Positions 1-64,000 of a stretch of DNA of 64,000 nucleotides are shown one piece after another (positions within the stretch are counted from its first letter, which is position 1; each line of letters starts with the position of its first letter). The DNA lies in the IMG/VR virus record IMGVR_UViG_3300037400_003376, positions 130-64,129 of that record; one strand, 5' to 3'. The notes below the pieces were generated by a model. It searched no databases. It was not told where the DNA came from and saw nothing but the letters and a program-made list of their open reading frames with translations. Source of the DNA: a virus (lineage: Duplodnaviria; Caudoviricetes). The position numbers and the translations under genes were made by a program.

Positions 1-84
1 GAGTTGGAGAAGAGAGACGTACAAATTGAGTTGGATACTATCAACAAGTTGATTGACGACTATTTCGGTGAAGTTAGAAATTAA
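1..84 (+). CDS. 3' end of a gene entering the window (ELEKRDVQIELDTINKLIDDYFGEVRN*)
   Basis: Open frame from base 1 to TAA at 82-84, followed by a hairpin; too short to assign a function. Confidence 0.6.
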   Translation, partial: ELEKRDVQIELDTINKLIDDYFGEVRN

Positions 85-89
85 AAAAC

Positions 90-108
90 GGAGGGCATTA
101 TGCCCTCC
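90..108. terminator. Hairpin GGAGGGCA-TTA-TGCCCTCC
   Basis: Perfect 8-bp GC-rich stem just after the stop codon, with an A-run on its 5' side. Confidence 0.6.
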
Positions 109-137
109 AATCTAATTTCCACATAAAATTTATAAGT

Positions 138-479
138 ATGACAAGAGAGCAAAAAGCACATGAAGTAAATAAAGAACTCATCAATTTAATGATGGAGAAA
201 TTTGGTGTTACTTATGACGACATCATTTCACATCTTGATGAAAATAAACGTTGGATAATCGATGGAAAAGATTGGTATCTTTATTACTCATTTACAATGG
301 ACGAGGCAACTGAGTTTCGTAAAAAGGGAGTTGATCTAATTAGAAAAAAATTAAGAATCACCAAGAAAGAGGCCGAGAAGGAAATGGCCTGGTGGTACTT
401 ATTTACGGGCCTAACAATTTCAGATGATTCAGTTGATAAACCTTATCCAATAATTGGCGATTTATATAAGAAGGATTAA
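138..479 (+). CDS. Hypothetical phage protein (113 aa)
   Basis: ORF track; the stop overlaps the next start (TAATG), indicating translational coupling. Confidence 0.75.
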   Translation: MTREQKAHEVNKELINLMMEKFGVTYDDIISHLDENKRWIIDGKDWYLYYSFTMDEATEFRKKGVDLIRKKLRITKKEAEKEMAWWYLFTGLTISDDSVDKPYPIIGDLYKKD

Positions 480-1780
480 TGGGACAGCCAATTAGAAAGA
501 AAATCCAAGAGGTACATGCAGATTTGATTAAAGAACCTCCGTTTCGCACTTTATTAGTAGATGGTAATAGTCTACTATATAAATGTTTCGCCGATACAAA
601 GGTGAATAGCGACGGTGTTATTGTTGGCCCAATTACGCGTTTCTTAACTCAAATAAGACTACAATTAGAGAAAGGTGAGTTTGAATATGTTTACGTTTTC
701 TTCGATATAGAAGGAAGCGGATTACTTCGTTACCAGTATTATTCTCCGTATAAAGCAAATAGAGACAAGAACTATGAGAAAATCATGGAGAATCTTAATC
801 TATCCAACTATGGCAAGGCTGTTGAAGAGAGATTGAATAGATGGAAGAAAAAATATGCAAAAGGTACAACTAGTGTTTCTAAAAAATTCGATCCAGAATT
901 ATATAGAGATGTTATTGATGCCCATAAGATTGGTAAGATTAAAGAAATAAAGATTAAGCGAGACTATCCAGAAGATATAGCAAAGAAAATTATTCGAGTT
1001 GCAGAGGATGAACTTTTGAAGGAGAATTTCGACCGATGTCGAGATATTTTATGTGAGATGTTTAATGAACTATACATAAGATGGAATGTCGATGAAATAA
1101 CAGAGGGTGATGATATGATTGCTTATTATTGTTTACACAAAAAGGAAAATGAAAAGATAATAATAATATCTGGCGACATGGACCTTTCACAGTTAATCGC
1201 AGACGATATTGCAATCTACAATCTTAATATAAAAGAATATATAACACCGAAGAATTTCAAATCTCATTTTGGGTATCACTATGAGAACACACTTCTAAAA
1301 AAGATATTCTGTGGTGACGTAAGTGATAATATATCAAATATTAAAGGACTATCTGAAACTGGTTTGATGGAAATGATGCCAGAGATAAAAACTAGAAAGG
1401 TTACAGTTGAAGAAGTAAAAGATAGGGCAAGAGAGTTAATCAATGAAAGAATTAGTCAAAAGAAAAAACCATATGTGCTTCACGAAAATATTGTCAATGG
1501 TGTTTCTAATAAAGAATATGACGGAGATTTTTATGAGATTAATGATAAAATTATAAATTTACACCATCCACTATTATCGGAAGAGGCTAAAAAATCCATG
1601 GATGCAATGATGTATGCGCCAATGGATCCAGAAGGCCGTTCAGTTAAAAATCTTTACAAGATTATACTTGATCAAAATATACAAGACCTACAGTCAGATA
1701 CACAGTTTTCTGGCTTCTTTAGACCGTTCAAAAAGTTAGAGGAAAAAGAATTGAAAAGGTTTAATGAAAGCCAAAAATAA
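479..1780 (+). CDS. 5'-3' exonuclease / RNase H (Pol I 5'-exo, T4 Rnh-like FEN family)
   Basis: Motifs LLVDGNSL, VFFD, EGDDMIA, ISGDMDLSQL and CGDVSDNISNIKG (H3TH). Confidence 0.9.
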   Translation: MGQPIRKKIQEVHADLIKEPPFRTLLVDGNSLLYKCFADTKVNSDGVIVGPITRFLTQIRLQLEKGEFEYVYVFFDIEGSGLLRYQYYSPYKANRDKNYEKIMENLNLSNYGKAVEERLNRWKKKYAKGTTSVSKKFDPELYRDVIDAHKIGKIKEIKIKRDYPEDIAKKIIRVAEDELLKENFDRCRDILCEMFNELYIRWNVDEITEGDDMIAYYCLHKKENEKIIIISGDMDLSQLIADDIAIYNLNIKEYITPKNFKSHFGYHYENTLLKKIFCGDVSDNISNIKGLSETGLMEMMPEIKTRKVTVEEVKDRARELINERISQKKKPYVLHENIVNGVSNKEYDGDFYEINDKIINLHHPLLSEEAKKSMDAMMYAPMDPEGRSVKNLYKIILDQNIQDLQSDTQFSGFFRPFKKLEEKELKRFNESQK

Positions 1781-1858
1781 TTTGTATATTTAAGTAAGAA
1801 GAAAAACATTAAAGAATTAATATATTGTTTAACAACTTAAAATTAATATTTTTAGAAC

Positions 1859-2659
1859 ATGTCAGAAAAAATTAATCAAACAGAAAATCAGCAAATTAAA
1901 AAAGAGCGTTTTGAGTTTGTGTTTACAGTAAACGGAAATATTATTTGTCAACGATATTTCCGTATCAATGGGTTTAAGAATAAATCACTTGGTTCGAAGG
2001 AGTTGACGGATTCGTTTAATTATTGTGTAGAGTTGATACAGAAAGACCTAGAGAAAAAATCGAATGTATTCTTATGGTACACGTCTCCACAGATTTTTGA
2101 TAACAAAGAAGAAATGTTAGACCACGCCTATAAAGCGTTTATGGGTAACGATACCGCATACGTTATATTACGTGATTCAGATGATGTTTATTTCTGGAAT
2201 GGGAGCACTATTGAACCATACAACGGTTATTTTAATAAGAGTGAATATGTAGGCGGTAACCAGAGTGATGCACCTTGTGTATTAAAGTTAACATTCCTTG
2301 ATAATGGCCGAGAGGTTATCTCTAGATGTTGGGATGGAAACGTTTATCCTCGTTTTGTGCGAACAAACATCGATCTATCTAATTCGAAAAACAAATATGA
2401 GAGTGGCCCTAACTTTGCTCCATTCGAGTCAGCCCTTATTAAAATTATGACCGATGGACAAGCAGACCTTATTCCTCAAATTGTAAAGGAATTATGTATC
2501 TGTTGTAGTTATGACGATGATAGCGACTACACGACAAGTGTGCAGTATGGTGATGTAACGTATAACACAAACCCTCGCGATGATTGGTACAAATATGTAT
2601 CAGCAATGGAGCAGAAACTCAGAAAAAAGACAGATAAATATATGAGAACGCTTTATTGA
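1859..2659 (+). CDS. Hypothetical protein in the replication module (266 aa)
   Basis: Long ORF between the exonuclease and helicase; no recognisable motif. Confidence 0.8.
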   Translation: MSEKINQTENQQIKKERFEFVFTVNGNIICQRYFRINGFKNKSLGSKELTDSFNYCVELIQKDLEKKSNVFLWYTSPQIFDNKEEMLDHAYKAFMGNDTAYVILRDSDDVYFWNGSTIEPYNGYFNKSEYVGGNQSDAPCVLKLTFLDNGREVISRCWDGNVYPRFVRTNIDLSNSKNKYESGPNFAPFESALIKIMTDGQADLIPQIVKELCICCSYDDDSDYTTSVQYGDVTYNTNPRDDWYKYVSAMEQKLRKKTDKYMRTLY

Positions 2660-2665
2660 TCAAAT

Positions 2666-2697
2666 AAAGGCTTCCATAAGGAGGCTTTTGTTTTTTC
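2666..2697 (+). terminator. Rho-independent terminator
   Basis: AAAGGCTTCC-ATAA-GGAGGCTTTT stem (with G-U pairs) followed by a T-run. Confidence 0.7.
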
Positions 2698-2717
2698 AAA
2701 AAAAATAAAGATTGGAC

Positions 2718-2750
2718 TTGACAAATGATGGTTAAATTTTTATATCTTTA
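2718..2750 (+). promoter_or_regulatory. Putative helicase promoter (TTGACA-N19-TATCTTTA)
   Basis: TTGACA at 2718-2723 and a near-Bacteroidota -7 element TATCTTTA at 2743-2750, 21 nt before the ATG. Confidence 0.55.
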
Positions 2751-2771
2751 TTAAGCGAAACAAAATAATAT

Positions 2772-4208
2772 ATGAGTAAGATAAATAAAAATAACCTTGA
2801 ATATTTAGGCACGGAATTTCAGTATAGGTTAATTAAAGCGTGCATTGAAGATGCTGGGTTCTTTCGAGATTTAAATGGTGTGATTGATCAAAATATGTTC
2901 ACAGAAACATATCTACGAACAATCGTTGGTGTAATGAAGGAATATTACGCTAGGCAGGAGAGTGTTCCATCCTACAAGTTAATCGAAATTGAAATTCGTC
3001 AAAAAATGACGGATGAAGACGAGATACAATACTACACAGAGGCTCTTGATAAAATTCAGAAGACAACTACTGAGGGTTACAAGGAAATTGAAGATATGGC
3101 CGAGAGGTTTTTCTTCCAACAGAACCTTATGAAGGTGTCTAACGAAATTAAGATGATGGCTGGAGGCGGAGATCTTGAAAAATATGAGGCTTGTAAGAAA
3201 TTATTAGAGGATGCCCTATCTGTAGGAAGAAAGAACGACAATACTACTACACCGTTTCAATCGATCGATGATGACTTATCTCCAGAAAGTGTTGTAACAA
3301 TTCCTACTGGAATTGATAAATTAGATGCATCTTTAGGTGGCGGTATCGATAAAGGTAAAGTTGGCCTTATTATCTGCCCTATGGGGTGTGGTAAAACATC
3401 AATGACGACATGTTTAGCAGCAAACGCAGCAAGATATAAGTGTAAACAAAACAATTTTGAAGGCTATAAAGTTTTGCAAATTTGTTTTGAGGATATGCCG
3501 CGAGATCTTCATAGGAAATATATGGCTAATGTTACTGGTGTAGAGGCTAGAAATCTTAATGAGAGTGAAAGCACAACAGAGTCAGTAAAGAAACAACTTC
3601 GTTCTTCACCAGATTTTCATTTTATCAATAATAATATTCACATTATGAATTTATTTACTGGAGAGGAAACCGCTACAAGTATTAAAAATAAGATAAAAAA
3701 GAAAATCAACGAAGGATTTAAGCCAGATGTTGTAATTATTGACTACTTTGAATGTATTGAGAGTGAGCCTGGTTATTCGAAAAGTGATGTTACAGAGAGA
3801 GAGGGTAGAACGATGCGTAAATTTGAGAATATGGCAAAGGAACTTGATTTAGCATTGTGGATTCCTACACAGGGTAACCGTGAAAGTATTAGTGCAGAAC
3901 TTGTTACAAACGATAAGGTTGGTGGTTCCATTAGAAAGAATCAAATTGCACAGGTAGTATTGAGTATTACTCGTTCAATAGATGATGTTAGAAACAAACG
4001 TGCCACATTATCAATTCTTAAGAACAGAACTGGAGAGGCTGGATTAACACTTAATGGTGTATTCTTCGACAATGGAACGTGTACAATCAATACTGAGGAT
4101 GTGATTGAATTTGATGATGCATTTGGGTACAATGAACATGTCCAGGAGGTTGAGGCAAAACAAAGAACAAGTATGATTCAAGATGCCAGAAAGGTATATA
4201 AGAAATGA
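2772..4208 (+). CDS. Replicative DNA helicase (DnaB / T4 gp41-like)
   Basis: Walker A CPMGCGKTS, Walker B VVIIDY, LWIPTQGNR and ILKNRTG motifs. Confidence 0.92.
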   Translation: MSKINKNNLEYLGTEFQYRLIKACIEDAGFFRDLNGVIDQNMFTETYLRTIVGVMKEYYARQESVPSYKLIEIEIRQKMTDEDEIQYYTEALDKIQKTTTEGYKEIEDMAERFFFQQNLMKVSNEIKMMAGGGDLEKYEACKKLLEDALSVGRKNDNTTTPFQSIDDDLSPESVVTIPTGIDKLDASLGGGIDKGKVGLIICPMGCGKTSMTTCLAANAARYKCKQNNFEGYKVLQICFEDMPRDLHRKYMANVTGVEARNLNESESTTESVKKQLRSSPDFHFINNNIHIMNLFTGEETATSIKNKIKKKINEGFKPDVVIIDYFECIESEPGYSKSDVTEREGRTMRKFENMAKELDLALWIPTQGNRESISAELVTNDKVGGSIRKNQIAQVVLSITRSIDDVRNKRATLSILKNRTGEAGLTLNGVFFDNGTCTINTEDVIEFDDAFGYNEHVQEVEAKQRTSMIQDARKVYKK

Positions 4209-4654
4209 AAATAATGGATATATACGATTATCACAAGTTTCTTAAAATAAAAAGAAAATATTATAAGAGACATTGCGTAAAAAGGGTGGATAATATTAAT
4301 GGGAAAAAATTTGTGTCTTACTGGGAGAAAGAGGATTGGATTGGTTATATAATTCCATCTTATTTGACGTACACAATAGACAAATCAATAGTAAAAGAAG
4401 TAAAGTCAGTAATTGGACCAGATCTATACAATGACACATTAGGAGTTGTAAAAGATATCTATGATAATACATGGGGTAAATATGAATTTTCTTTTATGTC
4501 TAAAGATAAGGCAGGACAAGCATATCAAGGATTTGTTATTGGTATTATATTAACTAATAGAGATGCGTATTTCTTAGTTAGCGATAAACAATATTCTAAG
4601 GAGAAAAAAGATTATCAATTAATTCCAATGTTTTGGAATACCAAAAAGTTATAA
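4205..4654 (+). CDS. Hypothetical protein (149 aa)
   Basis: ATGA overlap with the helicase stop. Confidence 0.7.
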   Translation: MKIMDIYDYHKFLKIKRKYYKRHCVKRVDNINGKKFVSYWEKEDWIGYIIPSYLTYTIDKSIVKEVKSVIGPDLYNDTLGVVKDIYDNTWGKYEFSFMSKDKAGQAYQGFVIGIILTNRDAYFLVSDKQYSKEKKDYQLIPMFWNTKKL

Positions 4655-4807
4655 GTTATATTTACGTAACTTATTGTAAATGCGAGTGTTAGTAAAGAAA
4701 ATAAAAATACTCGTATTTTTTGATTTAAAAAACTAACTAAATTAATTACTCTAAACTATTTAACTTATGAGAGAGAAATAAAGAGATAATTAAAAACAAG
4801 ATGATTT

Positions 4808-7800
4808 ATGAATGTAAGAAAAAGTGATGGAAGTTACGAAGAGTTTGATAGGAAGAAACTTATTAATATCGTAAAAAAAGTATTTAAAACCGCTTGTATT
4901 GAGTGCAATGCAGACTGTGCAAAAGAGATTGTAGATAGTTTATATATTTATGACGGAATCATGTGCTCTTCAATCAGAAAGCAATTACAAGAGAGATTTT
5001 TAGAGAGGGATGAGAGATTATTAACTGCCTATCTAACAGCAAAAGAGAAAAAGAATAGAATTAAAGACTTTGTTAATGAAAAGAAAAAATTTATCGAGAA
5101 ATACAAGGAATCTGACAATACCGCAAATGCGACTGTAGATGACAACTCAAATGTATCATCAAAAAACATTGGTATCTTAAATGCGGAAATTCACAAGCCA
5201 GATAATATTGAGATTAGTCGTGCTATGGTCATGGATAAAATTAAAGAACTCTATCCAAACTTTAGTGCAAAGAACTATCTCAAAGATTTAGCATCACACA
5301 TTATATATAAACATGACGAAAGTTCATTTGCTGGTGCAATATCTCCATATTGTGTCTCGTTAACCATGTATCCATTCCTAACGAATGGCATTAAAAGACT
5401 TGGTGGCTTATCTGCTGCGCCTAAGAACATAGATTCGTTCTGTGGTATGTTTATTAATCTGATTTTTGCTACCGCTTCTCAATTTGCTGGTGCTGTTGCA
5501 ACTCCAGAATTTTTACTCTATTTTACATACTTTGCAAAGAAGGAGTGGGGCGATGACTTTTGGAAGTCCCCAGACACTGTTGTAACGATTAATACTTCAA
5601 GAGAGAAGACAATTAGAAAACAAATTAGACAATATTTCCAACAAGTAGTATATTCCGTAAACCAACCAGCGGCAGCGCGTGGTATGCAATCCGCCTTTTG
5701 GAATGTTGCCTACTTTGATAAGTTATTCTTTGATGGAATGTTTGGTGATTTCTATTTCCCAGATGGAGAAAAACCAGATTGGGAGTCATTAGCATGGGTA
5801 CAACAAGAATTTATGCAATGGCTAAATGAAGAACGCACTCGTTGTATTTTAACATTCCCAGTAGAGAGTTTTGCATTAGTATTTAAGGACGGAAAGTTCC
5901 AGGATGAAGAAAGCGCGAAGTTCGTTGCAGAAGAATATGCAAGAGGCCACAGTTTCTTTACATACATTAGCGATACAGTTGATAGTTTGAGTTCTTGTTG
6001 CTTCTCTAAAGACCAGAAAGTTTTGTGGAAATCTTCAACTAGTGGGGTACATTTAACTACGTTAGAGGAATTACATAACACAAAATGGGAACCAGAAAAG
6101 AAAAATTTAAAAATATTTCACAATGGAAGTTGGGTTTCTGGAAAGAGTGTTAAATTACCAAATAGAAAAATGCTCAAGGTGGTTACGTGCAATAATAAAG
6201 AGTTCGTTATGACAGATAATCATATTAATGTAACACTAAATGGCGAAAAACAAACTAGCGAGTTGACAACAAATGATTATTTAATGTTTAATACCATTGC
6301 TTTACAAACAATTCCAGAAAATGACGAAGGTTTAACATATGAACAAGGTTTTGTAATTGGAGCATTCTTAGGAGACGGTTCATTCGGTAGTGAAGTAAAA
6401 GGTACTATATATAATATCAACTTCTCGCAAAATGCTAATAAGTATCAAAAAATGATGGAGATGATTGATAAAGCAAATATACAGTTAGGCGGACATGGTA
6501 AAAGCCGACTTAATGAAGTTTATAATAATGTATATCCAGTCAGAATTTCATCAAAAGAACTTGTATCTTTTATAATGAAATGGACATGTTGGGTGAGAGG
6601 AACTTATGCTTATAATAAAAAATTAAATCTCGATTGCTTATTACAGTCTGTTGAATTTAGGAAGGGCATTTTAGACGGATGGTACAACACAGATGGTGGA
6701 AATTCAAATAGATGTTATACAACTAGTAAAGAACTCGCTGAAGACATGGAAGTATTAATAACATCGTTAGGCCTACAATCGATTATTAATGTTTCAGATA
6801 GAACAGATGATGAAGTTGTTATAAGAGGGGAATCGTATGACAGAAATTACCCATTATATTGTGTGAGATGGTACGAACCAGCAAATCATAGGACAAACAA
6901 AGAAAAAGAACATACGTGGATAAAAAAGAATAACTCGGTTTATTTTAAGGTTAAATCAATTGAAGAAGTAGAGTATAATGATGATGTTTACTGTATTGAA
7001 TGTAAAAATGAAGAAGAGCCATATTTTACATTACCATGCGGTCTAATAACTCACAACTGTCGTTTGAAAAATAAGATTCAAACAAAGGAATTCAACTTTA
7101 CTAATGGCAACATGGGTGTTCAAACTGGTTCAAAATCAGTTATTACATTGAATTTAAATAGAATTATCCAAGACTGGTTCAACAACCGTAAAGACAAGGA
7201 CAATACATTTAAATTTGACGGAAGCGATAAGCAATATGATTCATTAAACAATTATTTGAATAAGATATTGGAGCGCGTTTATAAATATCACACTGCATAC
7301 AATGAGTTATTATGGGATATGTATGATGCAAAACTATTACCAGTATATAAGGCAGGTTTTATTGACCTAAATAAGCAATATTTAACAATCGGTATTAATG
7401 GTTTGAATCAGGCTGCAGAATTCCTTGGATTAACATGTAGAGACAATGAGGCTTATTCTAGATTCTGTCAGAAGGTATTTGGAAATATTAAGGATCAGAA
7501 CAATGCACATAAAGTAACTGACGGAAAACATAAAATAACCTTCAATACAGAGTGTGTTCCAGCAGAAAGCCTTGCAATTAAGAACTACAATTGGGATAAA
7601 GAAGATGGCTATTTAGTTCCGAAGGATACTAATCTATATGCAAGTTACATCTATAAGCCAAACGATAAGCAAGTATCTATGTTAGAGAAGATTCGATTAC
7701 ATGGTACAAAATACATTGGAGAATGGTTAGATGGTGGTTCTGCCGCACACCTTAATGCATCAGAGCATCTTAGTGAGGAACAATATGCTTATTTATTGAA

Positions 7801-8041
7801 GTATGCAGCAGAAAATGGATGCCAATATCTAACATGGAATATTCCAAATTGCGAATGTGAGGACTGCCATTACATTTCAAAGACTCCGTTTGACGTTTGC
7901 CCAAGATGCGGTAGTAAAAATGTATCCCTTTGGGACCGAATCATTGGTTATTTGACAAAAATTAAGAACTGGAGTGCTGGTAGGCAGATTGAACAGAAAA
8001 CAAGAGTATACGAACACTTTGAAGGAGGAAGTTTATGTTAA
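4808..8041 (+). CDS. nrdD: Anaerobic (class III) ribonucleoside-triphosphate reductase with an N-terminal ATP cone and one intein
   Basis: ATP cone MNVRKSDGSYEEFDRKK; SCCRL finger loop restored after intein removal; zinc site CEDC..CPRC; glycyl-radical motif RIIGYL; nrdG adjacent. Confidence 0.96.
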   Translation: MNVRKSDGSYEEFDRKKLINIVKKVFKTACIECNADCAKEIVDSLYIYDGIMCSSIRKQLQERFLERDERLLTAYLTAKEKKNRIKDFVNEKKKFIEKYKESDNTANATVDDNSNVSSKNIGILNAEIHKPDNIEISRAMVMDKIKELYPNFSAKNYLKDLASHIIYKHDESSFAGAISPYCVSLTMYPFLTNGIKRLGGLSAAPKNIDSFCGMFINLIFATASQFAGAVATPEFLLYFTYFAKKEWGDDFWKSPDTVVTINTSREKTIRKQIRQYFQQVVYSVNQPAAARGMQSAFWNVAYFDKLFFDGMFGDFYFPDGEKPDWESLAWVQQEFMQWLNEERTRCILTFPVESFALVFKDGKFQDEESAKFVAEEYARGHSFFTYISDTVDSLSSCCFSKDQKVLWKSSTSGVHLTTLEELHNTKWEPEKKNLKIFHNGSWVSGKSVKLPNRKMLKVVTCNNKEFVMTDNHINVTLNGEKQTSELTTNDYLMFNTIALQTIPENDEGLTYEQGFVIGAFLGDGSFGSEVKGTIYNINFSQNANKYQKMMEMIDKANIQLGGHGKSRLNEVYNNVYPVRISSKELVSFIMKWTCWVRGTYAYNKKLNLDCLLQSVEFRKGILDGWYNTDGGNSNRCYTTSKELAEDMEVLITSLGLQSIINVSDRTDDEVVIRGESYDRNYPLYCVRWYEPANHRTNKEKEHTWIKKNNSVYFKVKSIEEVEYNDDVYCIECKNEEEPYFTLPCGLITHNCRLKNKIQTKEFNFTNGNMGVQTGSKSVITLNLNRIIQDWFNNRKDKDNTFKFDGSDKQYDSLNNYLNKILERVYKYHTAYNELLWDMYDAKLLPVYKAGFIDLNKQYLTIGINGLNQAAEFLGLTCRDNEAYSRFCQKVFGNIKDQNNAHKVTDGKHKITFNTECVPAESLAIKNYNWDKEDGYLVPKDTNLYASYIYKPNDKQVSMLEKIRLHGTKYIGEWLDGGSAAHLNASEHLSEEQYAYLLKYAAENGCQYLTWNIPNCECEDCHYISKTPFDVCPRCGSKNVSLWDRIIGYLTKIKNWSAGRQIEQKTRVYEHFEGGSLC
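5999..7057 (+). mobile_element. Intein (353 aa) with a LAGLIDADG homing endonuclease, inserted in nrdD
   Basis: Starts CFSKDQKV and ends ITHN|C; LAGLIDADG blocks GAFLGDGS and GILDGWYNTDGG. Confidence 0.95.
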
Positions 8042-8523
8042 AATATACCCAATATGAATTAGTTTTTAGGGAGATTCCAAACAAAGTAACCCTTGCAATT
8101 AACATTTCCAACTGTCCAAACCATTGTCCTGGATGTCACAGCCCAGAATTGAGGCAAAATATCGGTACAGAGTTGACAAATGATGAGTTATTTAGGATAC
8201 TTGATGAAAACAAGGGTATAAATTGCATTTGTTTTATGGGCGCTGGTAGAGATGTACCAAGACTTGCTGAAATATTAAGAATACTGAAAGAACAATACCC
8301 ATTTTTAGAGACTGGTCTATACACTGGTGCTGATGAATTTGACGAAAGTGTGTTTAATGGTGATTTAAACTATTTAAAGATTGGCCGTTATGACGAAAAA
8401 CTTGGCCCGCTTAACAAAAAGACAACAAACCAAAGACTTTATAGGATAGTAGATGGGCACAGGTGTGATATAACAGAATTATTTTGGGGAAGTCCAATAG
8501 AAAAAGAAATAGGAGGCAAATAA
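8035..8523 (+). CDS. nrdG: Anaerobic RNR activating protein (radical SAM)
   Basis: CPNHCPGCH (CxxxCxxC), YLKIGRY and TTNQRLY; overlaps the nrdD end. Confidence 0.93.
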   Translation: MLKYTQYELVFREIPNKVTLAINISNCPNHCPGCHSPELRQNIGTELTNDELFRILDENKGINCICFMGAGRDVPRLAEILRILKEQYPFLETGLYTGADEFDESVFNGDLNYLKIGRYDEKLGPLNKKTTNQRLYRIVDGHRCDITELFWGSPIEKEIGGK

Positions 8524-8528
8524 GCCTC

Positions 8529-9338
8529 CTATTGTGTATTCATTTTTATTATTTTACTTCGATTCCAGCCAGTTTTATCTTGAATTAACTTTATAATGGT
8601 ATTACCAATATCACTTCTTGTGATAACTCGGCCAGTAAAAATCACTCTTTTGCTTTTTTCGTGTTTTTTCATTAGTAGATTGTAGAATTTTACCGCATCT
8701 CCCATGTTTTTACAAACAACAAACTCAATATCTTCTACATCATACCTAAAAATTACCTTATTATTATATATTAGAACTCTTATTATTAAGAATCTGTCAT
8801 CATTTAATGGTTCATCTATGAAGTTTTCGTCAATCCAGGTGAATTCTTTTCTGTCGTTACGAGGATTATAGCCATACATCCAGAACGTTTCTTCTTTTTC
8901 GCAAGGAAACTTATCAACTATTCTCCATTTTTCGCTAGTCGTCGTGTGTTCCACTAATTTTCCGTAACTATTACGTATTTTTGTGACATTATCAGTCGAA
9001 TTATCTCTTATTCTTTCAAGAACAACGTATTCACTCAAGAAATCCTCACTTTTTTTAGTGTCATGCATTATTACATTTCTTTTTTTAAAAACAATGTTCT
9101 TATTTTCCTCTAATAAAACATTTTTTGCGTATTCAACCTCATCAAGATCATGGAATATACCAATAACAGCATCTTGTTTCATAAAATTACATCTAACAAT
9201 CTTGTAATTCCACGGTTCTTGATGCTCAACCCCTCTTTTTTTAGGCTTTTTCTTTGGCCCACGTTTTTTAGGCCTTCCTACCTTCTTTTTATAATAATAA
9301 TATGTTCTCCGACCGTTTTCGTCTTCAAAAATAGCCAT
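8529..9338 (-). CDS. Hypothetical basic protein with an AT-hook-like KKVGRPKKRGPK segment (start moved to ATG 9338)
   Basis: The upstream extension in the ORF track is promoter-like AT sequence; the ATG at 9338 follows a TGTATATTTATG motif. Confidence 0.7.
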   Translation of the reverse strand: MAIFEDENGRRTYYYYKKKVGRPKKRGPKKKPKKRGVEHQEPWNYKIVRCNFMKQDAVIGIFHDLDEVEYAKNVLLEENKNIVFKKRNVIMHDTKKSEDFLSEYVVLERIRDNSTDNVTKIRNSYGKLVEHTTTSEKWRIVDKFPCEKEETFWMYGYNPRNDRKEFTWIDENFIDEPLNDDRFLIIRVLIYNNKVIFRYDVEDIEFVVCKNMGDAVKFYNLLMKKHEKSKRVIFTGRVITRSDIGNTIIKLIQDKTGWNRSKIIKMNTQ

Positions 9339-9377
9339 AAATGCCGTATTTTTACATAAATATACATTTTTTTCTCT

Positions 9378-9415
9378 AAAATTTTTATAATTCAAAAAAA
9401 AGTAGTAATTTTGCA
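9378..9415 (+). promoter_or_regulatory. Host-type (Bacteroidota) promoter block, copy 1
   Basis: AAAATTTTTATAATTCAAAAAAAAGTAGTAATTTTGCA; -7 TAATTTTG at 9406-9413; 32/38 identical to the copy at 48531-48568. Confidence 0.75.
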
Positions 9416-9443
9416 GTGGATGTATAAAAAACATGTGAATATT

Positions 9444-9884
9444 ATGACGAACTACGAAAAAAGCAACAGTATTGAAGAGGTAAGATTAAACTCTTTTAAC
9501 AAAACGTACTACAGCAAGCTGCTAAAATGCAAAGACAGCGCCAGAGAGAGACAAGCGGCCTCTCAGGAACTTATTAACTATCTTTGTGATAAATTTAAGA
9601 TTAAAAGGGTACCTGTATATGTAAAAGATTGGTCTCAACCACATAGAGTCAATGAAAATGGTAAAATGAAGAGTAAAACCTTTGGAAGATACTGGGTTCA
9701 TAATAGAATTGAAATATGGAATAAGACGGCCATAAGAAACCAGGTAATATCAATTAATGTATTTGTAGATACATTAATACATGAATTTATTCATCATTAT
9801 GACACATATGTTTTAGGTATAGATAGTATTCATAGTGCTGGATTTTATAAAAGAATCAGTGATTTAACAAATAAATTGAAATAA
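9444..9884 (+). CDS. Zincin metalloprotease-like protein (SprT/WLM/M48-like)
   Basis: TLIHEFIHH (HExxH) plus a downstream HSAGF third-ligand motif; start moved to ATG 9444. Confidence 0.75.
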   Translation: MTNYEKSNSIEEVRLNSFNKTYYSKLLKCKDSARERQAASQELINYLCDKFKIKRVPVYVKDWSQPHRVNENGKMKSKTFGRYWVHNRIEIWNKTAIRNQVISINVFVDTLIHEFIHHYDTYVLGIDSIHSAGFYKRISDLTNKLK

Positions 9885-9890
9885 AAATTG

Positions 9891-9898
9891 TATATTTG
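9891..9898 (+). promoter_or_regulatory. Bacteroidota -7 element TATATTTG
   Basis: Exact TAnnTTTG match 43 nt upstream of ATG 9942. Confidence 0.6.
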
Positions 9899-9941
9899 TA
9901 TTGAAAATTTGTTATGTTAACTTATTTATAATAGCAAAATT

Positions 9942-10439
9942 ATGAAAAAATTTTTTTTAGTCATTTGTTTATGTTGTTTATGTTATGAGTCTGTTATTGC
10001 AGAACTACATGAGTACATTTCAGACACTGGAGACATTTTTTATTACTCAACAAGTCCGACGAGTGATAATGAATCTAATTTAGTTTGTTCACAAATTATA
10101 GACGTTAGTGTTGCGACAAAAAGCCAGAACTATTCAAAAGAAGAGGCATTGTATATTGCAAAAGAGGAATATAAGGAGTTAATATATGAGTTATATTTAA
10201 AAAATAAGGATTACATGTGGGATAATTTTGCCCAATATCGTTATACGTTTAATGATGCGTTTGAAATGATATATAAATTGTCTTACGTGATGACTTATTA
10301 CGGATTTGATAATAATGTTTGTGAAGTTTATATTAAATTAGACATACCAAATATTATATCGACAAATAATGGTAGAAAAAAACTCGCAAGATATCCATAT
10401 ATTTTAGGATATGTTTATAAAGGAGAAATAAAAAATTAA
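9942..10439 (+). CDS. Hypothetical exported protein
   Basis: Signal-peptide-like N-terminus MKKFFLVICLCCLCYESVIA. Confidence 0.7.
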   Translation: MKKFFLVICLCCLCYESVIAELHEYISDTGDIFYYSTSPTSDNESNLVCSQIIDVSVATKSQNYSKEEALYIAKEEYKELIYELYLKNKDYMWDNFAQYRYTFNDAFEMIYKLSYVMTYYGFDNNVCEVYIKLDIPNIISTNNGRKKLARYPYILGYVYKGEIKN

Positions 10440-10445
10440 TTATAT

Positions 10446-10646
10446 ATGTTTTTTTGTTTAATAATAGCCCTATTATCGACGCTTATTTGGATAAACGTCA
10501 TGTATGCAGAACATATTAATGCCAAGGTCAATCCTTATCAGAAGACGAATGAGGATATGAAGAATGATGAGCGCAGGGGTGTTTTAAAAACGTCGCTAGT
10601 AATAATAATGTCCATTTCGTGGGCAACTGTAATATATTGTTGGTAA
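10446..10646 (+). CDS. Small two-TM membrane protein
   Basis: Two hydrophobic segments; lies in the operon. Confidence 0.65.
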   Translation: MFFCLIIALLSTLIWINVMYAEHINAKVNPYQKTNEDMKNDERRGVLKTSLVIIMSISWATVIYCW

Positions 10647-10649
10647 TTT

Positions 10650-11402
10650 ATGGAAAGTAACAGACACTTCACACTTGTCGTAATTGGGGATAACCCAGAA
10701 GAATTGGTAAAACCTTATGATAATAACATAAAGGTGGAGCCTTACAAAGTTTACGAATTTGCAAAAGCAAAGGAATATCGTGAACAATACATCACATTTT
10801 ATGAGTCTTTGTTGAAGAGTAAAAAATTGACGGATTCCGAGAGAGAATCAATTAATAACGCTCTTGAATATTATCATTCACTTGATGATATTGATTTCTA
10901 TTTAGAGTTAACTAGTGGAAACGAATTAGACCCAGAAACTGGTGATTTAATGTCAGATCAAAATCCTAATGGGAAGTATGATACCTGTCACATTGGTAAA
11001 AACTTGTCAATGCCTTTGATCAATAAAAACGGAGAAGAGGTATTTTCAGCAAGGAAGAAGGACATAGATTGGGATAAAATACATTTAGCCAATAAAGAGG
11101 TGTATGAGAGAACCTGGGAGATGATAATGGAAGGTGATAAACCGAAAACAGATGATGAGAAGACTATTTATGAAAACATGAGAAATAGAACCGCTTATTT
11201 CGAGTTCTTCGGCACAAAAGATAGATATGTTTTAAACTCTACGGCATTTTGGGGCTATGCTGTACTTGATCAAAAAAATGGGTGGCGAGAATTGGAGGAT
11301 AATATGTCTCAAATTGATTGGGTTGCTAATTTCTATGATAACTTCATAAAAAAATTGCCAGAAAAAACTTTGATTTCAATATACGAGTGTTTTAGAAAAT
11401 AA
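10650..11402 (+). CDS. Hypothetical protein (250 aa)
   Basis: Long ORF; no recognised motif. Confidence 0.8.
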   Translation: MESNRHFTLVVIGDNPEELVKPYDNNIKVEPYKVYEFAKAKEYREQYITFYESLLKSKKLTDSERESINNALEYYHSLDDIDFYLELTSGNELDPETGDLMSDQNPNGKYDTCHIGKNLSMPLINKNGEEVFSARKKDIDWDKIHLANKEVYERTWEMIMEGDKPKTDDEKTIYENMRNRTAYFEFFGTKDRYVLNSTAFWGYAVLDQKNGWRELEDNMSQIDWVANFYDNFIKKLPEKTLISIYECFRK

Positions 11403-11405
11403 TTG

Positions 11406-11413
11406 TATATTTG
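11406..11413 (+). promoter_or_regulatory. Bacteroidota -7 element TATATTTG upstream of ssb
   Basis: Exact TAnnTTTG match in the intergenic gap. Confidence 0.6.
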
Positions 11414-11455
11414 GATAAGAAATAGATGTTTAACAAATAAATAAAATTTTAACGT

Positions 11456-11890
11456 ATGAATAAATTCCTTATTGAGGGGCGCCTCGGAAAAGACGCAGAG
11501 GTTAGAGAGTCTAACGGTAGTAAATTTTTATCATTGACAGTTGCTGAAAATCAATTTGTTGACAAAGAGAAGAAAACTTTTTGGTATGATGTAATTTGTT
11601 TTAATTACAACGAGAAACTTGTTCAATATTATAAGAAAGGTTCTGTATTATTTATTACTGGAAGCCTTACTACTGATGTTGAAACAGGTAAAGATGGCGT
11701 AACGCGTTGTCGCCGTAAAATTGTGGCAGATGCGCTTGATTTTTTATCAGGAGGAAAGTCTGATAGTAACGAGACTGCTGCGCAGACTGAAACTCAACAG
11801 CAAGCAAATAGTAAAAAAGAGAAGGCCGTAGAACCTATTCAAACAACTGCAGTTCCTACGGATACAGACAATTCCGATCTTCCTTTCTAA
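11456..11890 (+). CDS. ssb: Single-stranded DNA-binding protein
   Basis: OB fold (IEGRLGKDAE, KKGSVLFITGSL) and an acidic tail DNSDLPF. Confidence 0.93.
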   Translation: MNKFLIEGRLGKDAEVRESNGSKFLSLTVAENQFVDKEKKTFWYDVICFNYNEKLVQYYKKGSVLFITGSLTTDVETGKDGVTRCRRKIVADALDFLSGGKSDSNETAAQTETQQQANSKKEKAVEPIQTTAVPTDTDNSDLPF

Positions 11891-11937
11891 TAGAATAATC
11901 AGGAACCATATTTTCATACTAGTATTTTATAATAGAG

Positions 11938-13050
11938 ATGATGGACAATAACAAGGTTGATTATTATGAAGTGCTTGGCATCACTGATGAGGAAAAAAAA
12001 CTCACAGGTGATGCATTTGCTGATGTGGTCAAGAAGAAGTACAAGCGTCTTGCTGTTAAATATCACCCAGACAAATGGGTAAATGGTACCGAACAGGAGA
12101 AAAAAGAGGCTGAAGAGAAGTTTAAACAGATCAACGAAGCCAATATGGTATTATCAGACCCACAGAAAAGGGAAAGATACGACCTTGGAGATACTAGCGG
12201 ATTTGACTTCCCAGACTTTAGCAATTTTAATCCGTTTGGGGACATGGATATTGATGACTTTGGTCCATTCGGCCATGGATTTAGTTTCTTTGGAAATAGA
12301 GGCCAAAGAAAACAAGTTGAACGAGGCCAGGATGTACAAGTAGATGTCTATGTGACATTAGAGGAAATTCTAAATGGAGGTTCTAAAGATGTTAGATATC
12401 AGAAAAATATTTCATGTAGTCATTGTAACGGTACTGGTTCTAGCGATGGAAAAGAACACGTTTGTGAACATTGTCACGGAACTGGCAGAATAACTCAAAC
12501 AACAAGACGCGGCAATATGGTTATGCAAAATATAAGTGCGTGCCCATATTGTGGCGGAACTGGTAAGGGCGGAGGAACAGTAGATAGATGTAAGTACTGT
12601 GGTGGTTCTGGAGTAGAAACAGTATATGAAACCACAAGAATTAACATTCCATATGGTATTTTTGACAATGCGGCAATTAAAATAGACGGAAAGGGATGCG
12701 AACCAAGAACAAAAGGCGGAGTCAACGGCGACATGATTGTTGTATTCCACGAACTGCCACACAGTACATTTAAGCGAGATGGCAATAACTTATTAATGGA
12801 TTTGGAACTCGATCTTGACGAGGCATTATGTGGTTGTGAAAAGGAAATTAAAACGCTCGATGGTCATAAAGTAAAGATGCAAGTACCTCAATTAACAGAA
12901 TACGGAAAAGTATTCAGGTTAGCAGGAAAGGGCATCCCATATGCAAGAACAAATTCCACTGGAGATCTATATGTAACCATTAAGTATAAGAAATTGAATA
13001 GTATTACAGAAAAACAGAAAAAATTAATTAAAGAGTTTTATGGTAGATAA
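11938..13050 (+). CDS. dnaJ: Molecular chaperone DnaJ (type I)
   Basis: J domain with HPD, a G/F-rich region, four CxxCxGxG repeats and a C-terminal GDLYV. Confidence 0.96.
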   Translation: MMDNNKVDYYEVLGITDEEKKLTGDAFADVVKKKYKRLAVKYHPDKWVNGTEQEKKEAEEKFKQINEANMVLSDPQKRERYDLGDTSGFDFPDFSNFNPFGDMDIDDFGPFGHGFSFFGNRGQRKQVERGQDVQVDVYVTLEEILNGGSKDVRYQKNISCSHCNGTGSSDGKEHVCEHCHGTGRITQTTRRGNMVMQNISACPYCGGTGKGGGTVDRCKYCGGSGVETVYETTRINIPYGIFDNAAIKIDGKGCEPRTKGGVNGDMIVVFHELPHSTFKRDGNNLLMDLELDLDEALCGCEKEIKTLDGHKVKMQVPQLTEYGKVFRLAGKGIPYARTNSTGDLYVTIKYKKLNSITEKQKKLIKEFYGR

Positions 13051-13723
13051 AAATTTAATCAGCAATTTTAAGTCGTTTGCAAAAACACACGGAGTATCAG
13101 ATAAGGCTATTGATAACTTTGTTAGTAAAGTGAATAGTCAGTATATTAATCCAACAATCCTCGAAGAGCGTCAACTTAACGTGACACAAATGGACGTATT
13201 CTCTCGTTTGTTTATGGAACGTATTTTGTTCCTCGGAGGAGAAGTAACAAGTGACGTAGCAAACATCCTAGTATGTCAATTGCTTTATCTTGAAATGATT
13301 GACTCAACGGCACCAATAACCATGTATATCAACAGTCCTGGAGGAAGCGTATACGACGGATTGGCCATTTATGATACAATGCAGTATGTATCTTGCCCTA
13401 TCACAACTATTTGCACTGGCATGGCTGCAAGTATGGCAAGCATTCTTCTTTGTGCAGGAGAAAAGGGGAATAGATATGCATTACCTCATAGTCGAGTAAT
13501 GATTCATCAGCCGATGGGCGGCGTGTCTGGCCAGGCAAGTGATATTGAAATCACAGCGAAAGAGATTCTTAAGTTAAAGGATGAACTTTTCCAAATTATT
13601 GCAGATCATTCTGGGAAAACACTTGAAGAAGTACGCCAAGATGGGGATCGAGACCACTGGATGACAGCACAAGAGTCCTTAGAGTACGGAATGATAGATG
13701 AAATTGTAGTCAAAAAGCGTTAA
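13040..13723 (+). CDS. clpP: ATP-dependent Clp protease proteolytic subunit
   Basis: YINSPGGSV; catalytic Ser in GMAASM, His in MIHQP and Asp in DRDHWM. Confidence 0.96.
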   Translation: MVDKNLISNFKSFAKTHGVSDKAIDNFVSKVNSQYINPTILEERQLNVTQMDVFSRLFMERILFLGGEVTSDVANILVCQLLYLEMIDSTAPITMYINSPGGSVYDGLAIYDTMQYVSCPITTICTGMAASMASILLCAGEKGNRYALPHSRVMIHQPMGGVSGQASDIEITAKEILKLKDELFQIIADHSGKTLEEVRQDGDRDHWMTAQESLEYGMIDEIVVKKR

Positions 13724-13746
13724 ATAATATAAGTTTTTTGATAATT

Positions 13747-13780
13747 AACAGGAGATAGTTTAACTATCTCTTGTTTTTTT
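13747..13780 (+). terminator. Rho-independent terminator
   Basis: AACAGGAGATAG / CTATCTCTTGTT stem followed by a T-run. Confidence 0.85.
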
Positions 13781-13825
13781 GTGTATATTCTTTATATTTT
13801 AGGTAGTAAAAATTATGTCTTTTTG

Positions 13826-13833
13826 TATTTATA
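13826..13833 (+). promoter_or_regulatory. Putative late promoter TATTTATA at the start of the baseplate module
   Basis: The same octamer recurs 15-40 nt upstream of several other probable late genes. Confidence 0.55.
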
Positions 13834-13856
13834 ATTAGATAATAACACTATAAATT

Positions 13857-14249
13857 ATGGCACAAATAAAACAATATTTTGATATCAAATTTCCGTTTAC
13901 GTCTAACAACGTAGAAGGATTTTTTATAGATCTTAATGAAACAATCAGTGATAAAGTATTAAGTGAAATATTACATGTAGTATTAACACAAAAGGGGACC
14001 CGCCTAAGAATGCCAGATTTTGGCACGGATTTAATTCGTTATATATTTGAAATGAACGATGAGAAGGAATGGGTAAGAGTAAAAGGTGAAATAAAGGAAT
14101 GTGTTTCAAAGTATGTACCAAGAGTAATCATTAACGATGTTCGAGTGTTAATGGACGAAGGCAAAGATAATACTATTTTACTTGATTTGGATTATAGTGT
14201 TAAGGCTGGATTAGCAGAAGAAAATAACAGAGTAGTAGTTAAATTATAA
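13857..14249 (+). CDS. Baseplate protein, T4 gp25-like
   Basis: LTQKGTRLRMPDFGTDL..YIFE and CVSKYVPRV match the GPW/gp25 pattern. Confidence 0.88.
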   Translation: MAQIKQYFDIKFPFTSNNVEGFFIDLNETISDKVLSEILHVVLTQKGTRLRMPDFGTDLIRYIFEMNDEKEWVRVKGEIKECVSKYVPRVIINDVRVLMDEGKDNTILLDLDYSVKAGLAEENNRVVVKL

Positions 14250-14257
14250 TACAAGAT

Positions 14258-16267
14258 ATGTCAGAGAAAAAAATATCATACATAGACAGAACGTTTGAGG
14301 ATTATAGAAATTCTCTATTAAATTATGTAAAAACATATTATCCACAACTATCAGATAGTTTTGATGATGCAACTATTGGAAGTTGGTTAATTGATTTAGC
14401 TGCAGCAATTGGCGATAACTTATCCTATCACACAGACCGCGTATATAATGAAACAAATATCGATTCTGCAACACAGCGTTCTTCAATTATGAATATTGCC
14501 AGAACAAACGGTTTTAAGGTTCCAGGGCCAAAAGCCTCTATTGCTGAAGTAAAATTTTCTTGTTATTTGCCAGTTGCAACAGACTATGAAAATCCATCAT
14601 CAACAGTTGGTATGCCAAACTGGGCATATGCGCCAGTTATTAAGAAGGGCACAAAATTAACATCTGGTTCTCAGTTCTTTGAAGTTATGGCCGATATTGA
14701 TTTCAATGAACAATTTGATGAAAATGGGGTCAGTGATAGAAATATTTTCCCGCAAATAGATTCAAATGGGACAATTAAGTCTTATAGAGTTGAAAAGTTA
14801 ACAACGGTGCAGGCTGGCGAAACACGTGTTTATAAACAAGTTATTAATGCTAGTGACATAAGGCCGTTTATGGAGGTAATTATCCCAGATAATGGTGTAA
14901 TGAATGTCGAGAGTATTATTTTCAAAGACGGTGTTAGTTATAATTCAGACCCATCTATGGCAGAGTTTATGAATCAAAATGAATATGTACCAGCATCAGA
15001 TTCTCCTTCCAGAGTGGACACATATCGTTTCTTTGAAGTTAATTCATTAACAGAACAATATAGATGGGGAGACGGCATTAGTAATACAATCGCTGGCAAT
15101 CAAAGTAATGCACCTGCAGTAACTTACACTTATGGTTATTACGATCAACTAAATAACGCTACAGTTCCAACTGCTGCTGTTACAAAGGGAGAATGGATTC
15201 CATTAACTCAAAAATTCATAACAGAATATACAGATAATGGCTATTTAAAAATCATATTCGGTAGTGGAGAGGCTGCTGGCCAGCAAGTGTCATTTAATGA
15301 TTGCACAGATTTCTCAAAATATCAAATTACAAAAATGATTAGAAATAATTTTATGGGGAAATTGCCACAGGCTGGATGGACGATGTATATTCAATATCGA
15401 GTAGGTGGCGGTGCCGCATCAAATGTTGCAAAGGGAAGAATTAATAGTTTTGCATTCTTAAATATGGAAGTCGGTAAGTGTATTTCTTCTCCATTAGATA
15501 CAAAAATAATCGCCGCAGTAAGAGATAGTTTGAAGTGTGAAAACACGACACCATCTATTTCTGGTAAAGATGCACCAAGTGTTGAAGAAATCAAAAATAT
15601 GATTAAATATAACAATGGGGCACAAGAACGTTGTGTTACACTAAAGGATTATATTAATAGAATTATGATGATGCCTCCTAGATATGGTTGCCCGTTCAGA
15701 ATTGGTGCTATTGAGGAAAATAATAAGGTAATGATTTATCTATTAGGTATAAATAACGATGGAAAGTTGAGCAGTGATATGCCAGCACAATTGTTGAAAA
15801 ATATTGAAAATTACTTATCTATGTACAGAACAATCAATGACTTTGTTGAAATAAAGAGTGGCCGAATTGTAAATATTTCATTTGAATTAGATATATATGT
15901 TGATAAAAACTATAATGCAAGCGATGTGATGAGAACGGTAATCAACAAGATTAAAGACTACATGGATATTAATAAGCACGAACTCGGAGAGGATATATAT
16001 GTATCAGACATAGAAAAAGAAGTATTAAAGACAGACGGTGTACTTAATATTACCGATTTAAAAATTTATAATGAACATGGCCCAAATTATTCACCAGTAA
16101 GATGTACTCAAGAAATAGTTGACACTTATGGCGATGATGAACAGGAAAGTGACAGAGATGAAATAGATTTGGACGTATCTGACTATACACTAGTAAGTGA
16201 TTCAGATGAAATGTTCGAGATTAAGTATCCAGAGCAAGATATCAAGTTAAGAGTAAAATTAAGATAA
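14258..16267 (+). CDS. Baseplate wedge subunit (T4 gp6 / baseplate J-like)
   Basis: YIDRTFEDYRNSL, D.LSYHTD, YRVGGG, QERCVTLKDY; directly follows the gp25-like gene. Confidence 0.85.
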   Translation: MSEKKISYIDRTFEDYRNSLLNYVKTYYPQLSDSFDDATIGSWLIDLAAAIGDNLSYHTDRVYNETNIDSATQRSSIMNIARTNGFKVPGPKASIAEVKFSCYLPVATDYENPSSTVGMPNWAYAPVIKKGTKLTSGSQFFEVMADIDFNEQFDENGVSDRNIFPQIDSNGTIKSYRVEKLTTVQAGETRVYKQVINASDIRPFMEVIIPDNGVMNVESIIFKDGVSYNSDPSMAEFMNQNEYVPASDSPSRVDTYRFFEVNSLTEQYRWGDGISNTIAGNQSNAPAVTYTYGYYDQLNNATVPTAAVTKGEWIPLTQKFITEYTDNGYLKIIFGSGEAAGQQVSFNDCTDFSKYQITKMIRNNFMGKLPQAGWTMYIQYRVGGGAASNVAKGRINSFAFLNMEVGKCISSPLDTKIIAAVRDSLKCENTTPSISGKDAPSVEEIKNMIKYNNGAQERCVTLKDYINRIMMMPPRYGCPFRIGAIEENNKVMIYLLGINNDGKLSSDMPAQLLKNIENYLSMYRTINDFVEIKSGRIVNISFELDIYVDKNYNASDVMRTVINKIKDYMDINKHELGEDIYVSDIEKEVLKTDGVLNITDLKIYNEHGPNYSPVRCTQEIVDTYGDDEQESDRDEIDLDVSDYTLVSDSDEMFEIKYPEQDIKLRVKLR

Positions 16268-16268
16268 T

Positions 16269-16544
16269 ATGAAAAAATTTTTAATAGGGTTAAAGAACTT
16301 CTTTATACACTTCATTAGACGTATATTATATTTTTTAACTAAAATAATTGTTGCAATAATTTGTTTTATAATATACATAGTTACATTCGAGCCGAACTCT
16401 AGAAAAAAAGTAACAATGAGGAAGATAAAAAGAATAAGAAGATTAACGAAGGTTAAATTATTGATATGGAAAAATTTTGGTTGGTATTTTAGATTCATAC
16501 ACGACAATTACCTTGACTGTTTAGTAAATAGATTGGGAAAATAA
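16269..16544 (+). CDS. Small basic membrane protein
   Basis: One hydrophobic segment; starts 1 nt after the wedge stop. Confidence 0.5.
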   Translation: MKKFLIGLKNFFIHFIRRILYFLTKIIVAIICFIIYIVTFEPNSRKKVTMRKIKRIRRLTKVKLLIWKNFGWYFRFIHDNYLDCLVNRLGK

Positions 16545-16566
16545 GTAAATAAAAATTAACAAACAA

Positions 16567-16827
16567 ATGGCTTGTAATTGCGAAGCACAAAATGAAATAA
16601 ATAGGTTATATAAAGCCTATGGAGATAAATCTAAATTACCAGATAATCCAAGAATTGGTGACTATATAAAATTTTATGGAGGAAATATATTGGCATATAC
16701 ACTAGCGTTAATATGTTTCCCATTGTTAGTATTATACGTTCTAGCCATTCTATTCTGGAGAGAGGATGAAAAGTTGCACGTTAGCGACATTGATTTAATG
16801 AAGAAATTTACGTTTTTAAAGAGTTAA
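16567..16827 (+). CDS. Small membrane protein (MACNC...)
   Basis: N-terminal CxC and one TM segment. Confidence 0.65.
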   Translation: MACNCEAQNEINRLYKAYGDKSKLPDNPRIGDYIKFYGGNILAYTLALICFPLLVLYVLAILFWREDEKLHVSDIDLMKKFTFLKS

Positions 16828-16836
16828 TATATTGAT

Positions 16837-19800
16837 ATGTCAGAAAATAATAAATCATATAGAATAAGAACAAACGTAGGTAGTGAATATAACGGAGAGA
16901 TAAGATTTGATGTAAATCTCCTACAAGACTATGACGAATTTGAAATTTTGAGTTTGAAAATAGGGACAGAAAACCTATACAAATACCATACATCAAAATA
17001 TGGTTGTGTTGTTGGCCGCGTACTGGCAAATGGTGGTGTAGGTGTCCCAAATGTAAAAATATCATCATTCATACCAGTAGAAGATATTGATACTGCCGAT
17101 CCAGTATTCTCCTTCTTATATCCATATACTTCAACAAGAGATAAAAATAGAGACAATATTCGTTATAATTTATTAACTGACACAAAAATTGATGATTGCC
17201 ATCAACCAATCGGAACATTCCCAACTAAAAGATTAGTATTAGACGATAATAACGTAATTGAAATATACGACAAGTACTACAAGTTTACTACAACAACAAA
17301 CGGTTCTGGTGACTACATGCTATTCGGACTACCAGTAGGGAATAACATTATACATTCAGACTTAGATTTGTCCGATATTGGTATTTTAAGTCAAAAACCT
17401 CGTGACCTATTCTATAAAGGATACACAGCAAAACAATTCGAGAATGCAAGCCAATTTAAGAAAGACACTAACTTAGATAACCTAACACAAGTGATGTCGC
17501 AGGATTCTAGTGTATATGTTTTCCCATTCTGGGGCGATGAAAAAGAAAATGAGGGCCAAATTAAAATTGTACGTAATGATATTGACGTAAACTACAAGTT
17601 TGAACCAACATGTATCTTTATTGGCTGTATAGTTTCAGACGAGAAGAGTAATGCAATTAGTAAAAATTGCATTCCACACGAAAGAATGGGCAAAATGGAC
17701 CGACTAACGACTGGTGCTGGAACTATTGAAATGATACGAAAAACTATGTCTGGTGATATAGAGTCTATTACCATACAAGGAAATAACTTAATTGATGGAA
17801 ATGGTACTTGGTGTTATCAAATCCCAATGAACCTTGATTATGTTGCAACAGACGAATATGGAAATTTAGTACCTACAGATAACTATGATAAGGGATTGCC
17901 AACAAGAACAAGCGTAAGATTCAGAGTATCTTTAGCAGACTATGAAAGTGATTACGAAAATGCACACCTCGTAAAGGTATTAGTGCCTAACAATCCAGAT
18001 ATACAAACTAAAGAGGATAGTACAAAATTTATAGATTATGATTATGAGTTCGGTAGTGCAACACAGGATGAATCATTCCGCGATATGTTGTGGAATAACG
18101 TATATACTGTAAAATCATATATTCCTAGATTCCAAAAAGGAAATAGACAGAGAAACAAAAACTTCACTGGATTTAAGGCCGTTAATGTGAATGGTGCAAA
18201 TAACCCGATACCATATAATAATATGCGTATCAATTTGACATTCTTGTTTGTGTTCCAATGCTTGATTTTCAAATCACTTATTTTGATTGTTAAAACATTG
18301 AATAAGATTATATATGCACTTAATGAACTTAATTGTAATGGTGATTGTTGTGGATGTGGATTTACTTGCACTGGAGATGAAGGATTGGTATACTTAACTT
18401 TAGATGGAGGAATGTGCCCAACATTAGATGGAAATTTTATTGCCCCAGGTGCTGTAAATATTAATAGTTACCACATAATTGAACATACATATAAGAATGT
18501 ATATGGGGAGTCATATAAACTCAATGCAAATATAAGTGATACAACATTTAATAGAAACAAAGAAGGTGTTGATAGTGGCACTGCACTTCCAAACGACAAT
18601 AAGTCTGCTGATGGTAAAAATAGTGACTTAATACCAGATCCAATAACTGGAATTATTAATAAATCATATACACCAGATGATGTTCTAATTAATCAAAGTG
18701 GCGATACGAGCGAACAAATGAAAATTTTTAACAAAGAAGATTATTTTATAAAATGTGTGGAACTACAATTTGCAATGGAGTATGAAGTTATACAATTTGA
18801 TTTCTATAACGACTGGATTAATGGAATGATTTATATACCTAGATGGTTTGCCGAGATAAGGAAAAATAAAGATAATGCTTATTACTGTGGTGATACATTT
18901 AGGCGAAATAGGTTGTTGACACAACAATGCGCAATAGGTTATGACAATAAAACTAATATTCAAGAGAATTATGCTTTTGGATGCCGTAATAAAGAAAAAC
19001 AAAAATGTCACAAAAGATGGGGAAGAAGACAAATTCCTGTTTTCGGCAGAAATAGGGGTATAGTTACTGCACAAAAAAATTCAAGAGGCCAATATGCTTA
19101 TTATTTAAGGCCGAGTGAGTTGTTTCAAAGGGGTGACTATGCTTTTGTGAAAGCAAATTTGTTTTCAACAGACATTGTTCTATTAGGTTCTGTATTAGAC
19201 TGTAATCAATATGGTATACCAAATGTAAATGGTTATACATCGAGTAGTTATAGGATGCCGCCTCCTACGGCCGAAATAGTATCAGATACACAGGAAATGA
19301 TATTAGATGTGGATAATTTAACCTATAATGATGTTAAAAAATTTGCTTTGAATGAAGCGATCTCTATCGCCAATTCAAGCATAATGATTTATATTGGTGA
19401 AATTTTAAATAAAAAATATACCATAGAACAGTGTGATTATAATACAGAAGGAAGAGGGACATATTATTTAGAGACTGGATATTCTGCGATACCTCCTATC
19501 CCAGTGTCATGTAATCAAAAAAAAGAAGAAGACGTATCAATCCTCCGCAACATAGTAAACAAATATTATAATTCAGATGAAGAAATAACTATTAATAATC
19601 TTTTAAATAAGCAGATAGATGGTAATGGTATAATTGAATTTATCAACAAAAAGAGCGCGACCCCACTTGGATTAGATGTATATAATACATTTAAAATTGA
19701 TAATATTGATATAGAAGAATTAAACTATTCTGGTTTATCAGAAATAGTAGAAACACAACTAAAAATGGCATATGCACTAATACATAGAAAGATAAAAGGC

Positions 19801-21567
19801 TCAAACATATACCAGTTCAGGATAATATCTAAACTATTAGATGCTTTCGAACACAAATTTGATGCCAGTAGTCCTATTATAGGTTTAATTGCTGCTAACT
19901 CTAAAATTAATTATGACAGAATAATAAATAGTTTTACTGGAAAAGATGATATAACCTACTTTCATGTGTATGATAAAAGAGAGGTATATAATGTTCAATT
20001 AGATGAGGAAAACGAGCCAACATATTCCGAATTATCAGGAATTGATTGGGGTTACGATCCGTTTAAGACGGGAAGTGATGACGATACTTCACTTATGCAA
20101 AACCAAATCGCTGGACATTTCCTTGAAATTGGTTGTACGTTCTCATTGTCAAATATTAAATCATGTGTTAATTTGCAAAGAGTTTGTGAAATTGGTGGGG
20201 AAATAAGTCAATCACATTATTATTATGATGGTAAAAATCATATATGGAATTTGTTGGATCCAACTGGAATTATAGCGAAACGAGAAGTAATTGATGCTGG
20301 AATAAGGAGTTCATTTGCTACCTTAAACAGTAAAAATCTCGGAACAATGTTAGATCCTAAAAACGGGTATAAGAAATATGAGTTTATTTCATATAGTCCA
20401 GTTTCATTTATGGGCGATTTAATGAATAGGAATGAGATCAGCAACTTAGTTGGTATAAGCGGAAAAAGATACCAAAATTATGGTTTAGTAGAAAATCAAT
20501 CATTATCATATAGGGCATTCAGGTTTAATACAACTAGCGAAACAGTAGATAACAAATATTTAATTAAAGAAGGTAATGGTTCTGAAAGTGTATACTATAT
20601 GCCTCAATATGAAAACAGTTTCTATTTCTATTTTGGCTTAAGAGATGGAAATACAGCAATTGACAGACTGTATAGTGAATATTATGCTCCGTGTGATGTT
20701 GATACGGATACGCCAGAAGTATTATTTACTGTAAGTGGGACGTATGGGGAAGGATTTGATTTGCATTATATTACGCAAAACATGGCTAGAATTAAAAGTG
20801 TAACAGTTAAATACAGCGACAGCGGTATAAAACTAAAACGCGACGAAGGGTATACTTGGGATAAGAAGAAGAGCATTATAAACGTACCATATACTGGAAA
20901 ATACATAATAAGATTAAAAGACACTAGTAACCAGGTAGTAAAATCAATTGTGGTATGTACGGAAAATGATTATAAAGATGATTATGATATTACATTCAGT
21001 TGTATCTATTTTGCTCATGATCCAACTTATAGTATATCTTATTTAATAAATCCAATATTTAAGGTTAATAAGATATATGTTAACGGTGAAAGTGTTGAAT
21101 TTATATTCAATGAACAAGAAGGAAATGGAATTTTCACAATAACGAATACTGGCATGAATGAAATTGTATTCGAAAACCAAAATAATGAACGCTTGGTAAG
21201 ATATTTTAATACCGATTTTGATGTAACTATAAATAATGTTTCATATAATGGTACTTATTGTACTGTAAGTTATGAATCAACGTGGGCAGACCTTTCATTG
21301 GTTGAGTCCGAGGCTGTTTATGATGAAAATGGGAGATCTATGGGCGGATATACCGAATATGGTTTAGCAAAATCAGCGGTATATGACATTGATCTAGTGG
21401 GTAAAAAGTTCAAAATATGGAATGGATATAATTATAATGGTAATAATGATATCACTGTTTATTTCAAAAATCAGGATAATAAAATTACTGTTGTTGCCTC
21501 AGTTGAAACAAATCCAACATTTGAATTACCAGCAGAATGGTATCCATGTAGAGATTTAAATGAATAA
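16837..21567 (+). CDS. Large virion structural protein (baseplate/tail region, 1576 aa)
   Basis: Position in the baseplate operon; N-terminal beta-sandwich-like segment (GCVVGRVLANGGVGVPNVKIS); internal hydrophobic plus Cys-rich segment. Confidence 0.7.
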   Translation: MSENNKSYRIRTNVGSEYNGEIRFDVNLLQDYDEFEILSLKIGTENLYKYHTSKYGCVVGRVLANGGVGVPNVKISSFIPVEDIDTADPVFSFLYPYTSTRDKNRDNIRYNLLTDTKIDDCHQPIGTFPTKRLVLDDNNVIEIYDKYYKFTTTTNGSGDYMLFGLPVGNNIIHSDLDLSDIGILSQKPRDLFYKGYTAKQFENASQFKKDTNLDNLTQVMSQDSSVYVFPFWGDEKENEGQIKIVRNDIDVNYKFEPTCIFIGCIVSDEKSNAISKNCIPHERMGKMDRLTTGAGTIEMIRKTMSGDIESITIQGNNLIDGNGTWCYQIPMNLDYVATDEYGNLVPTDNYDKGLPTRTSVRFRVSLADYESDYENAHLVKVLVPNNPDIQTKEDSTKFIDYDYEFGSATQDESFRDMLWNNVYTVKSYIPRFQKGNRQRNKNFTGFKAVNVNGANNPIPYNNMRINLTFLFVFQCLIFKSLILIVKTLNKIIYALNELNCNGDCCGCGFTCTGDEGLVYLTLDGGMCPTLDGNFIAPGAVNINSYHIIEHTYKNVYGESYKLNANISDTTFNRNKEGVDSGTALPNDNKSADGKNSDLIPDPITGIINKSYTPDDVLINQSGDTSEQMKIFNKEDYFIKCVELQFAMEYEVIQFDFYNDWINGMIYIPRWFAEIRKNKDNAYYCGDTFRRNRLLTQQCAIGYDNKTNIQENYAFGCRNKEKQKCHKRWGRRQIPVFGRNRGIVTAQKNSRGQYAYYLRPSELFQRGDYAFVKANLFSTDIVLLGSVLDCNQYGIPNVNGYTSSSYRMPPPTAEIVSDTQEMILDVDNLTYNDVKKFALNEAISIANSSIMIYIGEILNKKYTIEQCDYNTEGRGTYYLETGYSAIPPIPVSCNQKKEEDVSILRNIVNKYYNSDEEITINNLLNKQIDGNGIIEFINKKSATPLGLDVYNTFKIDNIDIEELNYSGLSEIVETQLKMAYALIHRKIKGSNIYQFRIISKLLDAFEHKFDASSPIIGLIAANSKINYDRIINSFTGKDDITYFHVYDKREVYNVQLDEENEPTYSELSGIDWGYDPFKTGSDDDTSLMQNQIAGHFLEIGCTFSLSNIKSCVNLQRVCEIGGEISQSHYYYDGKNHIWNLLDPTGIIAKREVIDAGIRSSFATLNSKNLGTMLDPKNGYKKYEFISYSPVSFMGDLMNRNEISNLVGISGKRYQNYGLVENQSLSYRAFRFNTTSETVDNKYLIKEGNGSESVYYMPQYENSFYFYFGLRDGNTAIDRLYSEYYAPCDVDTDTPEVLFTVSGTYGEGFDLHYITQNMARIKSVTVKYSDSGIKLKRDEGYTWDKKKSIINVPYTGKYIIRLKDTSNQVVKSIVVCTENDYKDDYDITFSCIYFAHDPTYSISYLINPIFKVNKIYVNGESVEFIFNEQEGNGIFTITNTGMNEIVFENQNNERLVRYFNTDFDVTINNVSYNGTYCTVSYESTWADLSLVESEAVYDENGRSMGGYTEYGLAKSAVYDIDLVGKKFKIWNGYNYNGNNDITVYFKNQDNKITVVASVETNPTFELPAEWYPCRDLNE

Positions 21568-21573
21568 TATACG

Positions 21574-24270
21574 ATGGAAGATACTAAAAAAATATTATTA
21601 AACTCAAGTAACAGTAAAATGTCTGTTAATGGAGATATTTCATTAAACATTGACTTGAGTAGTGACGAGAAAAAATTCCCGCCAAATGGCATTAATGCTA
21701 ATATCGACCAATACCGACAATATATAAGAGAAAAAGATGCGTCGAATAAATATCGTTTTGTTTTCACAATCAATTCGATATGTAGTAACGTATTATACAA
21801 TCATGTAACTGAAATAACCGAAAAAACGAAAGAAGGAAATATTAAATTTTATGGGTCAGAAGGTGTTGAAGTTAAAAAAAATTACAATAAGTACGTACAA
21901 TATAAGTATGATTCCGACAAAACATTAAATAGGGCTGATTTAATTAAGGATACTGGTTATAGTCATGAGAAATGCGGCAATTTCACATATATGCCTGGTA
22001 TTGATATTTTTAATAACCATAGATTTAGAAACAAGGAATTTGTTATAGTTGCGGATAAGGGAAATATCAACAAATGTGTAGATTATAATACAATATCCGA
22101 TACACTTAGGGAATATAATGGAACCGTATTACAAACAATTGCAACTATTAACGAATCAGATACTCATTTATATTACAAAGATACCTTAAAGACATATATA
22201 GAATCAATAAGAGATAATTTAATAGAAAAAGATGGATGGTTTGGATTTATTAACACTGCTGGTATTGATATTAACAATTGTAAACTTAATAACGACGACA
22301 TCATAAACATCAATAAAGTTATTAACAATAAAAAAGCGTGTGATTTTATTGATTTGTATCCAGATAGAACATTATTCTCATTTATACCGAATAAAAACAA
22401 AAGTTTAAATAGAGAAGAACGAAACTGGGATTACTGTATAACATACCCTTATAAGAATTTTTATTTGAACAAATTAATTTCATTATTAGATGATTCTGGT
22501 GAAAATGCAATATTAAACGGCATGTTAGCCGAGTTTTGCGATTCAAACGGTAATAAATTACCAGATGAGGAATTGGGAAGTCTATTGAATATAAATTTTA
22601 GAGAGGAGTCTTCCGATGTAATGCTATGTACAAAAATAAAAAACAATATAAAGAGTGGAGATTACATAAGGTTGCATCTTGTTATCAATAGCCAAGTTTA
22701 TTTCACAATAAGAACGAATGTAAAGGTTAGAAACGTTGGAATTGAGGGATATAACAATATGTACTATTTTACTCTAAACAAGAGTGATATTTTATCTGGA
22801 ATAAGGAGCATTTCATTACAAAATGGCGGTGAATTGAATGGTTTACATTGTTATGTTCAAAGAATTGTTAACGGAAGGCCGTGCAAGTACTACTTCAGAA
22901 AATTTAGAAGAATTCCTAATTTTAAAAATACTGATATATATAATGACAGTAAATTATCAAATGATGCAATTAAAAAAGTCGTGTTTAATGATTTTGACTC
23001 ATCAATAAACAAATTAGGGTTCGGAACCAACATATATGGAGACAGAATGGCACAGATAGTATATACAGATGATATTGATACTAGTAACATATATGATAAT
23101 TTAGGAAGAGAATTACATGAACTATATTTAACACTTATAAAAACAAATAGGGGTAATAAATTATGGTATAACGATAAGAATTATTCCAGCAAAGAAATAG
23201 AATGTTCACATTGTTTTAGTGATATAACTTCAGGTATAGACATGCCATGGCCTTATGATGGAGATGAAGACGACTATAACGTACATAAAATACATAACAT
23301 ATCATCTGGATTTACAGGAAACCCAAAAATTCAAAAATCAGTAGAACCGCTAGAAAGGCATATTACTTTGAGTGGTTCATCAAAGGATGAAGAAAATTAT
23401 GACGGCACATTCTTTGGTGACATTGTTGAATTGGATGAATTAAATGTAGAAGAATACGTTTTAGAGGACGTACAGCATAGATTCAATACGATGCAAAGGG
23501 AATATACAAATGACGGTGAGTTCAGCGCTATAACTATAAATGAAATTATAACGGATGATTATGACGGTGCATTTAGTGCGTCGACAGAAAACTATTTAGA
23601 CGACTATTTCATAAATCTAGCACCAGAGGGTTATTATTATAAAGCGCATTACAGAATACCAATTAGGGAATTTTCAAGTACGGTGAATGAGGGCCAACAT
23701 ACGATTGTTAAATTCGACGAAATCAATACGATTTCATCATCAGTTGCCGTTAGTACAATAACTGGAGTGACTGATAAAAACTATTATTTCCAAAAAGGAG
23801 ATGAAATCAATATTTATGATAAAGATAAAAAGAAACATATTGGTGTAATAACGGATGTATCTGGAATCGACTTCACTAATATAACTTTCGACATATACGA
23901 TGAGAGTATTAATATTATCGATAGTGAAAAACTTAATTTCAACTTCTTTAAGCCGAACCCAATAAAGCCTTCAACTGCTTATGATTTTGACGATGGAAGC
24001 GGGGTCTATAGATGGAGAAATATTGAAAGTTTTGAGTTTATAAGAAATGATAGCCCATTATACGACGATGTGTTTACAAACGGCGCACATTATATACACC
24101 AAAATATCAATTTCTTCCTAAGAAGACAAGACCCACATGAATTTTTTAGTTTAAATCCGATTAATAACGATGCTTTCTATTATGAGTATCAGTTACTTGA
24201 ACAATCTGGAAAAGAGAAAGATATAACACCTGCGCAACACTTTACAGAAGGAGATATACAAATATGTTAA
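21574..24270 (+). CDS. Virion structural protein (898 aa)
   Basis: Operon context only. Confidence 0.65.
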   Translation: MEDTKKILLNSSNSKMSVNGDISLNIDLSSDEKKFPPNGINANIDQYRQYIREKDASNKYRFVFTINSICSNVLYNHVTEITEKTKEGNIKFYGSEGVEVKKNYNKYVQYKYDSDKTLNRADLIKDTGYSHEKCGNFTYMPGIDIFNNHRFRNKEFVIVADKGNINKCVDYNTISDTLREYNGTVLQTIATINESDTHLYYKDTLKTYIESIRDNLIEKDGWFGFINTAGIDINNCKLNNDDIININKVINNKKACDFIDLYPDRTLFSFIPNKNKSLNREERNWDYCITYPYKNFYLNKLISLLDDSGENAILNGMLAEFCDSNGNKLPDEELGSLLNINFREESSDVMLCTKIKNNIKSGDYIRLHLVINSQVYFTIRTNVKVRNVGIEGYNNMYYFTLNKSDILSGIRSISLQNGGELNGLHCYVQRIVNGRPCKYYFRKFRRIPNFKNTDIYNDSKLSNDAIKKVVFNDFDSSINKLGFGTNIYGDRMAQIVYTDDIDTSNIYDNLGRELHELYLTLIKTNRGNKLWYNDKNYSSKEIECSHCFSDITSGIDMPWPYDGDEDDYNVHKIHNISSGFTGNPKIQKSVEPLERHITLSGSSKDEENYDGTFFGDIVELDELNVEEYVLEDVQHRFNTMQREYTNDGEFSAITINEIITDDYDGAFSASTENYLDDYFINLAPEGYYYKAHYRIPIREFSSTVNEGQHTIVKFDEINTISSSVAVSTITGVTDKNYYFQKGDEINIYDKDKKKHIGVITDVSGIDFTNITFDIYDESINIIDSEKLNFNFFKPNPIKPSTAYDFDDGSGVYRWRNIESFEFIRNDSPLYDDVFTNGAHYIHQNINFFLRRQDPHEFFSLNPINNDAFYYEYQLLEQSGKEKDITPAQHFTEGDIQIC

Positions 24271-27200
24271 CGATAAAGACAAATGCAAATAATTGTAAAT
24301 TAACTTACACTCCGTTAAACGTCAGTTCAATAAGTACTGGCGAGACAGTTAATGATGATATTACTATTATTACAGGTGGAGGTCATAATTTAAGAGAAAA
24401 TGATGAAGTTGTTTTTATTCGCCAAGATGGTGAATCTATCTCATATTTAACTCGCGCAGAAGTTAAAGATGTTGCTGACAAAAAGACATTTACAGTTAAT
24501 GGCTTCGACAAATATTTAATTGAAGTTAACGGTTACAAGCAGTCTTTTATTAGATATTCTCAAATGATTTCAAAAATAGAAACAAGCCAAGACATACCAA
24601 TACATTTTGACACGGTGCTATATTTAAACGCAGATCCATATTTAGTTGAAATAACAGGTGAAACAATAGATAGCAGTATTATAAGAGAATACGGTAGTTC
24701 CTTAATTTCGGTTGAAATTGGAACAGATATTGAAACTATAGAAGACTCCATATTTATTGGTTGTTATAATTTAACTTCAGTAACTATTCCAAATAGTGTT
24801 ACAAGTATAGGTGATTACGCTTTCTACGGATGTTCGCAATTAAAAAATATCTATATTGGTGATGGAATAAAATATATTGGAAAACAGGCGTTTTACCTTA
24901 TCAACGAAGATGCGGAGATCTATATCACAGCAAAAGAGCCACCAGTTTTAGGTGACTCATATACATTTCGAACAACGCTGCAAATTGGAGGAGATTTTAC
25001 ACCCCCAAAATTCTTCGTTCCTATTGATGTTCTTAATATATATAAGGGAATTTATATGATGCCAAGTAGTCTTGATACACTTAATAGTGGTATCCCAGAA
25101 AGTTATATATGTCTGAATACAGATGAACATATTTTTGTCACGAATAAGGATGAAATAAATGTTAAAAGAAGATATTTATGGGATACAAAGGATGAAGAAT
25201 TTAAATATGATGGTGCTTTAGTAGTTTGTGATGATGATTATTTTACTTTTGATGATTTATTTTTAATTCAAAGTTTTGGTAGTGGTAATACATCTTGTCA
25301 AAATAACAAATTGAATATTACTGCAACAACTGTTGGTTATGAGCCAATTTTATTGACAAACTGTTTAATTGGCGTTGATTTTAACGGAAATGATGATAAA
25401 TATCATATTTATATACCATATGACGAAAATATTGAATTTGCTAGTAAATTAGAAGATAATCTTTCAAATACTACTTTTACAAGCGACGACATTCGATTCT
25501 TATATGATGGAAACAATGAAATGGTATTTGGAAATGAAGAAAAGCCAGGATCTTATGTTAGTAAGGTATGTGGAGATATTGAGGTTGATTTTAATATCGG
25601 CAGTAATTTTGAAGTAAATTTACATAATGAAGAACAAACTTCTAATTATATTGAAAAAATCAAAAAAAACAACATAAACAAAATTATTGATTATGAACGT
25701 TACCAATATACTCCGATGTATTATGACGGTAAGATTCCAGAAGAATATAATGGTGTCACTATTGATGCTGATGAATATTTGAAAGAAAATTCAGATAAAA
25801 TTGACGATAAATTAAAACGAGTTAATGAAATAAAATTTCGTTTATATTTCAGAAAGAAGGATTTCACCCTATATGATGAAGATGGTAGTATCATAGCAGA
25901 AACTGGTGATACAAACGCAACAGATTACGTTGATTTCGGAACATGGCAAACTGATGACACTGGGTATTGGAATAACTATGATTTAAGAAGTGATGGCAAA
26001 TGTTTAGTAGATGTATATAAGGGATATAATATTTATGGAGATTTGTTAGGTAATTTAGGCTTCACGGATGATGATGTATATTTTCAAAAAGATGCATTCA
26101 AAAAATCATTTTTGAGATTATCGTTTTATGATAGTCCAAATAGGGAAACTCAAAAATTGTTATATTATTCGACAATTTATTTCGATACAAATGTGTTTAG
26201 CAGTAATTACATAAAAGGTTTAAATGCGTGGAGAGAAGACGAAACATATACCCCAAGATATAATCAATTAGTATTTGCATATGACATAGCAGATAAATTC
26301 AAGAAGAAGGGCGCGTCCGTATTAACGGCAGAAATGTCTTGTTCAGATAAGTATGACGATAGTCGTAGTAGTGACGGATTTTATTTACATTTATTCGATA
26401 AGTTAGTTAGTGGAAATACGTGTACGCCTATTTATATGAAAGCCGAATTTAATAATGCTAAATTCGGTAAAACGGTACCAATGATTCGCCCTATATTCGG
26501 GAGGACAAACAGAAGAATACCACCAACAAATTCATCATTCCCTAGAGAGTATATGAGGGGGAAGAAAAATGATGCTGGAGATGTATATAACTGGGTTGAT
26601 ATGAATATGTTGTTACAAGATATGTATACCAAGTTATATATAAAATATGATTTCAACACACAACAATTCGTATGGTTTGTTCCACAAAGTGTAGACACTA
26701 ATATAAATGAGACATTGACGTTTGAGTTTTTTGAACCAAGAGTCAAGGGTTATGATTTTGGTTCCTATGATATATTACATGGTAATGATGTCGGATATGG
26801 GACAACGGATGGTAAGCCAGATTGGTTCCACAGCGAATTTAATACCAACTATGAATGGATTACAGAATCTGGCCAAACAGAGAGTGAGTGGGCTTCAGAG
26901 TTCGATGGATGTTGTCTAATGACTACAGCCGTAACTATAGAAGGCGAAAATATATTAGATGGAACAAAATTATTCAATAATAGTTCAATAAGTAAAATAG
27001 ATAGAATTTGGATAGATGGAATGATGATCAATCCAGACGCAGAGACTGGAGTTTATGAAACAACACATTTCCAATTGCCAGATATTTCATTTACTGGGAA
27101 GACGACTACTGATGAATATTTTTTATGGACCGCAACAACAACACAGGAAATGTGGTCTGATGTATATGAAGATTGGTTTATAAATCCGAATATTACTCCT

Positions 27201-28097
27201 AAAAAAATACATAGTGTTAATTATTATTTTAAGACAAATAAGAAAGACCAAGTTAGTTTGATAGATGAATTGTATTTGGGCATAAACAATAATAAAAAGA
27301 CAAAGGAAATAACTGATACATTATGGACCGATCTAAAAAGTAGTATTCCATCGCAGCCGTCCGAAACATTACCGAGCGGAATGTTTAGTGAAATACAAAG
27401 TCTAAGATGTGTTAATATCGTTAAGCATGGAAATAAAAATTTCACAACTATAGGAAATGGTGCATTTGGTAACTGTCAAAATCTTATAAAAATCAATATC
27501 GATAATAGTGCGGCCGATATTATAGGTAAAAACTGCTTTGCTGGATGCAGATCAGTAAAGACTGCTGATTTGGAGAATACTAAAATTATTTTAAGAGAAG
27601 CATTCCAAGGATGTTATACATTATCAAATGTTACTTTTAGTAATGGGTTAAAATATATAGGATGTGGTGCATTTGGAAATACAAGAGTTAGAAATATTCA
27701 ATTGCCGAACAGTATTTTAAGAATAGGTAATAGTGCATTTAGAAGATGCTACCAATTAAGTTCATTTAATATAACTGGAACTAACTCGGTATTAACTATA
27801 GGAAAGCGTATTTTCGCTGAATGCGCAATACTAAAATATAATTTAGTAAGACAGATAAAAAGTAGATACAATTATTATGGCGGTACGCCAGATATTATAC
27901 AATATTTCCTGAATAATGGGAATACAATAGTTTTTTATGACGCACGCAGTAATAAATATGTAACACTTTCTCTCGCCCCAGATAAAGATAGAGGTAAAAT
28001 AATGTATCATTATAGACATATTAATTATTACCAATATATAAACAGAGAACAATTAGGGGTGTTAAATTTCGAAGACTGGTACAATTATTTGTTCTAA
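24264..28097 (+). CDS. Structural protein with two BspA-type (LRR_5) leucine-rich-repeat blocks
   Basis: LTSVTIPNSVTSIGDYAFYGC at about 24700-24955 and IGxxAFxxC repeats at about 27370-27840. Confidence 0.75.
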   Translation: MLTIKTNANNCKLTYTPLNVSSISTGETVNDDITIITGGGHNLRENDEVVFIRQDGESISYLTRAEVKDVADKKTFTVNGFDKYLIEVNGYKQSFIRYSQMISKIETSQDIPIHFDTVLYLNADPYLVEITGETIDSSIIREYGSSLISVEIGTDIETIEDSIFIGCYNLTSVTIPNSVTSIGDYAFYGCSQLKNIYIGDGIKYIGKQAFYLINEDAEIYITAKEPPVLGDSYTFRTTLQIGGDFTPPKFFVPIDVLNIYKGIYMMPSSLDTLNSGIPESYICLNTDEHIFVTNKDEINVKRRYLWDTKDEEFKYDGALVVCDDDYFTFDDLFLIQSFGSGNTSCQNNKLNITATTVGYEPILLTNCLIGVDFNGNDDKYHIYIPYDENIEFASKLEDNLSNTTFTSDDIRFLYDGNNEMVFGNEEKPGSYVSKVCGDIEVDFNIGSNFEVNLHNEEQTSNYIEKIKKNNINKIIDYERYQYTPMYYDGKIPEEYNGVTIDADEYLKENSDKIDDKLKRVNEIKFRLYFRKKDFTLYDEDGSIIAETGDTNATDYVDFGTWQTDDTGYWNNYDLRSDGKCLVDVYKGYNIYGDLLGNLGFTDDDVYFQKDAFKKSFLRLSFYDSPNRETQKLLYYSTIYFDTNVFSSNYIKGLNAWREDETYTPRYNQLVFAYDIADKFKKKGASVLTAEMSCSDKYDDSRSSDGFYLHLFDKLVSGNTCTPIYMKAEFNNAKFGKTVPMIRPIFGRTNRRIPPTNSSFPREYMRGKKNDAGDVYNWVDMNMLLQDMYTKLYIKYDFNTQQFVWFVPQSVDTNINETLTFEFFEPRVKGYDFGSYDILHGNDVGYGTTDGKPDWFHSEFNTNYEWITESGQTESEWASEFDGCCLMTTAVTIEGENILDGTKLFNNSSISKIDRIWIDGMMINPDAETGVYETTHFQLPDISFTGKTTTDEYFLWTATTTQEMWSDVYEDWFINPNITPKKIHSVNYYFKTNKKDQVSLIDELYLGINNNKKTKEITDTLWTDLKSSIPSQPSETLPSGMFSEIQSLRCVNIVKHGNKNFTTIGNGAFGNCQNLIKINIDNSAADIIGKNCFAGCRSVKTADLENTKIILREAFQGCYTLSNVTFSNGLKYIGCGAFGNTRVRNIQLPNSILRIGNSAFRRCYQLSSFNITGTNSVLTIGKRIFAECAILKYNLVRQIKSRYNYYGGTPDIIQYFLNNGNTIVFYDARSNKYVTLSLAPDKDRGKIMYHYRHINYYQYINREQLGVLNFEDWYNYLF

Positions 28098-28101
28098 AAG
28101 A

Positions 28102-28131
28102 AAAAATCTCACTAATTTTAGTGAGATTTTT
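28102..28131 (+). terminator. Rho-independent terminator
   Basis: AAAAATCTCACTA / TAGTGAGATTTTT perfect stem. Confidence 0.85.
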
Positions 28132-28175
28132 ATATAAATATTGAATTAAAACATGATATTTTTATATTTATATAT

Positions 28176-28304
28176 GGGTGACGAGAGATATACCCCACGT
28201 GCGTCCCTGATGCAACGACGGAAATGTCAATGAGTGGAATGATCTACTGGTTGAAAGAAGGCTAGATAGTGTATGATTCGGCCTAGCGCAATTCCTCGTC
28301 ACCC
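28176..28304 (+). ncRNA. Candidate structured non-coding RNA (129 nt), family unknown
   Basis: GC-rich island in an AT-rich gap; 10-bp terminal stem GGGTGACGAG/CTCGTCACCC; internal hairpins; TATTTATA 3 nt upstream and GTTTTT downstream. Confidence 0.65.
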
Positions 28305-28325
28305 GTTTTTAATATTACATGGAAT

Positions 28326-31300
28326 ATGGAGTTTATAAGCAAAAATAATTCATTAGAAACGGCAAAAAACAGGCTAGACATTAGTGGCTTAACTTATATA
28401 CAAGGCACTCAATATGTTTATGACAGAATTTTGAACAAAGAAACCAATGACAAAATAATTAAATACCTCCCTCTTATAGAATCTGAAAATGGTTACATAT
28501 TAAGATATAAAAATTTAATTAGACAATATTATTGGTTAGTTAATGAGTTTATACCTAGTTGTTCATACGAGAAACTATGTATCCGAAAAGGTAAAAAAAC
28601 GTGGATTCAATATGACAATCCAATTGACGCATTAAGAAAATATTTCACGTTTAGTTTTTATAATAACGATAATTTAATCATATCAATAAGCGTTGCAAGT
28701 GGAAATACGGCAACGCCATTTACCCCAAGTAAAGACGGATATAATTTTATTGGGTGGACAACTTCTGATGGTGGTAATACTTTTTTTGATTTCAACACTC
28801 CAATTTCAGAAGATACAAACGTTTATGCTAAGTATGCAATCAAAGAAGTTGAAATACGTTTCGTACTTAATAATGGTCAGCCAGATGTTGTTATCTTTGT
28901 AAATTATGGAAGTACACCATCTATACAAGAACCAGAAAAAGAAGGATACACATTTAACGGATGGTATCCAGAAATAAGTGAGGCTACCGTAAATGCAACA
29001 TATGAAGCAACATATACTCAGGATATTTATATAGTCCGATTCTTTGATATCATCGATTCCGAACACGTTCTAAATGACTACGGTAATCAGCCAATCAATA
29101 GTGGCTCTACATCTGAATATAGATTGGTTAGAACAGAAACAAGTGCATTACATGGCCAATCGTCTTATTATCTTACACAACCGACATACCAACATTTTGA
29201 ATGTATAGAAGAAAGTGGATATACCTGGTGGATTGATAGAGAAGGCAATCCTATTTCAGCATCGACATTTTTGGATATAACACATGATATTCTCGAAGTT
29301 TACCCTAAATTAACGAAGAAAAATTACAATGTATTATTTCTGGACTGGGACAATAGCATGATTTCACAACAAACTGTGACGTATCTTGATGATGCAACTG
29401 CACCAAATAACCCTTCAAGGCCAAATTACACATTTATTGGGTGGGATAGATCATATACAGGGATTGCAAATGATACTATAATTCATGCAAGATACATAGG
29501 TGATACTCTAAATGTAATTTATATGCTTCCAGATATGCTCGATGTTTTTACTATATATTCTAGTGTCACAACAACATTTAATTCAACGGCACCAATAGTG
29601 GAAAATCCAAGCACAGGAAGTTATCCACCAGAAGATTATGGTGTTTTTGACGGATGGTATACTGATGATCAATATACAAGCCAATTTGATTATACGAGTC
29701 TACTGCACAGTGATACTGTAATATATGGAAAATGGAAAACGGAATTTAGTGTAACGTTCTATAACTGGGATGGGACACTTATTACTGGTGACACACAAAC
29801 TGGATTTGCTAACCCAGTATACGTTGGTTATGGAGGTGATGTGACGGATGCAGAATTAGACTTAATCATTGAAAATATGACAGATAAGCCAGGGTATGAA
29901 TTCTTGGGATGGAGTATGCCTACTACTGGAATTACAAGTGACACAAGAGTTACTGCTGTATTCGATGAAACGCAAATGTGCCTTGTTAGATTCATTAACG
30001 ATTTTGATGGAAGTATTATATCATCCGTAACTGTGCCATTTGGTTCAACAATATTAGTTTCAGACTATCCGCAAGCACCAGAAGTTGAAAATATGGTATT
30101 TAATAGATGGGATGGGTATACATCAGAGGTATTTTCAGATACAGACGTATACGCCATATACGTATACACAAATATAACAGTATCTTTTATTGATTATTAT
30201 AAAAACGAATTAGGCAGTGAGACTGTTGCTTATGGACAAACTGGACAGACTCCTAATTACATCGTAGAAGATGCAACTGCCAGGGGATATAACGGTAATG
30301 AAGATTATGTTATATCAACATTGCGTTTCAATGGGACTTATTGCTTAGTTAGAGATGAATTTGATCCAGAAACTGGATGTTCAACACCAGAAGAGACCAT
30401 AATAACAGAAAAAAACAACACATTTATGGCTCAATATGACGAAATTGCCACATCCGTCACTACATGTAATGTTGCCTTCTATAACTATGAGTCGATATAT
30501 TTGTTTACAGACACAGTAATGTATGGTACTGTAATTGATGGAGACTATAGTTCAGAAGTAGTATCAATAATGGAGGCATCTGGATATACACCTGATCCAA
30601 ATATCTATGAATTTTATGGATGGGAAGATGGAAGCGGAAATGAATATATCATAGGCCAAAATAACCCAACAATAACTGGTGATATAAGCCTATATGCTAA
30701 ATATAGGTTAATTACTTACAATGTTCAATTCTTTGTTCAGAGCAATCCAGAATACTATCCAGACCTAATAGATTTACCTATACATTCATTAGAGACAATT
30801 GCCATTAAAAATACTGGCATTAATAGACCAGATTGCAGTAATGTACCAGAGAGAATATACTTCGAAACATTCTGCGAAGGATTAAATAATAGATGGTATA
30901 CAAATCCTAGTTGCACTATAGAATGGGTGTTTAAACAAGATGTACAAATGCAACCAGTTGCAAATCCAGATTTAGTTACCGACAATATGATATTATATGG
31001 CAAATATGTTGGTAGAGAATATACATTAACCTATGATACAAATAGTGGAAGTTCTATACCTCAAGAAACATATAGATATCCAGTACCAACTGTTAGACCA
31101 GCGGATCCAACAAAAGGAGATGGAACATTTATTGGCTGGTATACTGATAACGAAACATTTGAAAATGAGTTCGTATTTGGTCAGACATTAAAATCTAACA
31201 CAACTATTTATGCCAAATGGTTCGAAGCACCAGAAGAAAATACACTTATTTACAATGCAACAGCCGACCTAAAAGCATATATGCCAGATATGGGGTCTGC

Positions 31301-34202
31301 GCACTTGTTACAAGAACATTGTGTATGGGATATATTAACTGGCGATGGTATATTGGTATATGACGCACCTATTGAAACGCTTAATATTGGTACATTAAAT
31401 CAAGATAATAGTGTTACGGTTAATACTGAAATAAAGAGAAATTTAAGAAAAATTACAATACCAAGCAAAACAGAAAATGTTGTTATTGGCCAATTCGAAG
31501 ATTGTAGGTATTTAAATACTATAAATGTAACACAACAAACACATGAATCATATCATTATTATTCCAACAATGGCATATTATGGCGTGATTTGGGCGGCAA
31601 TAGTAGATTAGAATGCTATCCACAGGCAAAAGTAGGTAATTCTTTCATTTTGGAAGATTTCAATTCTGGAGAATTTATCATTGTTGGCGAACAGTGTTTC
31701 GCAAACTGTAAAAACTTAAAATATATTAGATTAAACAATCTTGTTATGTCATTAGAAAGTAAGGCATTTAAAAATTGTACAAATTTAGAAGAAATTACAT
31801 GTAGTTATGAGCCTTATTCTTATGTAACAAGTGATACATTTGACGGGGTAGATGTCGAGAATTGTAAATTATATGTTCCTTGCAGATCATATAATGATTA
31901 TATTAATAATCAGATATGGAGTCAATTTGATATACAATGTTTCGGAAGTATATTATATTTAGATAATAACACAGATTTAGTTATTGAAGATAATATTTTA
32001 ACCGAAGATGGAATTAATGTTATTTTAACACAACACAATGTTAATAGGAGTAATGTTATTGGTGCCGAGATTGGACTAAACGTCACAAGTATTGATGACT
32101 CTGCATTTTCTGGGTGCACAAATTTAACCTCTATTACATTACAAGATAGTGTTACTAATATAGGTGATGATGCTTTTTCAAATTGTCACAGTTTAGGAAA
32201 TGTTGTTATAGCAGATAGTGTTACAGAGATAGGTAAGAAAGCCTTTTATAATTGTAGTTCGTTGTCTTCGTTGACGATAGGTAGTGGTGTAACAGTTATT
32301 AATAATCAGGCATTCCAATATACTTCATTGGAGTATCTATTTATACCATATACTGTTTCACAAATAGGTTGCCATGCATTTTCTGATTGCACAGGACTAA
32401 CTTCAATAGAGACGGACAGAATTACTCCAGCAATTATATGTAATAATAGTTTCGATAATACGAATAATTGTCCAATATATGTTCCTTGTAGTGCAATAAC
32501 AGATTATACATCGGACTCACAATGGAGTACGTATGAGGATAGATTTGATTGTCGAAGTTATGTTAAATTTACATCACTAAGTGGTGATAGTACTATCAGA
32601 TTATCAAAAATAAGTACAAATCAAACATTTGAATATAGTTTCGACCAATACACTTGGTCCGCTAGCACAACGGCAAATACAGGTACAATTACATTAAGTG
32701 AAGGAGATGAGGTTTATTTTAGAGGAATATTAAGAGGCGATAATTCTTCAAGCAATTATAGCCAATTTTCTATAGGTGGAAAAGTATCTGTATCTGGAAA
32801 TATTAATAACCTATGGAATTATAATAACTTAGAACAACCATTATATAAGTATTGTGGCGCTAATTTATTTAGAGTTTGTTATGGCCTGATTGAAGCCAGG
32901 GAACTAGTATTAGGGACATCAGCGACTACGTTAGCAGATGGTTGCTATGGAGCGATGTTTTATAATTGCCAGTATTTGATTAGTGGACCAGAATTGCCAG
33001 CAATCAATTTAGTAACTAGATGTTATTCAATGATGTTTTATAAATGCGAAAGAATAGAATATATAAAATGTTTAGCAGAAAGTGGTATTGATACGGATAA
33101 CAGTACAACTAAATGGATAAGTGGAACAACAGATAGTGGTGTATATTTTGAAATGAAGAGCAGTGTCGCATGGCCTTCTGGTTACAATGGAATAAATCCT
33201 ACGTGGACAAAAGTTAGAACTGATTTTACAACAGATACACAATTATCACCAGTAAATTATTTAACTTTCACCGCGCGAGAGGATTCATTTATAGGGTTTA
33301 AGAATATAAGTACAAATCAGACAGTATATTTAAGTCAAAATCTTACTGATTGGGTTACTTTTACTAATTCTGAATCCAAGACTTGTTTCCACATAAACAG
33401 TGGAGAAACTATTTATTTATGTGGTAGGCTTTCTGGGGCAAATAGTAATAGCGATTATACAAATTTCATTGTTGAGAAAATTCCAGGGTATATAAACGTT
33501 GTGAACGAAGGTGTAAAAATTGACGGAAATATTAATTCGTTGTGGAATTATCAAAATTTATCACTTTATGCGTATTGTGGTTATGAATTATTTCGTAGTT
33601 GTCATGGCCTAATTGATATAAGCGGTTTAATATTTCCTACCGCAAATAAAGAAGCTTGTTACTTATATGCATTCCAATATTGTTCAAATTTAAGATATGT
33701 GCCAATATTACCAGCAACTAGTCTTGGTGCGATGTGTTATCAACATATGTTTAGTTATTGTACATCATTAACAACAATTCCGTCTAACATGTTACCAGCG
33801 ACAACTATAAATGGGGGCTGTTATGCTTTTATGTTCAATGGTTGTAGTAAATTAACCAACACGCCTACGATATTGCCAGCCACCGCTTTAACCCAATCTT
33901 GTTATGCCTCAATGTTTAGTAATTGTTCATTAATAACAACAGCACCAGAATTACCAGCAACTGGACTAACAACTTTCTGTTACCTTAGTATGTTCTATGG
34001 TTGTTCTAACTTGAACTATATAAAATGCCTTGCAGTTAGCGGAATAAGTGAGAGTGATAGTACAACTAATTGGGTATCTGGTGTCCCAACTGGGCAAGCA
34101 GCACAGGAGAAGGGCTGTACGTTTATTCAACACCCAGATGCTGATTGGGGCAGTCCTGGAGTTAGTTCAATACCTGACGGATGGGCCGTATCAAGTGCAT
34201 AA
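28326..34202 (+). CDS. Giant adhesin-like virion protein (1958 aa): about 11 InlB B-repeat/Flg_new-like domains, BspA LRRs and two C-terminal LRR modules
   Basis: Repeated P..P.K.GYTF.GW....YA.Y units at 28640-31230; IGDDAFSNC-type LRRs; LPATxL..CY..MF..C..L repeats. Confidence 0.85.
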   Translation: MEFISKNNSLETAKNRLDISGLTYIQGTQYVYDRILNKETNDKIIKYLPLIESENGYILRYKNLIRQYYWLVNEFIPSCSYEKLCIRKGKKTWIQYDNPIDALRKYFTFSFYNNDNLIISISVASGNTATPFTPSKDGYNFIGWTTSDGGNTFFDFNTPISEDTNVYAKYAIKEVEIRFVLNNGQPDVVIFVNYGSTPSIQEPEKEGYTFNGWYPEISEATVNATYEATYTQDIYIVRFFDIIDSEHVLNDYGNQPINSGSTSEYRLVRTETSALHGQSSYYLTQPTYQHFECIEESGYTWWIDREGNPISASTFLDITHDILEVYPKLTKKNYNVLFLDWDNSMISQQTVTYLDDATAPNNPSRPNYTFIGWDRSYTGIANDTIIHARYIGDTLNVIYMLPDMLDVFTIYSSVTTTFNSTAPIVENPSTGSYPPEDYGVFDGWYTDDQYTSQFDYTSLLHSDTVIYGKWKTEFSVTFYNWDGTLITGDTQTGFANPVYVGYGGDVTDAELDLIIENMTDKPGYEFLGWSMPTTGITSDTRVTAVFDETQMCLVRFINDFDGSIISSVTVPFGSTILVSDYPQAPEVENMVFNRWDGYTSEVFSDTDVYAIYVYTNITVSFIDYYKNELGSETVAYGQTGQTPNYIVEDATARGYNGNEDYVISTLRFNGTYCLVRDEFDPETGCSTPEETIITEKNNTFMAQYDEIATSVTTCNVAFYNYESIYLFTDTVMYGTVIDGDYSSEVVSIMEASGYTPDPNIYEFYGWEDGSGNEYIIGQNNPTITGDISLYAKYRLITYNVQFFVQSNPEYYPDLIDLPIHSLETIAIKNTGINRPDCSNVPERIYFETFCEGLNNRWYTNPSCTIEWVFKQDVQMQPVANPDLVTDNMILYGKYVGREYTLTYDTNSGSSIPQETYRYPVPTVRPADPTKGDGTFIGWYTDNETFENEFVFGQTLKSNTTIYAKWFEAPEENTLIYNATADLKAYMPDMGSAHLLQEHCVWDILTGDGILVYDAPIETLNIGTLNQDNSVTVNTEIKRNLRKITIPSKTENVVIGQFEDCRYLNTINVTQQTHESYHYYSNNGILWRDLGGNSRLECYPQAKVGNSFILEDFNSGEFIIVGEQCFANCKNLKYIRLNNLVMSLESKAFKNCTNLEEITCSYEPYSYVTSDTFDGVDVENCKLYVPCRSYNDYINNQIWSQFDIQCFGSILYLDNNTDLVIEDNILTEDGINVILTQHNVNRSNVIGAEIGLNVTSIDDSAFSGCTNLTSITLQDSVTNIGDDAFSNCHSLGNVVIADSVTEIGKKAFYNCSSLSSLTIGSGVTVINNQAFQYTSLEYLFIPYTVSQIGCHAFSDCTGLTSIETDRITPAIICNNSFDNTNNCPIYVPCSAITDYTSDSQWSTYEDRFDCRSYVKFTSLSGDSTIRLSKISTNQTFEYSFDQYTWSASTTANTGTITLSEGDEVYFRGILRGDNSSSNYSQFSIGGKVSVSGNINNLWNYNNLEQPLYKYCGANLFRVCYGLIEARELVLGTSATTLADGCYGAMFYNCQYLISGPELPAINLVTRCYSMMFYKCERIEYIKCLAESGIDTDNSTTKWISGTTDSGVYFEMKSSVAWPSGYNGINPTWTKVRTDFTTDTQLSPVNYLTFTAREDSFIGFKNISTNQTVYLSQNLTDWVTFTNSESKTCFHINSGETIYLCGRLSGANSNSDYTNFIVEKIPGYINVVNEGVKIDGNINSLWNYQNLSLYAYCGYELFRSCHGLIDISGLIFPTANKEACYLYAFQYCSNLRYVPILPATSLGAMCYQHMFSYCTSLTTIPSNMLPATTINGGCYAFMFNGCSKLTNTPTILPATALTQSCYASMFSNCSLITTAPELPATGLTTFCYLSMFYGCSNLNYIKCLAVSGISESDSTTNWVSGVPTGQAAQEKGCTFIQHPDADWGSPGVSSIPDGWAVSSA

Positions 34203-34234
34203 TATTAATTAAAAAAACTAAATAGGGAATAAGT

Positions 34235-35731
34235 ATGTTATATAATAAAGACATAAATAATCCATTTCTATTTGATGAGATAACGGATAATAACATCGGT
34301 GTTAGTTTTGATGAAGAGTCAGCCAACACTGGTGATGTTGTTTGTATTACTTCTTTATATGAAGAGTTAATCAGAAGGTTTGGTTCTTATGAGAATGCAA
34401 AATTTATTTACGAATTTGCGAATAGTGCTATTATCGATGGAAAATATACAAAGAACTATCCTATTCAATCAACTCCATATCTTGATTTCACTATATATTT
34501 AGAACAAACGATAATAGACGAAGGCCTTTTATCTCCATACGCTACTAAATGGGTTCCAGGGGAAAAATATTATGTCGGTGATACTGTTTACTATTCAATT
34601 GACGGATCAGACGAGCACATAAAGACATATATTTTAAAAAAGGGAGATCAAACGGAGACATTTGAAATACCATTTTCGGTATATGAAGCAAATTCTGGTG
34701 ATTCTAACTATTTTGAATCTAATGGCAAGTATTATAGGAAAACGGCTTGTTATAGGGGTTATTATAGCAAAAAAACAAAATTGACTTATTTTGATACGTT
34801 AAATAATGATGGGACGTTAAGATTAGAACATTGGAAGGAGGACATTACAAATAATATTAGTCCAGATATACAACACGAAGGGATAATCGGAAAAACAGCA
34901 TCATTATTGGAGAATATTATGAGAAAAAGAACCGATATGGATGCTTCTGGTACTACATTACCATTTATATTACATTATGACAATATAATTGAAGGTGGTG
35001 TAATTATTGGTAGAGAATTAAATACTGGAGTAACTGAAACTTTCTATATGTGTGGGAATATGAATGTAAACTATCATTTTGACAGTGGAAAAGTTGTATC
35101 AGATGTATTAGATAGCGTTACGTTCTATAAGTCGGACAGTGCGCCAGAAATGGGGGTTTCTTTTACTGAAATTGATAAGCCGATTATAATAACATCAAAT
35201 AAAGAAGCCTATACGAATGAGAATAATATAACTTCAATTGCTGGATGTGATATGATTCAATTTGTATATTATTCAAATGCAACATTAGTAAAAAGATTAA
35301 ATACCTGGGTCAGAAAAGAAAAAACTGGCGTTAAGTATGTTGAGACAAGGCCAATAGTTATACAAACAAGTGATTTTGATATAGAGGTTAAACATAGTGG
35401 GACTACTACGCTTACATTAACGTATATTGATGTTAATTCAAATGCGCAAAATGAAATTGATTATAGCAATGCTGATATTATTAATTCTTTAAAAACTGAT
35501 ACAAATTATTCGAACGTGTCAGTAGACAAAAGCCAATTGGGCGATGACTATTTTTTAAATACAAAAGTATTCAAAGATGAATCTACCATGGCACTACAAG
35601 ACATAACAGTCGATTTAGATGTAAACATAGAGCGAGGAATAGCCGAATCATTCCAAAAGCATAACATGCTTGGTGAAATATGCACGTTACAAGATTTGGA
35701 AAACTACAAAAATGGGAAATATTTAGAGTAA
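34235..35731 (+). CDS. Structural protein (498 aa)
   Basis: Operon context; W.PG.KYYVGD.VYY motif. Confidence 0.65.
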   Translation: MLYNKDINNPFLFDEITDNNIGVSFDEESANTGDVVCITSLYEELIRRFGSYENAKFIYEFANSAIIDGKYTKNYPIQSTPYLDFTIYLEQTIIDEGLLSPYATKWVPGEKYYVGDTVYYSIDGSDEHIKTYILKKGDQTETFEIPFSVYEANSGDSNYFESNGKYYRKTACYRGYYSKKTKLTYFDTLNNDGTLRLEHWKEDITNNISPDIQHEGIIGKTASLLENIMRKRTDMDASGTTLPFILHYDNIIEGGVIIGRELNTGVTETFYMCGNMNVNYHFDSGKVVSDVLDSVTFYKSDSAPEMGVSFTEIDKPIIITSNKEAYTNENNITSIAGCDMIQFVYYSNATLVKRLNTWVRKEKTGVKYVETRPIVIQTSDFDIEVKHSGTTTLTLTYIDVNSNAQNEIDYSNADIINSLKTDTNYSNVSVDKSQLGDDYFLNTKVFKDESTMALQDITVDLDVNIERGIAESFQKHNMLGEICTLQDLENYKNGKYLE

Positions 35732-35772
35732 AAATAACTATTAAAAAGTATTTATTATAAAATAGGCAATAT

Positions 35773-36687
35773 ATGGCAAATAATGGAACATATGGTACAA
35801 AAAGACCTGCATTAATTAATAATTCAGATGTTGATATATTCTATAGTTATAGACCGAATAGAAATACAGATGCACCTGGGTTTTCATCATTTATTAAACT
35901 AAGTAGCGATATACTTTCTAGTGTTGATGCATCCGATAACACTGGTAATAATTTAGGAGTACTACCAGGGGTTTATAATTTAAGATTACCATTAACACAA
36001 TTTAGTGATCCTGGCATATACACAATCTATATCAGGCCAAAGGAAATTGATACAACAATATTGGATGTTAGTTATCTTGCCGCATATCCAGATGTTCGTG
36101 GAATTATTTTAAACACAAGTAATATTAATGTGGAAGATAGTACAATTTTTAATAATGGAGAATTAGTGGGTTATAGGATTGAATTTCTTGATAATTCTGG
36201 TGTAAGAACTGGTGAATACAGATTGATTACTTCGAGTAATAGATGTGAACCTGTTGCGCAGAACTTAAATGACTCCGTACAGAATAGTATTCGTTATAGT
36301 TTTAACGATTCTAGCAATTTATTATTCTGCACCGTTACTCCATGTACAGCGATGTCATTTAAGAGTAGTGGCAATCCATATATTGGAGAAAATGGGCAAA
36401 GAATTAAGATAATAAACACAAAATTTAACCCAATAATGATGGAGGTTGAATTGGTTGAGCATGATGCTGAAACTATTTCAACTATGTTAGAGGGTGACCA
36501 AATTAGAAATCTCGATGCTGGACTTATTACTACATTTAATAAGGATGGTGAAATTTATCATCAAGCAACTTACGGGCATATGGTTAATAAAGCAACTGGT
36601 CTTAACGCCGATTACAAATTTAATCATAAAGATGATATTTACACAACAGAATCTGATAAAATGAAAGAAATCATAGATAATATATAA
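35773..36687 (+). CDS. Structural protein (304 aa)
   Basis: Operon context; preceded by TATTTATT at 35749. Confidence 0.7.
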   Translation: MANNGTYGTKRPALINNSDVDIFYSYRPNRNTDAPGFSSFIKLSSDILSSVDASDNTGNNLGVLPGVYNLRLPLTQFSDPGIYTIYIRPKEIDTTILDVSYLAAYPDVRGIILNTSNINVEDSTIFNNGELVGYRIEFLDNSGVRTGEYRLITSSNRCEPVAQNLNDSVQNSIRYSFNDSSNLLFCTVTPCTAMSFKSSGNPYIGENGQRIKIINTKFNPIMMEVELVEHDAETISTMLEGDQIRNLDAGLITTFNKDGEIYHQATYGHMVNKATGLNADYKFNHKDDIYTTESDKMKEIIDNI

Positions 36688-36693
36688 TAACTT

Positions 36694-39600
36694 ATGGCTG
36701 AGAACAGATATATAGTAACACATAGTAATTACACAATTAAGAGGAAGCATAAATTGCTTTCTGGGCATACTATATATGAAAGGGATTATATGACTACTAC
36801 AAATCTTGGCGGGTTTGATAGTGGTTCAATTCCTTATGGTGAAGGTAACTTTAAAATTGTTACTAATGAAGGTAAAAACTTAAAGAGGAAACATAAATAT
36901 GGTGATTGGTTAAAAAATGAGAATTGTGAACCAGACAGTGGAAATACTTGTGAGGTATTCTCACTAAGCAATATGCCAGAAATTTCCACCGAAATTACGA
37001 GTGAAACAAAGATAGAAATTAAACCAAACAAAAACAATTTCTTGGATTTTGTTTATTATGGAAGTTGTGAGGAAATGGTAAAATCCTCAATAGATGAAAT
37101 AATTATTAAATTTCCAGCTGAATTATATATAACTGGGGATAACTATGAATATTTAGACAACGCTGGTATAGCCAAAATTTTGGGTGGCGATAATATGGTT
37201 GTAATTGACAATCCGTTTGATATTGACATATCTTCAAATTCGGTCCCTCAAGACATTAAAAACAGTCCGACATATAATCCGTTTAGATATTTTAGTGAAA
37301 CTGTTTCAAAATATAGAGTTATAACTGATGAAGGATTCGAATTTTGTATTGACATATGGGATGTCAGCCTGCGAAATAAGCGTTGTTTCAAGGATGGCGA
37401 TATAACAGCAGTCATTACATTAAATCCAGATACAGATCATGAAATGATTATAAAAAGATACTATAAAAATGATACTTTCATTTTATTAACTGACAAAAAA
37501 CATGCTGGATGGAGAATACGCCCTACGGAAGGTGCAATAATTAACTTCTTTAACGGGTTAGATGATTTTGAGAGATTCTTATTAGAGAGGGAAAGCAATC
37601 CTATTTATTCAATAGAAGTCGACACTCCAAAGGAAAACGATAGGGGTGTAGAAATATCAAGAGATAAATATACATGGCCAACAAGTCATGGATATAATTT
37701 AGATATATCATCTGGCGCGTTTACGCGTTATTATGAATCTTTGTTAGATTTATCCGAATGGTACGACCAATATCGAGCCAATAACTTGTGGAGAAATATG
37801 ACTCACGACTCTATCAAAAACATGGATAGAACACATACCGATACATCGAGAGATGAAGATAATAAGGATTATAAGATAGGAACCACTAGAATACACGAAG
37901 CGTTAAATGTACTTGGCCGTTTCTTTGATGATATAAAAAGAAGTATAGATAATATCAAAACTACAAATACCATAACATACAATGAAAATAATAATACACC
38001 AGACTATTTCTTAAGCGATTCACTTCAATTGTCTGGTTGGGAAGTTAAGAGTGTAGTAGAAACACTGGATAAGAATGTAGTTACAGATATACTATATAGT
38101 GGCAGTAATAAGAAATATGATGTAAATGACGCAAATCTTCAATTTTTCAGAAATCTTAAACTAAATAGTAATGGACTATTTTCCAGAAAGGGGACAATAG
38201 AAGGAATTGAAATGTTATTATCATTATTTGGCCTTTGTTCCTATGATTGGGCGAGAAAATATTATAACAGTCTATCCGACAGTTTAAAAAAGAAGAGAGG
38301 CAGAAGAACACTATTGTGGGATGATCTTGACGAGGAAACAAAAATAAAATTATATGATTATTCATTGGATGAGTATTTAACGACTATAAAAAACACCCAA
38401 GAAGATGTTATAGATAGTGAATTACAATTACCAGTTGAGAAATATAATTTTTATAGGCAAAATTTTGGAACTCCAGATGACGGAAATGAATTGCATGGAT
38501 TACCGATAAGAATAGTGACAGTTGCTATCTCTCTTAATGACGGAACAATTGAACATAAGAAATATATGATTCCATGGTTCGATAAAAAAGAAACATTAGA
38601 CGGGGAACCATATTTTCAAATGTATGGAGGATGGGGAAAAGCATTAGATAAAGATATAACCCCAAATAAGGAATTATATCCAAATATAGATAGAATTAAC
38701 AGCATACCTGGCTTTACTATTTATGATGAGACAAAAAAATATCTTAAAATAGTAAATAGAATCGATGATTTAAGAGCATTAGAATTAGACGACGTACTTG
38801 ACAATGATATATTTTATGTAAATGATTTAACAGATTTTAACACTTATTATCCAAGTGAGGATATCAATGAAGCAACAAATTATTTTACAATTGCAGATCA
38901 CAACAATTTAGATATATACGGAAGTACAAGTTCTGCCACTGGATGGGTTAATATTGGTAAAACAGAAATGGCTTGCGAGACATGTGAACGGGATCTTTCA
39001 GCAGCAACGATACCTTATAAGGTTATGTATCTGGAATCAATTGTAGAATTGAACGCTGGGAACAATCCTCACGTTGGATATGGGAAATATGACGATGGAG
39101 AAGAATATTTAAATTATTTTAGACAAGTGTTTAGAGGTGCTATTGAAAGTGAAGGATTTACGGATGATGCATATGATTGTAATACAGGTGAATTGGTAAC
39201 TGGTATAACAAAATGCGGATTTAACGTACAACCACAAGTAGTTGATAATGTAAAAGTTTGGTTCTTTACCGATAATACAAAGAAAAACATATACCAATTA
39301 AGACAAATTACTGCGGAGGTATATGATAAGGACGATCCAGATATGAACACTTATGAAATACCATCTGGATACAAAGAGTCAAACACACAAGATAAGGTAA
39401 ATGTAGGTAAAACGGCATATACGAACGGGGAAGTCGGATTTAAATCGGATTTACAAGCATTTAATCTTGAAACTCAAGAAGAAAATAGTAATGACGAAGC
39501 ATCTGCAAACTCAATTATTAATACTAAAAAATTAGTCCTTAAATTTAATGATAAACTTGCCTTAAAAAATGGATTTAGAGAATATTTGTATGCTGTAATA

Positions 39601-39717
39601 TTACCGTACATTAAACAACTAATTCCATCAACAACTATATTTGAAGTAGTATTGAATAGTCAGGAAGTTGACTTTACATGTTTTAACATATCAGAAATAA
39701 TAGGAGTATCAAAATAA
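36694..39717 (+). CDS. Baseplate wedge-like protein (gp7 / P2 tail protein I-like signature)
   Basis: LFSRKGTIEGIEMLLSLFG and a C-terminal IKQLIPSTT, resembling gp7/gpI wedge proteins; precedes the fibre gene. Confidence 0.55.
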   Translation: MAENRYIVTHSNYTIKRKHKLLSGHTIYERDYMTTTNLGGFDSGSIPYGEGNFKIVTNEGKNLKRKHKYGDWLKNENCEPDSGNTCEVFSLSNMPEISTEITSETKIEIKPNKNNFLDFVYYGSCEEMVKSSIDEIIIKFPAELYITGDNYEYLDNAGIAKILGGDNMVVIDNPFDIDISSNSVPQDIKNSPTYNPFRYFSETVSKYRVITDEGFEFCIDIWDVSLRNKRCFKDGDITAVITLNPDTDHEMIIKRYYKNDTFILLTDKKHAGWRIRPTEGAIINFFNGLDDFERFLLERESNPIYSIEVDTPKENDRGVEISRDKYTWPTSHGYNLDISSGAFTRYYESLLDLSEWYDQYRANNLWRNMTHDSIKNMDRTHTDTSRDEDNKDYKIGTTRIHEALNVLGRFFDDIKRSIDNIKTTNTITYNENNNTPDYFLSDSLQLSGWEVKSVVETLDKNVVTDILYSGSNKKYDVNDANLQFFRNLKLNSNGLFSRKGTIEGIEMLLSLFGLCSYDWARKYYNSLSDSLKKKRGRRTLLWDDLDEETKIKLYDYSLDEYLTTIKNTQEDVIDSELQLPVEKYNFYRQNFGTPDDGNELHGLPIRIVTVAISLNDGTIEHKKYMIPWFDKKETLDGEPYFQMYGGWGKALDKDITPNKELYPNIDRINSIPGFTIYDETKKYLKIVNRIDDLRALELDDVLDNDIFYVNDLTDFNTYYPSEDINEATNYFTIADHNNLDIYGSTSSATGWVNIGKTEMACETCERDLSAATIPYKVMYLESIVELNAGNNPHVGYGKYDDGEEYLNYFRQVFRGAIESEGFTDDAYDCNTGELVTGITKCGFNVQPQVVDNVKVWFFTDNTKKNIYQLRQITAEVYDKDDPDMNTYEIPSGYKESNTQDKVNVGKTAYTNGEVGFKSDLQAFNLETQEENSNDEASANSIINTKKLVLKFNDKLALKNGFREYLYAVILPYIKQLIPSTTIFEVVLNSQEVDFTCFNISEIIGVSK

Positions 39718-39728
39718 AATAAAAACAA

Positions 39729-42700
39729 ATGAAAGCAGCATTTAAATGGAGAATAGAAAATGGTTTATATGCCTATTTAACAGATGAAGAAAATAACGGC
39801 CCATTTTCATATAATTTATTAACGCACGAAAGACTTTACGACGATGGAACGGTCGTTGCCTCTTCTTCAGTAACAGAACCTGATATATCTACATTGGTAT
39901 CCAGAATGCCAAAACAAGAATATATCAACGCATTTAACCGTTTTAAAACATTCGTTAATGAGAATTATCCACAAACAACATTGTTGGATGTTATTTACTA
40001 TTATAATATGGAGAGTGACGAATGTACGATATCGGCAAGTTCGCCAAAATGTGTTACAGATCTTATACTTGACGCAACAGTGAAAACTGGAAATACATTA
40101 AGTGTAACAGTAATAAATGAAAAAACAGGGTTAACTTCTGATGAAGAATTGAGATATAAAATAGATTTCGTACTTCCAATAGATGGCGCAACTCATAGAG
40201 CAGTAAATGTTAACGGTGAGGAATTTTTATCATTGGACGATAAAACAACTCCTTTAAATTTAAGTGCTGGAACGTTGGTTACTTTGACAACTGGGCAAAC
40301 TGGTACAGTAACCATAAATGCAGACGTACCTACCGAACGAAATGAACTTATTTATTCTGATGACGGAGATGTATTAACAACACACCAATTACTTTATCAA
40401 GAAGCGGTAATTGTTGATAATTACGATGATTATACATTATGCACGTCCGTAGATAATATAGAAAGGGATATTCTAGGGTCTTGGCATCAATTTGTATGTG
40501 ACGATAAATATAGTCCAGAATATGCCACTGGACTTTATGTTAGTGGAAGTACGCTGTCCCCTAACACTGGCTATGCTATGTGGTATACAGACCAGGACGG
40601 GAAAGTATTAAACAAAGTTAATTCTGGTGATTTTAATGGGTACATGATACCAAAAGACAAAACGTCTTACATTATAGAATCACTTATTGGTACTAATAGT
40701 GGAGGAACTTCTGGCGATCAAATAGGATTTTCAATTATTAATGATTCAACCGCAGTACCTCGTAGAATATTAACCGAAAATGGTATATATTTAAGAAATA
40801 CTATGTATGACAAATATCATTCTGATGACCCAAATGATCCAGATGATCCTGATTATGATATAAGTGGTGACAGCCCAAAGCGCCCTAAATTATCTGCTTG
40901 GGTGATGGAGGATGATATTAATAACACAGCAAAGGTTATTTACACAAAAAGTCCGACTGAAATAGGCGATGACGAAGACAATGAAATGCCTAATACGGGC
41001 GATACGGTAGAGGTATATAGAATTTCTAATACAAACACAACTAAAGGTAGAAGAAGTTGTGTCTACGACCGAGATGAAACAGTGGTTGATATATATGATG
41101 CTGCTGGTTATATTGGTATGATTACTGTCGTTGTTACGAATTCAACCGAACTTCAAATGAAACAAAGCGGAGAAACGCACATTGGTACTGTTTATGTATT
41201 TGGTTCAATATATGATGTTAAAAGAAAAGTATGGACTAATAAAACCATAATTAATGGTGATAATAATGGCGCATTGGATAATTCAAATATTCGTAATACT
41301 GGCGTTTATTATGATAAAGGAGGATGGTTAGTTGGTTATAATGATAGCCTAAACACAACAACGATGGGTAATAGTGCAATTATTAAGACTTATGTTGAGT
41401 TTAAAGATGGCGTATTAACAATGAGATTCGCCGATCCGATTACATTTAATGATTCCGAAAATACTGGTTATACTTATAATGGTTCGGAATTGGTTATTAA
41501 TTTTAAAACACATACCTATGATTTTACACCATATAACGGAGCGACTAGAGACGGCGAAGTTTTAACAAAAAAGAGTAATATTTCATTAGGATCTTTTATT
41601 TGTGATGTTAAGGATAAAAATGGCGTAACTGTTTCACAAAATGTATGGGATATGTTTGTTGGTGGGACAAAGTTCGGATATAATGCATATTCTTATGTAA
41701 ACTTATACATCAAATGCATAAATTATATATTAGACAATTATGTATTTTATGTAAATAAAAATAGTTTAATGTATGGCGTTTATGAGTTAAATGCTGAGCG
41801 AACTGGTTATGTGAAAAGAACTTTAGAAGGTGGGGTTGCAGATGACCCAATGAATTATTTCTATGGTTCAAGAATGAATTATAATCCAATTACACGCAAA
41901 TTATTCTATAATGACGGAAGTAGTATATATCAAGTTGCTAATACATCGAACCTACCAGGAAACAATGTAACTGGAAATGGTACTACTGGACATTTAGCAA
42001 AATGGGTCGGAGAAAATGAGATAGGAGATGGTCCAAAATTAGGTAGTTCAACAAGTACATATTTAAGAAATGACGGTACATGGGCAACACCATCACAAAG
42101 AACAATTAAAGTTGATAATCAAACTTTAAACAACTCAACTACATTAAATCTTAGTGCTGGAACAAATGTCACATTAACAAAAGATGATACGACTGGTACT
42201 GTTGTTATTGAAGCAGCAGGTGGTAGTAGTACCGATCAGAAAGTTAGACAATCATCTGGTAATACTAATGATACATACCCATTATTGGCAAGTAACCAAA
42301 CAACATCAACAATATCTAGTGGTGGAGACTATGAAGCGATATATGATACTGGAATAAAAATAAATCCGAATAAACATAGTGTTGCATCTGGTTATGAATA
42401 TAATCAAAATTCAACTATAAACGCAACCGCAAGTGGCTCTCATGCCGAAGGTACTTCGTTAGGTATAAGTGGCCCATGTTCTATTAATGCGACTGGAAGT
42501 GGTTCTCACGCAGAAGGGTATGCGAACCAGGCAAATTCACATATTAATGCGGCTTCTGGAGGATCACATGCAGAAGGATATGTAAGTTCAGGAGAAGCAA
42601 ACTCTTCTGGCAATGGCTCCCATACCGAAGGGTATGTTTCTAAAGGCAGCATAAATGCAAATGGAAGTGGTTCACATGCAGAGGGATTTGTATATTCTGG

Positions 42701-43862
42701 GACAACAACTGCTTCAGGAATAGGCTCTCACGCGGAGGGCTGTGCATCTGGGGGCACTATAACAGCCTTTGGAAAAGGTTCTCACGCAGAGGGCATTAAT
42801 ACATTTGCTTATGGTAATAGTTCTCATGCTGAAGGTGACGGAGGAAAACCTTATATATCAAAGAAAGTATATAATCAGTATGGCGGTAATCTAAATATGA
42901 TAAGAGGCGATGGACTTACTGATATATCTGATGATTATTCTAACATAGAAGTTGGTGATATAATTAAATATGATTCGCTTTATGCAAAATGCATAGGAGT
43001 AGATAAGAACGATGGTAGTGCACCACATTATTTAGATTTTTATTTGGATACAAATGTTCCACAACTTTCGAGCGCAATAACAATAGAAGTTATACATGGA
43101 GGAGCAATTGGCAATAATTCTCATGTATCTGGTAAGAATACAATTGCATATGGTGATAATCAAACAGTTGTTGGAAAGTATAATCTACCAGACAAGGATG
43201 CATTGTTTATTGTTGGAAATGGCAAAAATAATGAAAATAGAGAAAATAGTTTTGTAGTAACTGATTTTACAGTTAGTATTCTTGGGTCCGCATATACTGT
43301 TAATTCTAGCAGTGCACCTATTTATACGTGGTCTGGTACTGATTTTGATTTTATGTGTATAAAACCTAAAATTAATGGAGGGACAGCTAATGCTTGGTTA
43401 ACATATCCAATTAATCATCATACAATGATTGTAGTTTCTGAATGTACACGTCCAGACGTTTGTGACCAAAGGATTTTTGCATTTCCAGCCGACAAATATA
43501 TACCAGGTGAGGAAATAACATTAATTTGCGATTCAAGTTATAATCCAGCAAATGCAAACGCGATTTTATTAACAGGCCCTTCCGAGATTAGTGATAATGT
43601 TCAATATTATTGTTGTATTAGTGAATTGATTTACAATAATATATTAAAAATTAGATTCTCAAAAGAAACATTTAATTTAACATTTGGAGGAAATACAAAA
43701 ACATTTAGGTCTATTGATATATGTGAAAATGTGTCTAGTAACGTATCTGGCATATACATAAGTAAAAATATTACTGGAAACAATTATTACGCGACAGGAA
43801 TTTCAATGATTATTCCTATTGCATTTAACGACACACATATATATGATATAGATTTTCAATAA
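39729..43862 (+). CDS. Tail fibre / receptor-binding protein with YadA-head-like SH(A/T)EG repeats
   Basis: Eight A.G.GSH(A/T)EG repeats at 42423-42840, followed by NQTVVGKYN..LFIVGNG; also a YLRNDGTW motif. Confidence 0.75.
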   Translation: MKAAFKWRIENGLYAYLTDEENNGPFSYNLLTHERLYDDGTVVASSSVTEPDISTLVSRMPKQEYINAFNRFKTFVNENYPQTTLLDVIYYYNMESDECTISASSPKCVTDLILDATVKTGNTLSVTVINEKTGLTSDEELRYKIDFVLPIDGATHRAVNVNGEEFLSLDDKTTPLNLSAGTLVTLTTGQTGTVTINADVPTERNELIYSDDGDVLTTHQLLYQEAVIVDNYDDYTLCTSVDNIERDILGSWHQFVCDDKYSPEYATGLYVSGSTLSPNTGYAMWYTDQDGKVLNKVNSGDFNGYMIPKDKTSYIIESLIGTNSGGTSGDQIGFSIINDSTAVPRRILTENGIYLRNTMYDKYHSDDPNDPDDPDYDISGDSPKRPKLSAWVMEDDINNTAKVIYTKSPTEIGDDEDNEMPNTGDTVEVYRISNTNTTKGRRSCVYDRDETVVDIYDAAGYIGMITVVVTNSTELQMKQSGETHIGTVYVFGSIYDVKRKVWTNKTIINGDNNGALDNSNIRNTGVYYDKGGWLVGYNDSLNTTTMGNSAIIKTYVEFKDGVLTMRFADPITFNDSENTGYTYNGSELVINFKTHTYDFTPYNGATRDGEVLTKKSNISLGSFICDVKDKNGVTVSQNVWDMFVGGTKFGYNAYSYVNLYIKCINYILDNYVFYVNKNSLMYGVYELNAERTGYVKRTLEGGVADDPMNYFYGSRMNYNPITRKLFYNDGSSIYQVANTSNLPGNNVTGNGTTGHLAKWVGENEIGDGPKLGSSTSTYLRNDGTWATPSQRTIKVDNQTLNNSTTLNLSAGTNVTLTKDDTTGTVVIEAAGGSSTDQKVRQSSGNTNDTYPLLASNQTTSTISSGGDYEAIYDTGIKINPNKHSVASGYEYNQNSTINATASGSHAEGTSLGISGPCSINATGSGSHAEGYANQANSHINAASGGSHAEGYVSSGEANSSGNGSHTEGYVSKGSINANGSGSHAEGFVYSGTTTASGIGSHAEGCASGGTITAFGKGSHAEGINTFAYGNSSHAEGDGGKPYISKKVYNQYGGNLNMIRGDGLTDISDDYSNIEVGDIIKYDSLYAKCIGVDKNDGSAPHYLDFYLDTNVPQLSSAITIEVIHGGAIGNNSHVSGKNTIAYGDNQTVVGKYNLPDKDALFIVGNGKNNENRENSFVVTDFTVSILGSAYTVNSSSAPIYTWSGTDFDFMCIKPKINGGTANAWLTYPINHHTMIVVSECTRPDVCDQRIFAFPADKYIPGEEITLICDSSYNPANANAILLTGPSEISDNVQYYCCISELIYNNILKIRFSKETFNLTFGGNTKTFRSIDICENVSSNVSGIYISKNITGNNYYATGISMIIPIAFNDTHIYDIDFQ

Positions 43863-43876
43863 TATAATAACAATTT

Positions 43877-43912
43877 AAAAAAATCCATGGATTCACTTCC
43901 ATGGATTTTTTT
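43877..43912. terminator. Bidirectional terminator between convergent modules
   Basis: AAAAAAATCCATGGA-TTCACT-TCCATGGATTTTTTT. Confidence 0.85.
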
Positions 43913-43958
43913 ATCCTTCATAAGTTTCTTTTTCAATTTCAGTTTCCTGTTTTTCTTT

Positions 43959-44249
43959 TCATAGTTCAATCAGCTTCTCAAACCAATCTGGATTTTTTCG
44001 TAGTTCTTTAACGAGACTATCTGCATAAGCAACCGCAACTCTTGCATATATATCTTTCACTGCCACCTCTTCTATTACTGAATGTTGTGTAGTTTCAAGT
44101 AGTGAATTAAGTACGGATATTGCGGTGTTTATCCGTACCTGTTCCCACTTTTCTTTTCCGTTTATAAGATCTTTATATGCCTCTTCCTGGATTTTTTTTC
44201 TCATCTCTGGGTGGCCAGCATATATTTCGTTTAACTTTTCATTATCCAT
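43959..44249 (-). CDS. Hypothetical protein (96 aa)
   Basis: ORF track; operon spacing. Confidence 0.7.
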   Translation of the reverse strand: MDNEKLNEIYAGHPEMRKKIQEEAYKDLINGKEKWEQVRINTAISVLNSLLETTQHSVIEEVAVKDIYARVAVAYADSLVKELRKNPDWFEKLIEL

Positions 44250-44251
44250 AA

Positions 44252-45148
44252 TTAGAAACTCTTAAGTTTGATACTTTTTCTCTTTCTATCCCAGATAACT
44301 CCGAATACCTCATAAAGAATCTTATAAGTCAAATCATCCTCATATTCTCTAGGAGTTAAGAATTCAATTTCACGAGTATCGATAGTTTCATTTGTTCTAA
44401 ACACCCATCCGTCTTTTACCTTGGTTAATTTCCAGTAGAGATTAACATATGGACTCTTACTGTCAACACCCAATCCGCTATCACGAACTACACCATACAT
44501 AAATGAATAGCCGTTAGTAAATTTAACAAAGTCGCCATGCTTTAATGTATGCTGTCCCTTGTGGGCTTCAAATTCTACCGTTGGAAGTTCTTCTGTTTTA
44601 GTGTCCTGGTCATCAACCTCAACTTCAATCTCAAGACTATCATCTGGTTTCTCACCAAGACCAACAACATCGTGAGTTCCGCAATTTGGTTCATAATCAT
44701 CTACCTCTACCTTAAAATCATCTGGTAAATACTTAATTTCTAAGTGTTTCTCAATGAAGTTAAGTTCACTTTCGAGGATTGAACGAATCATATCATCAGA
44801 GAAGAAACGAACATCCGTAGTGGTCATTGGAGAATCAGAGAAGCGTCTTTTTGCAATTCTAATACCAGTCGCTAAATTAAACTCATCATTAGCATCGCAA
44901 ATTGCCCAACCGAAGTTAAATTTGCGTGTAGGACGGCTGTCTTGACTCCTGGACAATACTACATAGCGATCGTCGATAGACCTAATCTCTCGATGATTTA
45001 TCTTATTATAAGTTACTGGGGCTAATAAGAAACCTTTAGCCTCGTTAGTTTGCACTAATTCTCCATAAACGAGAATTGTGTGTTTTTCATTTTTAACTGT
45101 ATCAATCACCTCTCTCGTGGCGTGATAACATCTTACTTTTTTACTCAT
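44252..45148 (-). CDS. Hypothetical protein (298 aa)
   Basis: ORF track; two domains joined by an acidic linker. Confidence 0.75.
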   Translation of the reverse strand: MSKKVRCYHATREVIDTVKNEKHTILVYGELVQTNEAKGFLLAPVTYNKINHREIRSIDDRYVVLSRSQDSRPTRKFNFGWAICDANDEFNLATGIRIAKRRFSDSPMTTTDVRFFSDDMIRSILESELNFIEKHLEIKYLPDDFKVEVDDYEPNCGTHDVVGLGEKPDDSLEIEVEVDDQDTKTEELPTVEFEAHKGQHTLKHGDFVKFTNGYSFMYGVVRDSGLGVDSKSPYVNLYWKLTKVKDGWVFRTNETIDTREIEFLTPREYEDDLTYKILYEVFGVIWDRKRKSIKLKSF

Positions 45149-45157
45149 AAACGTTTA

Positions 45158-45430
45158 TTATTTAAAATCTTGTATTATTGTTTCTGGTTTTAATGTGATT
45201 TCCAAATTTACGTTCAATATACCGTCATCTGTTATGTTTCCTTCGCTACAAGTTACATCAAAATCTTTTATGCAGCCTTCACCTCTAAGGTAATTTATTG
45301 CATCGGATATTTGTTTTTCTGGAAACATAGGTTCGTTTACATATTCATTCATGTGTGCGCCGTATTTCCGAATATCATCGTAAATTTTTTCTACGATTCT
45401 TTTTCTTTGTAATTCTGCAATACTACTCAT
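45158..45430 (-). CDS. Hypothetical protein (90 aa)
   Basis: ORF track; operon spacing. Confidence 0.65.
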   Translation of the reverse strand: MSSIAELQRKRIVEKIYDDIRKYGAHMNEYVNEPMFPEKQISDAINYLRGEGCIKDFDVTCSEGNITDDGILNVNLEITLKPETIIQDFK

Positions 45431-45432
45431 AT

Positions 45433-46326
45433 TTATTTTAGTTTTTCAATTAATGCTTTATCTAATTGTTTTGACAAATCTTCAAGGCGTATTTTTTCAT
45501 ATTCCCCGTTTGGCCTTAACCATATTAAATACCTAGCGATAATTGGTATACCTATTTTTTCTAGGCATAACTGGTATGCAGCTAATTGTAATTTATAAAT
45601 TGATAGAGGCATATCAAGTAATTCTTCAAACGGTGACAATAATTTTTGCTCTTTGAAATTCTTATATAAGTCACGGTTCGTTTTATAATCTTGAATCACG
45701 GCTCCACTCTGGCTATCTGGCTTTCCATTTAATGGGGCATCGTAATAGAATAATATATCGAATGTTCCGCTATAAGCATAATTCTCATTTACATTGAATA
45801 CTTTGTTCTCGGCAAGGATTGGTATATAGCACTCAGGTAAATCATTCCAGAACTTAACTATAGCCTCTTCTTTTGGAAATTGTGGGGTACAAATTCTTTC
45901 TCCGTTCTTATCAATCGTAAATCGATCAACAAATTCTGGTACAATCTTATCATATTCGCCAACCATCCACCAAAATACCGATTCTCCGAAGTTATGTCTT
46001 GCGCTTCCAAGTTCACAAGCGTCACTACTTGTCTTTTTCCACGATTCTTTGATTTGATCAACGGTCATCTGATAGTATTTCGAGTTTTCATTATGGAAAT
46101 TACGATCGAATGTCTCCTGTGCCATTCTATCCGTGTCGAAGTGAGGTTTAAATAGGTGCGTAATGTTAGATACGCAATCTAACTCAACCCCATTAAGGTA
46201 ATACTTATGTGGTGCCTCATCGAATACAAGGTCTTTGAAAGAATTTAAAATATTCTCTCTAATTACCTCATATTTTTGATCATGATAATGCTCTATCCAA
46301 TATTTCTTTTGTTTTAAGATGTTCAT
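45433..46326 (-). CDS. PD-(D/E)XK nuclease (Cas4/RecB-like exonuclease family)
   Basis: ENKV..SGTFDIL..QDYKTN..YKLQLAAY. Confidence 0.8.
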   Translation of the reverse strand: MNILKQKKYWIEHYHDQKYEVIRENILNSFKDLVFDEAPHKYYLNGVELDCVSNITHLFKPHFDTDRMAQETFDRNFHNENSKYYQMTVDQIKESWKKTSSDACELGSARHNFGESVFWWMVGEYDKIVPEFVDRFTIDKNGERICTPQFPKEEAIVKFWNDLPECYIPILAENKVFNVNENYAYSGTFDILFYYDAPLNGKPDSQSGAVIQDYKTNRDLYKNFKEQKLLSPFEELLDMPLSIYKLQLAAYQLCLEKIGIPIIARYLIWLRPNGEYEKIRLEDLSKQLDKALIEKLK

Positions 46327-46673
46327 TTCTTCATTAACGTATTATGTTTCTTTTTAACAGCATCATACTCTTTCTTAAGCATCTCAGATCCATCCACTGC
46401 ATATTTTCTAATCTTATCTTGATCAGAAACAGGAATTTCATTACAAGACACAATTATTCTGGCAATAGTTTCTAATTTGGATATATTGTATTCATAGTTA
46501 TCACATAACTCTTTAAAACTTTCATCTGTAATCTCTGCGTCAAAATCCCAGAAGTTTTCAGATGAAATCAACGATCCTAATATGAACCAAATCATATCAT
46601 CCTTATAAATTCTATTATAAGAAGCAATTAATTGTTCGTCAGTTAAAACTATCTTACCTTTTGGTGCTTTCAT
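46323..46673 (-). CDS. Hypothetical protein (116 aa)
   Basis: ORF track; ATGA coupling. Confidence 0.7.
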   Translation of the reverse strand: MKAPKGKIVLTDEQLIASYNRIYKDDMIWFILGSLISSENFWDFDAEITDESFKELCDNYEYNISKLETIARIIVSCNEIPVSDQDKIRKYAVDGSEMLKKEYDAVKKKHNTLMKK

Positions 46674-47034
46674 TTTTTAAGTTTTTTATCTTTTCCTTTA
46701 TTAATCTCTTTTGTAGTTTCTCTTTAATCACATCGCAATGGCAATGTTTTGGTGCACAATAACATCCAAGGTATACATCCTCACCGTTTTTATACTTTTC
46801 GTAGATTCTATCTACTTCATTTGTGAACTCAATGTTATTCCCATACATTTTGTCAAAATAGAGACTATACATTTTGATTGCCTCTTCTCTATCTTTGACA
46901 ACAAACATAGCCTTAGTCTTCCTATCCTTTATATCAGTATATGGGTTAGATAGAACCGATACTCCACGGAAGCACATGAAGTTATTTGGTCCTTCATGAC
47001 TCTCTTTTGTTATATTATAAACAGTTATTGCCAT
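46654..47034 (-). CDS. DUF4326-like protein
   Basis: LSNPY...REEAIKMY...LGCYCAPKHCHCDVI. Confidence 0.75.
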   Translation of the reverse strand: MAITVYNITKESHEGPNNFMCFRGVSVLSNPYTDIKDRKTKAMFVVKDREEAIKMYSLYFDKMYGNNIEFTNEVDRIYEKYKNGEDVYLGCYCAPKHCHCDVIKEKLQKRLIKEKIKNLKNESTKR

Positions 47035-47112
47035 AATGTAAAATAAATATACAAAAAAATATTCTTTTTCTAGATTACTAAAGTATTTATTTATATAAAA
47101 TATAGTATAATT

Positions 47113-47577
47113 ATGAACGCAAAGGAAAAGAAAATATTAGAAGAGAAAATCTATAGAATACTAAGAGAATCCATGTATGAGGAATTCATGGGTGAAGAAG
47201 GAAATCTAAACGATAAGGAACAAAAAGACGACGCTGGTGTAAATTCATCAAGGTTAAATCCAGAAGATGGTAGACGAAATAAGAGAGCGTCAGATGAGAA
47301 AGAGCATGAGGTTATTCAGTGGCTAAAAGACGATCAAGAGAATAATGCTGCTGTTGCTAGAGAATTGTGGCCAGAAAAAGACGAAGACGCCGCAAGAAGT
47401 GAATTCAGTAAAAAGGTTAGAGGGAAAGACGCCAATGGGAAGCCATATTCATTTGATGCAAAAGACGTAAATAGATTGTATAATATTAAAAATAGGTTTA
47501 TTAACAAAATTGACGAGGGTAAATTAACCTATATGATTAGTGAAAGTATTAAGAAACACTTAACTAATAGAAAATAA
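47113..47577 (+). CDS. Hypothetical protein, possible HTH, isolated on the + strand
   Basis: NNAAVARELWP..ARSEFSKKVRG helix pattern; own TATTTATA (47088) and terminator. Confidence 0.7.
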   Translation: MNAKEKKILEEKIYRILRESMYEEFMGEEGNLNDKEQKDDAGVNSSRLNPEDGRRNKRASDEKEHEVIQWLKDDQENNAAVARELWPEKDEDAARSEFSKKVRGKDANGKPYSFDAKDVNRLYNIKNRFINKIDEGKLTYMISESIKKHLTNRK

Positions 47578-47581
47578 TAAA

Positions 47582-47610
47582 AAATACCAGAGCGAAAAAC
47601 TCTGGTATTT
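47582..47610. terminator. Bidirectional terminator
   Basis: AAATACCAGAG / CTCTGGTATTT perfect stem between convergent genes. Confidence 0.85.
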
Positions 47611-47620
47611 CTTTTCTCTT

Positions 47621-48496
47621 TTACATTGCAGCATTTAGTTGCCCCATATTTTGTTTCATATATTTAAGGATTTTATCTCTAAGATTCTCCATATCCTCGT
47701 CTGACATTCGGTACTCATGAGCAAGTTCTGTTATACTATATTGTCTTTCATATCCGATACCGTATAGTTTCTTGATAATTTCCTTATGCTCATCAGGGAC
47801 CATACTTAAGAACTTATTTGCAAGTGTTTTTGAATACTCTTTATCTACCTCTGTTTCATACTCGTTAATAGATGCAGTTTTTTCATTGTACTCATTACTT
47901 TCCTCCATTGTAAAGTCATCATCAATGTCAGTATTTATTGATGTAACATTCAAATCATATAAATCAGAAATATCTTTTACTTTGATATTATATTCCTTCT
48001 CCAATATATCACGAACCTCATCTAGGGTTGGGTCATATCCATGCTCATTATAAAACTTTTGCATGATTTTATCCGTCTTCTTAAATAACTTCATGCCGTT
48101 TGTCTTCGTAATCATATCACGCGTATTTATAAGGTAATAATTCATCGCACGACGAATATACCACACAGCAAACGTGATAAATTTGTTACCAAGTGAAGGG
48201 TCGAACTTATCAATAGCCTCGTCTAGGGCTATATTTCCCTCTCCAACATAATCCATTACCTCCTCACTATCTCTTGCATAAATTTTAGCATTAGAATAGA
48301 TGAATCGTTGGTTATGTAAGAAGATTTGATCACGAGCACTCATATCTCCCTCTTCATGATACTTTCGGAATAACTCTTTTTCTTCTTCTGGTGTCAGAGC
48401 ATCATATTTTCGCAATGTTGTTAAGAAACTGTTCAAATTTTCAGTTCCTTCCATATACTTAACGTTCTGACTTGAAATTGTAAAATTACTGTTCAT
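47621..48496 (-). CDS. RNA polymerase sigma-70 family factor no. 1 (start moved to ATG 48496)
   Basis: Region 1.2 (LTPEEEKELF), region 2 (NQRFIYSNAK..GEGNIAL..AIDKFDPSLGNKFITFAVWYIR), region 3, diverged region 4. Confidence 0.88.
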   Translation of the reverse strand: MNSNFTISSQNVKYMEGTENLNSFLTTLRKYDALTPEEEKELFRKYHEEGDMSARDQIFLHNQRFIYSNAKIYARDSEEVMDYVGEGNIALDEAIDKFDPSLGNKFITFAVWYIRRAMNYYLINTRDMITKTNGMKLFKKTDKIMQKFYNEHGYDPTLDEVRDILEKEYNIKVKDISDLYDLNVTSINTDIDDDFTMEESNEYNEKTASINEYETEVDKEYSKTLANKFLSMVPDEHKEIIKKLYGIGYERQYSITELAHEYRMSDEDMENLRDKILKYMKQNMGQLNAAM

Positions 48497-48530
48497 ATAT
48501 GTTAAATTTTTGTTATTAAACGTTTTCGGC

Positions 48531-48568
48531 TGCAAAGATACAACAATTTTTTGAAATATAAAAATTTT
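48531..48568 (-). promoter_or_regulatory. Host-type promoter block, copy 2 (TATCTTTGCA)
   Basis: Canonical Bacteroidota -7 TATCTTTG; 37/38 identical to 50952-50989. Confidence 0.85.
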
Positions 48569-48606
48569 AGAGTAAATATTTTTTCAAAACTTTGAGGCAT
48601 TCGTCA

Positions 48607-48675
48607 TTATATGGAGTCATTAACATGGCTTATATGAATTGGATTAAATGGCCCAAAGTAGTAAATTTCTTTCAT
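48607..48675 (-). pseudogene. 22-codon remnant resembling the N-terminus of a HIGH-motif nucleotidyltransferase (NadD-like)
   Basis: MKEIYYFGPFNPIHISHVNDSI* resembles FGGSFNPIHIGH; ATGA-coupled to the upstream methyltransferase. Confidence 0.5.
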
Positions 48676-49487
48676 TTCTTACAAAGATACAGTTTTGTAA
48701 ATGTTGTATCGTTTAATTTATACAATTTGTTTTGTTTTTTGATTTTAAAGCCAACCTTTCTTATATATGATTGAATTTCTTTTTCATAATCTATATATGT
48801 TGAAACGTTGAAGAAATAAGTTCTCCATTTATCCCATCTCTTTTTACCACATTGCCAATTGTATGAAAAAACTTCAAAAATCAAATAGCCACCATCGTTA
48901 AGGCAATCATATGCTTGCCTGATATACTCAAAGCGTTGTTTTTGTGTCAGATGCTGAAAAACATTAAATGCCATTACAAAATCAAATTTTTTGACTTTCA
49001 AACTATCTGGTATTCCACTTTTGTCGATTTCCAAGAAGCATCTTTCACAAGCATTATTATGTTTACTTAAAAGTTCTTTATCTGATGCAACATAGTCGAT
49101 ACCGTAATACTCTGAGTTGTATTTTTCCATTAACTCAAGGCCAAGTCCACCGTAACCATATCCAATCTCAAGTATTCGTTTATTGTATAAATCATTTATA
49201 CGAACACCGAGACGGCTTAAATATATATCAAGGTGTTCCCTTTCTCTGGTAACAATATATTCCTTTGTTTGTCCACTATTACCATGTACACTATGGAATG
49301 GGAAATAGTGTTTACAATCTTTCCAAAATTGTTTCCATTCGTGGTCTTCTAATTCGAAAAGTCCATTGCTATCAGTTAATGAACTAGAAAAACATTCTTT
49401 ACCATTTGGTAAGATTACACGGTCCTCAGTTACATCCTTTTTGAGAGTACTAACCCATTCAATAAAATCAGTATTATATTCTGCCAT
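48672..49487 (-). CDS. Class I SAM-dependent methyltransferase
   Basis: ILEIGYGYGG, YYGIDY, KFDFVMAFNVFQHL and LNDGGYLIF. Confidence 0.88.
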   Translation of the reverse strand: MAEYNTDFIEWVSTLKKDVTEDRVILPNGKECFSSSLTDSNGLFELEDHEWKQFWKDCKHYFPFHSVHGNSGQTKEYIVTREREHLDIYLSRLGVRINDLYNKRILEIGYGYGGLGLELMEKYNSEYYGIDYVASDKELLSKHNNACERCFLEIDKSGIPDSLKVKKFDFVMAFNVFQHLTQKQRFEYIRQAYDCLNDGGYLIFEVFSYNWQCGKKRWDKWRTYFFNVSTYIDYEKEIQSYIRKVGFKIKKQNKLYKLNDTTFTKLYLCKK

Positions 49488-49492
49488 ATTAA

Positions 49493-49843
49493 TTATTCTC
49501 CTGGCCGTTTTCCATAATTTCTGTTTCGATAATCCACATCAACATAATCGAGAAGTTTCATTAAGAACCGAATATCGCGCTCAACCTCTTTATCATCACT
49601 AGCATCGAAACTAATAAGTGTCATAAAGTCTCGTTTATTCATATACAGTCTGAAATGATCCTCGAAACCATGAATAGTGTCGAACTCACAACGAAATGCC
49701 TCGCCAAACTCAATTGGAAAGTTAATTACCGTCTTGCCAGACATATGAAATTCTGCATATGTAAAATAAGAGGCAATTTCCTTCATTAATTGCTGTTTAA
49801 TTGGCAGCAATTGCTTTTTGTACTTGTCACTAGGTAAACTCAT
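49493..49843 (-). CDS. Hypothetical protein (116 aa)
   Basis: ORF track. Confidence 0.7.
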   Translation of the reverse strand: MSLPSDKYKKQLLPIKQQLMKEIASYFTYAEFHMSGKTVINFPIEFGEAFRCEFDTIHGFEDHFRLYMNKRDFMTLISFDASDDKEVERDIRFLMKLLDYVDVDYRNRNYGKRPGE

Positions 49844-49855
49844 AATTATTTTGTT

Positions 49856-50092
49856 TTAATAATTTTTCCAAAATTCGTCACGTTCTTCTGCAGTAAATGG
49901 TTCCTCTTCTTGCCAGGATATAATCCTCCAAAAATCAGTCTTATAATAGCCGAGTTTGTCTCTAATTGCTTTCTCTATAGATAAATGATTTACTTTACCT
50001 TCTATTTTGATGATGTCACTTTGATAAGCACCATCATTCTTTTCCCAAACTACATAAACGGTTTTCATTTCTTTTTCTCCTTTCTTATTCAA
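49856..50092 (-). CDS. Hypothetical protein (start may be ATG 50068)
   Basis: ORF track. Confidence 0.65.
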   Translation of the reverse strand: MNKKGEKEMKTVYVVWEKNDGAYQSDIIKIEGKVNHLSIEKAIRDKLGYYKTDFWRIISWQEEEPFTAEERDEFWKNY

Positions 50093-50372
50093 TTTTTGCT
50101 GTTAAATCATTTCCATCTAACCCACTACCATTAACGGTTACTTTCTTTTTAAGGCATCGGCTTAAGGTATCTGCAATCGCATTTGGTATATCCTCACGCT
50201 TTATTGATATAATATCGCTACCAATCAATTTCGAATTGATGTGTTTGCAAACTTCGGATATTATTTTCTCATTATCAATCAGATATGGATTGATTAAATT
50301 AGAACTATCCTCATAATCATGCTTATATATTTCATTAAGCATTTCTTTTGTTATTTCCACATTATTTTCCAT
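50085..50372 (-). CDS. Hypothetical protein (95 aa)
   Basis: ORF track. Confidence 0.65.
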   Translation of the reverse strand: MENNVEITKEMLNEIYKHDYEDSSNLINPYLIDNEKIISEVCKHINSKLIGSDIISIKREDIPNAIADTLSRCLKKKVTVNGSGLDGNDLTAKIE

Positions 50373-50390
50373 AATCTTTTTCTATACTGT

Positions 50391-50738
50391 TTAAATCATT
50401 AAGCCAAATAAGTGTTTAAGATAACCATACATCCTCGTACCCTCTACGGCTCGTTTCAGTTCGTCTTGTGCACGAAGAGTTTCAACGTATGCCTTTCGGT
50501 CGTCATCATTCATATCCATAAACTCCTGGAGGCGCTGGATCCAATCCTCATATTGTTGGATTTTGTCTTTCAGTTCGTCACGTTCCCGTTTGATTTTGCA
50601 ACTTTCACACCACAACTTATTATACTTTATTTCCAATGCGGCTTTTTCCGATTTTAACTGCTCGGTTTTTTCTTTGTACTGTACGGCTAATTTATTACGC
50701 AGATTAGCCTCAATCGATTTTCTGTTCTCTCGTTTCAT
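50391..50738 (-). CDS. Coiled-coil hypothetical protein (115 aa)
   Basis: Heptad-like K/E/L pattern. Confidence 0.7.
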   Translation of the reverse strand: MKRENRKSIEANLRNKLAVQYKEKTEQLKSEKAALEIKYNKLWCESCKIKRERDELKDKIQQYEDWIQRLQEFMDMNDDDRKAYVETLRAQDELKRAVEGTRMYGYLKHLFGLMI

Positions 50739-50922
50739 TTCTTATTATTAATTTATCGTCTTCTTCTAATGGTTTAACCAGTCCTAAATTGTTTATTGAC
50801 AAAAGTCCACATATTACACACCAGGTAATACCGAACTTGTTTTCTCTAAATCGATGCTTTCCCTTATCGCAGTGGCATCGTTTTAATTTAATATGTTCTT
50901 CTGTCGAAATAACTTTTGCCAT
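50710..50922 (-). CDS. Small Cys/His (possible zinc-binding) protein
   Basis: CHC..H and CVIC; first gene after promoter copy 3. Confidence 0.6.
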   Translation of the reverse strand: MAKVISTEEHIKLKRCHCDKGKHRFRENKFGITWCVICGLLSINNLGLVKPLEEDDKLIIRNETREQKID

Positions 50923-50951
50923 ATAATTTATGCATTATTTTCAAAATCTGG

Positions 50952-50989
50952 TGCAAAGATACAACAATTTTTTCAAATATAAAAATTTT
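50952..50989 (-). promoter_or_regulatory. Host-type promoter block, copy 3
   Basis: AAAATTTTTATATTTGAAAAAATTGTTGTATCTTTGCA. Confidence 0.85.
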
Positions 50990-51044
50990 GGGAAGAAAAA
51001 ATAAAAATGGCGCAACTTTTGTGCCGCACCATTATTAATTATTA

Positions 51045-51386
51045 CTACTCATCAAGAATCTTTTTTAGTTTGTTTAGTTTGTCTAGTAGTTTTTGTTCCG
51101 TCTGCAAAAGAGCCTCGTTCTTTTGATTTGCAGTGTCTAATTCGTTTTTCAATTTTTTCCACTCGTCAACAGCCTTCAAAAGACTGTCTTTAAGTTTCTC
51201 AATCTCATTGACCTGTTCGAAAAATTCATTATCTTTATTTTCTGCTTCTGCGGCCTTTGCTTTTAGAGATTCAATCTCTTCTGCCTGTCGATTAATAGTG
51301 GCCTTTTGTTCATTAAATACTTCAACAGCCTTCTTAAGACGTGCTGTTAACTTCTCGTTTTCTTGAATTAACTCTTGTTCTGTCAT
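51045..51386 (-). CDS. Coiled-coil hypothetical protein (113 aa)
   Basis: Heptad pattern throughout. Confidence 0.75.
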   Translation of the reverse strand: MTEQELIQENEKLTARLKKAVEVFNEQKATINRQAEEIESLKAKAAEAENKDNEFFEQVNEIEKLKDSLLKAVDEWKKLKNELDTANQKNEALLQTEQKLLDKLNKLKKILDE

Positions 51387-51397
51387 ATCTTTAAATT

Positions 51398-51802
51398 TTA
51401 CTTTTTATCTTCTACATATTCCCATATATGTTGCCAATCCTTACACTTATATGTTCCAGGTTTAATTCCACCCTTGAATATCATCTGATGGAGAATCTCC
51501 TCAATATTATCGAGGTTATCAACCACGAAGTCGTGTAACTCGTACATATATTTAGTGTCCTCTTCGTTGAACTTTGGCCCATCAAAATCTTCCTCTGTAT
51601 CAACTATGTGTCTATCATATATACCTAATATAAATGAAATATCCTCTAATACAAAGTTACCTCCATAAAGACTATTCATGTCAATCTCATAACCAATGTG
51701 GTCTCGTTGATCATCTTCTTCGTATTTGGTATACTCTTTGAATCTAATGTTTGATACTAACTTCAAAACATCCTCTGTTAATGTAATTTTAAGTGTTGCC
51801 AT
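51398..51802 (-). CDS. Hypothetical protein (134 aa)
   Basis: ORF track; TATATTTG at 51822-51829 (minus strand) upstream. Confidence 0.75.
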   Translation of the reverse strand: MATLKITLTEDVLKLVSNIRFKEYTKYEEDDQRDHIGYEIDMNSLYGGNFVLEDISFILGIYDRHIVDTEEDFDGPKFNEEDTKYMYELHDFVVDNLDNIEEILHQMIFKGGIKPGTYKCKDWQHIWEYVEDKK

Positions 51803-51838
51803 ATATTATGTTTTTTCTATTCAAATATACAATTATTT

Positions 51839-52534
51839 TTAATATTGTTTTTTACTTCCTCTGAAAAGTAGTTTACTTTTTGATTTTTTGGGTATATAAA
51901 TGTAATCTTCTGGCATAATTGAGAATATTCCATTCTTTCTACGCCATTCTATCTCGCTTCGTATCTTAAAGTACTCTTTTCTTGTTATTTCTTTGTTTTT
52001 TAGTCGTTGCCTAACAGCCGCAATCTCTTTGAATATCTCAAGTTTATAATCAGTTTCCTCTTTGGTATATATCGTTACGTCACATCCCTGTAATATGCGG
52101 ATAAATGTTTCTAATATATAATCCTTATTACACCTTCCGTCTGATTCATTTGAACCCATTAGAACCGTTGCTATTCTTTCATTTGGATATGCTTCCTTTA
52201 TTTTTAAAAGGCAATTCTCAAGTGTTTCACGATTCAAATAACTTCCATCGCTATTCTTCTTATAACCACCTTCATGTATATAACAAGCAACAAATTTAAT
52301 TTTATTACTATATGTTTCGTGAATAGTGCCTAGTTTTCTTCTATCTCCATATCCAGTTTTGTTCTCCGATTCTTTTACCTCTGGAAAATTTAAAGCAATT
52401 TGATAAGCGATGCCATTGCTCATTCCATTATTAATTCCCATTGGAAATAGAATGACGTCGTATTTTAGAATATCATAGATTAAATCTATCTTATCATTTA
52501 TTTTGATCAAATCACTTTTCTTCTTTCTCATCAC
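51839..52534 (-). CDS. Macrodomain-like protein (degenerate) with a C-terminal extension
   Basis: DVILFPMGINNGMSNGIAYQIALNFPEV..GDRRKLGT..LENCL..IATVLMG..DVTIY follows the phage Appr-1-p/macro pattern. Confidence 0.6.
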   Translation of the reverse strand: MMRKKKSDLIKINDKIDLIYDILKYDVILFPMGINNGMSNGIAYQIALNFPEVKESENKTGYGDRRKLGTIHETYSNKIKFVACYIHEGGYKKNSDGSYLNRETLENCLLKIKEAYPNERIATVLMGSNESDGRCNKDYILETFIRILQGCDVTIYTKEETDYKLEIFKEIAAVRQRLKNKEITRKEYFKIRSEIEWRRKNGIFSIMPEDYIYIPKKSKSKLLFRGSKKQY

Positions 52535-52763
52535 ATACGTATCTAAACTTCACTCCATTCAATGATATATTAATTTCACTTACGTCGTCGACCTTCTTGT
52601 CTGCACTCAATCCGCTTCTAAAGAAAAAGTCGGAATTAAGCCTGTTAAGCATTTTTTGCGTATGTACCGCAATTTCAACTGTTACGTTACTACAATTGTA
52701 GCCGTTTTCACTAAGAATATTGCTTATTTTGACTAAATCATCGTATTTTAATGTCTTATCCAT
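52512..52763 (-). CDS. Hypothetical protein (83 aa)
   Basis: ORF track; overlapping operon. Confidence 0.7.
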   Translation of the reverse strand: MDKTLKYDDLVKISNILSENGYNCSNVTVEIAVHTQKMLNRLNSDFFFRSGLSADKKVDDVSEINISLNGVKFRYVCDEKEEK

Positions 52764-52989
52764 ATATTGAGAATAACTTTTTAAAAAATACTTTTATTTT
52801 ACTTTTTGGCCTAACCTCTTCTAACATCTTTTCACCAAGTCCGCGTTTTAATTGTTCGGCAAATCTGTTTTGCTCTCTCTTGATCTCTTCATCTCCAGCC
52901 TTTAATTCCTCTCTTAATAGATTAATCTCTCGGCCAATCATAACGTCTTCTTTAATGAATTCTTTTTGTCCGTCAGTCATAGTCTTCAT
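52756..52989 (-). CDS. Hypothetical protein (77 aa)
   Basis: ORF track; overlapping operon. Confidence 0.7.
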   Translation of the reverse strand: MKTMTDGQKEFIKEDVMIGREINLLREELKAGDEEIKREQNRFAEQLKRGLGEKMLEEVRPKSKIKVFFKKLFSIYG

Positions 52990-53368
52990 CTTTTTCGTCC
53001 ATGAACACTGGTGTGCTCTTATCTATAAAATCGTCTATATTATATATTACTTTGCAAACTCCGCCAGTTAGGCATCCATCCATAAATGCTGCAAGAATAC
53101 CCATGTACCAGGTGTGATAATCCGCAAAAATCATATTGAATGGTGTAATTGCTATCGGTAATAAGAACCAGTTAAACAATGAGAATAAAATACCTACATT
53201 AGTCGGGAAACAAATCATGCATCTAAACAATAGTCCAAAATTAGGACCAACATCCTCTGCCCATTCCCTAATTCTTAAAAAGATATTCTTCGGGCCATAA
53301 CTATTAGTAACAATATAACTTATACCATAAGCAAAGCAAATGTAACAAACTAAAATAAACCATTTCAT
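52973..53368 (-). CDS. Membrane protein, DUF1360-like
   Basis: TM segments with IFLRIRE...LFRCMIC (CxxC). Confidence 0.6.
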   Translation of the reverse strand: MKWFILVCYICFAYGISYIVTNSYGPKNIFLRIREWAEDVGPNFGLLFRCMICFPTNVGILFSLFNWFLLPIAITPFNMIFADYHTWYMGILAAFMDGCLTGGVCKVIYNIDDFIDKSTPVFMDEKDEDYD

Positions 53369-53964
53369 TTCTTTTTAGTCCCTTCTTTCTTTTTCATAAA
53401 ACTCATCATGTCTGAGTCTCCGTTATTTTTACTATTTTGGGTAGTTTTTGTCTCCTTTTGGGTAGTAACTTCTTCCTTTTGGGTAGTATTCGCGTCGTCT
53501 TCTGGCACATTTACATCGTTTTCGTTTACCAAATACGTGCCCTTGACTTTGGGGGTATTAACTTCTTTGAGTGTTAATTTTGGCTTTCTTGTAGACTTTT
53601 TCACTGGGAATGTAAATTCTAGTGTTCTCAACTTTTCAAGAGGTTCTGTTAGAAATAAATCACTAAGTTCCTTTGCCCTAATCTCAAGTAATGCGGCCTT
53701 TTCTTCAAATGTTTTATTCTGATTAATAACTTCCTCTATTGCGTCGAATATGCAATCCACTCCATTTGATGTCTCAGATAGAAAAAATATGCCGTCTACA
53801 TTCTCTTTTTTCCCCGTATAAACATTATAAATTTCCGTCAACTCCACTGCATTAAAAATTTTCCATTTATCTGGAAATTTAACCAAAATAACAGTTGTCC
53901 CATCTACCATATTCAGACTTTTGAAGTATGGTTCAATTTCTTTTATTCTTTCATTAATATCCAT
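53365..53964 (-). CDS. Hypothetical protein (199 aa)
   Basis: ORF track; low-complexity T/K/E-rich tail. Confidence 0.75.
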   Translation of the reverse strand: MDINERIKEIEPYFKSLNMVDGTTVILVKFPDKWKIFNAVELTEIYNVYTGKKENVDGIFFLSETSNGVDCIFDAIEEVINQNKTFEEKAALLEIRAKELSDLFLTEPLEKLRTLEFTFPVKKSTRKPKLTLKEVNTPKVKGTYLVNENDVNVPEDDANTTQKEEVTTQKETKTTQNSKNNGDSDMMSFMKKKEGTKKK

Positions 53965-53966
53965 AA

Positions 53967-54158
53967 TTAGTTCAAACTAAAGCCAGTTAAAATTATTGTC
54001 ATTATATATGAAATGGCTAATCCAAGCAATACTAGCCTATATTTCGGCATAATAGAAAAGTCAGAGTTTATAAACTTCCTTATTGCGGTAAATAATTCTC
54101 TAATAACAACCAGTATACAAAATACTAATAAAAATACCATTATTTTCTTAACTATCAT
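53967..54158 (-). CDS. Small two-TM membrane protein
   Basis: Two hydrophobic segments. Confidence 0.65.
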   Translation of the reverse strand: MIVKKIMVFLLVFCILVVIRELFTAIRKFINSDFSIMPKYRLVLLGLAISYIMTIILTGFSLN

Positions 54159-54191
54159 AGTCCTTTACATTTCTCTGTATAAATATACAAA

Positions 54192-54228
54192 AAAAATCCT
54201 TGAAATCAATAGGAAATCAAGGATTTTT
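54192..54228 (-). terminator. Inverted repeat / terminator overlapping a TTGTATATTTATA promoter-like motif
   Basis: AAAAATCCTTGA-N13-TCAAGGATTTTT. Confidence 0.6.
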
Positions 54229-54247
54229 AATAAAATATTTCTTTATT

Positions 54248-54964
54248 TTATAATTTCGCGTTATTAAAAATAGTTTCTATTTCTCTTGCACACATAAGAA
54301 GTTGTGTTTGATTTATATCATTTTCATTTTGTTTGTCGGAAATACATAGTAATGAGCCAAATACCTTTCCATTCTTATCAATTAAATTTATTACCGCATA
54401 CTCTTTTGCATTAATGGCTGTTAATTGATATGCCAGATATCTATCCACCTTTTCAAAATCATTTGCGGTATAAAATAATAATTTATTTTCAGCTAAATCA
54501 TCTGATAATAATATATCATATCTTGCAACTATATCATCCTTAAATTTATCAACTGGTATATAAGATAAATCTTTAGAACTAGCCTGGATTGTCATATCAA
54601 AACGGCAGAACTGTATTCCAGTCATAACGTTTTCATTACCATTGTGATATTCAATAAGAAATATATAGTCACATTTAATTTTTGGCAAATAATCGTTCAT
54701 AACCTTTTTAACAACCGCATATGCCTGCTTGCTATATTCAAATGCAGTCCTATGAGATTCTATCCTTTCTTTATTAGTTTCTGCCGTTGTTTTTTTACCT
54801 AAATAATTGTTAATGAATGGGTTAGCAAGAAATAGTATTGGCCCGATTATAAGCCAGAAAGCAATTATGATTTGAAACCATAATTTATCTCCGAACTTGT
54901 TTATAACAGAGGCAATTGCTGTATCACCCCCAACTTTTTCAATACTACCTTTCGCCATTTCCAT
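54248..54964 (-). CDS. Putative holin (single TM plus GAF-like domain, T4 gpT-like topology)
   Basis: One N-terminal TM (LWFQIIIAFWLIIGPILFLA), then a soluble domain with FLIEYHNG and C-terminal VFGSLLCIS; topology-based only. Confidence 0.45.
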   Translation of the reverse strand: MEMAKGSIEKVGGDTAIASVINKFGDKLWFQIIIAFWLIIGPILFLANPFINNYLGKKTTAETNKERIESHRTAFEYSKQAYAVVKKVMNDYLPKIKCDYIFLIEYHNGNENVMTGIQFCRFDMTIQASSKDLSYIPVDKFKDDIVARYDILLSDDLAENKLLFYTANDFEKVDRYLAYQLTAINAKEYAVINLIDKNGKVFGSLLCISDKQNENDINQTQLLMCAREIETIFNNAKL

Positions 54965-54967
54965 TTA

Positions 54968-55798
54968 TTAATCTATAATTGACTTATTTCTTGTAGTGTC
55001 CAAGATTTTACCAAATTCCTTATTTTCATTAATTTGGTTATATCTATCATTCGTATTTGTTTTGAAACCCATTAATTCCTGAATACGGTTCATCTGCTCG
55101 TTCATTGCAGTCTTGTTGCCGTAAGAAACAATGTTTGTCTCGATAAGACCAGATCTTTCGCTTCTAACACACTCAACAATGTATTCATTATCAGCCTTGT
55201 CGCACATGTAAATAACCTGACCATCAATTTTGTATTGTTCAGGTATTCTTGTTAATACTTGGCTTTCGTTCATGAATTTTGTATGTTTGAATCTTAAGCG
55301 TTTAGCACCTGGTTTACTCTCAAGCATAGTATTCTTTTTAAATTTGTCTTTATCCATCATTCTTGCTTGAAGGCCAGTATGTGCAAGTTCTGCCCTTTCA
55401 TCAGATATTTTTTCTGCTTGGTCTTTGAATTGCTTAGCAATTTCTTTATTACCTTCGAAATCACCGACTTTCTCAATTTTATTATCTTTCTCTAATTTAG
55501 ATGTATAACCCTGTGCCTGGGCCTCGATACGGTCTTTTGTTTCCTTATCTGGTTCATTAATTGGATTATAATCTAATGTGGTACGGTTAAAATCTTCCTT
55601 TTCTGGGAGATTTTTCTTTTCTTCTTTTGCTAAGCCACCATCATAATCTTTAGCACGTTTTTCTGCATCTTTGTAGGACTTTTCGTTGTTTTTCTTGTTA
55701 TCTGCTTCAACGTTAGGGCCTAATTTAGCCTTAAATTCGTTAGCACTCTCGTTAACAAGTTTCCTTAAATCTCCAACTTTAATACTCAATTGTGACAT
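54968..55798 (-). CDS. Hypothetical late protein (probable head-associated)
   Basis: Repeated (L/I/M)xES motifs; TATTTATA at 55837-55844 (minus strand). Confidence 0.7.
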   Translation of the reverse strand: MSQLSIKVGDLRKLVNESANEFKAKLGPNVEADNKKNNEKSYKDAEKRAKDYDGGLAKEEKKNLPEKEDFNRTTLDYNPINEPDKETKDRIEAQAQGYTSKLEKDNKIEKVGDFEGNKEIAKQFKDQAEKISDERAELAHTGLQARMMDKDKFKKNTMLESKPGAKRLRFKHTKFMNESQVLTRIPEQYKIDGQVIYMCDKADNEYIVECVRSERSGLIETNIVSYGNKTAMNEQMNRIQELMGFKTNTNDRYNQINENKEFGKILDTTRNKSIID

Positions 55799-55863
55799 TT
55801 TGAATTAAGATTTTTATTTTAGTTATTTTTTCTTATTATAAATACATTTTAAATCACTAAAAA

Positions 55864-56019
55864 TCACCACCATGTTGAAAATTTTTTACTATAATTCATG
55901 GTGTATTTAGAAAATATTTCGCTTTCCACTTTTTTTAGTTCTTTTTGCTTATTTGAATTACCATTAAAAACATCTACGTCTCCGTAAATATCACTCACTA
56001 TACTCTCCAAATTGTTCAT
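55864..56019 (-). CDS. Small ORF missing from the track (51 aa, MNNLESIVSDIYG...FSTWW)
   Basis: ATGA overlap with the stop of 56016-57029; fills the gap exactly. Confidence 0.6.
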   Translation of the reverse strand: MNNLESIVSDIYGDVDVFNGNSNKQKELKKVESEIFSKYTMNYSKKFSTWW

Positions 56020-57029
56020 TTTTCGTCATTTACTGTTTTACAACTGAATCCAGGTTCTCTTTCCATTGCTGGTTTGAAGAAATCTGAATCAGTTCCCTTC
56101 TCTTTTTTGTTTTTCTTGGTATTTTTGCTCTTAGCAAATGCTGGGACATCATAACCAATGTCTCCAGGGCCTCTAGTTGTATCGGCGACACTGAATGCCG
56201 TTGTTGCACCGCCTAATGCCTCTTCTTTTAGTATATATTTCAATTGAGACTCTGTTAAATAAATGTTTTTTGCCATAGTTTTTTTCTTTTTATCTTCTGA
56301 TATTTCTTTTCCTAATATTTCCGTAGGATCTGTGTAATCCTTATCTTTTTTGTGTTTTTGTAGTAATGGCTTATTAATAACGCCTAATGGTTGAACAAAT
56401 TGGCCACTTGACGTACAAGATGTTGCGCCAGCGATATCTCCTCCACAAGTTCCTCCACAATCACACTCTTCTAACTCCTCAATACCTCTCATTCCACCTC
56501 GTCTTAAATAGGCTTCGCGGTCCCTCTCATCTTTCAGCATGTCTTGTTTCATTTTATCCTCGTTAGCAAAGAAACTTCTTGGCTCATCCTTAGCATCATT
56601 AACATATTTTCCAAATCTATCACACATTTCAGAGCCAACCTGCCCCCCTTTTCCGCCAGTTGCACCTAATAAGATACCACATGATGACATATCCATCCAC
56701 TCGTTAACAGGCTCTTTTTCTGGTAGGTTCTTTTCAAAGTATTTGGTATAAATACGTCTCATTATTCGGTCAAAATTTTTCTTTTTAACCTTAAATGATA
56801 CAGAGTATTTAACTTTCTTTGCACCAGTCTTATCTGGAGTTAAAATCTTTTCATTTCTCTCAAGGACGTCCTTTTTAATTAACAGATTAATAATTCGGCT
56901 TCTTGTAAAGCCTAAATCTCTGAGATATTTACTTGGCTCGGCCTTAATTGGGTTCCCTAATAATTTAGCCAAGAATGCTTTCATCTCAGATAAAAATCTA
57001 TAATATGTTACTTCTTGTTTATTTTCCAT
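56016..57029 (-). CDS. Hypothetical late protein (337 aa)
   Basis: ORF track; LTESQLKYILKEE motif. Confidence 0.75.
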   Translation of the reverse strand: MENKQEVTYYRFLSEMKAFLAKLLGNPIKAEPSKYLRDLGFTRSRIINLLIKKDVLERNEKILTPDKTGAKKVKYSVSFKVKKKNFDRIMRRIYTKYFEKNLPEKEPVNEWMDMSSCGILLGATGGKGGQVGSEMCDRFGKYVNDAKDEPRSFFANEDKMKQDMLKDERDREAYLRRGGMRGIEELEECDCGGTCGGDIAGATSCTSSGQFVQPLGVINKPLLQKHKKDKDYTDPTEILGKEISEDKKKKTMAKNIYLTESQLKYILKEEALGGATTAFSVADTTRGPGDIGYDVPAFAKSKNTKKNKKEKGTDSDFFKPAMEREPGFSCKTVNDEK

Positions 57030-57223
57030 TACTTTCCTAATGCGGTAAATATTCCGTTATGTTGATATAAAATACGATACATGTCCTTGACTATTTCGCG
57101 GACGATTTCTTTAACCCTTTTCTCAACATCTTTATCCTTTTTGATAATGTTAATCACATCAGCTTTACTTAATTCTTCGGTGATTATATTAGCAATCATT
57201 TTTTCTTCTAATAATTGATTCAT
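57029..57223 (-). CDS. Small hypothetical late protein (64 aa)
   Basis: TAATG coupling; TATTTATA at 57244-57251 (minus strand). Confidence 0.7.
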   Translation of the reverse strand: MNQLLEEKMIANIITEELSKADVINIIKKDKDVEKRVKEIVREIVKDMYRILYQHNGIFTALGK

Positions 57224-57330
57224 AATAAAGCCTATTATTTACTTATAAATATAAATTAAGGGGCAAAAAAATCAATAAAATTGTAATTATTATATGAGTA
57301 GAAAACTATTTATAAATAAAACGTAATTAT

Positions 57331-58839
57331 ATGGGAAAAATTAGAGGATTACATACTAGCCCAGGTATCTATACTAAGCCTTGGTTCGATGGAAAAAAAA
57401 CTGATACCAGAAATAATAGGAAAGGAACGCTACCTAAAAAAGGGCTTCCAGGTGGAGGAAGTGGAGGTGGTAGCGAAAAATTCAATGGCATTAAATTTAC
57501 CGCTTTATCTGGTGATACAATTATTGGGCTGGCAAGACGCAGTGCTAATCAGATTGTTCTTGAATATAGTTTGGATAATGAAAACTGGAGTGGGTTAACT
57601 ACTGATAATATCGTCACATTAGATAATGCTGGTGATGAGGTGTTTGTTAGAGGTGTATTAAGTGGAAATAATTCAAGCCAAGAATATACAAATTTTATTA
57701 TAAGAGGATATGCTTCGGTTGCAGGTGATACAAACTATCTATGGAATTATGAAGATTTAGAACAGCCATTGTCTAAACAATGTGGTTATAATTTATTTTC
57801 TAATTGCACTGGATTGGTAGATGTAAGCAAACTAGTATTAGGAACATCTTCTACTAGATTAGCAGAAAGTTGTTATGCTTATATGTTCTCTTATTGTACC
57901 AGTTTAACAACCGTTCCACAAAATTTATTGCCAGCAACTAATTTATCTGGAGCAAGTTATTGTTATAGTTATATGTTCTATGGCTGCAAGAAATTAACTA
58001 CCGCGCCAAAATTACCAGCAACCACATTGGCTAATGATTGTTATGAAGGTATGTTTAGAAATTGTACTAATTTAACAACTGTTCATACATTACCAGTCGC
58101 AACATTGGCACGTAGTTGTTATAGTTATATGTTCAATGGTTGTAGTAGTTTAAAAACCGTGCCATATAACATGTTGCCAACAACTAATTTATCTGGAGCA
58201 AGTAATTGTTATACTTATATGTTTGCTGGTTGTACAAGTTTGGAAACGGCACCAGAGTTGCCAGCGACTACATTAGCAAATTCTTGTTATGATACTATGT
58301 TTTCTGGTTGCACTAATTTAATAACAGTTCCTGAAAAATTGCCAGCAACTACATTGGTAAGCGGTTGCTATAATAGCATGTTTAAAGGGTGTAATAAATT
58401 AAGAAAAGCACCAGAGTTGCCAGCGACTAAATTAGCAAATTTTTGTTATATGAATATGTTTTCTGGGTGTACTAGTTTAATGACCGTACAAGAAATATTA
58501 CCTGCAACATCTTTAACATCATATTGTTATAGTAGTATGTTTGCCAGTTGTACAAGTTTGGAAACAGCACCAGAGTTGCCTGCAACTGCATTAACAAGTT
58601 ATTGTTATTCTAATATGTTCTATAATTGTAGTAGTTTAGTTTATATAAAATGTCTCGCAATTAGATTTATAAATACAGACGGCAGTACAGACTCATGGTT
58701 AGCTGGTAGTGTTCCGTCTGGCCAAGCAGCACAGGAAAATGGTTGTACATTTGTATACCACCCTAATGCAAATTGGGGCACATCTACGGTTAATAAAATT
58801 CCAGATGGATGGGATAGGCAGCCTGCTGTTGTAGAATAA
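57331..58839 (+). CDS. LRR-repeat protein with a tail-sheath-like N-terminal SPGIYT motif and a GGGSGGGS linker
   Basis: MGKIRGLHTSPGIYTK..., then a module paralogous to the C-terminus of 28326-34202, with about 10 LPATxL..CY..MF.GC..L repeats. Confidence 0.8.
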   Translation: MGKIRGLHTSPGIYTKPWFDGKKTDTRNNRKGTLPKKGLPGGGSGGGSEKFNGIKFTALSGDTIIGLARRSANQIVLEYSLDNENWSGLTTDNIVTLDNAGDEVFVRGVLSGNNSSQEYTNFIIRGYASVAGDTNYLWNYEDLEQPLSKQCGYNLFSNCTGLVDVSKLVLGTSSTRLAESCYAYMFSYCTSLTTVPQNLLPATNLSGASYCYSYMFYGCKKLTTAPKLPATTLANDCYEGMFRNCTNLTTVHTLPVATLARSCYSYMFNGCSSLKTVPYNMLPTTNLSGASNCYTYMFAGCTSLETAPELPATTLANSCYDTMFSGCTNLITVPEKLPATTLVSGCYNSMFKGCNKLRKAPELPATKLANFCYMNMFSGCTSLMTVQEILPATSLTSYCYSSMFASCTSLETAPELPATALTSYCYSNMFYNCSSLVYIKCLAIRFINTDGSTDSWLAGSVPSGQAAQENGCTFVYHPNANWGTSTVNKIPDGWDRQPAVVE

Positions 58840-58910
58840 TAAAAACGCGGTTGGATTTGATAACACATGTGACATATTCCAGTCATTTGCAAATACAAGA
58901 ATAGAAAAAG

Positions 58911-59801
58911 ATGGAGAACAATTCAGAATTTTATAACGATATTTTAATCGTTGGTTATGGGAATATTGGCACTCATATTTATAAAGAATTAGAAGGCGCA
59001 GGAAAAATTAGTATTCAAGATAAATATAAGCCAGAATATATGTTATCTTATACGAAAGCATTTAATTTCGCCTTTATATGTGTACCAACAGAAATGAAAG
59101 AGGATGGTAGTGTAGATATTACCGAAGTTGAGAATGCTGTAATCAATACAAACGCTAAAATAATTATCATTAAGTCCACAGTTCCAGTTGGTACATGCCA
59201 ATATCTAAAGGATAAGTATGAGAAAGAGATCGTATTTTCACCAGAGTATTATGGTACAACAATCCACTGTCCTACCAGCCCTAATTTTTTAATCCTTGCT
59301 GGAGATAAGAAAAACACTAGGAAAGTTGCTGAATTATATCAGAGGGTAAAAACAAGTAAGTTCAGAATTACATTCACTGATTATAAGACTGCCGAATTAG
59401 CAAAGTATATGGAGAATTGCTTCCTGGCTCTAAAGGTAACATTCTGTTCTGAATTTTATGACATAACACAACAATATGGTATTAGTTATCCAGAGTTACG
59501 TGAAATATTTATCCAAGACGAGAGAATGGGTGATTCACATACCTATGTTAATCCAAAAGAGACATATTACAATTCTCACTGTCTAAATAAAGATATTCCA
59601 GGATTGATTAGTCAAACAGATAGGGCATTATTAATGGAGGCAATGCATAAAATTAACCAAGACAAGAAATCTGGAGTAATAAAATACGATAAACCTAAAG
59701 TAGAACTACCAGACTGCAATAAATGCGGAGATTACGAATATTGTGCCTTCCAATATGATAAATGTACAGGATTTATTCCAGGCCCAGATAGTTATGAATA
59801 A
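58911..59801 (+). CDS. UDP-glucose/GDP-mannose dehydrogenase-like protein lacking the C-terminal domain
   Basis: IVGYGNIG, FICVPT, IIKSTVPVGT, FSPEY, AELAKYMEN and SHCLNKD. Confidence 0.8.
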   Translation: MENNSEFYNDILIVGYGNIGTHIYKELEGAGKISIQDKYKPEYMLSYTKAFNFAFICVPTEMKEDGSVDITEVENAVINTNAKIIIIKSTVPVGTCQYLKDKYEKEIVFSPEYYGTTIHCPTSPNFLILAGDKKNTRKVAELYQRVKTSKFRITFTDYKTAELAKYMENCFLALKVTFCSEFYDITQQYGISYPELREIFIQDERMGDSHTYVNPKETYYNSHCLNKDIPGLISQTDRALLMEAMHKINQDKKSGVIKYDKPKVELPDCNKCGDYEYCAFQYDKCTGFIPGPDSYE

Positions 59802-59865
59802 TAAAACTTCATATTTTTTTTTACTTTTAAAAGTATTTATAAATAAAAAGGATTTTATTTAAATT

Positions 59866-61437
59866 ATGGAAAAATTAACAAAAGAAAAATTTATAGAAAG
59901 AGCAAAAGAAGTTCACGGAAATAAATACGATTATTCTAAAGTAGAATATATTAATAGTCGGACTAAAATATGTATAATTTGTCCAGAACACGGTGAATTT
60001 TGGCAAATACCAAATAGCCACCTTCTTGGTTGTGGCTGTAATAAATGTGGAATTGAAAAAAGAAGTAAATTAGCAACTAAAACAACTGACAGTTTTATAG
60101 AAATGGCAAAAAAAGTACACGGTGATAAGTATGATTATTCTAAAGTAGAATACAAAGGAAAAGATATGAATGTTTGTATTATTTGCCAAAAACATGGTGA
60201 ATTCTGGCAAACGCCACATAATCATTTAAGAGGGGCTGGATGCCCTAAATGTAAAAACGAATATATATCAAAAAAATATAGTGATACAACTGAAACATTT
60301 ATAGAAAAGGCAAAAAAAGTACATGGTGATAAATATGATTACTCAAAAGTAAATTATATTAATAGTCAAACGAAAGTTTGTATTATCTGCCCAAAGCACG
60401 GAGAATTTTGGCAAAGGCCTAATAATCATTTAAATGGATGGGGGTGTAGTAAATGTTCAAACGAAAAAACACATGAAAAACAGCGTTTAACGACTGAAGA
60501 GTTTATTGAACGCGCAATAGAAGTGCATGGCAAAAAATATGATTATTCAAAAGTTAATTATATCAATAATCAAACTAAAGTTTGTATAATATGTCATGAA
60601 AAAGATGAATATGGAATTGAACATGGTGAGTTTTGGCAAACTCCTAATAATCATTTAAATGGGGATGAATGTCCTATATGTAGTAAAAAATATAAAAGTA
60701 CAACAGAAGAATTTATTCAAAAAGCAAAACTTGTTCATGGCAATAAATATGATTATTCAAAAGTAGAATATATTAATTCAAAAAGAAAAGTATGTATAAT
60801 ATGTCCAGAGCATGGTGAATTCTGGCAAAAGCCAAGCCAACACTTAATAACGAATTGTCCATGTCAAAAATGTTCTGGCATTATTAGGACAACTGAAGAT
60901 TTTATAAATAAAGCAATATTAATTCATGGTAATAAATACAATTATTCTAAAGTAGAATACAAGGGAAAAGATATAAAAGTGTGCATTATATGTCCAGAAC
61001 ATGGTGAATTCTGGCAATCCCCAGGAAGCCATTTGTCTGGCAATGGCTGTTGTAAATGTAGTGAAACAAAATTAGAAAACACAATTGAACAATGTCTTAA
61101 AAACGAGAATATAGATTACATTTTCCAATATAGTAAAGCAGATGGATTAGAAGAACTTTGTTGTATGCGTATTGATTTTTTCCTGCCAAAACAAAATATT
61201 GCTATTGAATGCCAGGGTGAACAACATTTTGCACCAAATGAATTTTTTGGCGGTGTTAAACAGTTTAAAAAGCAAATAAATAATGATCAGAGAAAACTAA
61301 ATATTTGCAAGGATAAATATATATATATGTTATATTTTACAAAAGAAGCATATATGGATCGTTATAAATTATCTGATGGAGAAGGCTATACATATGTTTG
61401 TAATCTAGAAAAATTATTAAAATATATAAAAAAATAG
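59866..61437 (+). CDS. Putative free-standing homing endonuclease: six DUF723-like Zn repeats plus a C-terminal Vsr/DUF559-like nuclease
   Basis: Six HG.KY(D/N)YSKV.Y...CIIC..HGEFWQ.P..HL...C..C repeats; C-terminal RIDFFLPKQNIAIECQGEQH. Confidence 0.8.
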   Translation: MEKLTKEKFIERAKEVHGNKYDYSKVEYINSRTKICIICPEHGEFWQIPNSHLLGCGCNKCGIEKRSKLATKTTDSFIEMAKKVHGDKYDYSKVEYKGKDMNVCIICQKHGEFWQTPHNHLRGAGCPKCKNEYISKKYSDTTETFIEKAKKVHGDKYDYSKVNYINSQTKVCIICPKHGEFWQRPNNHLNGWGCSKCSNEKTHEKQRLTTEEFIERAIEVHGKKYDYSKVNYINNQTKVCIICHEKDEYGIEHGEFWQTPNNHLNGDECPICSKKYKSTTEEFIQKAKLVHGNKYDYSKVEYINSKRKVCIICPEHGEFWQKPSQHLITNCPCQKCSGIIRTTEDFINKAILIHGNKYNYSKVEYKGKDIKVCIICPEHGEFWQSPGSHLSGNGCCKCSETKLENTIEQCLKNENIDYIFQYSKADGLEELCCMRIDFFLPKQNIAIECQGEQHFAPNEFFGGVKQFKKQINNDQRKLNICKDKYIYMLYFTKEAYMDRYKLSDGEGYTYVCNLEKLLKYIKK

Positions 61438-61463
61438 AGGAGTATTAAGTTCTCCTCTATTTT
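61431..61463. terminator. Bidirectional terminator overlapping both TAG stops
   Basis: AAAATAGAGGAG-N9-CTCCTCTATTTT. Confidence 0.8.
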
Positions 61464-61933
61464 ATTGAAGAAAGTAAATCAGTTGATGTAAACCATTCAT
61501 CACGCCAGTTCAAATAATAGCCACGGAGTCGGTTTAGTGTAGTTACTACATCCTCTGTTAGCGCTAATCCGTCAACGAATATGTATGGAGAATTAGTAAC
61601 GTCGTTAAGACTAAATTGAAATTTTAAATCAGATAATGAAGGAATAGAACCAGTAAATACGAGGTTGCCAGTTGATGGGAAGTATACTAACGGATTACTT
61701 TGCGCATCTTCTGTATTAGGTTTAGCAAATTTTGCACCACCATTAACAGTTTGCTTAAAGTTATCAATTTGGTTTGTTAGTACATGGTCACCAAACTTTG
61801 GATCGTCTGTAATAGCAATTGCATCCTTCTTCTCTTCTTCCTCAGCCTCACGTAAAAGGCCTTTCTTGTTAAGTTCCCTTATTGAATTAAGGAAATTCTT
61901 ATCAAAATCATATCTACTGTTTCTATTATTCAT
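61457..61933 (-). CDS. Hypothetical protein (158 aa)
   Basis: ORF track; LLREAEE motif. Confidence 0.75.
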   Translation of the reverse strand: MNNRNSRYDFDKNFLNSIRELNKKGLLREAEEEEKKDAIAITDDPKFGDHVLTNQIDNFKQTVNGGAKFAKPNTEDAQSNPLVYFPSTGNLVFTGSIPSLSDLKFQFSLNDVTNSPYIFVDGLALTEDVVTTLNRLRGYYLNWRDEWFTSTDLLSSIK

Positions 61934-61961
61934 TTTATTCTAATTTGTTTTTACTCAATTA

Positions 61962-62381
61962 TTAATAATCGAACCAACCGTCGCTAACACCATTCCACGA
62001 AGTATTAGGTTTATATAGGTTTGCTTCTTTTTCTTTTATTTGCTCCTCAAGTTGTTTTGAGATTTCATTTGCTCTCTCTAACTCTTTTTTTAGTGTTTCT
62101 TCTGGATTTTTAGAAAGAACTATATTGTCAAGTTTCTTTGCCGCCTCCGTAAATTCTTCAATAACTTCTTGAGGGTCAAGTTGATTTCCTTCTTCAACTT
62201 TTTCTTTTGTGGTCTCATTAAAATCTACGTTGGTTACAATGTCTTCTGGTTTTAATTCAACTAATTCATCTGGTGCAGGAGTTACATTACCTTCAACTTG
62301 AGTTGTAACTTCTTCTACTTTCTTTTCCTTAGCAACCTTTTTTGTTGCTGGCTTTCTTGGATTTTTAACTTCTTTTGCCAT
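61962..62381 (-). CDS. Hypothetical K/E-rich protein (139 aa)
   Basis: ORF track; TATTTATA at 62397-62404 (minus strand). Confidence 0.7.
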   Translation of the reverse strand: MAKEVKNPRKPATKKVAKEKKVEEVTTQVEGNVTPAPDELVELKPEDIVTNVDFNETTKEKVEEGNQLDPQEVIEEFTEAAKKLDNIVLSKNPEETLKKELERANEISKQLEEQIKEKEANLYKPNTSWNGVSDGWFDY

Positions 62382-62427
62382 AATTTCTCTTTATATTATA
62401 AATACTTTTTATTTTTGATTTCTAACA

Positions 62428-63156
62428 CTATTTTGTTAAAAATTTACAATCTGTCATCATTGCTTGTGAGCGCATTTTTGTTAATGCTTTTTCATGGATT
62501 TGTCTAACACGCTCTTTGGTTAGATTTAATTTTTTACCTATTTCATCAAGTGTATGTTCCGACTCGTATGGTTGAAGCCCAAATTTCATACTAACGATGT
62601 CAATTTCGCGTTCATCAAGATTTGAACAAAGATCCTCTATTAGTTCATTTCTTTCGTTTATTTCCTCTTGAGTATCATCATGAATAAAATATGTGTTGTG
62701 ATATTCATATTCAGGCTCATATTCTTGTGAATAATCTACATTATCGCCAAATTGCTGCAAATCTCTCTCCGTTGGTAACTCGTTTTCTAATTGTTCAATA
62801 TTATTTTCTGTTATTTTGTGTAAATGCTGGTTAATCCACCATCTGGCATAGGACATTATCTTAACATCTTTACTGTCATCAAATTTATCAATGGCATACA
62901 TTAATGCATCATTTGCCTCTGATATTAGGTAAGAGAATGGTATTCCCCTATTCCTAAACTTATTAGCAATTTTACAAGTATACTTCAGATTACTTGTAAT
63001 TAATTTGTTTCTTGCATCTAAATCATGATTCTTCTTGTAGGCCTTAATTAAACTATGTTCATCGTCTTTATTAAGGGGTTTAAAATTCTTTAAATCCTTC
63101 ATATATGATTTCGCACATGCGTCGATGTCATAGTTTGGGGTTTTAAATTCGTTCAT
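62428..63156 (-). CDS. RNA polymerase sigma-70 family factor no. 2
   Basis: Region 1.2 (YMKDL..L..DDE), region 2 (SNLKY..AIDKFD..SYARWWI), intact region 4 HTH TLDEIGKKLNLTKERVRQI; region 3 short. Confidence 0.9.
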   Translation of the reverse strand: MNEFKTPNYDIDACAKSYMKDLKNFKPLNKDDEHSLIKAYKKNHDLDARNKLITSNLKYTCKIANKFRNRGIPFSYLISEANDALMYAIDKFDDSKDVKIMSYARWWINQHLHKITENNIEQLENELPTERDLQQFGDNVDYSQEYEPEYEYHNTYFIHDDTQEEINERNELIEDLCSNLDEREIDIVSMKFGLQPYESEHTLDEIGKKLNLTKERVRQIHEKALTKMRSQAMMTDCKFLTK

Positions 63157-64000
63157 TTAACATGTCTTTATACTCGATATATTATTTTTCTTCGTAACCG
63201 TAATAGTTTTTTGATGCCAATCTGCAATTGTTTTAAGGTGTGTTATTTGAAGTACAAGACCCTGGTCATTCACTATTTTATCATATAGTTTCTTAACAGA
63301 ATCATAGTTTTCTTCAGCAACTCCACCCAAAATTTCATCAAATACAACAAATGACGGTTTACTAAATGTAGATATTTTACTCAATACGCTTCTCAAAGCC
63401 AAAGATGCAACAGTTTGTTCGAATCCAGAACCAGAAGAAAGGTTAGACTTAACTCCATCATGGATGAGATAGAACGCAACATCATTATGGTTATCAATAG
63501 CGATTTCTACATCAAAGTCGCAAACATCAGACAATAAATGTTTTAACTCACCATTGATAAGAGGTAATACGGTCCTCAATACGATTTTTGAAATACCATT
63601 TTTACCTATCAAATCAAGATAGAGTTTCCAAGACCTAACGGTTTTTTCCTCTTCTTCAATCTTAGCAATGATTTTCTTGTTGTCCTCAATAGTCTTGGTA
63701 TTTAACTTAATAGTTGAATTATCCTCATCGATTGAATTCTTCAAACCATCACTGTATTTTTGTTCAGCATCAATAGTAACCTTCAGATTGTTTAACGATG
63801 TTTCAATCTTGTTATTGTTCTCGATTGCAGCCTTGTTTGCCTCTATATCCGAGAGGATGCGCTTATTCTCTTTGTACTTTGCTACTAAATTTTCAATATC
63901 TACCTCTATTTTAGATATAAGTAGTTCTAACTGTAACTTTTTATTATATTTTTCTCGATCTGAGTCCATTTTGTTTATTTCAGCCACAGTTTTATCTAAT
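63157..64000 (-). CDS. C-terminal part of an SbcC/Rad50/T4 gp46-like ATPase (5' end outside the window)
   Basis: Coiled coil, ABC signature variant LSSGSGFE, Walker B VVFDE, H-loop QITH; frame open to the window edge. Confidence 0.9.
   Translation of the reverse strand, partial: LDKTVAEINKMDSDREKYNKKLQLELLISKIEVDIENLVAKYKENKRILSDIEANKAAIENNNKIETSLNNLKVTIDAEQKYSDGLKNSIDEDNSTIKLNTKTIEDNKKIIAKIEEEEKTVRSWKLYLDLIGKNGISKIVLRTVLPLINGELKHLLSDVCDFDVEIAIDNHNDVAFYLIHDGVKSNLSSGSGFEQTVASLALRSVLSKISTFSKPSFVVFDEILGGVAEENYDSVKKLYDKIVNDQGLVLQITHLKTIADWHQKTITVTKKNNISSIKTC

Follow-up and report, generated by a model that had tools for sequence, protein, structure and literature searches.

Organization of the locus

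The window, by which we mean the whole 64-kb stretch of DNA analyzed here, is part of an IMG/VR virus record that is ~19% complete according to CheckV, a completeness at which the window would represent a fragment of a jumbo phage. The record encodes gp25-like and wedge-like baseplate proteins, DnaB, an anaerobic ribonucleotide reductase, DnaJ, ClpP and two sigma-70-family factors encoded at 47621-48535 and 62428-63156, and the window DNA occurs in metagenomes of bovine and goat gut. Motifs of the form TTG...TAtaTTTG precede some early genes, TTG..TATATTTG motifs lie upstream of some window genes, and Shine-Dalgarno sequences are absent upstream of window genes (e.g. at 9860-9941, 11400-11455 and 51803-51850). 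The absence of Shine-Dalgarno sequences, taken together with the TTG..TATATTTG motifs, suggests a Bacteroidota-type host. The upstream motifs also suggest two promoter classes in this phage, one host-like and one TATTTATA-type.

Elsewhere in the window, a full-length DnaJ (J domain, zinc-finger and C-terminal domains) is directly followed by a ClpP protease (11938-13723). The weak PHROG match of ORF 11938-13050 to 'anti-termination Q-like' was rejected because it covers only the DnaJ zinc finger, and no Q-like gene was found among the genes of the window. Diverged tandem coding repeats occur within 57860-61100, with LRR-type units of 78-90 nt in 57331-58839 and 204-nt units carrying CxxC-type motifs, with weak treble-clef zinc-finger matches, in 59866-61437.

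The RNA element described here (28176-28304) is located in a 228-nt gap between an LRR gene (24264-28097) and an adhesin gene (28326-34202) that is the first gene of a transcription unit spanning 28326-43862. Three LRR adhesin genes are present in the window, and the element precedes only one of them. The leaders of the other window genes are short, A-rich and unstructured, which makes an RNA-bearing leader exceptional in this genome. The features of the locus are as follows, P designating paired segments and J joining segments.

24264-28097: upstream gene, encoding a 1277-aa BspA-type LRR protein
28102-28131, + strand: bidirectional intrinsic terminator (perfect hairpin and T-run) closing the upstream baseplate/LRR-protein unit; kept in 7 of 10 homologous loci
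28141-28175, + strand: predicted promoter module, a sigma-70-like match with TTGAAT at 28141-28146, a 16-nt spacer and TATATT at 28163-28168
28165-28175, + strand: invariant late-type motif TATTTATATAT, overlapping the TATATT of the promoter module
28176-28188, + strand: 5' strand of P1, made of GGGUGACGAG, a bulged A (28186) and GA; pairs with 28293-28304
28189-28197, + strand: J1/2, an invariant U (the end of AGAGAU) followed by a variable linker that holds strain variants 28195 and 28196
28198-28217, + strand: P2 hairpin of variable sequence; a hairpin is present here in 8 of 10 homologues, with wholly different sequences
28218-28226, + strand: J2/3 with the motif (U/A)ACG(G/U), ACGG at 28218-28221; ACG in all homologues
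28227-28254, + strand: P3 hairpin, UCAAU.AGUGGA / UCUACU.GUUGA; compensatory changes in 8 of 10 pairs
28259-28284, + strand: P4 hairpin, AGGCU (28259-28263) / GGCCU (28280-28284) with a 16-nt loop; compensatory changes in 4 of 5 pairs
28285-28292, + strand: J4/1 with the nearly invariant AGCGCA (28285-28290)
28293-28304, + strand: 3' strand of P1, UC followed by CUCGUCACCC
28305-28310, + strand: G and U-tract right after P1, a terminator-like tail; 5-7 U within the 8 nt after P1 in 10 of 10 homologues
28326-34202, + strand: gene encoding the 1958-aa adhesin, with a conserved N-terminal anchor domain, Listeria-Bacteroides repeats and BspA-type LRRs

A four-way junction kept by compensatory substitutions

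The element forms a GC-rich island, with a GC content of 0.40-0.47 vs 0.23-0.33 in its flanks; for 28176-28304 itself the value is 0.47, against 0.24-0.33 on either side. Its + strand folds with a minimum free energy of -49.6 kcal/mol (z -4.5), a value that none of 200 shuffled sequences equaled, and folding of the - strand is weaker (z -3.1). The motif TATTTATA is located at 28165-28172, and the 10-bp closing stem is formed by GGGTGACGAG (28176-28185) and the complementary CTCGTCACCC (28295-28304), directly followed by GTTTTT. A hairpin, CGTGCGTC-CCT-GATGC.ACG, occupies the P2 site at 28198-28217. All these parts, as well as the upstream terminator, had been reported in a first-pass annotation of the sequence and lie exactly where it had placed them. 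Furthermore, near-identical strains differ from the window RNA at just three positions, 28195 and 28196 in J1/2 and 28207 in the P2 loop; all three are unpaired, which we count in favor of the structure.

The annotation had called for a collection of homologues and a covariation check, and syntenic copies of the element were indeed found. Eleven distinct sequences, including the window, were aligned with plain MAFFT, fitted to no structure, and the consensus fold was computed with RNAalifold. This consensus recovered P1 (10 bp, a bulged A and 2 bp) and the hairpins P3 and P4. Compensatory changes affected 17 of the 27 pairs of the MAFFT alignment, compared with 5-8 when the partners were slid by 1-3 columns, and 89% of the cells were paired, vs 36-49% with partners slid in the same way. 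On four of five measures none of 500 shuffles reached the observed values, and a single shuffle did so on the fifth. The picture was unchanged with a model-based alignment.

Compensatory changes in P1 affect 5 of 12 pairs, with 93% of its cells paired. The outer half of this helix is swapped wholly between lineages while its pairing is kept (GGGUG/CACCC, ACGAG/CUCGU, CGGAG/CUCCG), and the stem of P4 exists as AGGC/GCCU, CGGC/GCCG, UGAC/GUCA and CAGG/CCUG, all of them paired. Constant parts are the inner half of P1 (CGAG-A-GA / UC-CUCG) with the U that follows it, the ACG of J2/3 and the AGCGCA after P4; the joining sequences AGAGAU, ACG and AGCGCA hardly vary. Since G-U is the commonest pair at three positions, the functional strand is the + strand and an inverted repeat acting at the DNA level is excluded. 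Our alignments show that the fold is a four-way junction closed by a 12-bp P1 and that the helices P1, P3 and P4 are kept by compensatory substitutions. We are all but certain that the locus holds a genuine conserved structured RNA on the + strand, and the notion of an orphan structured RNA between two tail or adhesin genes, advanced by the first-pass annotation, is strongly supported by synteny and covariation in the 11 distinct sequences.

P4 is a constant part of the consensus. The periphery of the junction is more variable. P2 is absent in homologues L076 and L079 and is not predicted in L006, and P3 has shrunk to almost nothing in L012. The P4 loop holds a second ACG motif in 8 homologues that is absent from the window. 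Inserts of up to ~50 nt lie between AGCGCA and the 3' strand of P1 in relatives, some of them with a GAAA-capped hairpin. A short ACAGAC-like motif occurs in J1/2 of L010 and L012 and in J4/1 inserts of L005 and L008; depending on the lineage, it is located just after the 5' strand of P1 or just before its 3' strand, sites that face each other at the junction.

Apart from the hairpin at the P2 site, the internal helices proposed earlier from the window sequence did not survive comparison, and P3, the best-supported internal helix, had been overlooked. The GACG-GAAA-TGTC hairpin and the CCAC/GTGG and TATAC/GTATG helices are not conserved in homologues. For GCTAG/CTAGC, the register of P4 was wrong: its pairing is lost in L077, L054 and L008, in which the AGGCU/GGCCU-type pairing covaries. 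An alternative pairing of the 5' GGGT with ACCC (28192-28195) is not conserved either, and strains carry C>A changes at 28195 and 28196. Pseudoknots and tertiary pairings sought by eye (J1/2 with the P4 loop, the P3 loop with UUCC, ACG with ACG) yielded none that is kept across homologues. Pairing of AUAUAC with GUGUAU is possible in the window sequence, and such pairings are confined to single sequences. We also looked for a c4/CI-like pairing of the RNA with the start-codon region, and nothing of this kind is conserved.

A protein-coding origin of the island was rejected because no ORF is conserved across homologues, in agreement with the earlier statement that no ORF explains it. The 44-aa minus-strand ORF (28168-28302) is kept in no homologue, and no conserved coding frame runs across the element, the open frames changing from one homologue to the next in both strand and frame. 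A search for a second copy in the window, using low-stringency blastn with 7-nt words and a repeat search, returned none.

Distribution of the element

Homologous loci were sought in ENA and Logan assemblies using the first 140 residues of the adhesin, its conserved domain, as the query, and one further IMG/VR record was added through a promoter-anchored DNA pattern. All 12 syntenic loci carry a copy of the RNA in the same gap (covariance model, 31-141 bits), which amounts to 11 distinct sequences including the window. The ten distinct copies besides the window come from rumen and gut metagenome contigs. Each record holds exactly one copy, always between the upstream LRR gene and the adhesin gene. 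Measured from the first to the last nucleotide of P1, the RNA is 129 nt long in the window and up to 205 nt in relatives. One copy (L079, 396-531) stands on a 1-kb low-coverage gut contig and has many G>T and G>A differences, which break P4 and change AGCGCA to AUCACA; it is either affected by sequencing damage or a decaying copy.

Wider searches extended this set little. Only two IMG/VR records carry the RNA: a P1-to-P1 pattern scan of IMG/VR gave zero matches, a scan for the promoter followed by GAGAGAT gave 60 loci, one of which (L054) is genuine by the covariance model, and broader protein-profile scans of IMG/VR returned the same record only. A pattern scan of metagenome contigs gave two matches, neither of which fits the RNA model. 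No relatives of the adhesin N-domain were found in genome contigs, and among GenBank phages there was no DNA match and no protein match for the adhesin N-domain or for the neighboring 304-aa protein. The distribution of the RNA is narrow, confined to a small group of uncultivated cattle-rumen jumbo phages.

Relatives outside this group help to place the RNA. Intermediate relatives (P0013-P0020) have N-domains that match at E values of 1e-16 to 1e-38. Others share the neighboring 304-aa gene (54-57% identity) and have no adhesin N-domain, no RNA and tightly packed genes. In a distant relative of the N-domain (L088, 4001-6193), the protein is a single unsplit chain of 730 aa. Its N-terminal part is similar to the first ~105 aa of the window's 1958-aa adhesin (28326-28640), and its residues 109-719 align with a separate 498-aa ORF of the window (34235-35731), with E values of 9e-25 and 1e-19. 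Upstream of the gene for this 730-aa protein lies a gap of only 44 nt, which holds a simple TATAAATA-type promoter motif and no RNA element. Because the 730-aa protein spans both the N-domain and the 498-aa ORF, repeat and LRR modules were evidently inserted, in the present clade, behind the N-domain of an ancestral tail gene, splitting it. The RNA is found only in the lineage with the inserted modules and the split gene, which supports a functional tie to the adhesin gene; as a single narrow clade was sampled, this co-occurrence could also reflect simple descent.

Comparison with RNase P RNA and other catalogued families

The covariance-model check against Rfam that had been proposed to expose an ordinary known family gave no family matching the element. 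A scan of the whole window at gathering score placed neither RNase P RNA nor any other Rfam family on the element. No element match, RNase P included, appeared at E<=10 for window 28050-28400, L005 and L008, or at E<=1 for L076, L078, L079 and L081; the weak E<=10 matches in the window fell on the upstream terminator hairpin or were noise. ARAGORN detected no tRNA or tmRNA in the window, and tRNA had no match in the window at Rfam gathering score and none in the element at E<=10. A tRNA-like element was rejected, since the RNA shares only its four-way topology with tRNA.

The first-pass annotation had drawn a likeness to the catalytic domain of bacterial RNase P RNA from the order of short motifs, while conceding that a canonical P4 helix could not be built. 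The concession was justified: the homologue alignment has no P4-type long-range helix, and no complementary conserved strand exists for one (the GAGGAAAGUCC-like CR-I with CR-V). The likeness itself dissolves in the alignment, where the cited motifs prove variable or mis-registered. One of them, GGAAATGTC, proves to be a joining segment that keeps nothing but ACG(G), and GGAAAUGUC, the look-alike of CR-I, consists of J2/3 and the first bases of P3 and likewise keeps only ACG(G). CTAGATAGTG corresponds to the 5' strand of P4 and its variable loop and TCGGCCTA to the 3' strand of P4, and both vary freely or covary among the 11 sequences, in which the conserved CR-IV and CR-V blocks of RNase P RNA are not seen. 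RNase P RNA of bacterial A/B, archaeal and type T was therefore rejected, for want of a model match, a P4 helix and the CR blocks.

Predicted transcription of the RNA and of the adhesin operon

Upstream of the RNA, TATTTATATAT is invariant, and TTGAnTTAAA is found ~18 nt before it in 9 of 10 homologues. The first paired nucleotide of P1 adjoins TATTTATATAT in 9 of 10 homologues. The arrangement TTGAAT-16-TATATT in the window predicts a transcription start at ~28175-28176, and covariation of the first two pairs of P1 indicates that both are transcribed. The beginning of the 5' strand of P1 is thus probably the 5' end of the transcript.

A module of ~45 nt, TTGAnTTAAAAC-N12-TATATTTATATAT (window 28126-28171), recurs at several other loci of related phages, where contig depth reaches up to ~9-fold that of neighboring sequence and where short AU-rich leaders and an ATG follow. 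Since the leaders that it precedes elsewhere are short and unrelated, the module would serve these phages as a general promoter, probably a shared one that is recognized by one of the phage sigma factors.

At the other end of the RNA, P1 has a GGG/CCC-type base, and the U-tract starts after 0-2 nt in 10 of 10 homologues, although it is interrupted in L076 and L077. As in an intrinsic terminator, a GC-rich stem abuts a U-tract; however, the hairpin is not a simple one with a short loop, as the 'loop' of P1 is a multi-helix domain of 105-190 nt, and a consensus terminator scan did not list P1 and its U-tract. The AUG of the adhesin comes 14-40 nt further downstream in homologues. This distance leaves no room for another promoter, and the adhesin mRNA must therefore carry the RNA as its 5' end. 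No strong terminator interrupts the 15.5-kb unit that follows (28326-43862), and a strong bidirectional one, at 43876-43913, closes it.

Possible roles of the RNA

Our preferred reading, to which we give a probability of roughly 0.45, is that the element would serve the 15.5-kb adhesin operon in cis as a 5' leader or attenuator domain; the RNA may in addition be released as a small RNA. We infer this role from sequence context, and the evidence points to the fallback of the first-pass annotation, which had allowed for a late noncoding RNA standing alone or for a leader or attenuator acting in cis on the 1958-aa adhesin gene. Transcription would start at ~28175-28176 and yield an RNA without an unpaired 5' tail. 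P1 and the U-tract would then act as an intrinsic terminator or pause, at which part of the transcripts would stop to give a discrete small RNA. In the transcripts that continue beyond this point, the folded domain would remain as a 5' leader and set the output of the 15.5-kb operon. The fully paired 5' end would probably also shield this very long mRNA. Candidate readers of the conserved junction (AGAGAU, ACG, AGCGCA) are a ligand, a phage protein or RNA polymerase itself. As no conserved antiterminator pairing was found, a regulatory switch, if there is one, is not visible in the sequence. A multi-helix 'loop' of 105-190 nt would be unusual in a terminator and counts against the leader/attenuator reading, as do the interrupted U-tracts of L076 and L077. 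Furthermore, invariant junction nucleotides and GNRA-capped extra helices go beyond what mere stabilization or attenuation would require, and they hint at a more specific partner or activity.

Such a partner would be expected if the element were a stand-alone, trans-acting late small RNA with its own promoter, a P1-closed body and its own terminator, the adhesin being expressed by leak-through. The target of this RNA would lie elsewhere and could be, for instance, a protein of the host or of the phage, as with 6S, Y or pRNA-type RNAs. The unit does look gene-complete, P1 being flanked immediately by a promoter motif on one side and a U-tract on the other; both ends are held in one helix, as in many stable small RNAs, and the conserved single-stranded motifs and GNRA-capped peripheral hairpins suggest a specific partner. 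However, the adhesin starts 14-40 nt further on without a promoter of its own, which necessarily makes the RNA an mRNA leader as well. Wherever the giant adhesin is missing the RNA is missing too, and neither a second copy nor another genomic context was found. We consider an independent small RNA unlikely, both as to its autonomy and as to such distant targets.

A bolder form of the leader reading would make the element a self-contained RNA control device of a new class, in which a four-way-junction 'aptamer', whose closing helix is at the same time the terminator stem, gates one giant receptor-binding adhesin. A small molecule, a phage protein or RNA polymerase would read the junction and so decide adhesin production. 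We hold this reading to be speculative and unlikely to be correct in full; if true, it would represent RNA-level control of the host-range equipment of a jumbo phage.

The element might instead allow the 15.5-kb operon to be completed without terminating transcription itself, either by put-like processive antitermination or as a 5'-protective RNA. It is promoter-proximal, acts on this reading in cis, has a fully paired 5' end and precedes an exceptionally long unit without internal terminators, and it occurs only in the lineage where a gene for ~730 aa became one for ~550-2594 aa and a separate ORF. This explanation is rather improbable, as it leaves the conserved U-tract after P1 unexplained, the architecture is unlike that of put, EAR or nut elements, and the RNA of L076 and L077 precedes adhesins of only 549-560 aa.

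A ligand-sensing riboswitch, with the junction as aptamer and the closing helix as terminator stem, would switch one of several adhesins according to host state, and of the window's three LRR adhesin genes the RNA indeed precedes a single one. The closed multi-helix junction, its ~20 invariant joining nucleotides, the dispensable peripheral helices and the U-tract right after P1 fit this picture, as does a conserved core kept by covariation (P1, P3 and P4, with AGAGAU, ACG and AGCGCA). Against it stand the lack of a match to any known riboswitch model, a very narrow distribution and an associated gene that is not metabolic. Moreover, a 12-bp GC-rich P1 should form without ligand, and neither strand of P1 has a conserved alternative partner that could provide an expression platform. 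A metabolite switch is therefore distinctly improbable.

Small self-cleaving ribozymes are common in phage context, and the compact junction with invariant nucleotides could recall one, just as the RNase P-like order of motifs, seen in the window sequence only, could recall a minimal RNase P. A ribozyme of either kind is nonetheless highly improbable: no RNase P, hammerhead, twister, twister-sister, hatchet, pistol or HDV-like match was obtained (E<=10 for three variants, E<=1 for four), the RNase P-like motifs are not conserved and lack a P4-type helix, and a 5' cleavage would have no substrate because the transcript seems to start at P1.

A DNA-level element, whether a recombination site, a MITE bounded by terminal inverted repeats, the template repeat of a DGR or a retron noncoding RNA, would account for the 10-bp terminal inverted repeats and the island of foreign composition. 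It has almost no probability left: the helices stay paired through compensatory changes and through G-U pairs, which would be mismatches in DNA or on the opposite strand; each record has one copy, with no VR-like second copy in the window; and the position is fixed in all relatives. The DGR template repeat and the retron RNA in particular were rejected, the window having no second repeat and no reverse transcriptase domain among its ORFs.

Significance and relation to known systems

To our knowledge, phage structured RNAs with both solid covariation and a defined genomic role are still few, and we know of almost nothing on late-gene control in jumbo phages of Bacteroidota-like rumen hosts. The boundaries of the present RNA are clear, with a promoter on one side and a U-tract and start codon on the other. 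Being compact, clearly bounded and available in natural variants that lack P2 or P3 or carry insertions, it is directly usable for transcription, probing and reporter work. If it gates or protects expression of the giant adhesin, it would represent a new mode of regulation of phage host recognition and a portable 5' module for synthetic biology in hosts without Shine-Dalgarno sequences. If it is only a stabilizing or attenuating leader, it would still be a useful new RNA family for annotation.

We place the element among the structured leaders or small RNAs that stand close to the promoter of a phage late operon, and our literature search found no published description of it. Large comparative screens of phage RNAs have yielded roughly 10,000 unnamed structured-RNA candidates (PMC10690425), and the present element resembles them in kind: it is intergenic, covaries, lies immediately before a phage structural gene and overlaps a terminator-like feature. 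It is a new RNA motif relative to the catalogued Rfam families. Since only two IMG/VR records carry the RNA, it is probably below the detection limits of screens of the PMC10690425 type.

Likeness to the catalytic domain of bacterial RNase P RNA (RF00010/RF00011) is superficial, limited to a closing helix and the order of short motifs in the window sequence; the phage RNA differs in having no covariance-model match and no P4 helix, and its look-alike motifs are not conserved in homologues. Like HK022 put RNA, the element is phage-encoded, located directly downstream of the promoter of a long operon and, on our reading, active in cis. The put RNA consists of two adjacent stem-loops of ~70 nt without a closing helix or U-tract, whereas the phage RNA has both; homology between the two was compared through the Rfam scan only.

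Riboswitch and attenuator leaders with a closing P1, such as SAM-I, resemble the element in their promoter-proximal closed junction, invariant joining nucleotides, dispensable peripheral helices and U-tract as apparent expression platform. Unlike these leaders, the phage RNA has neither an Rfam riboswitch match nor a separate terminator/antiterminator pair, precedes the gene of a virion adhesin and is limited to one phage clade.

In the late leader of lambda, transcription from PR' gives the 6S transcript, which ends at the intrinsic terminator tR', and the long late operon is expressed only by read-through mediated by Q. The lambda leader has no conserved multi-helix fold and its regulator is Q acting at the promoter; the phage RNA differs in that the terminator stem itself closes a covarying four-way junction and that no Q-like gene accompanies it. 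The arrangement is nevertheless the same as that of PR'-6S-tR': a late promoter, then a short transcript with a terminator-like end, and a long late operon just beyond.
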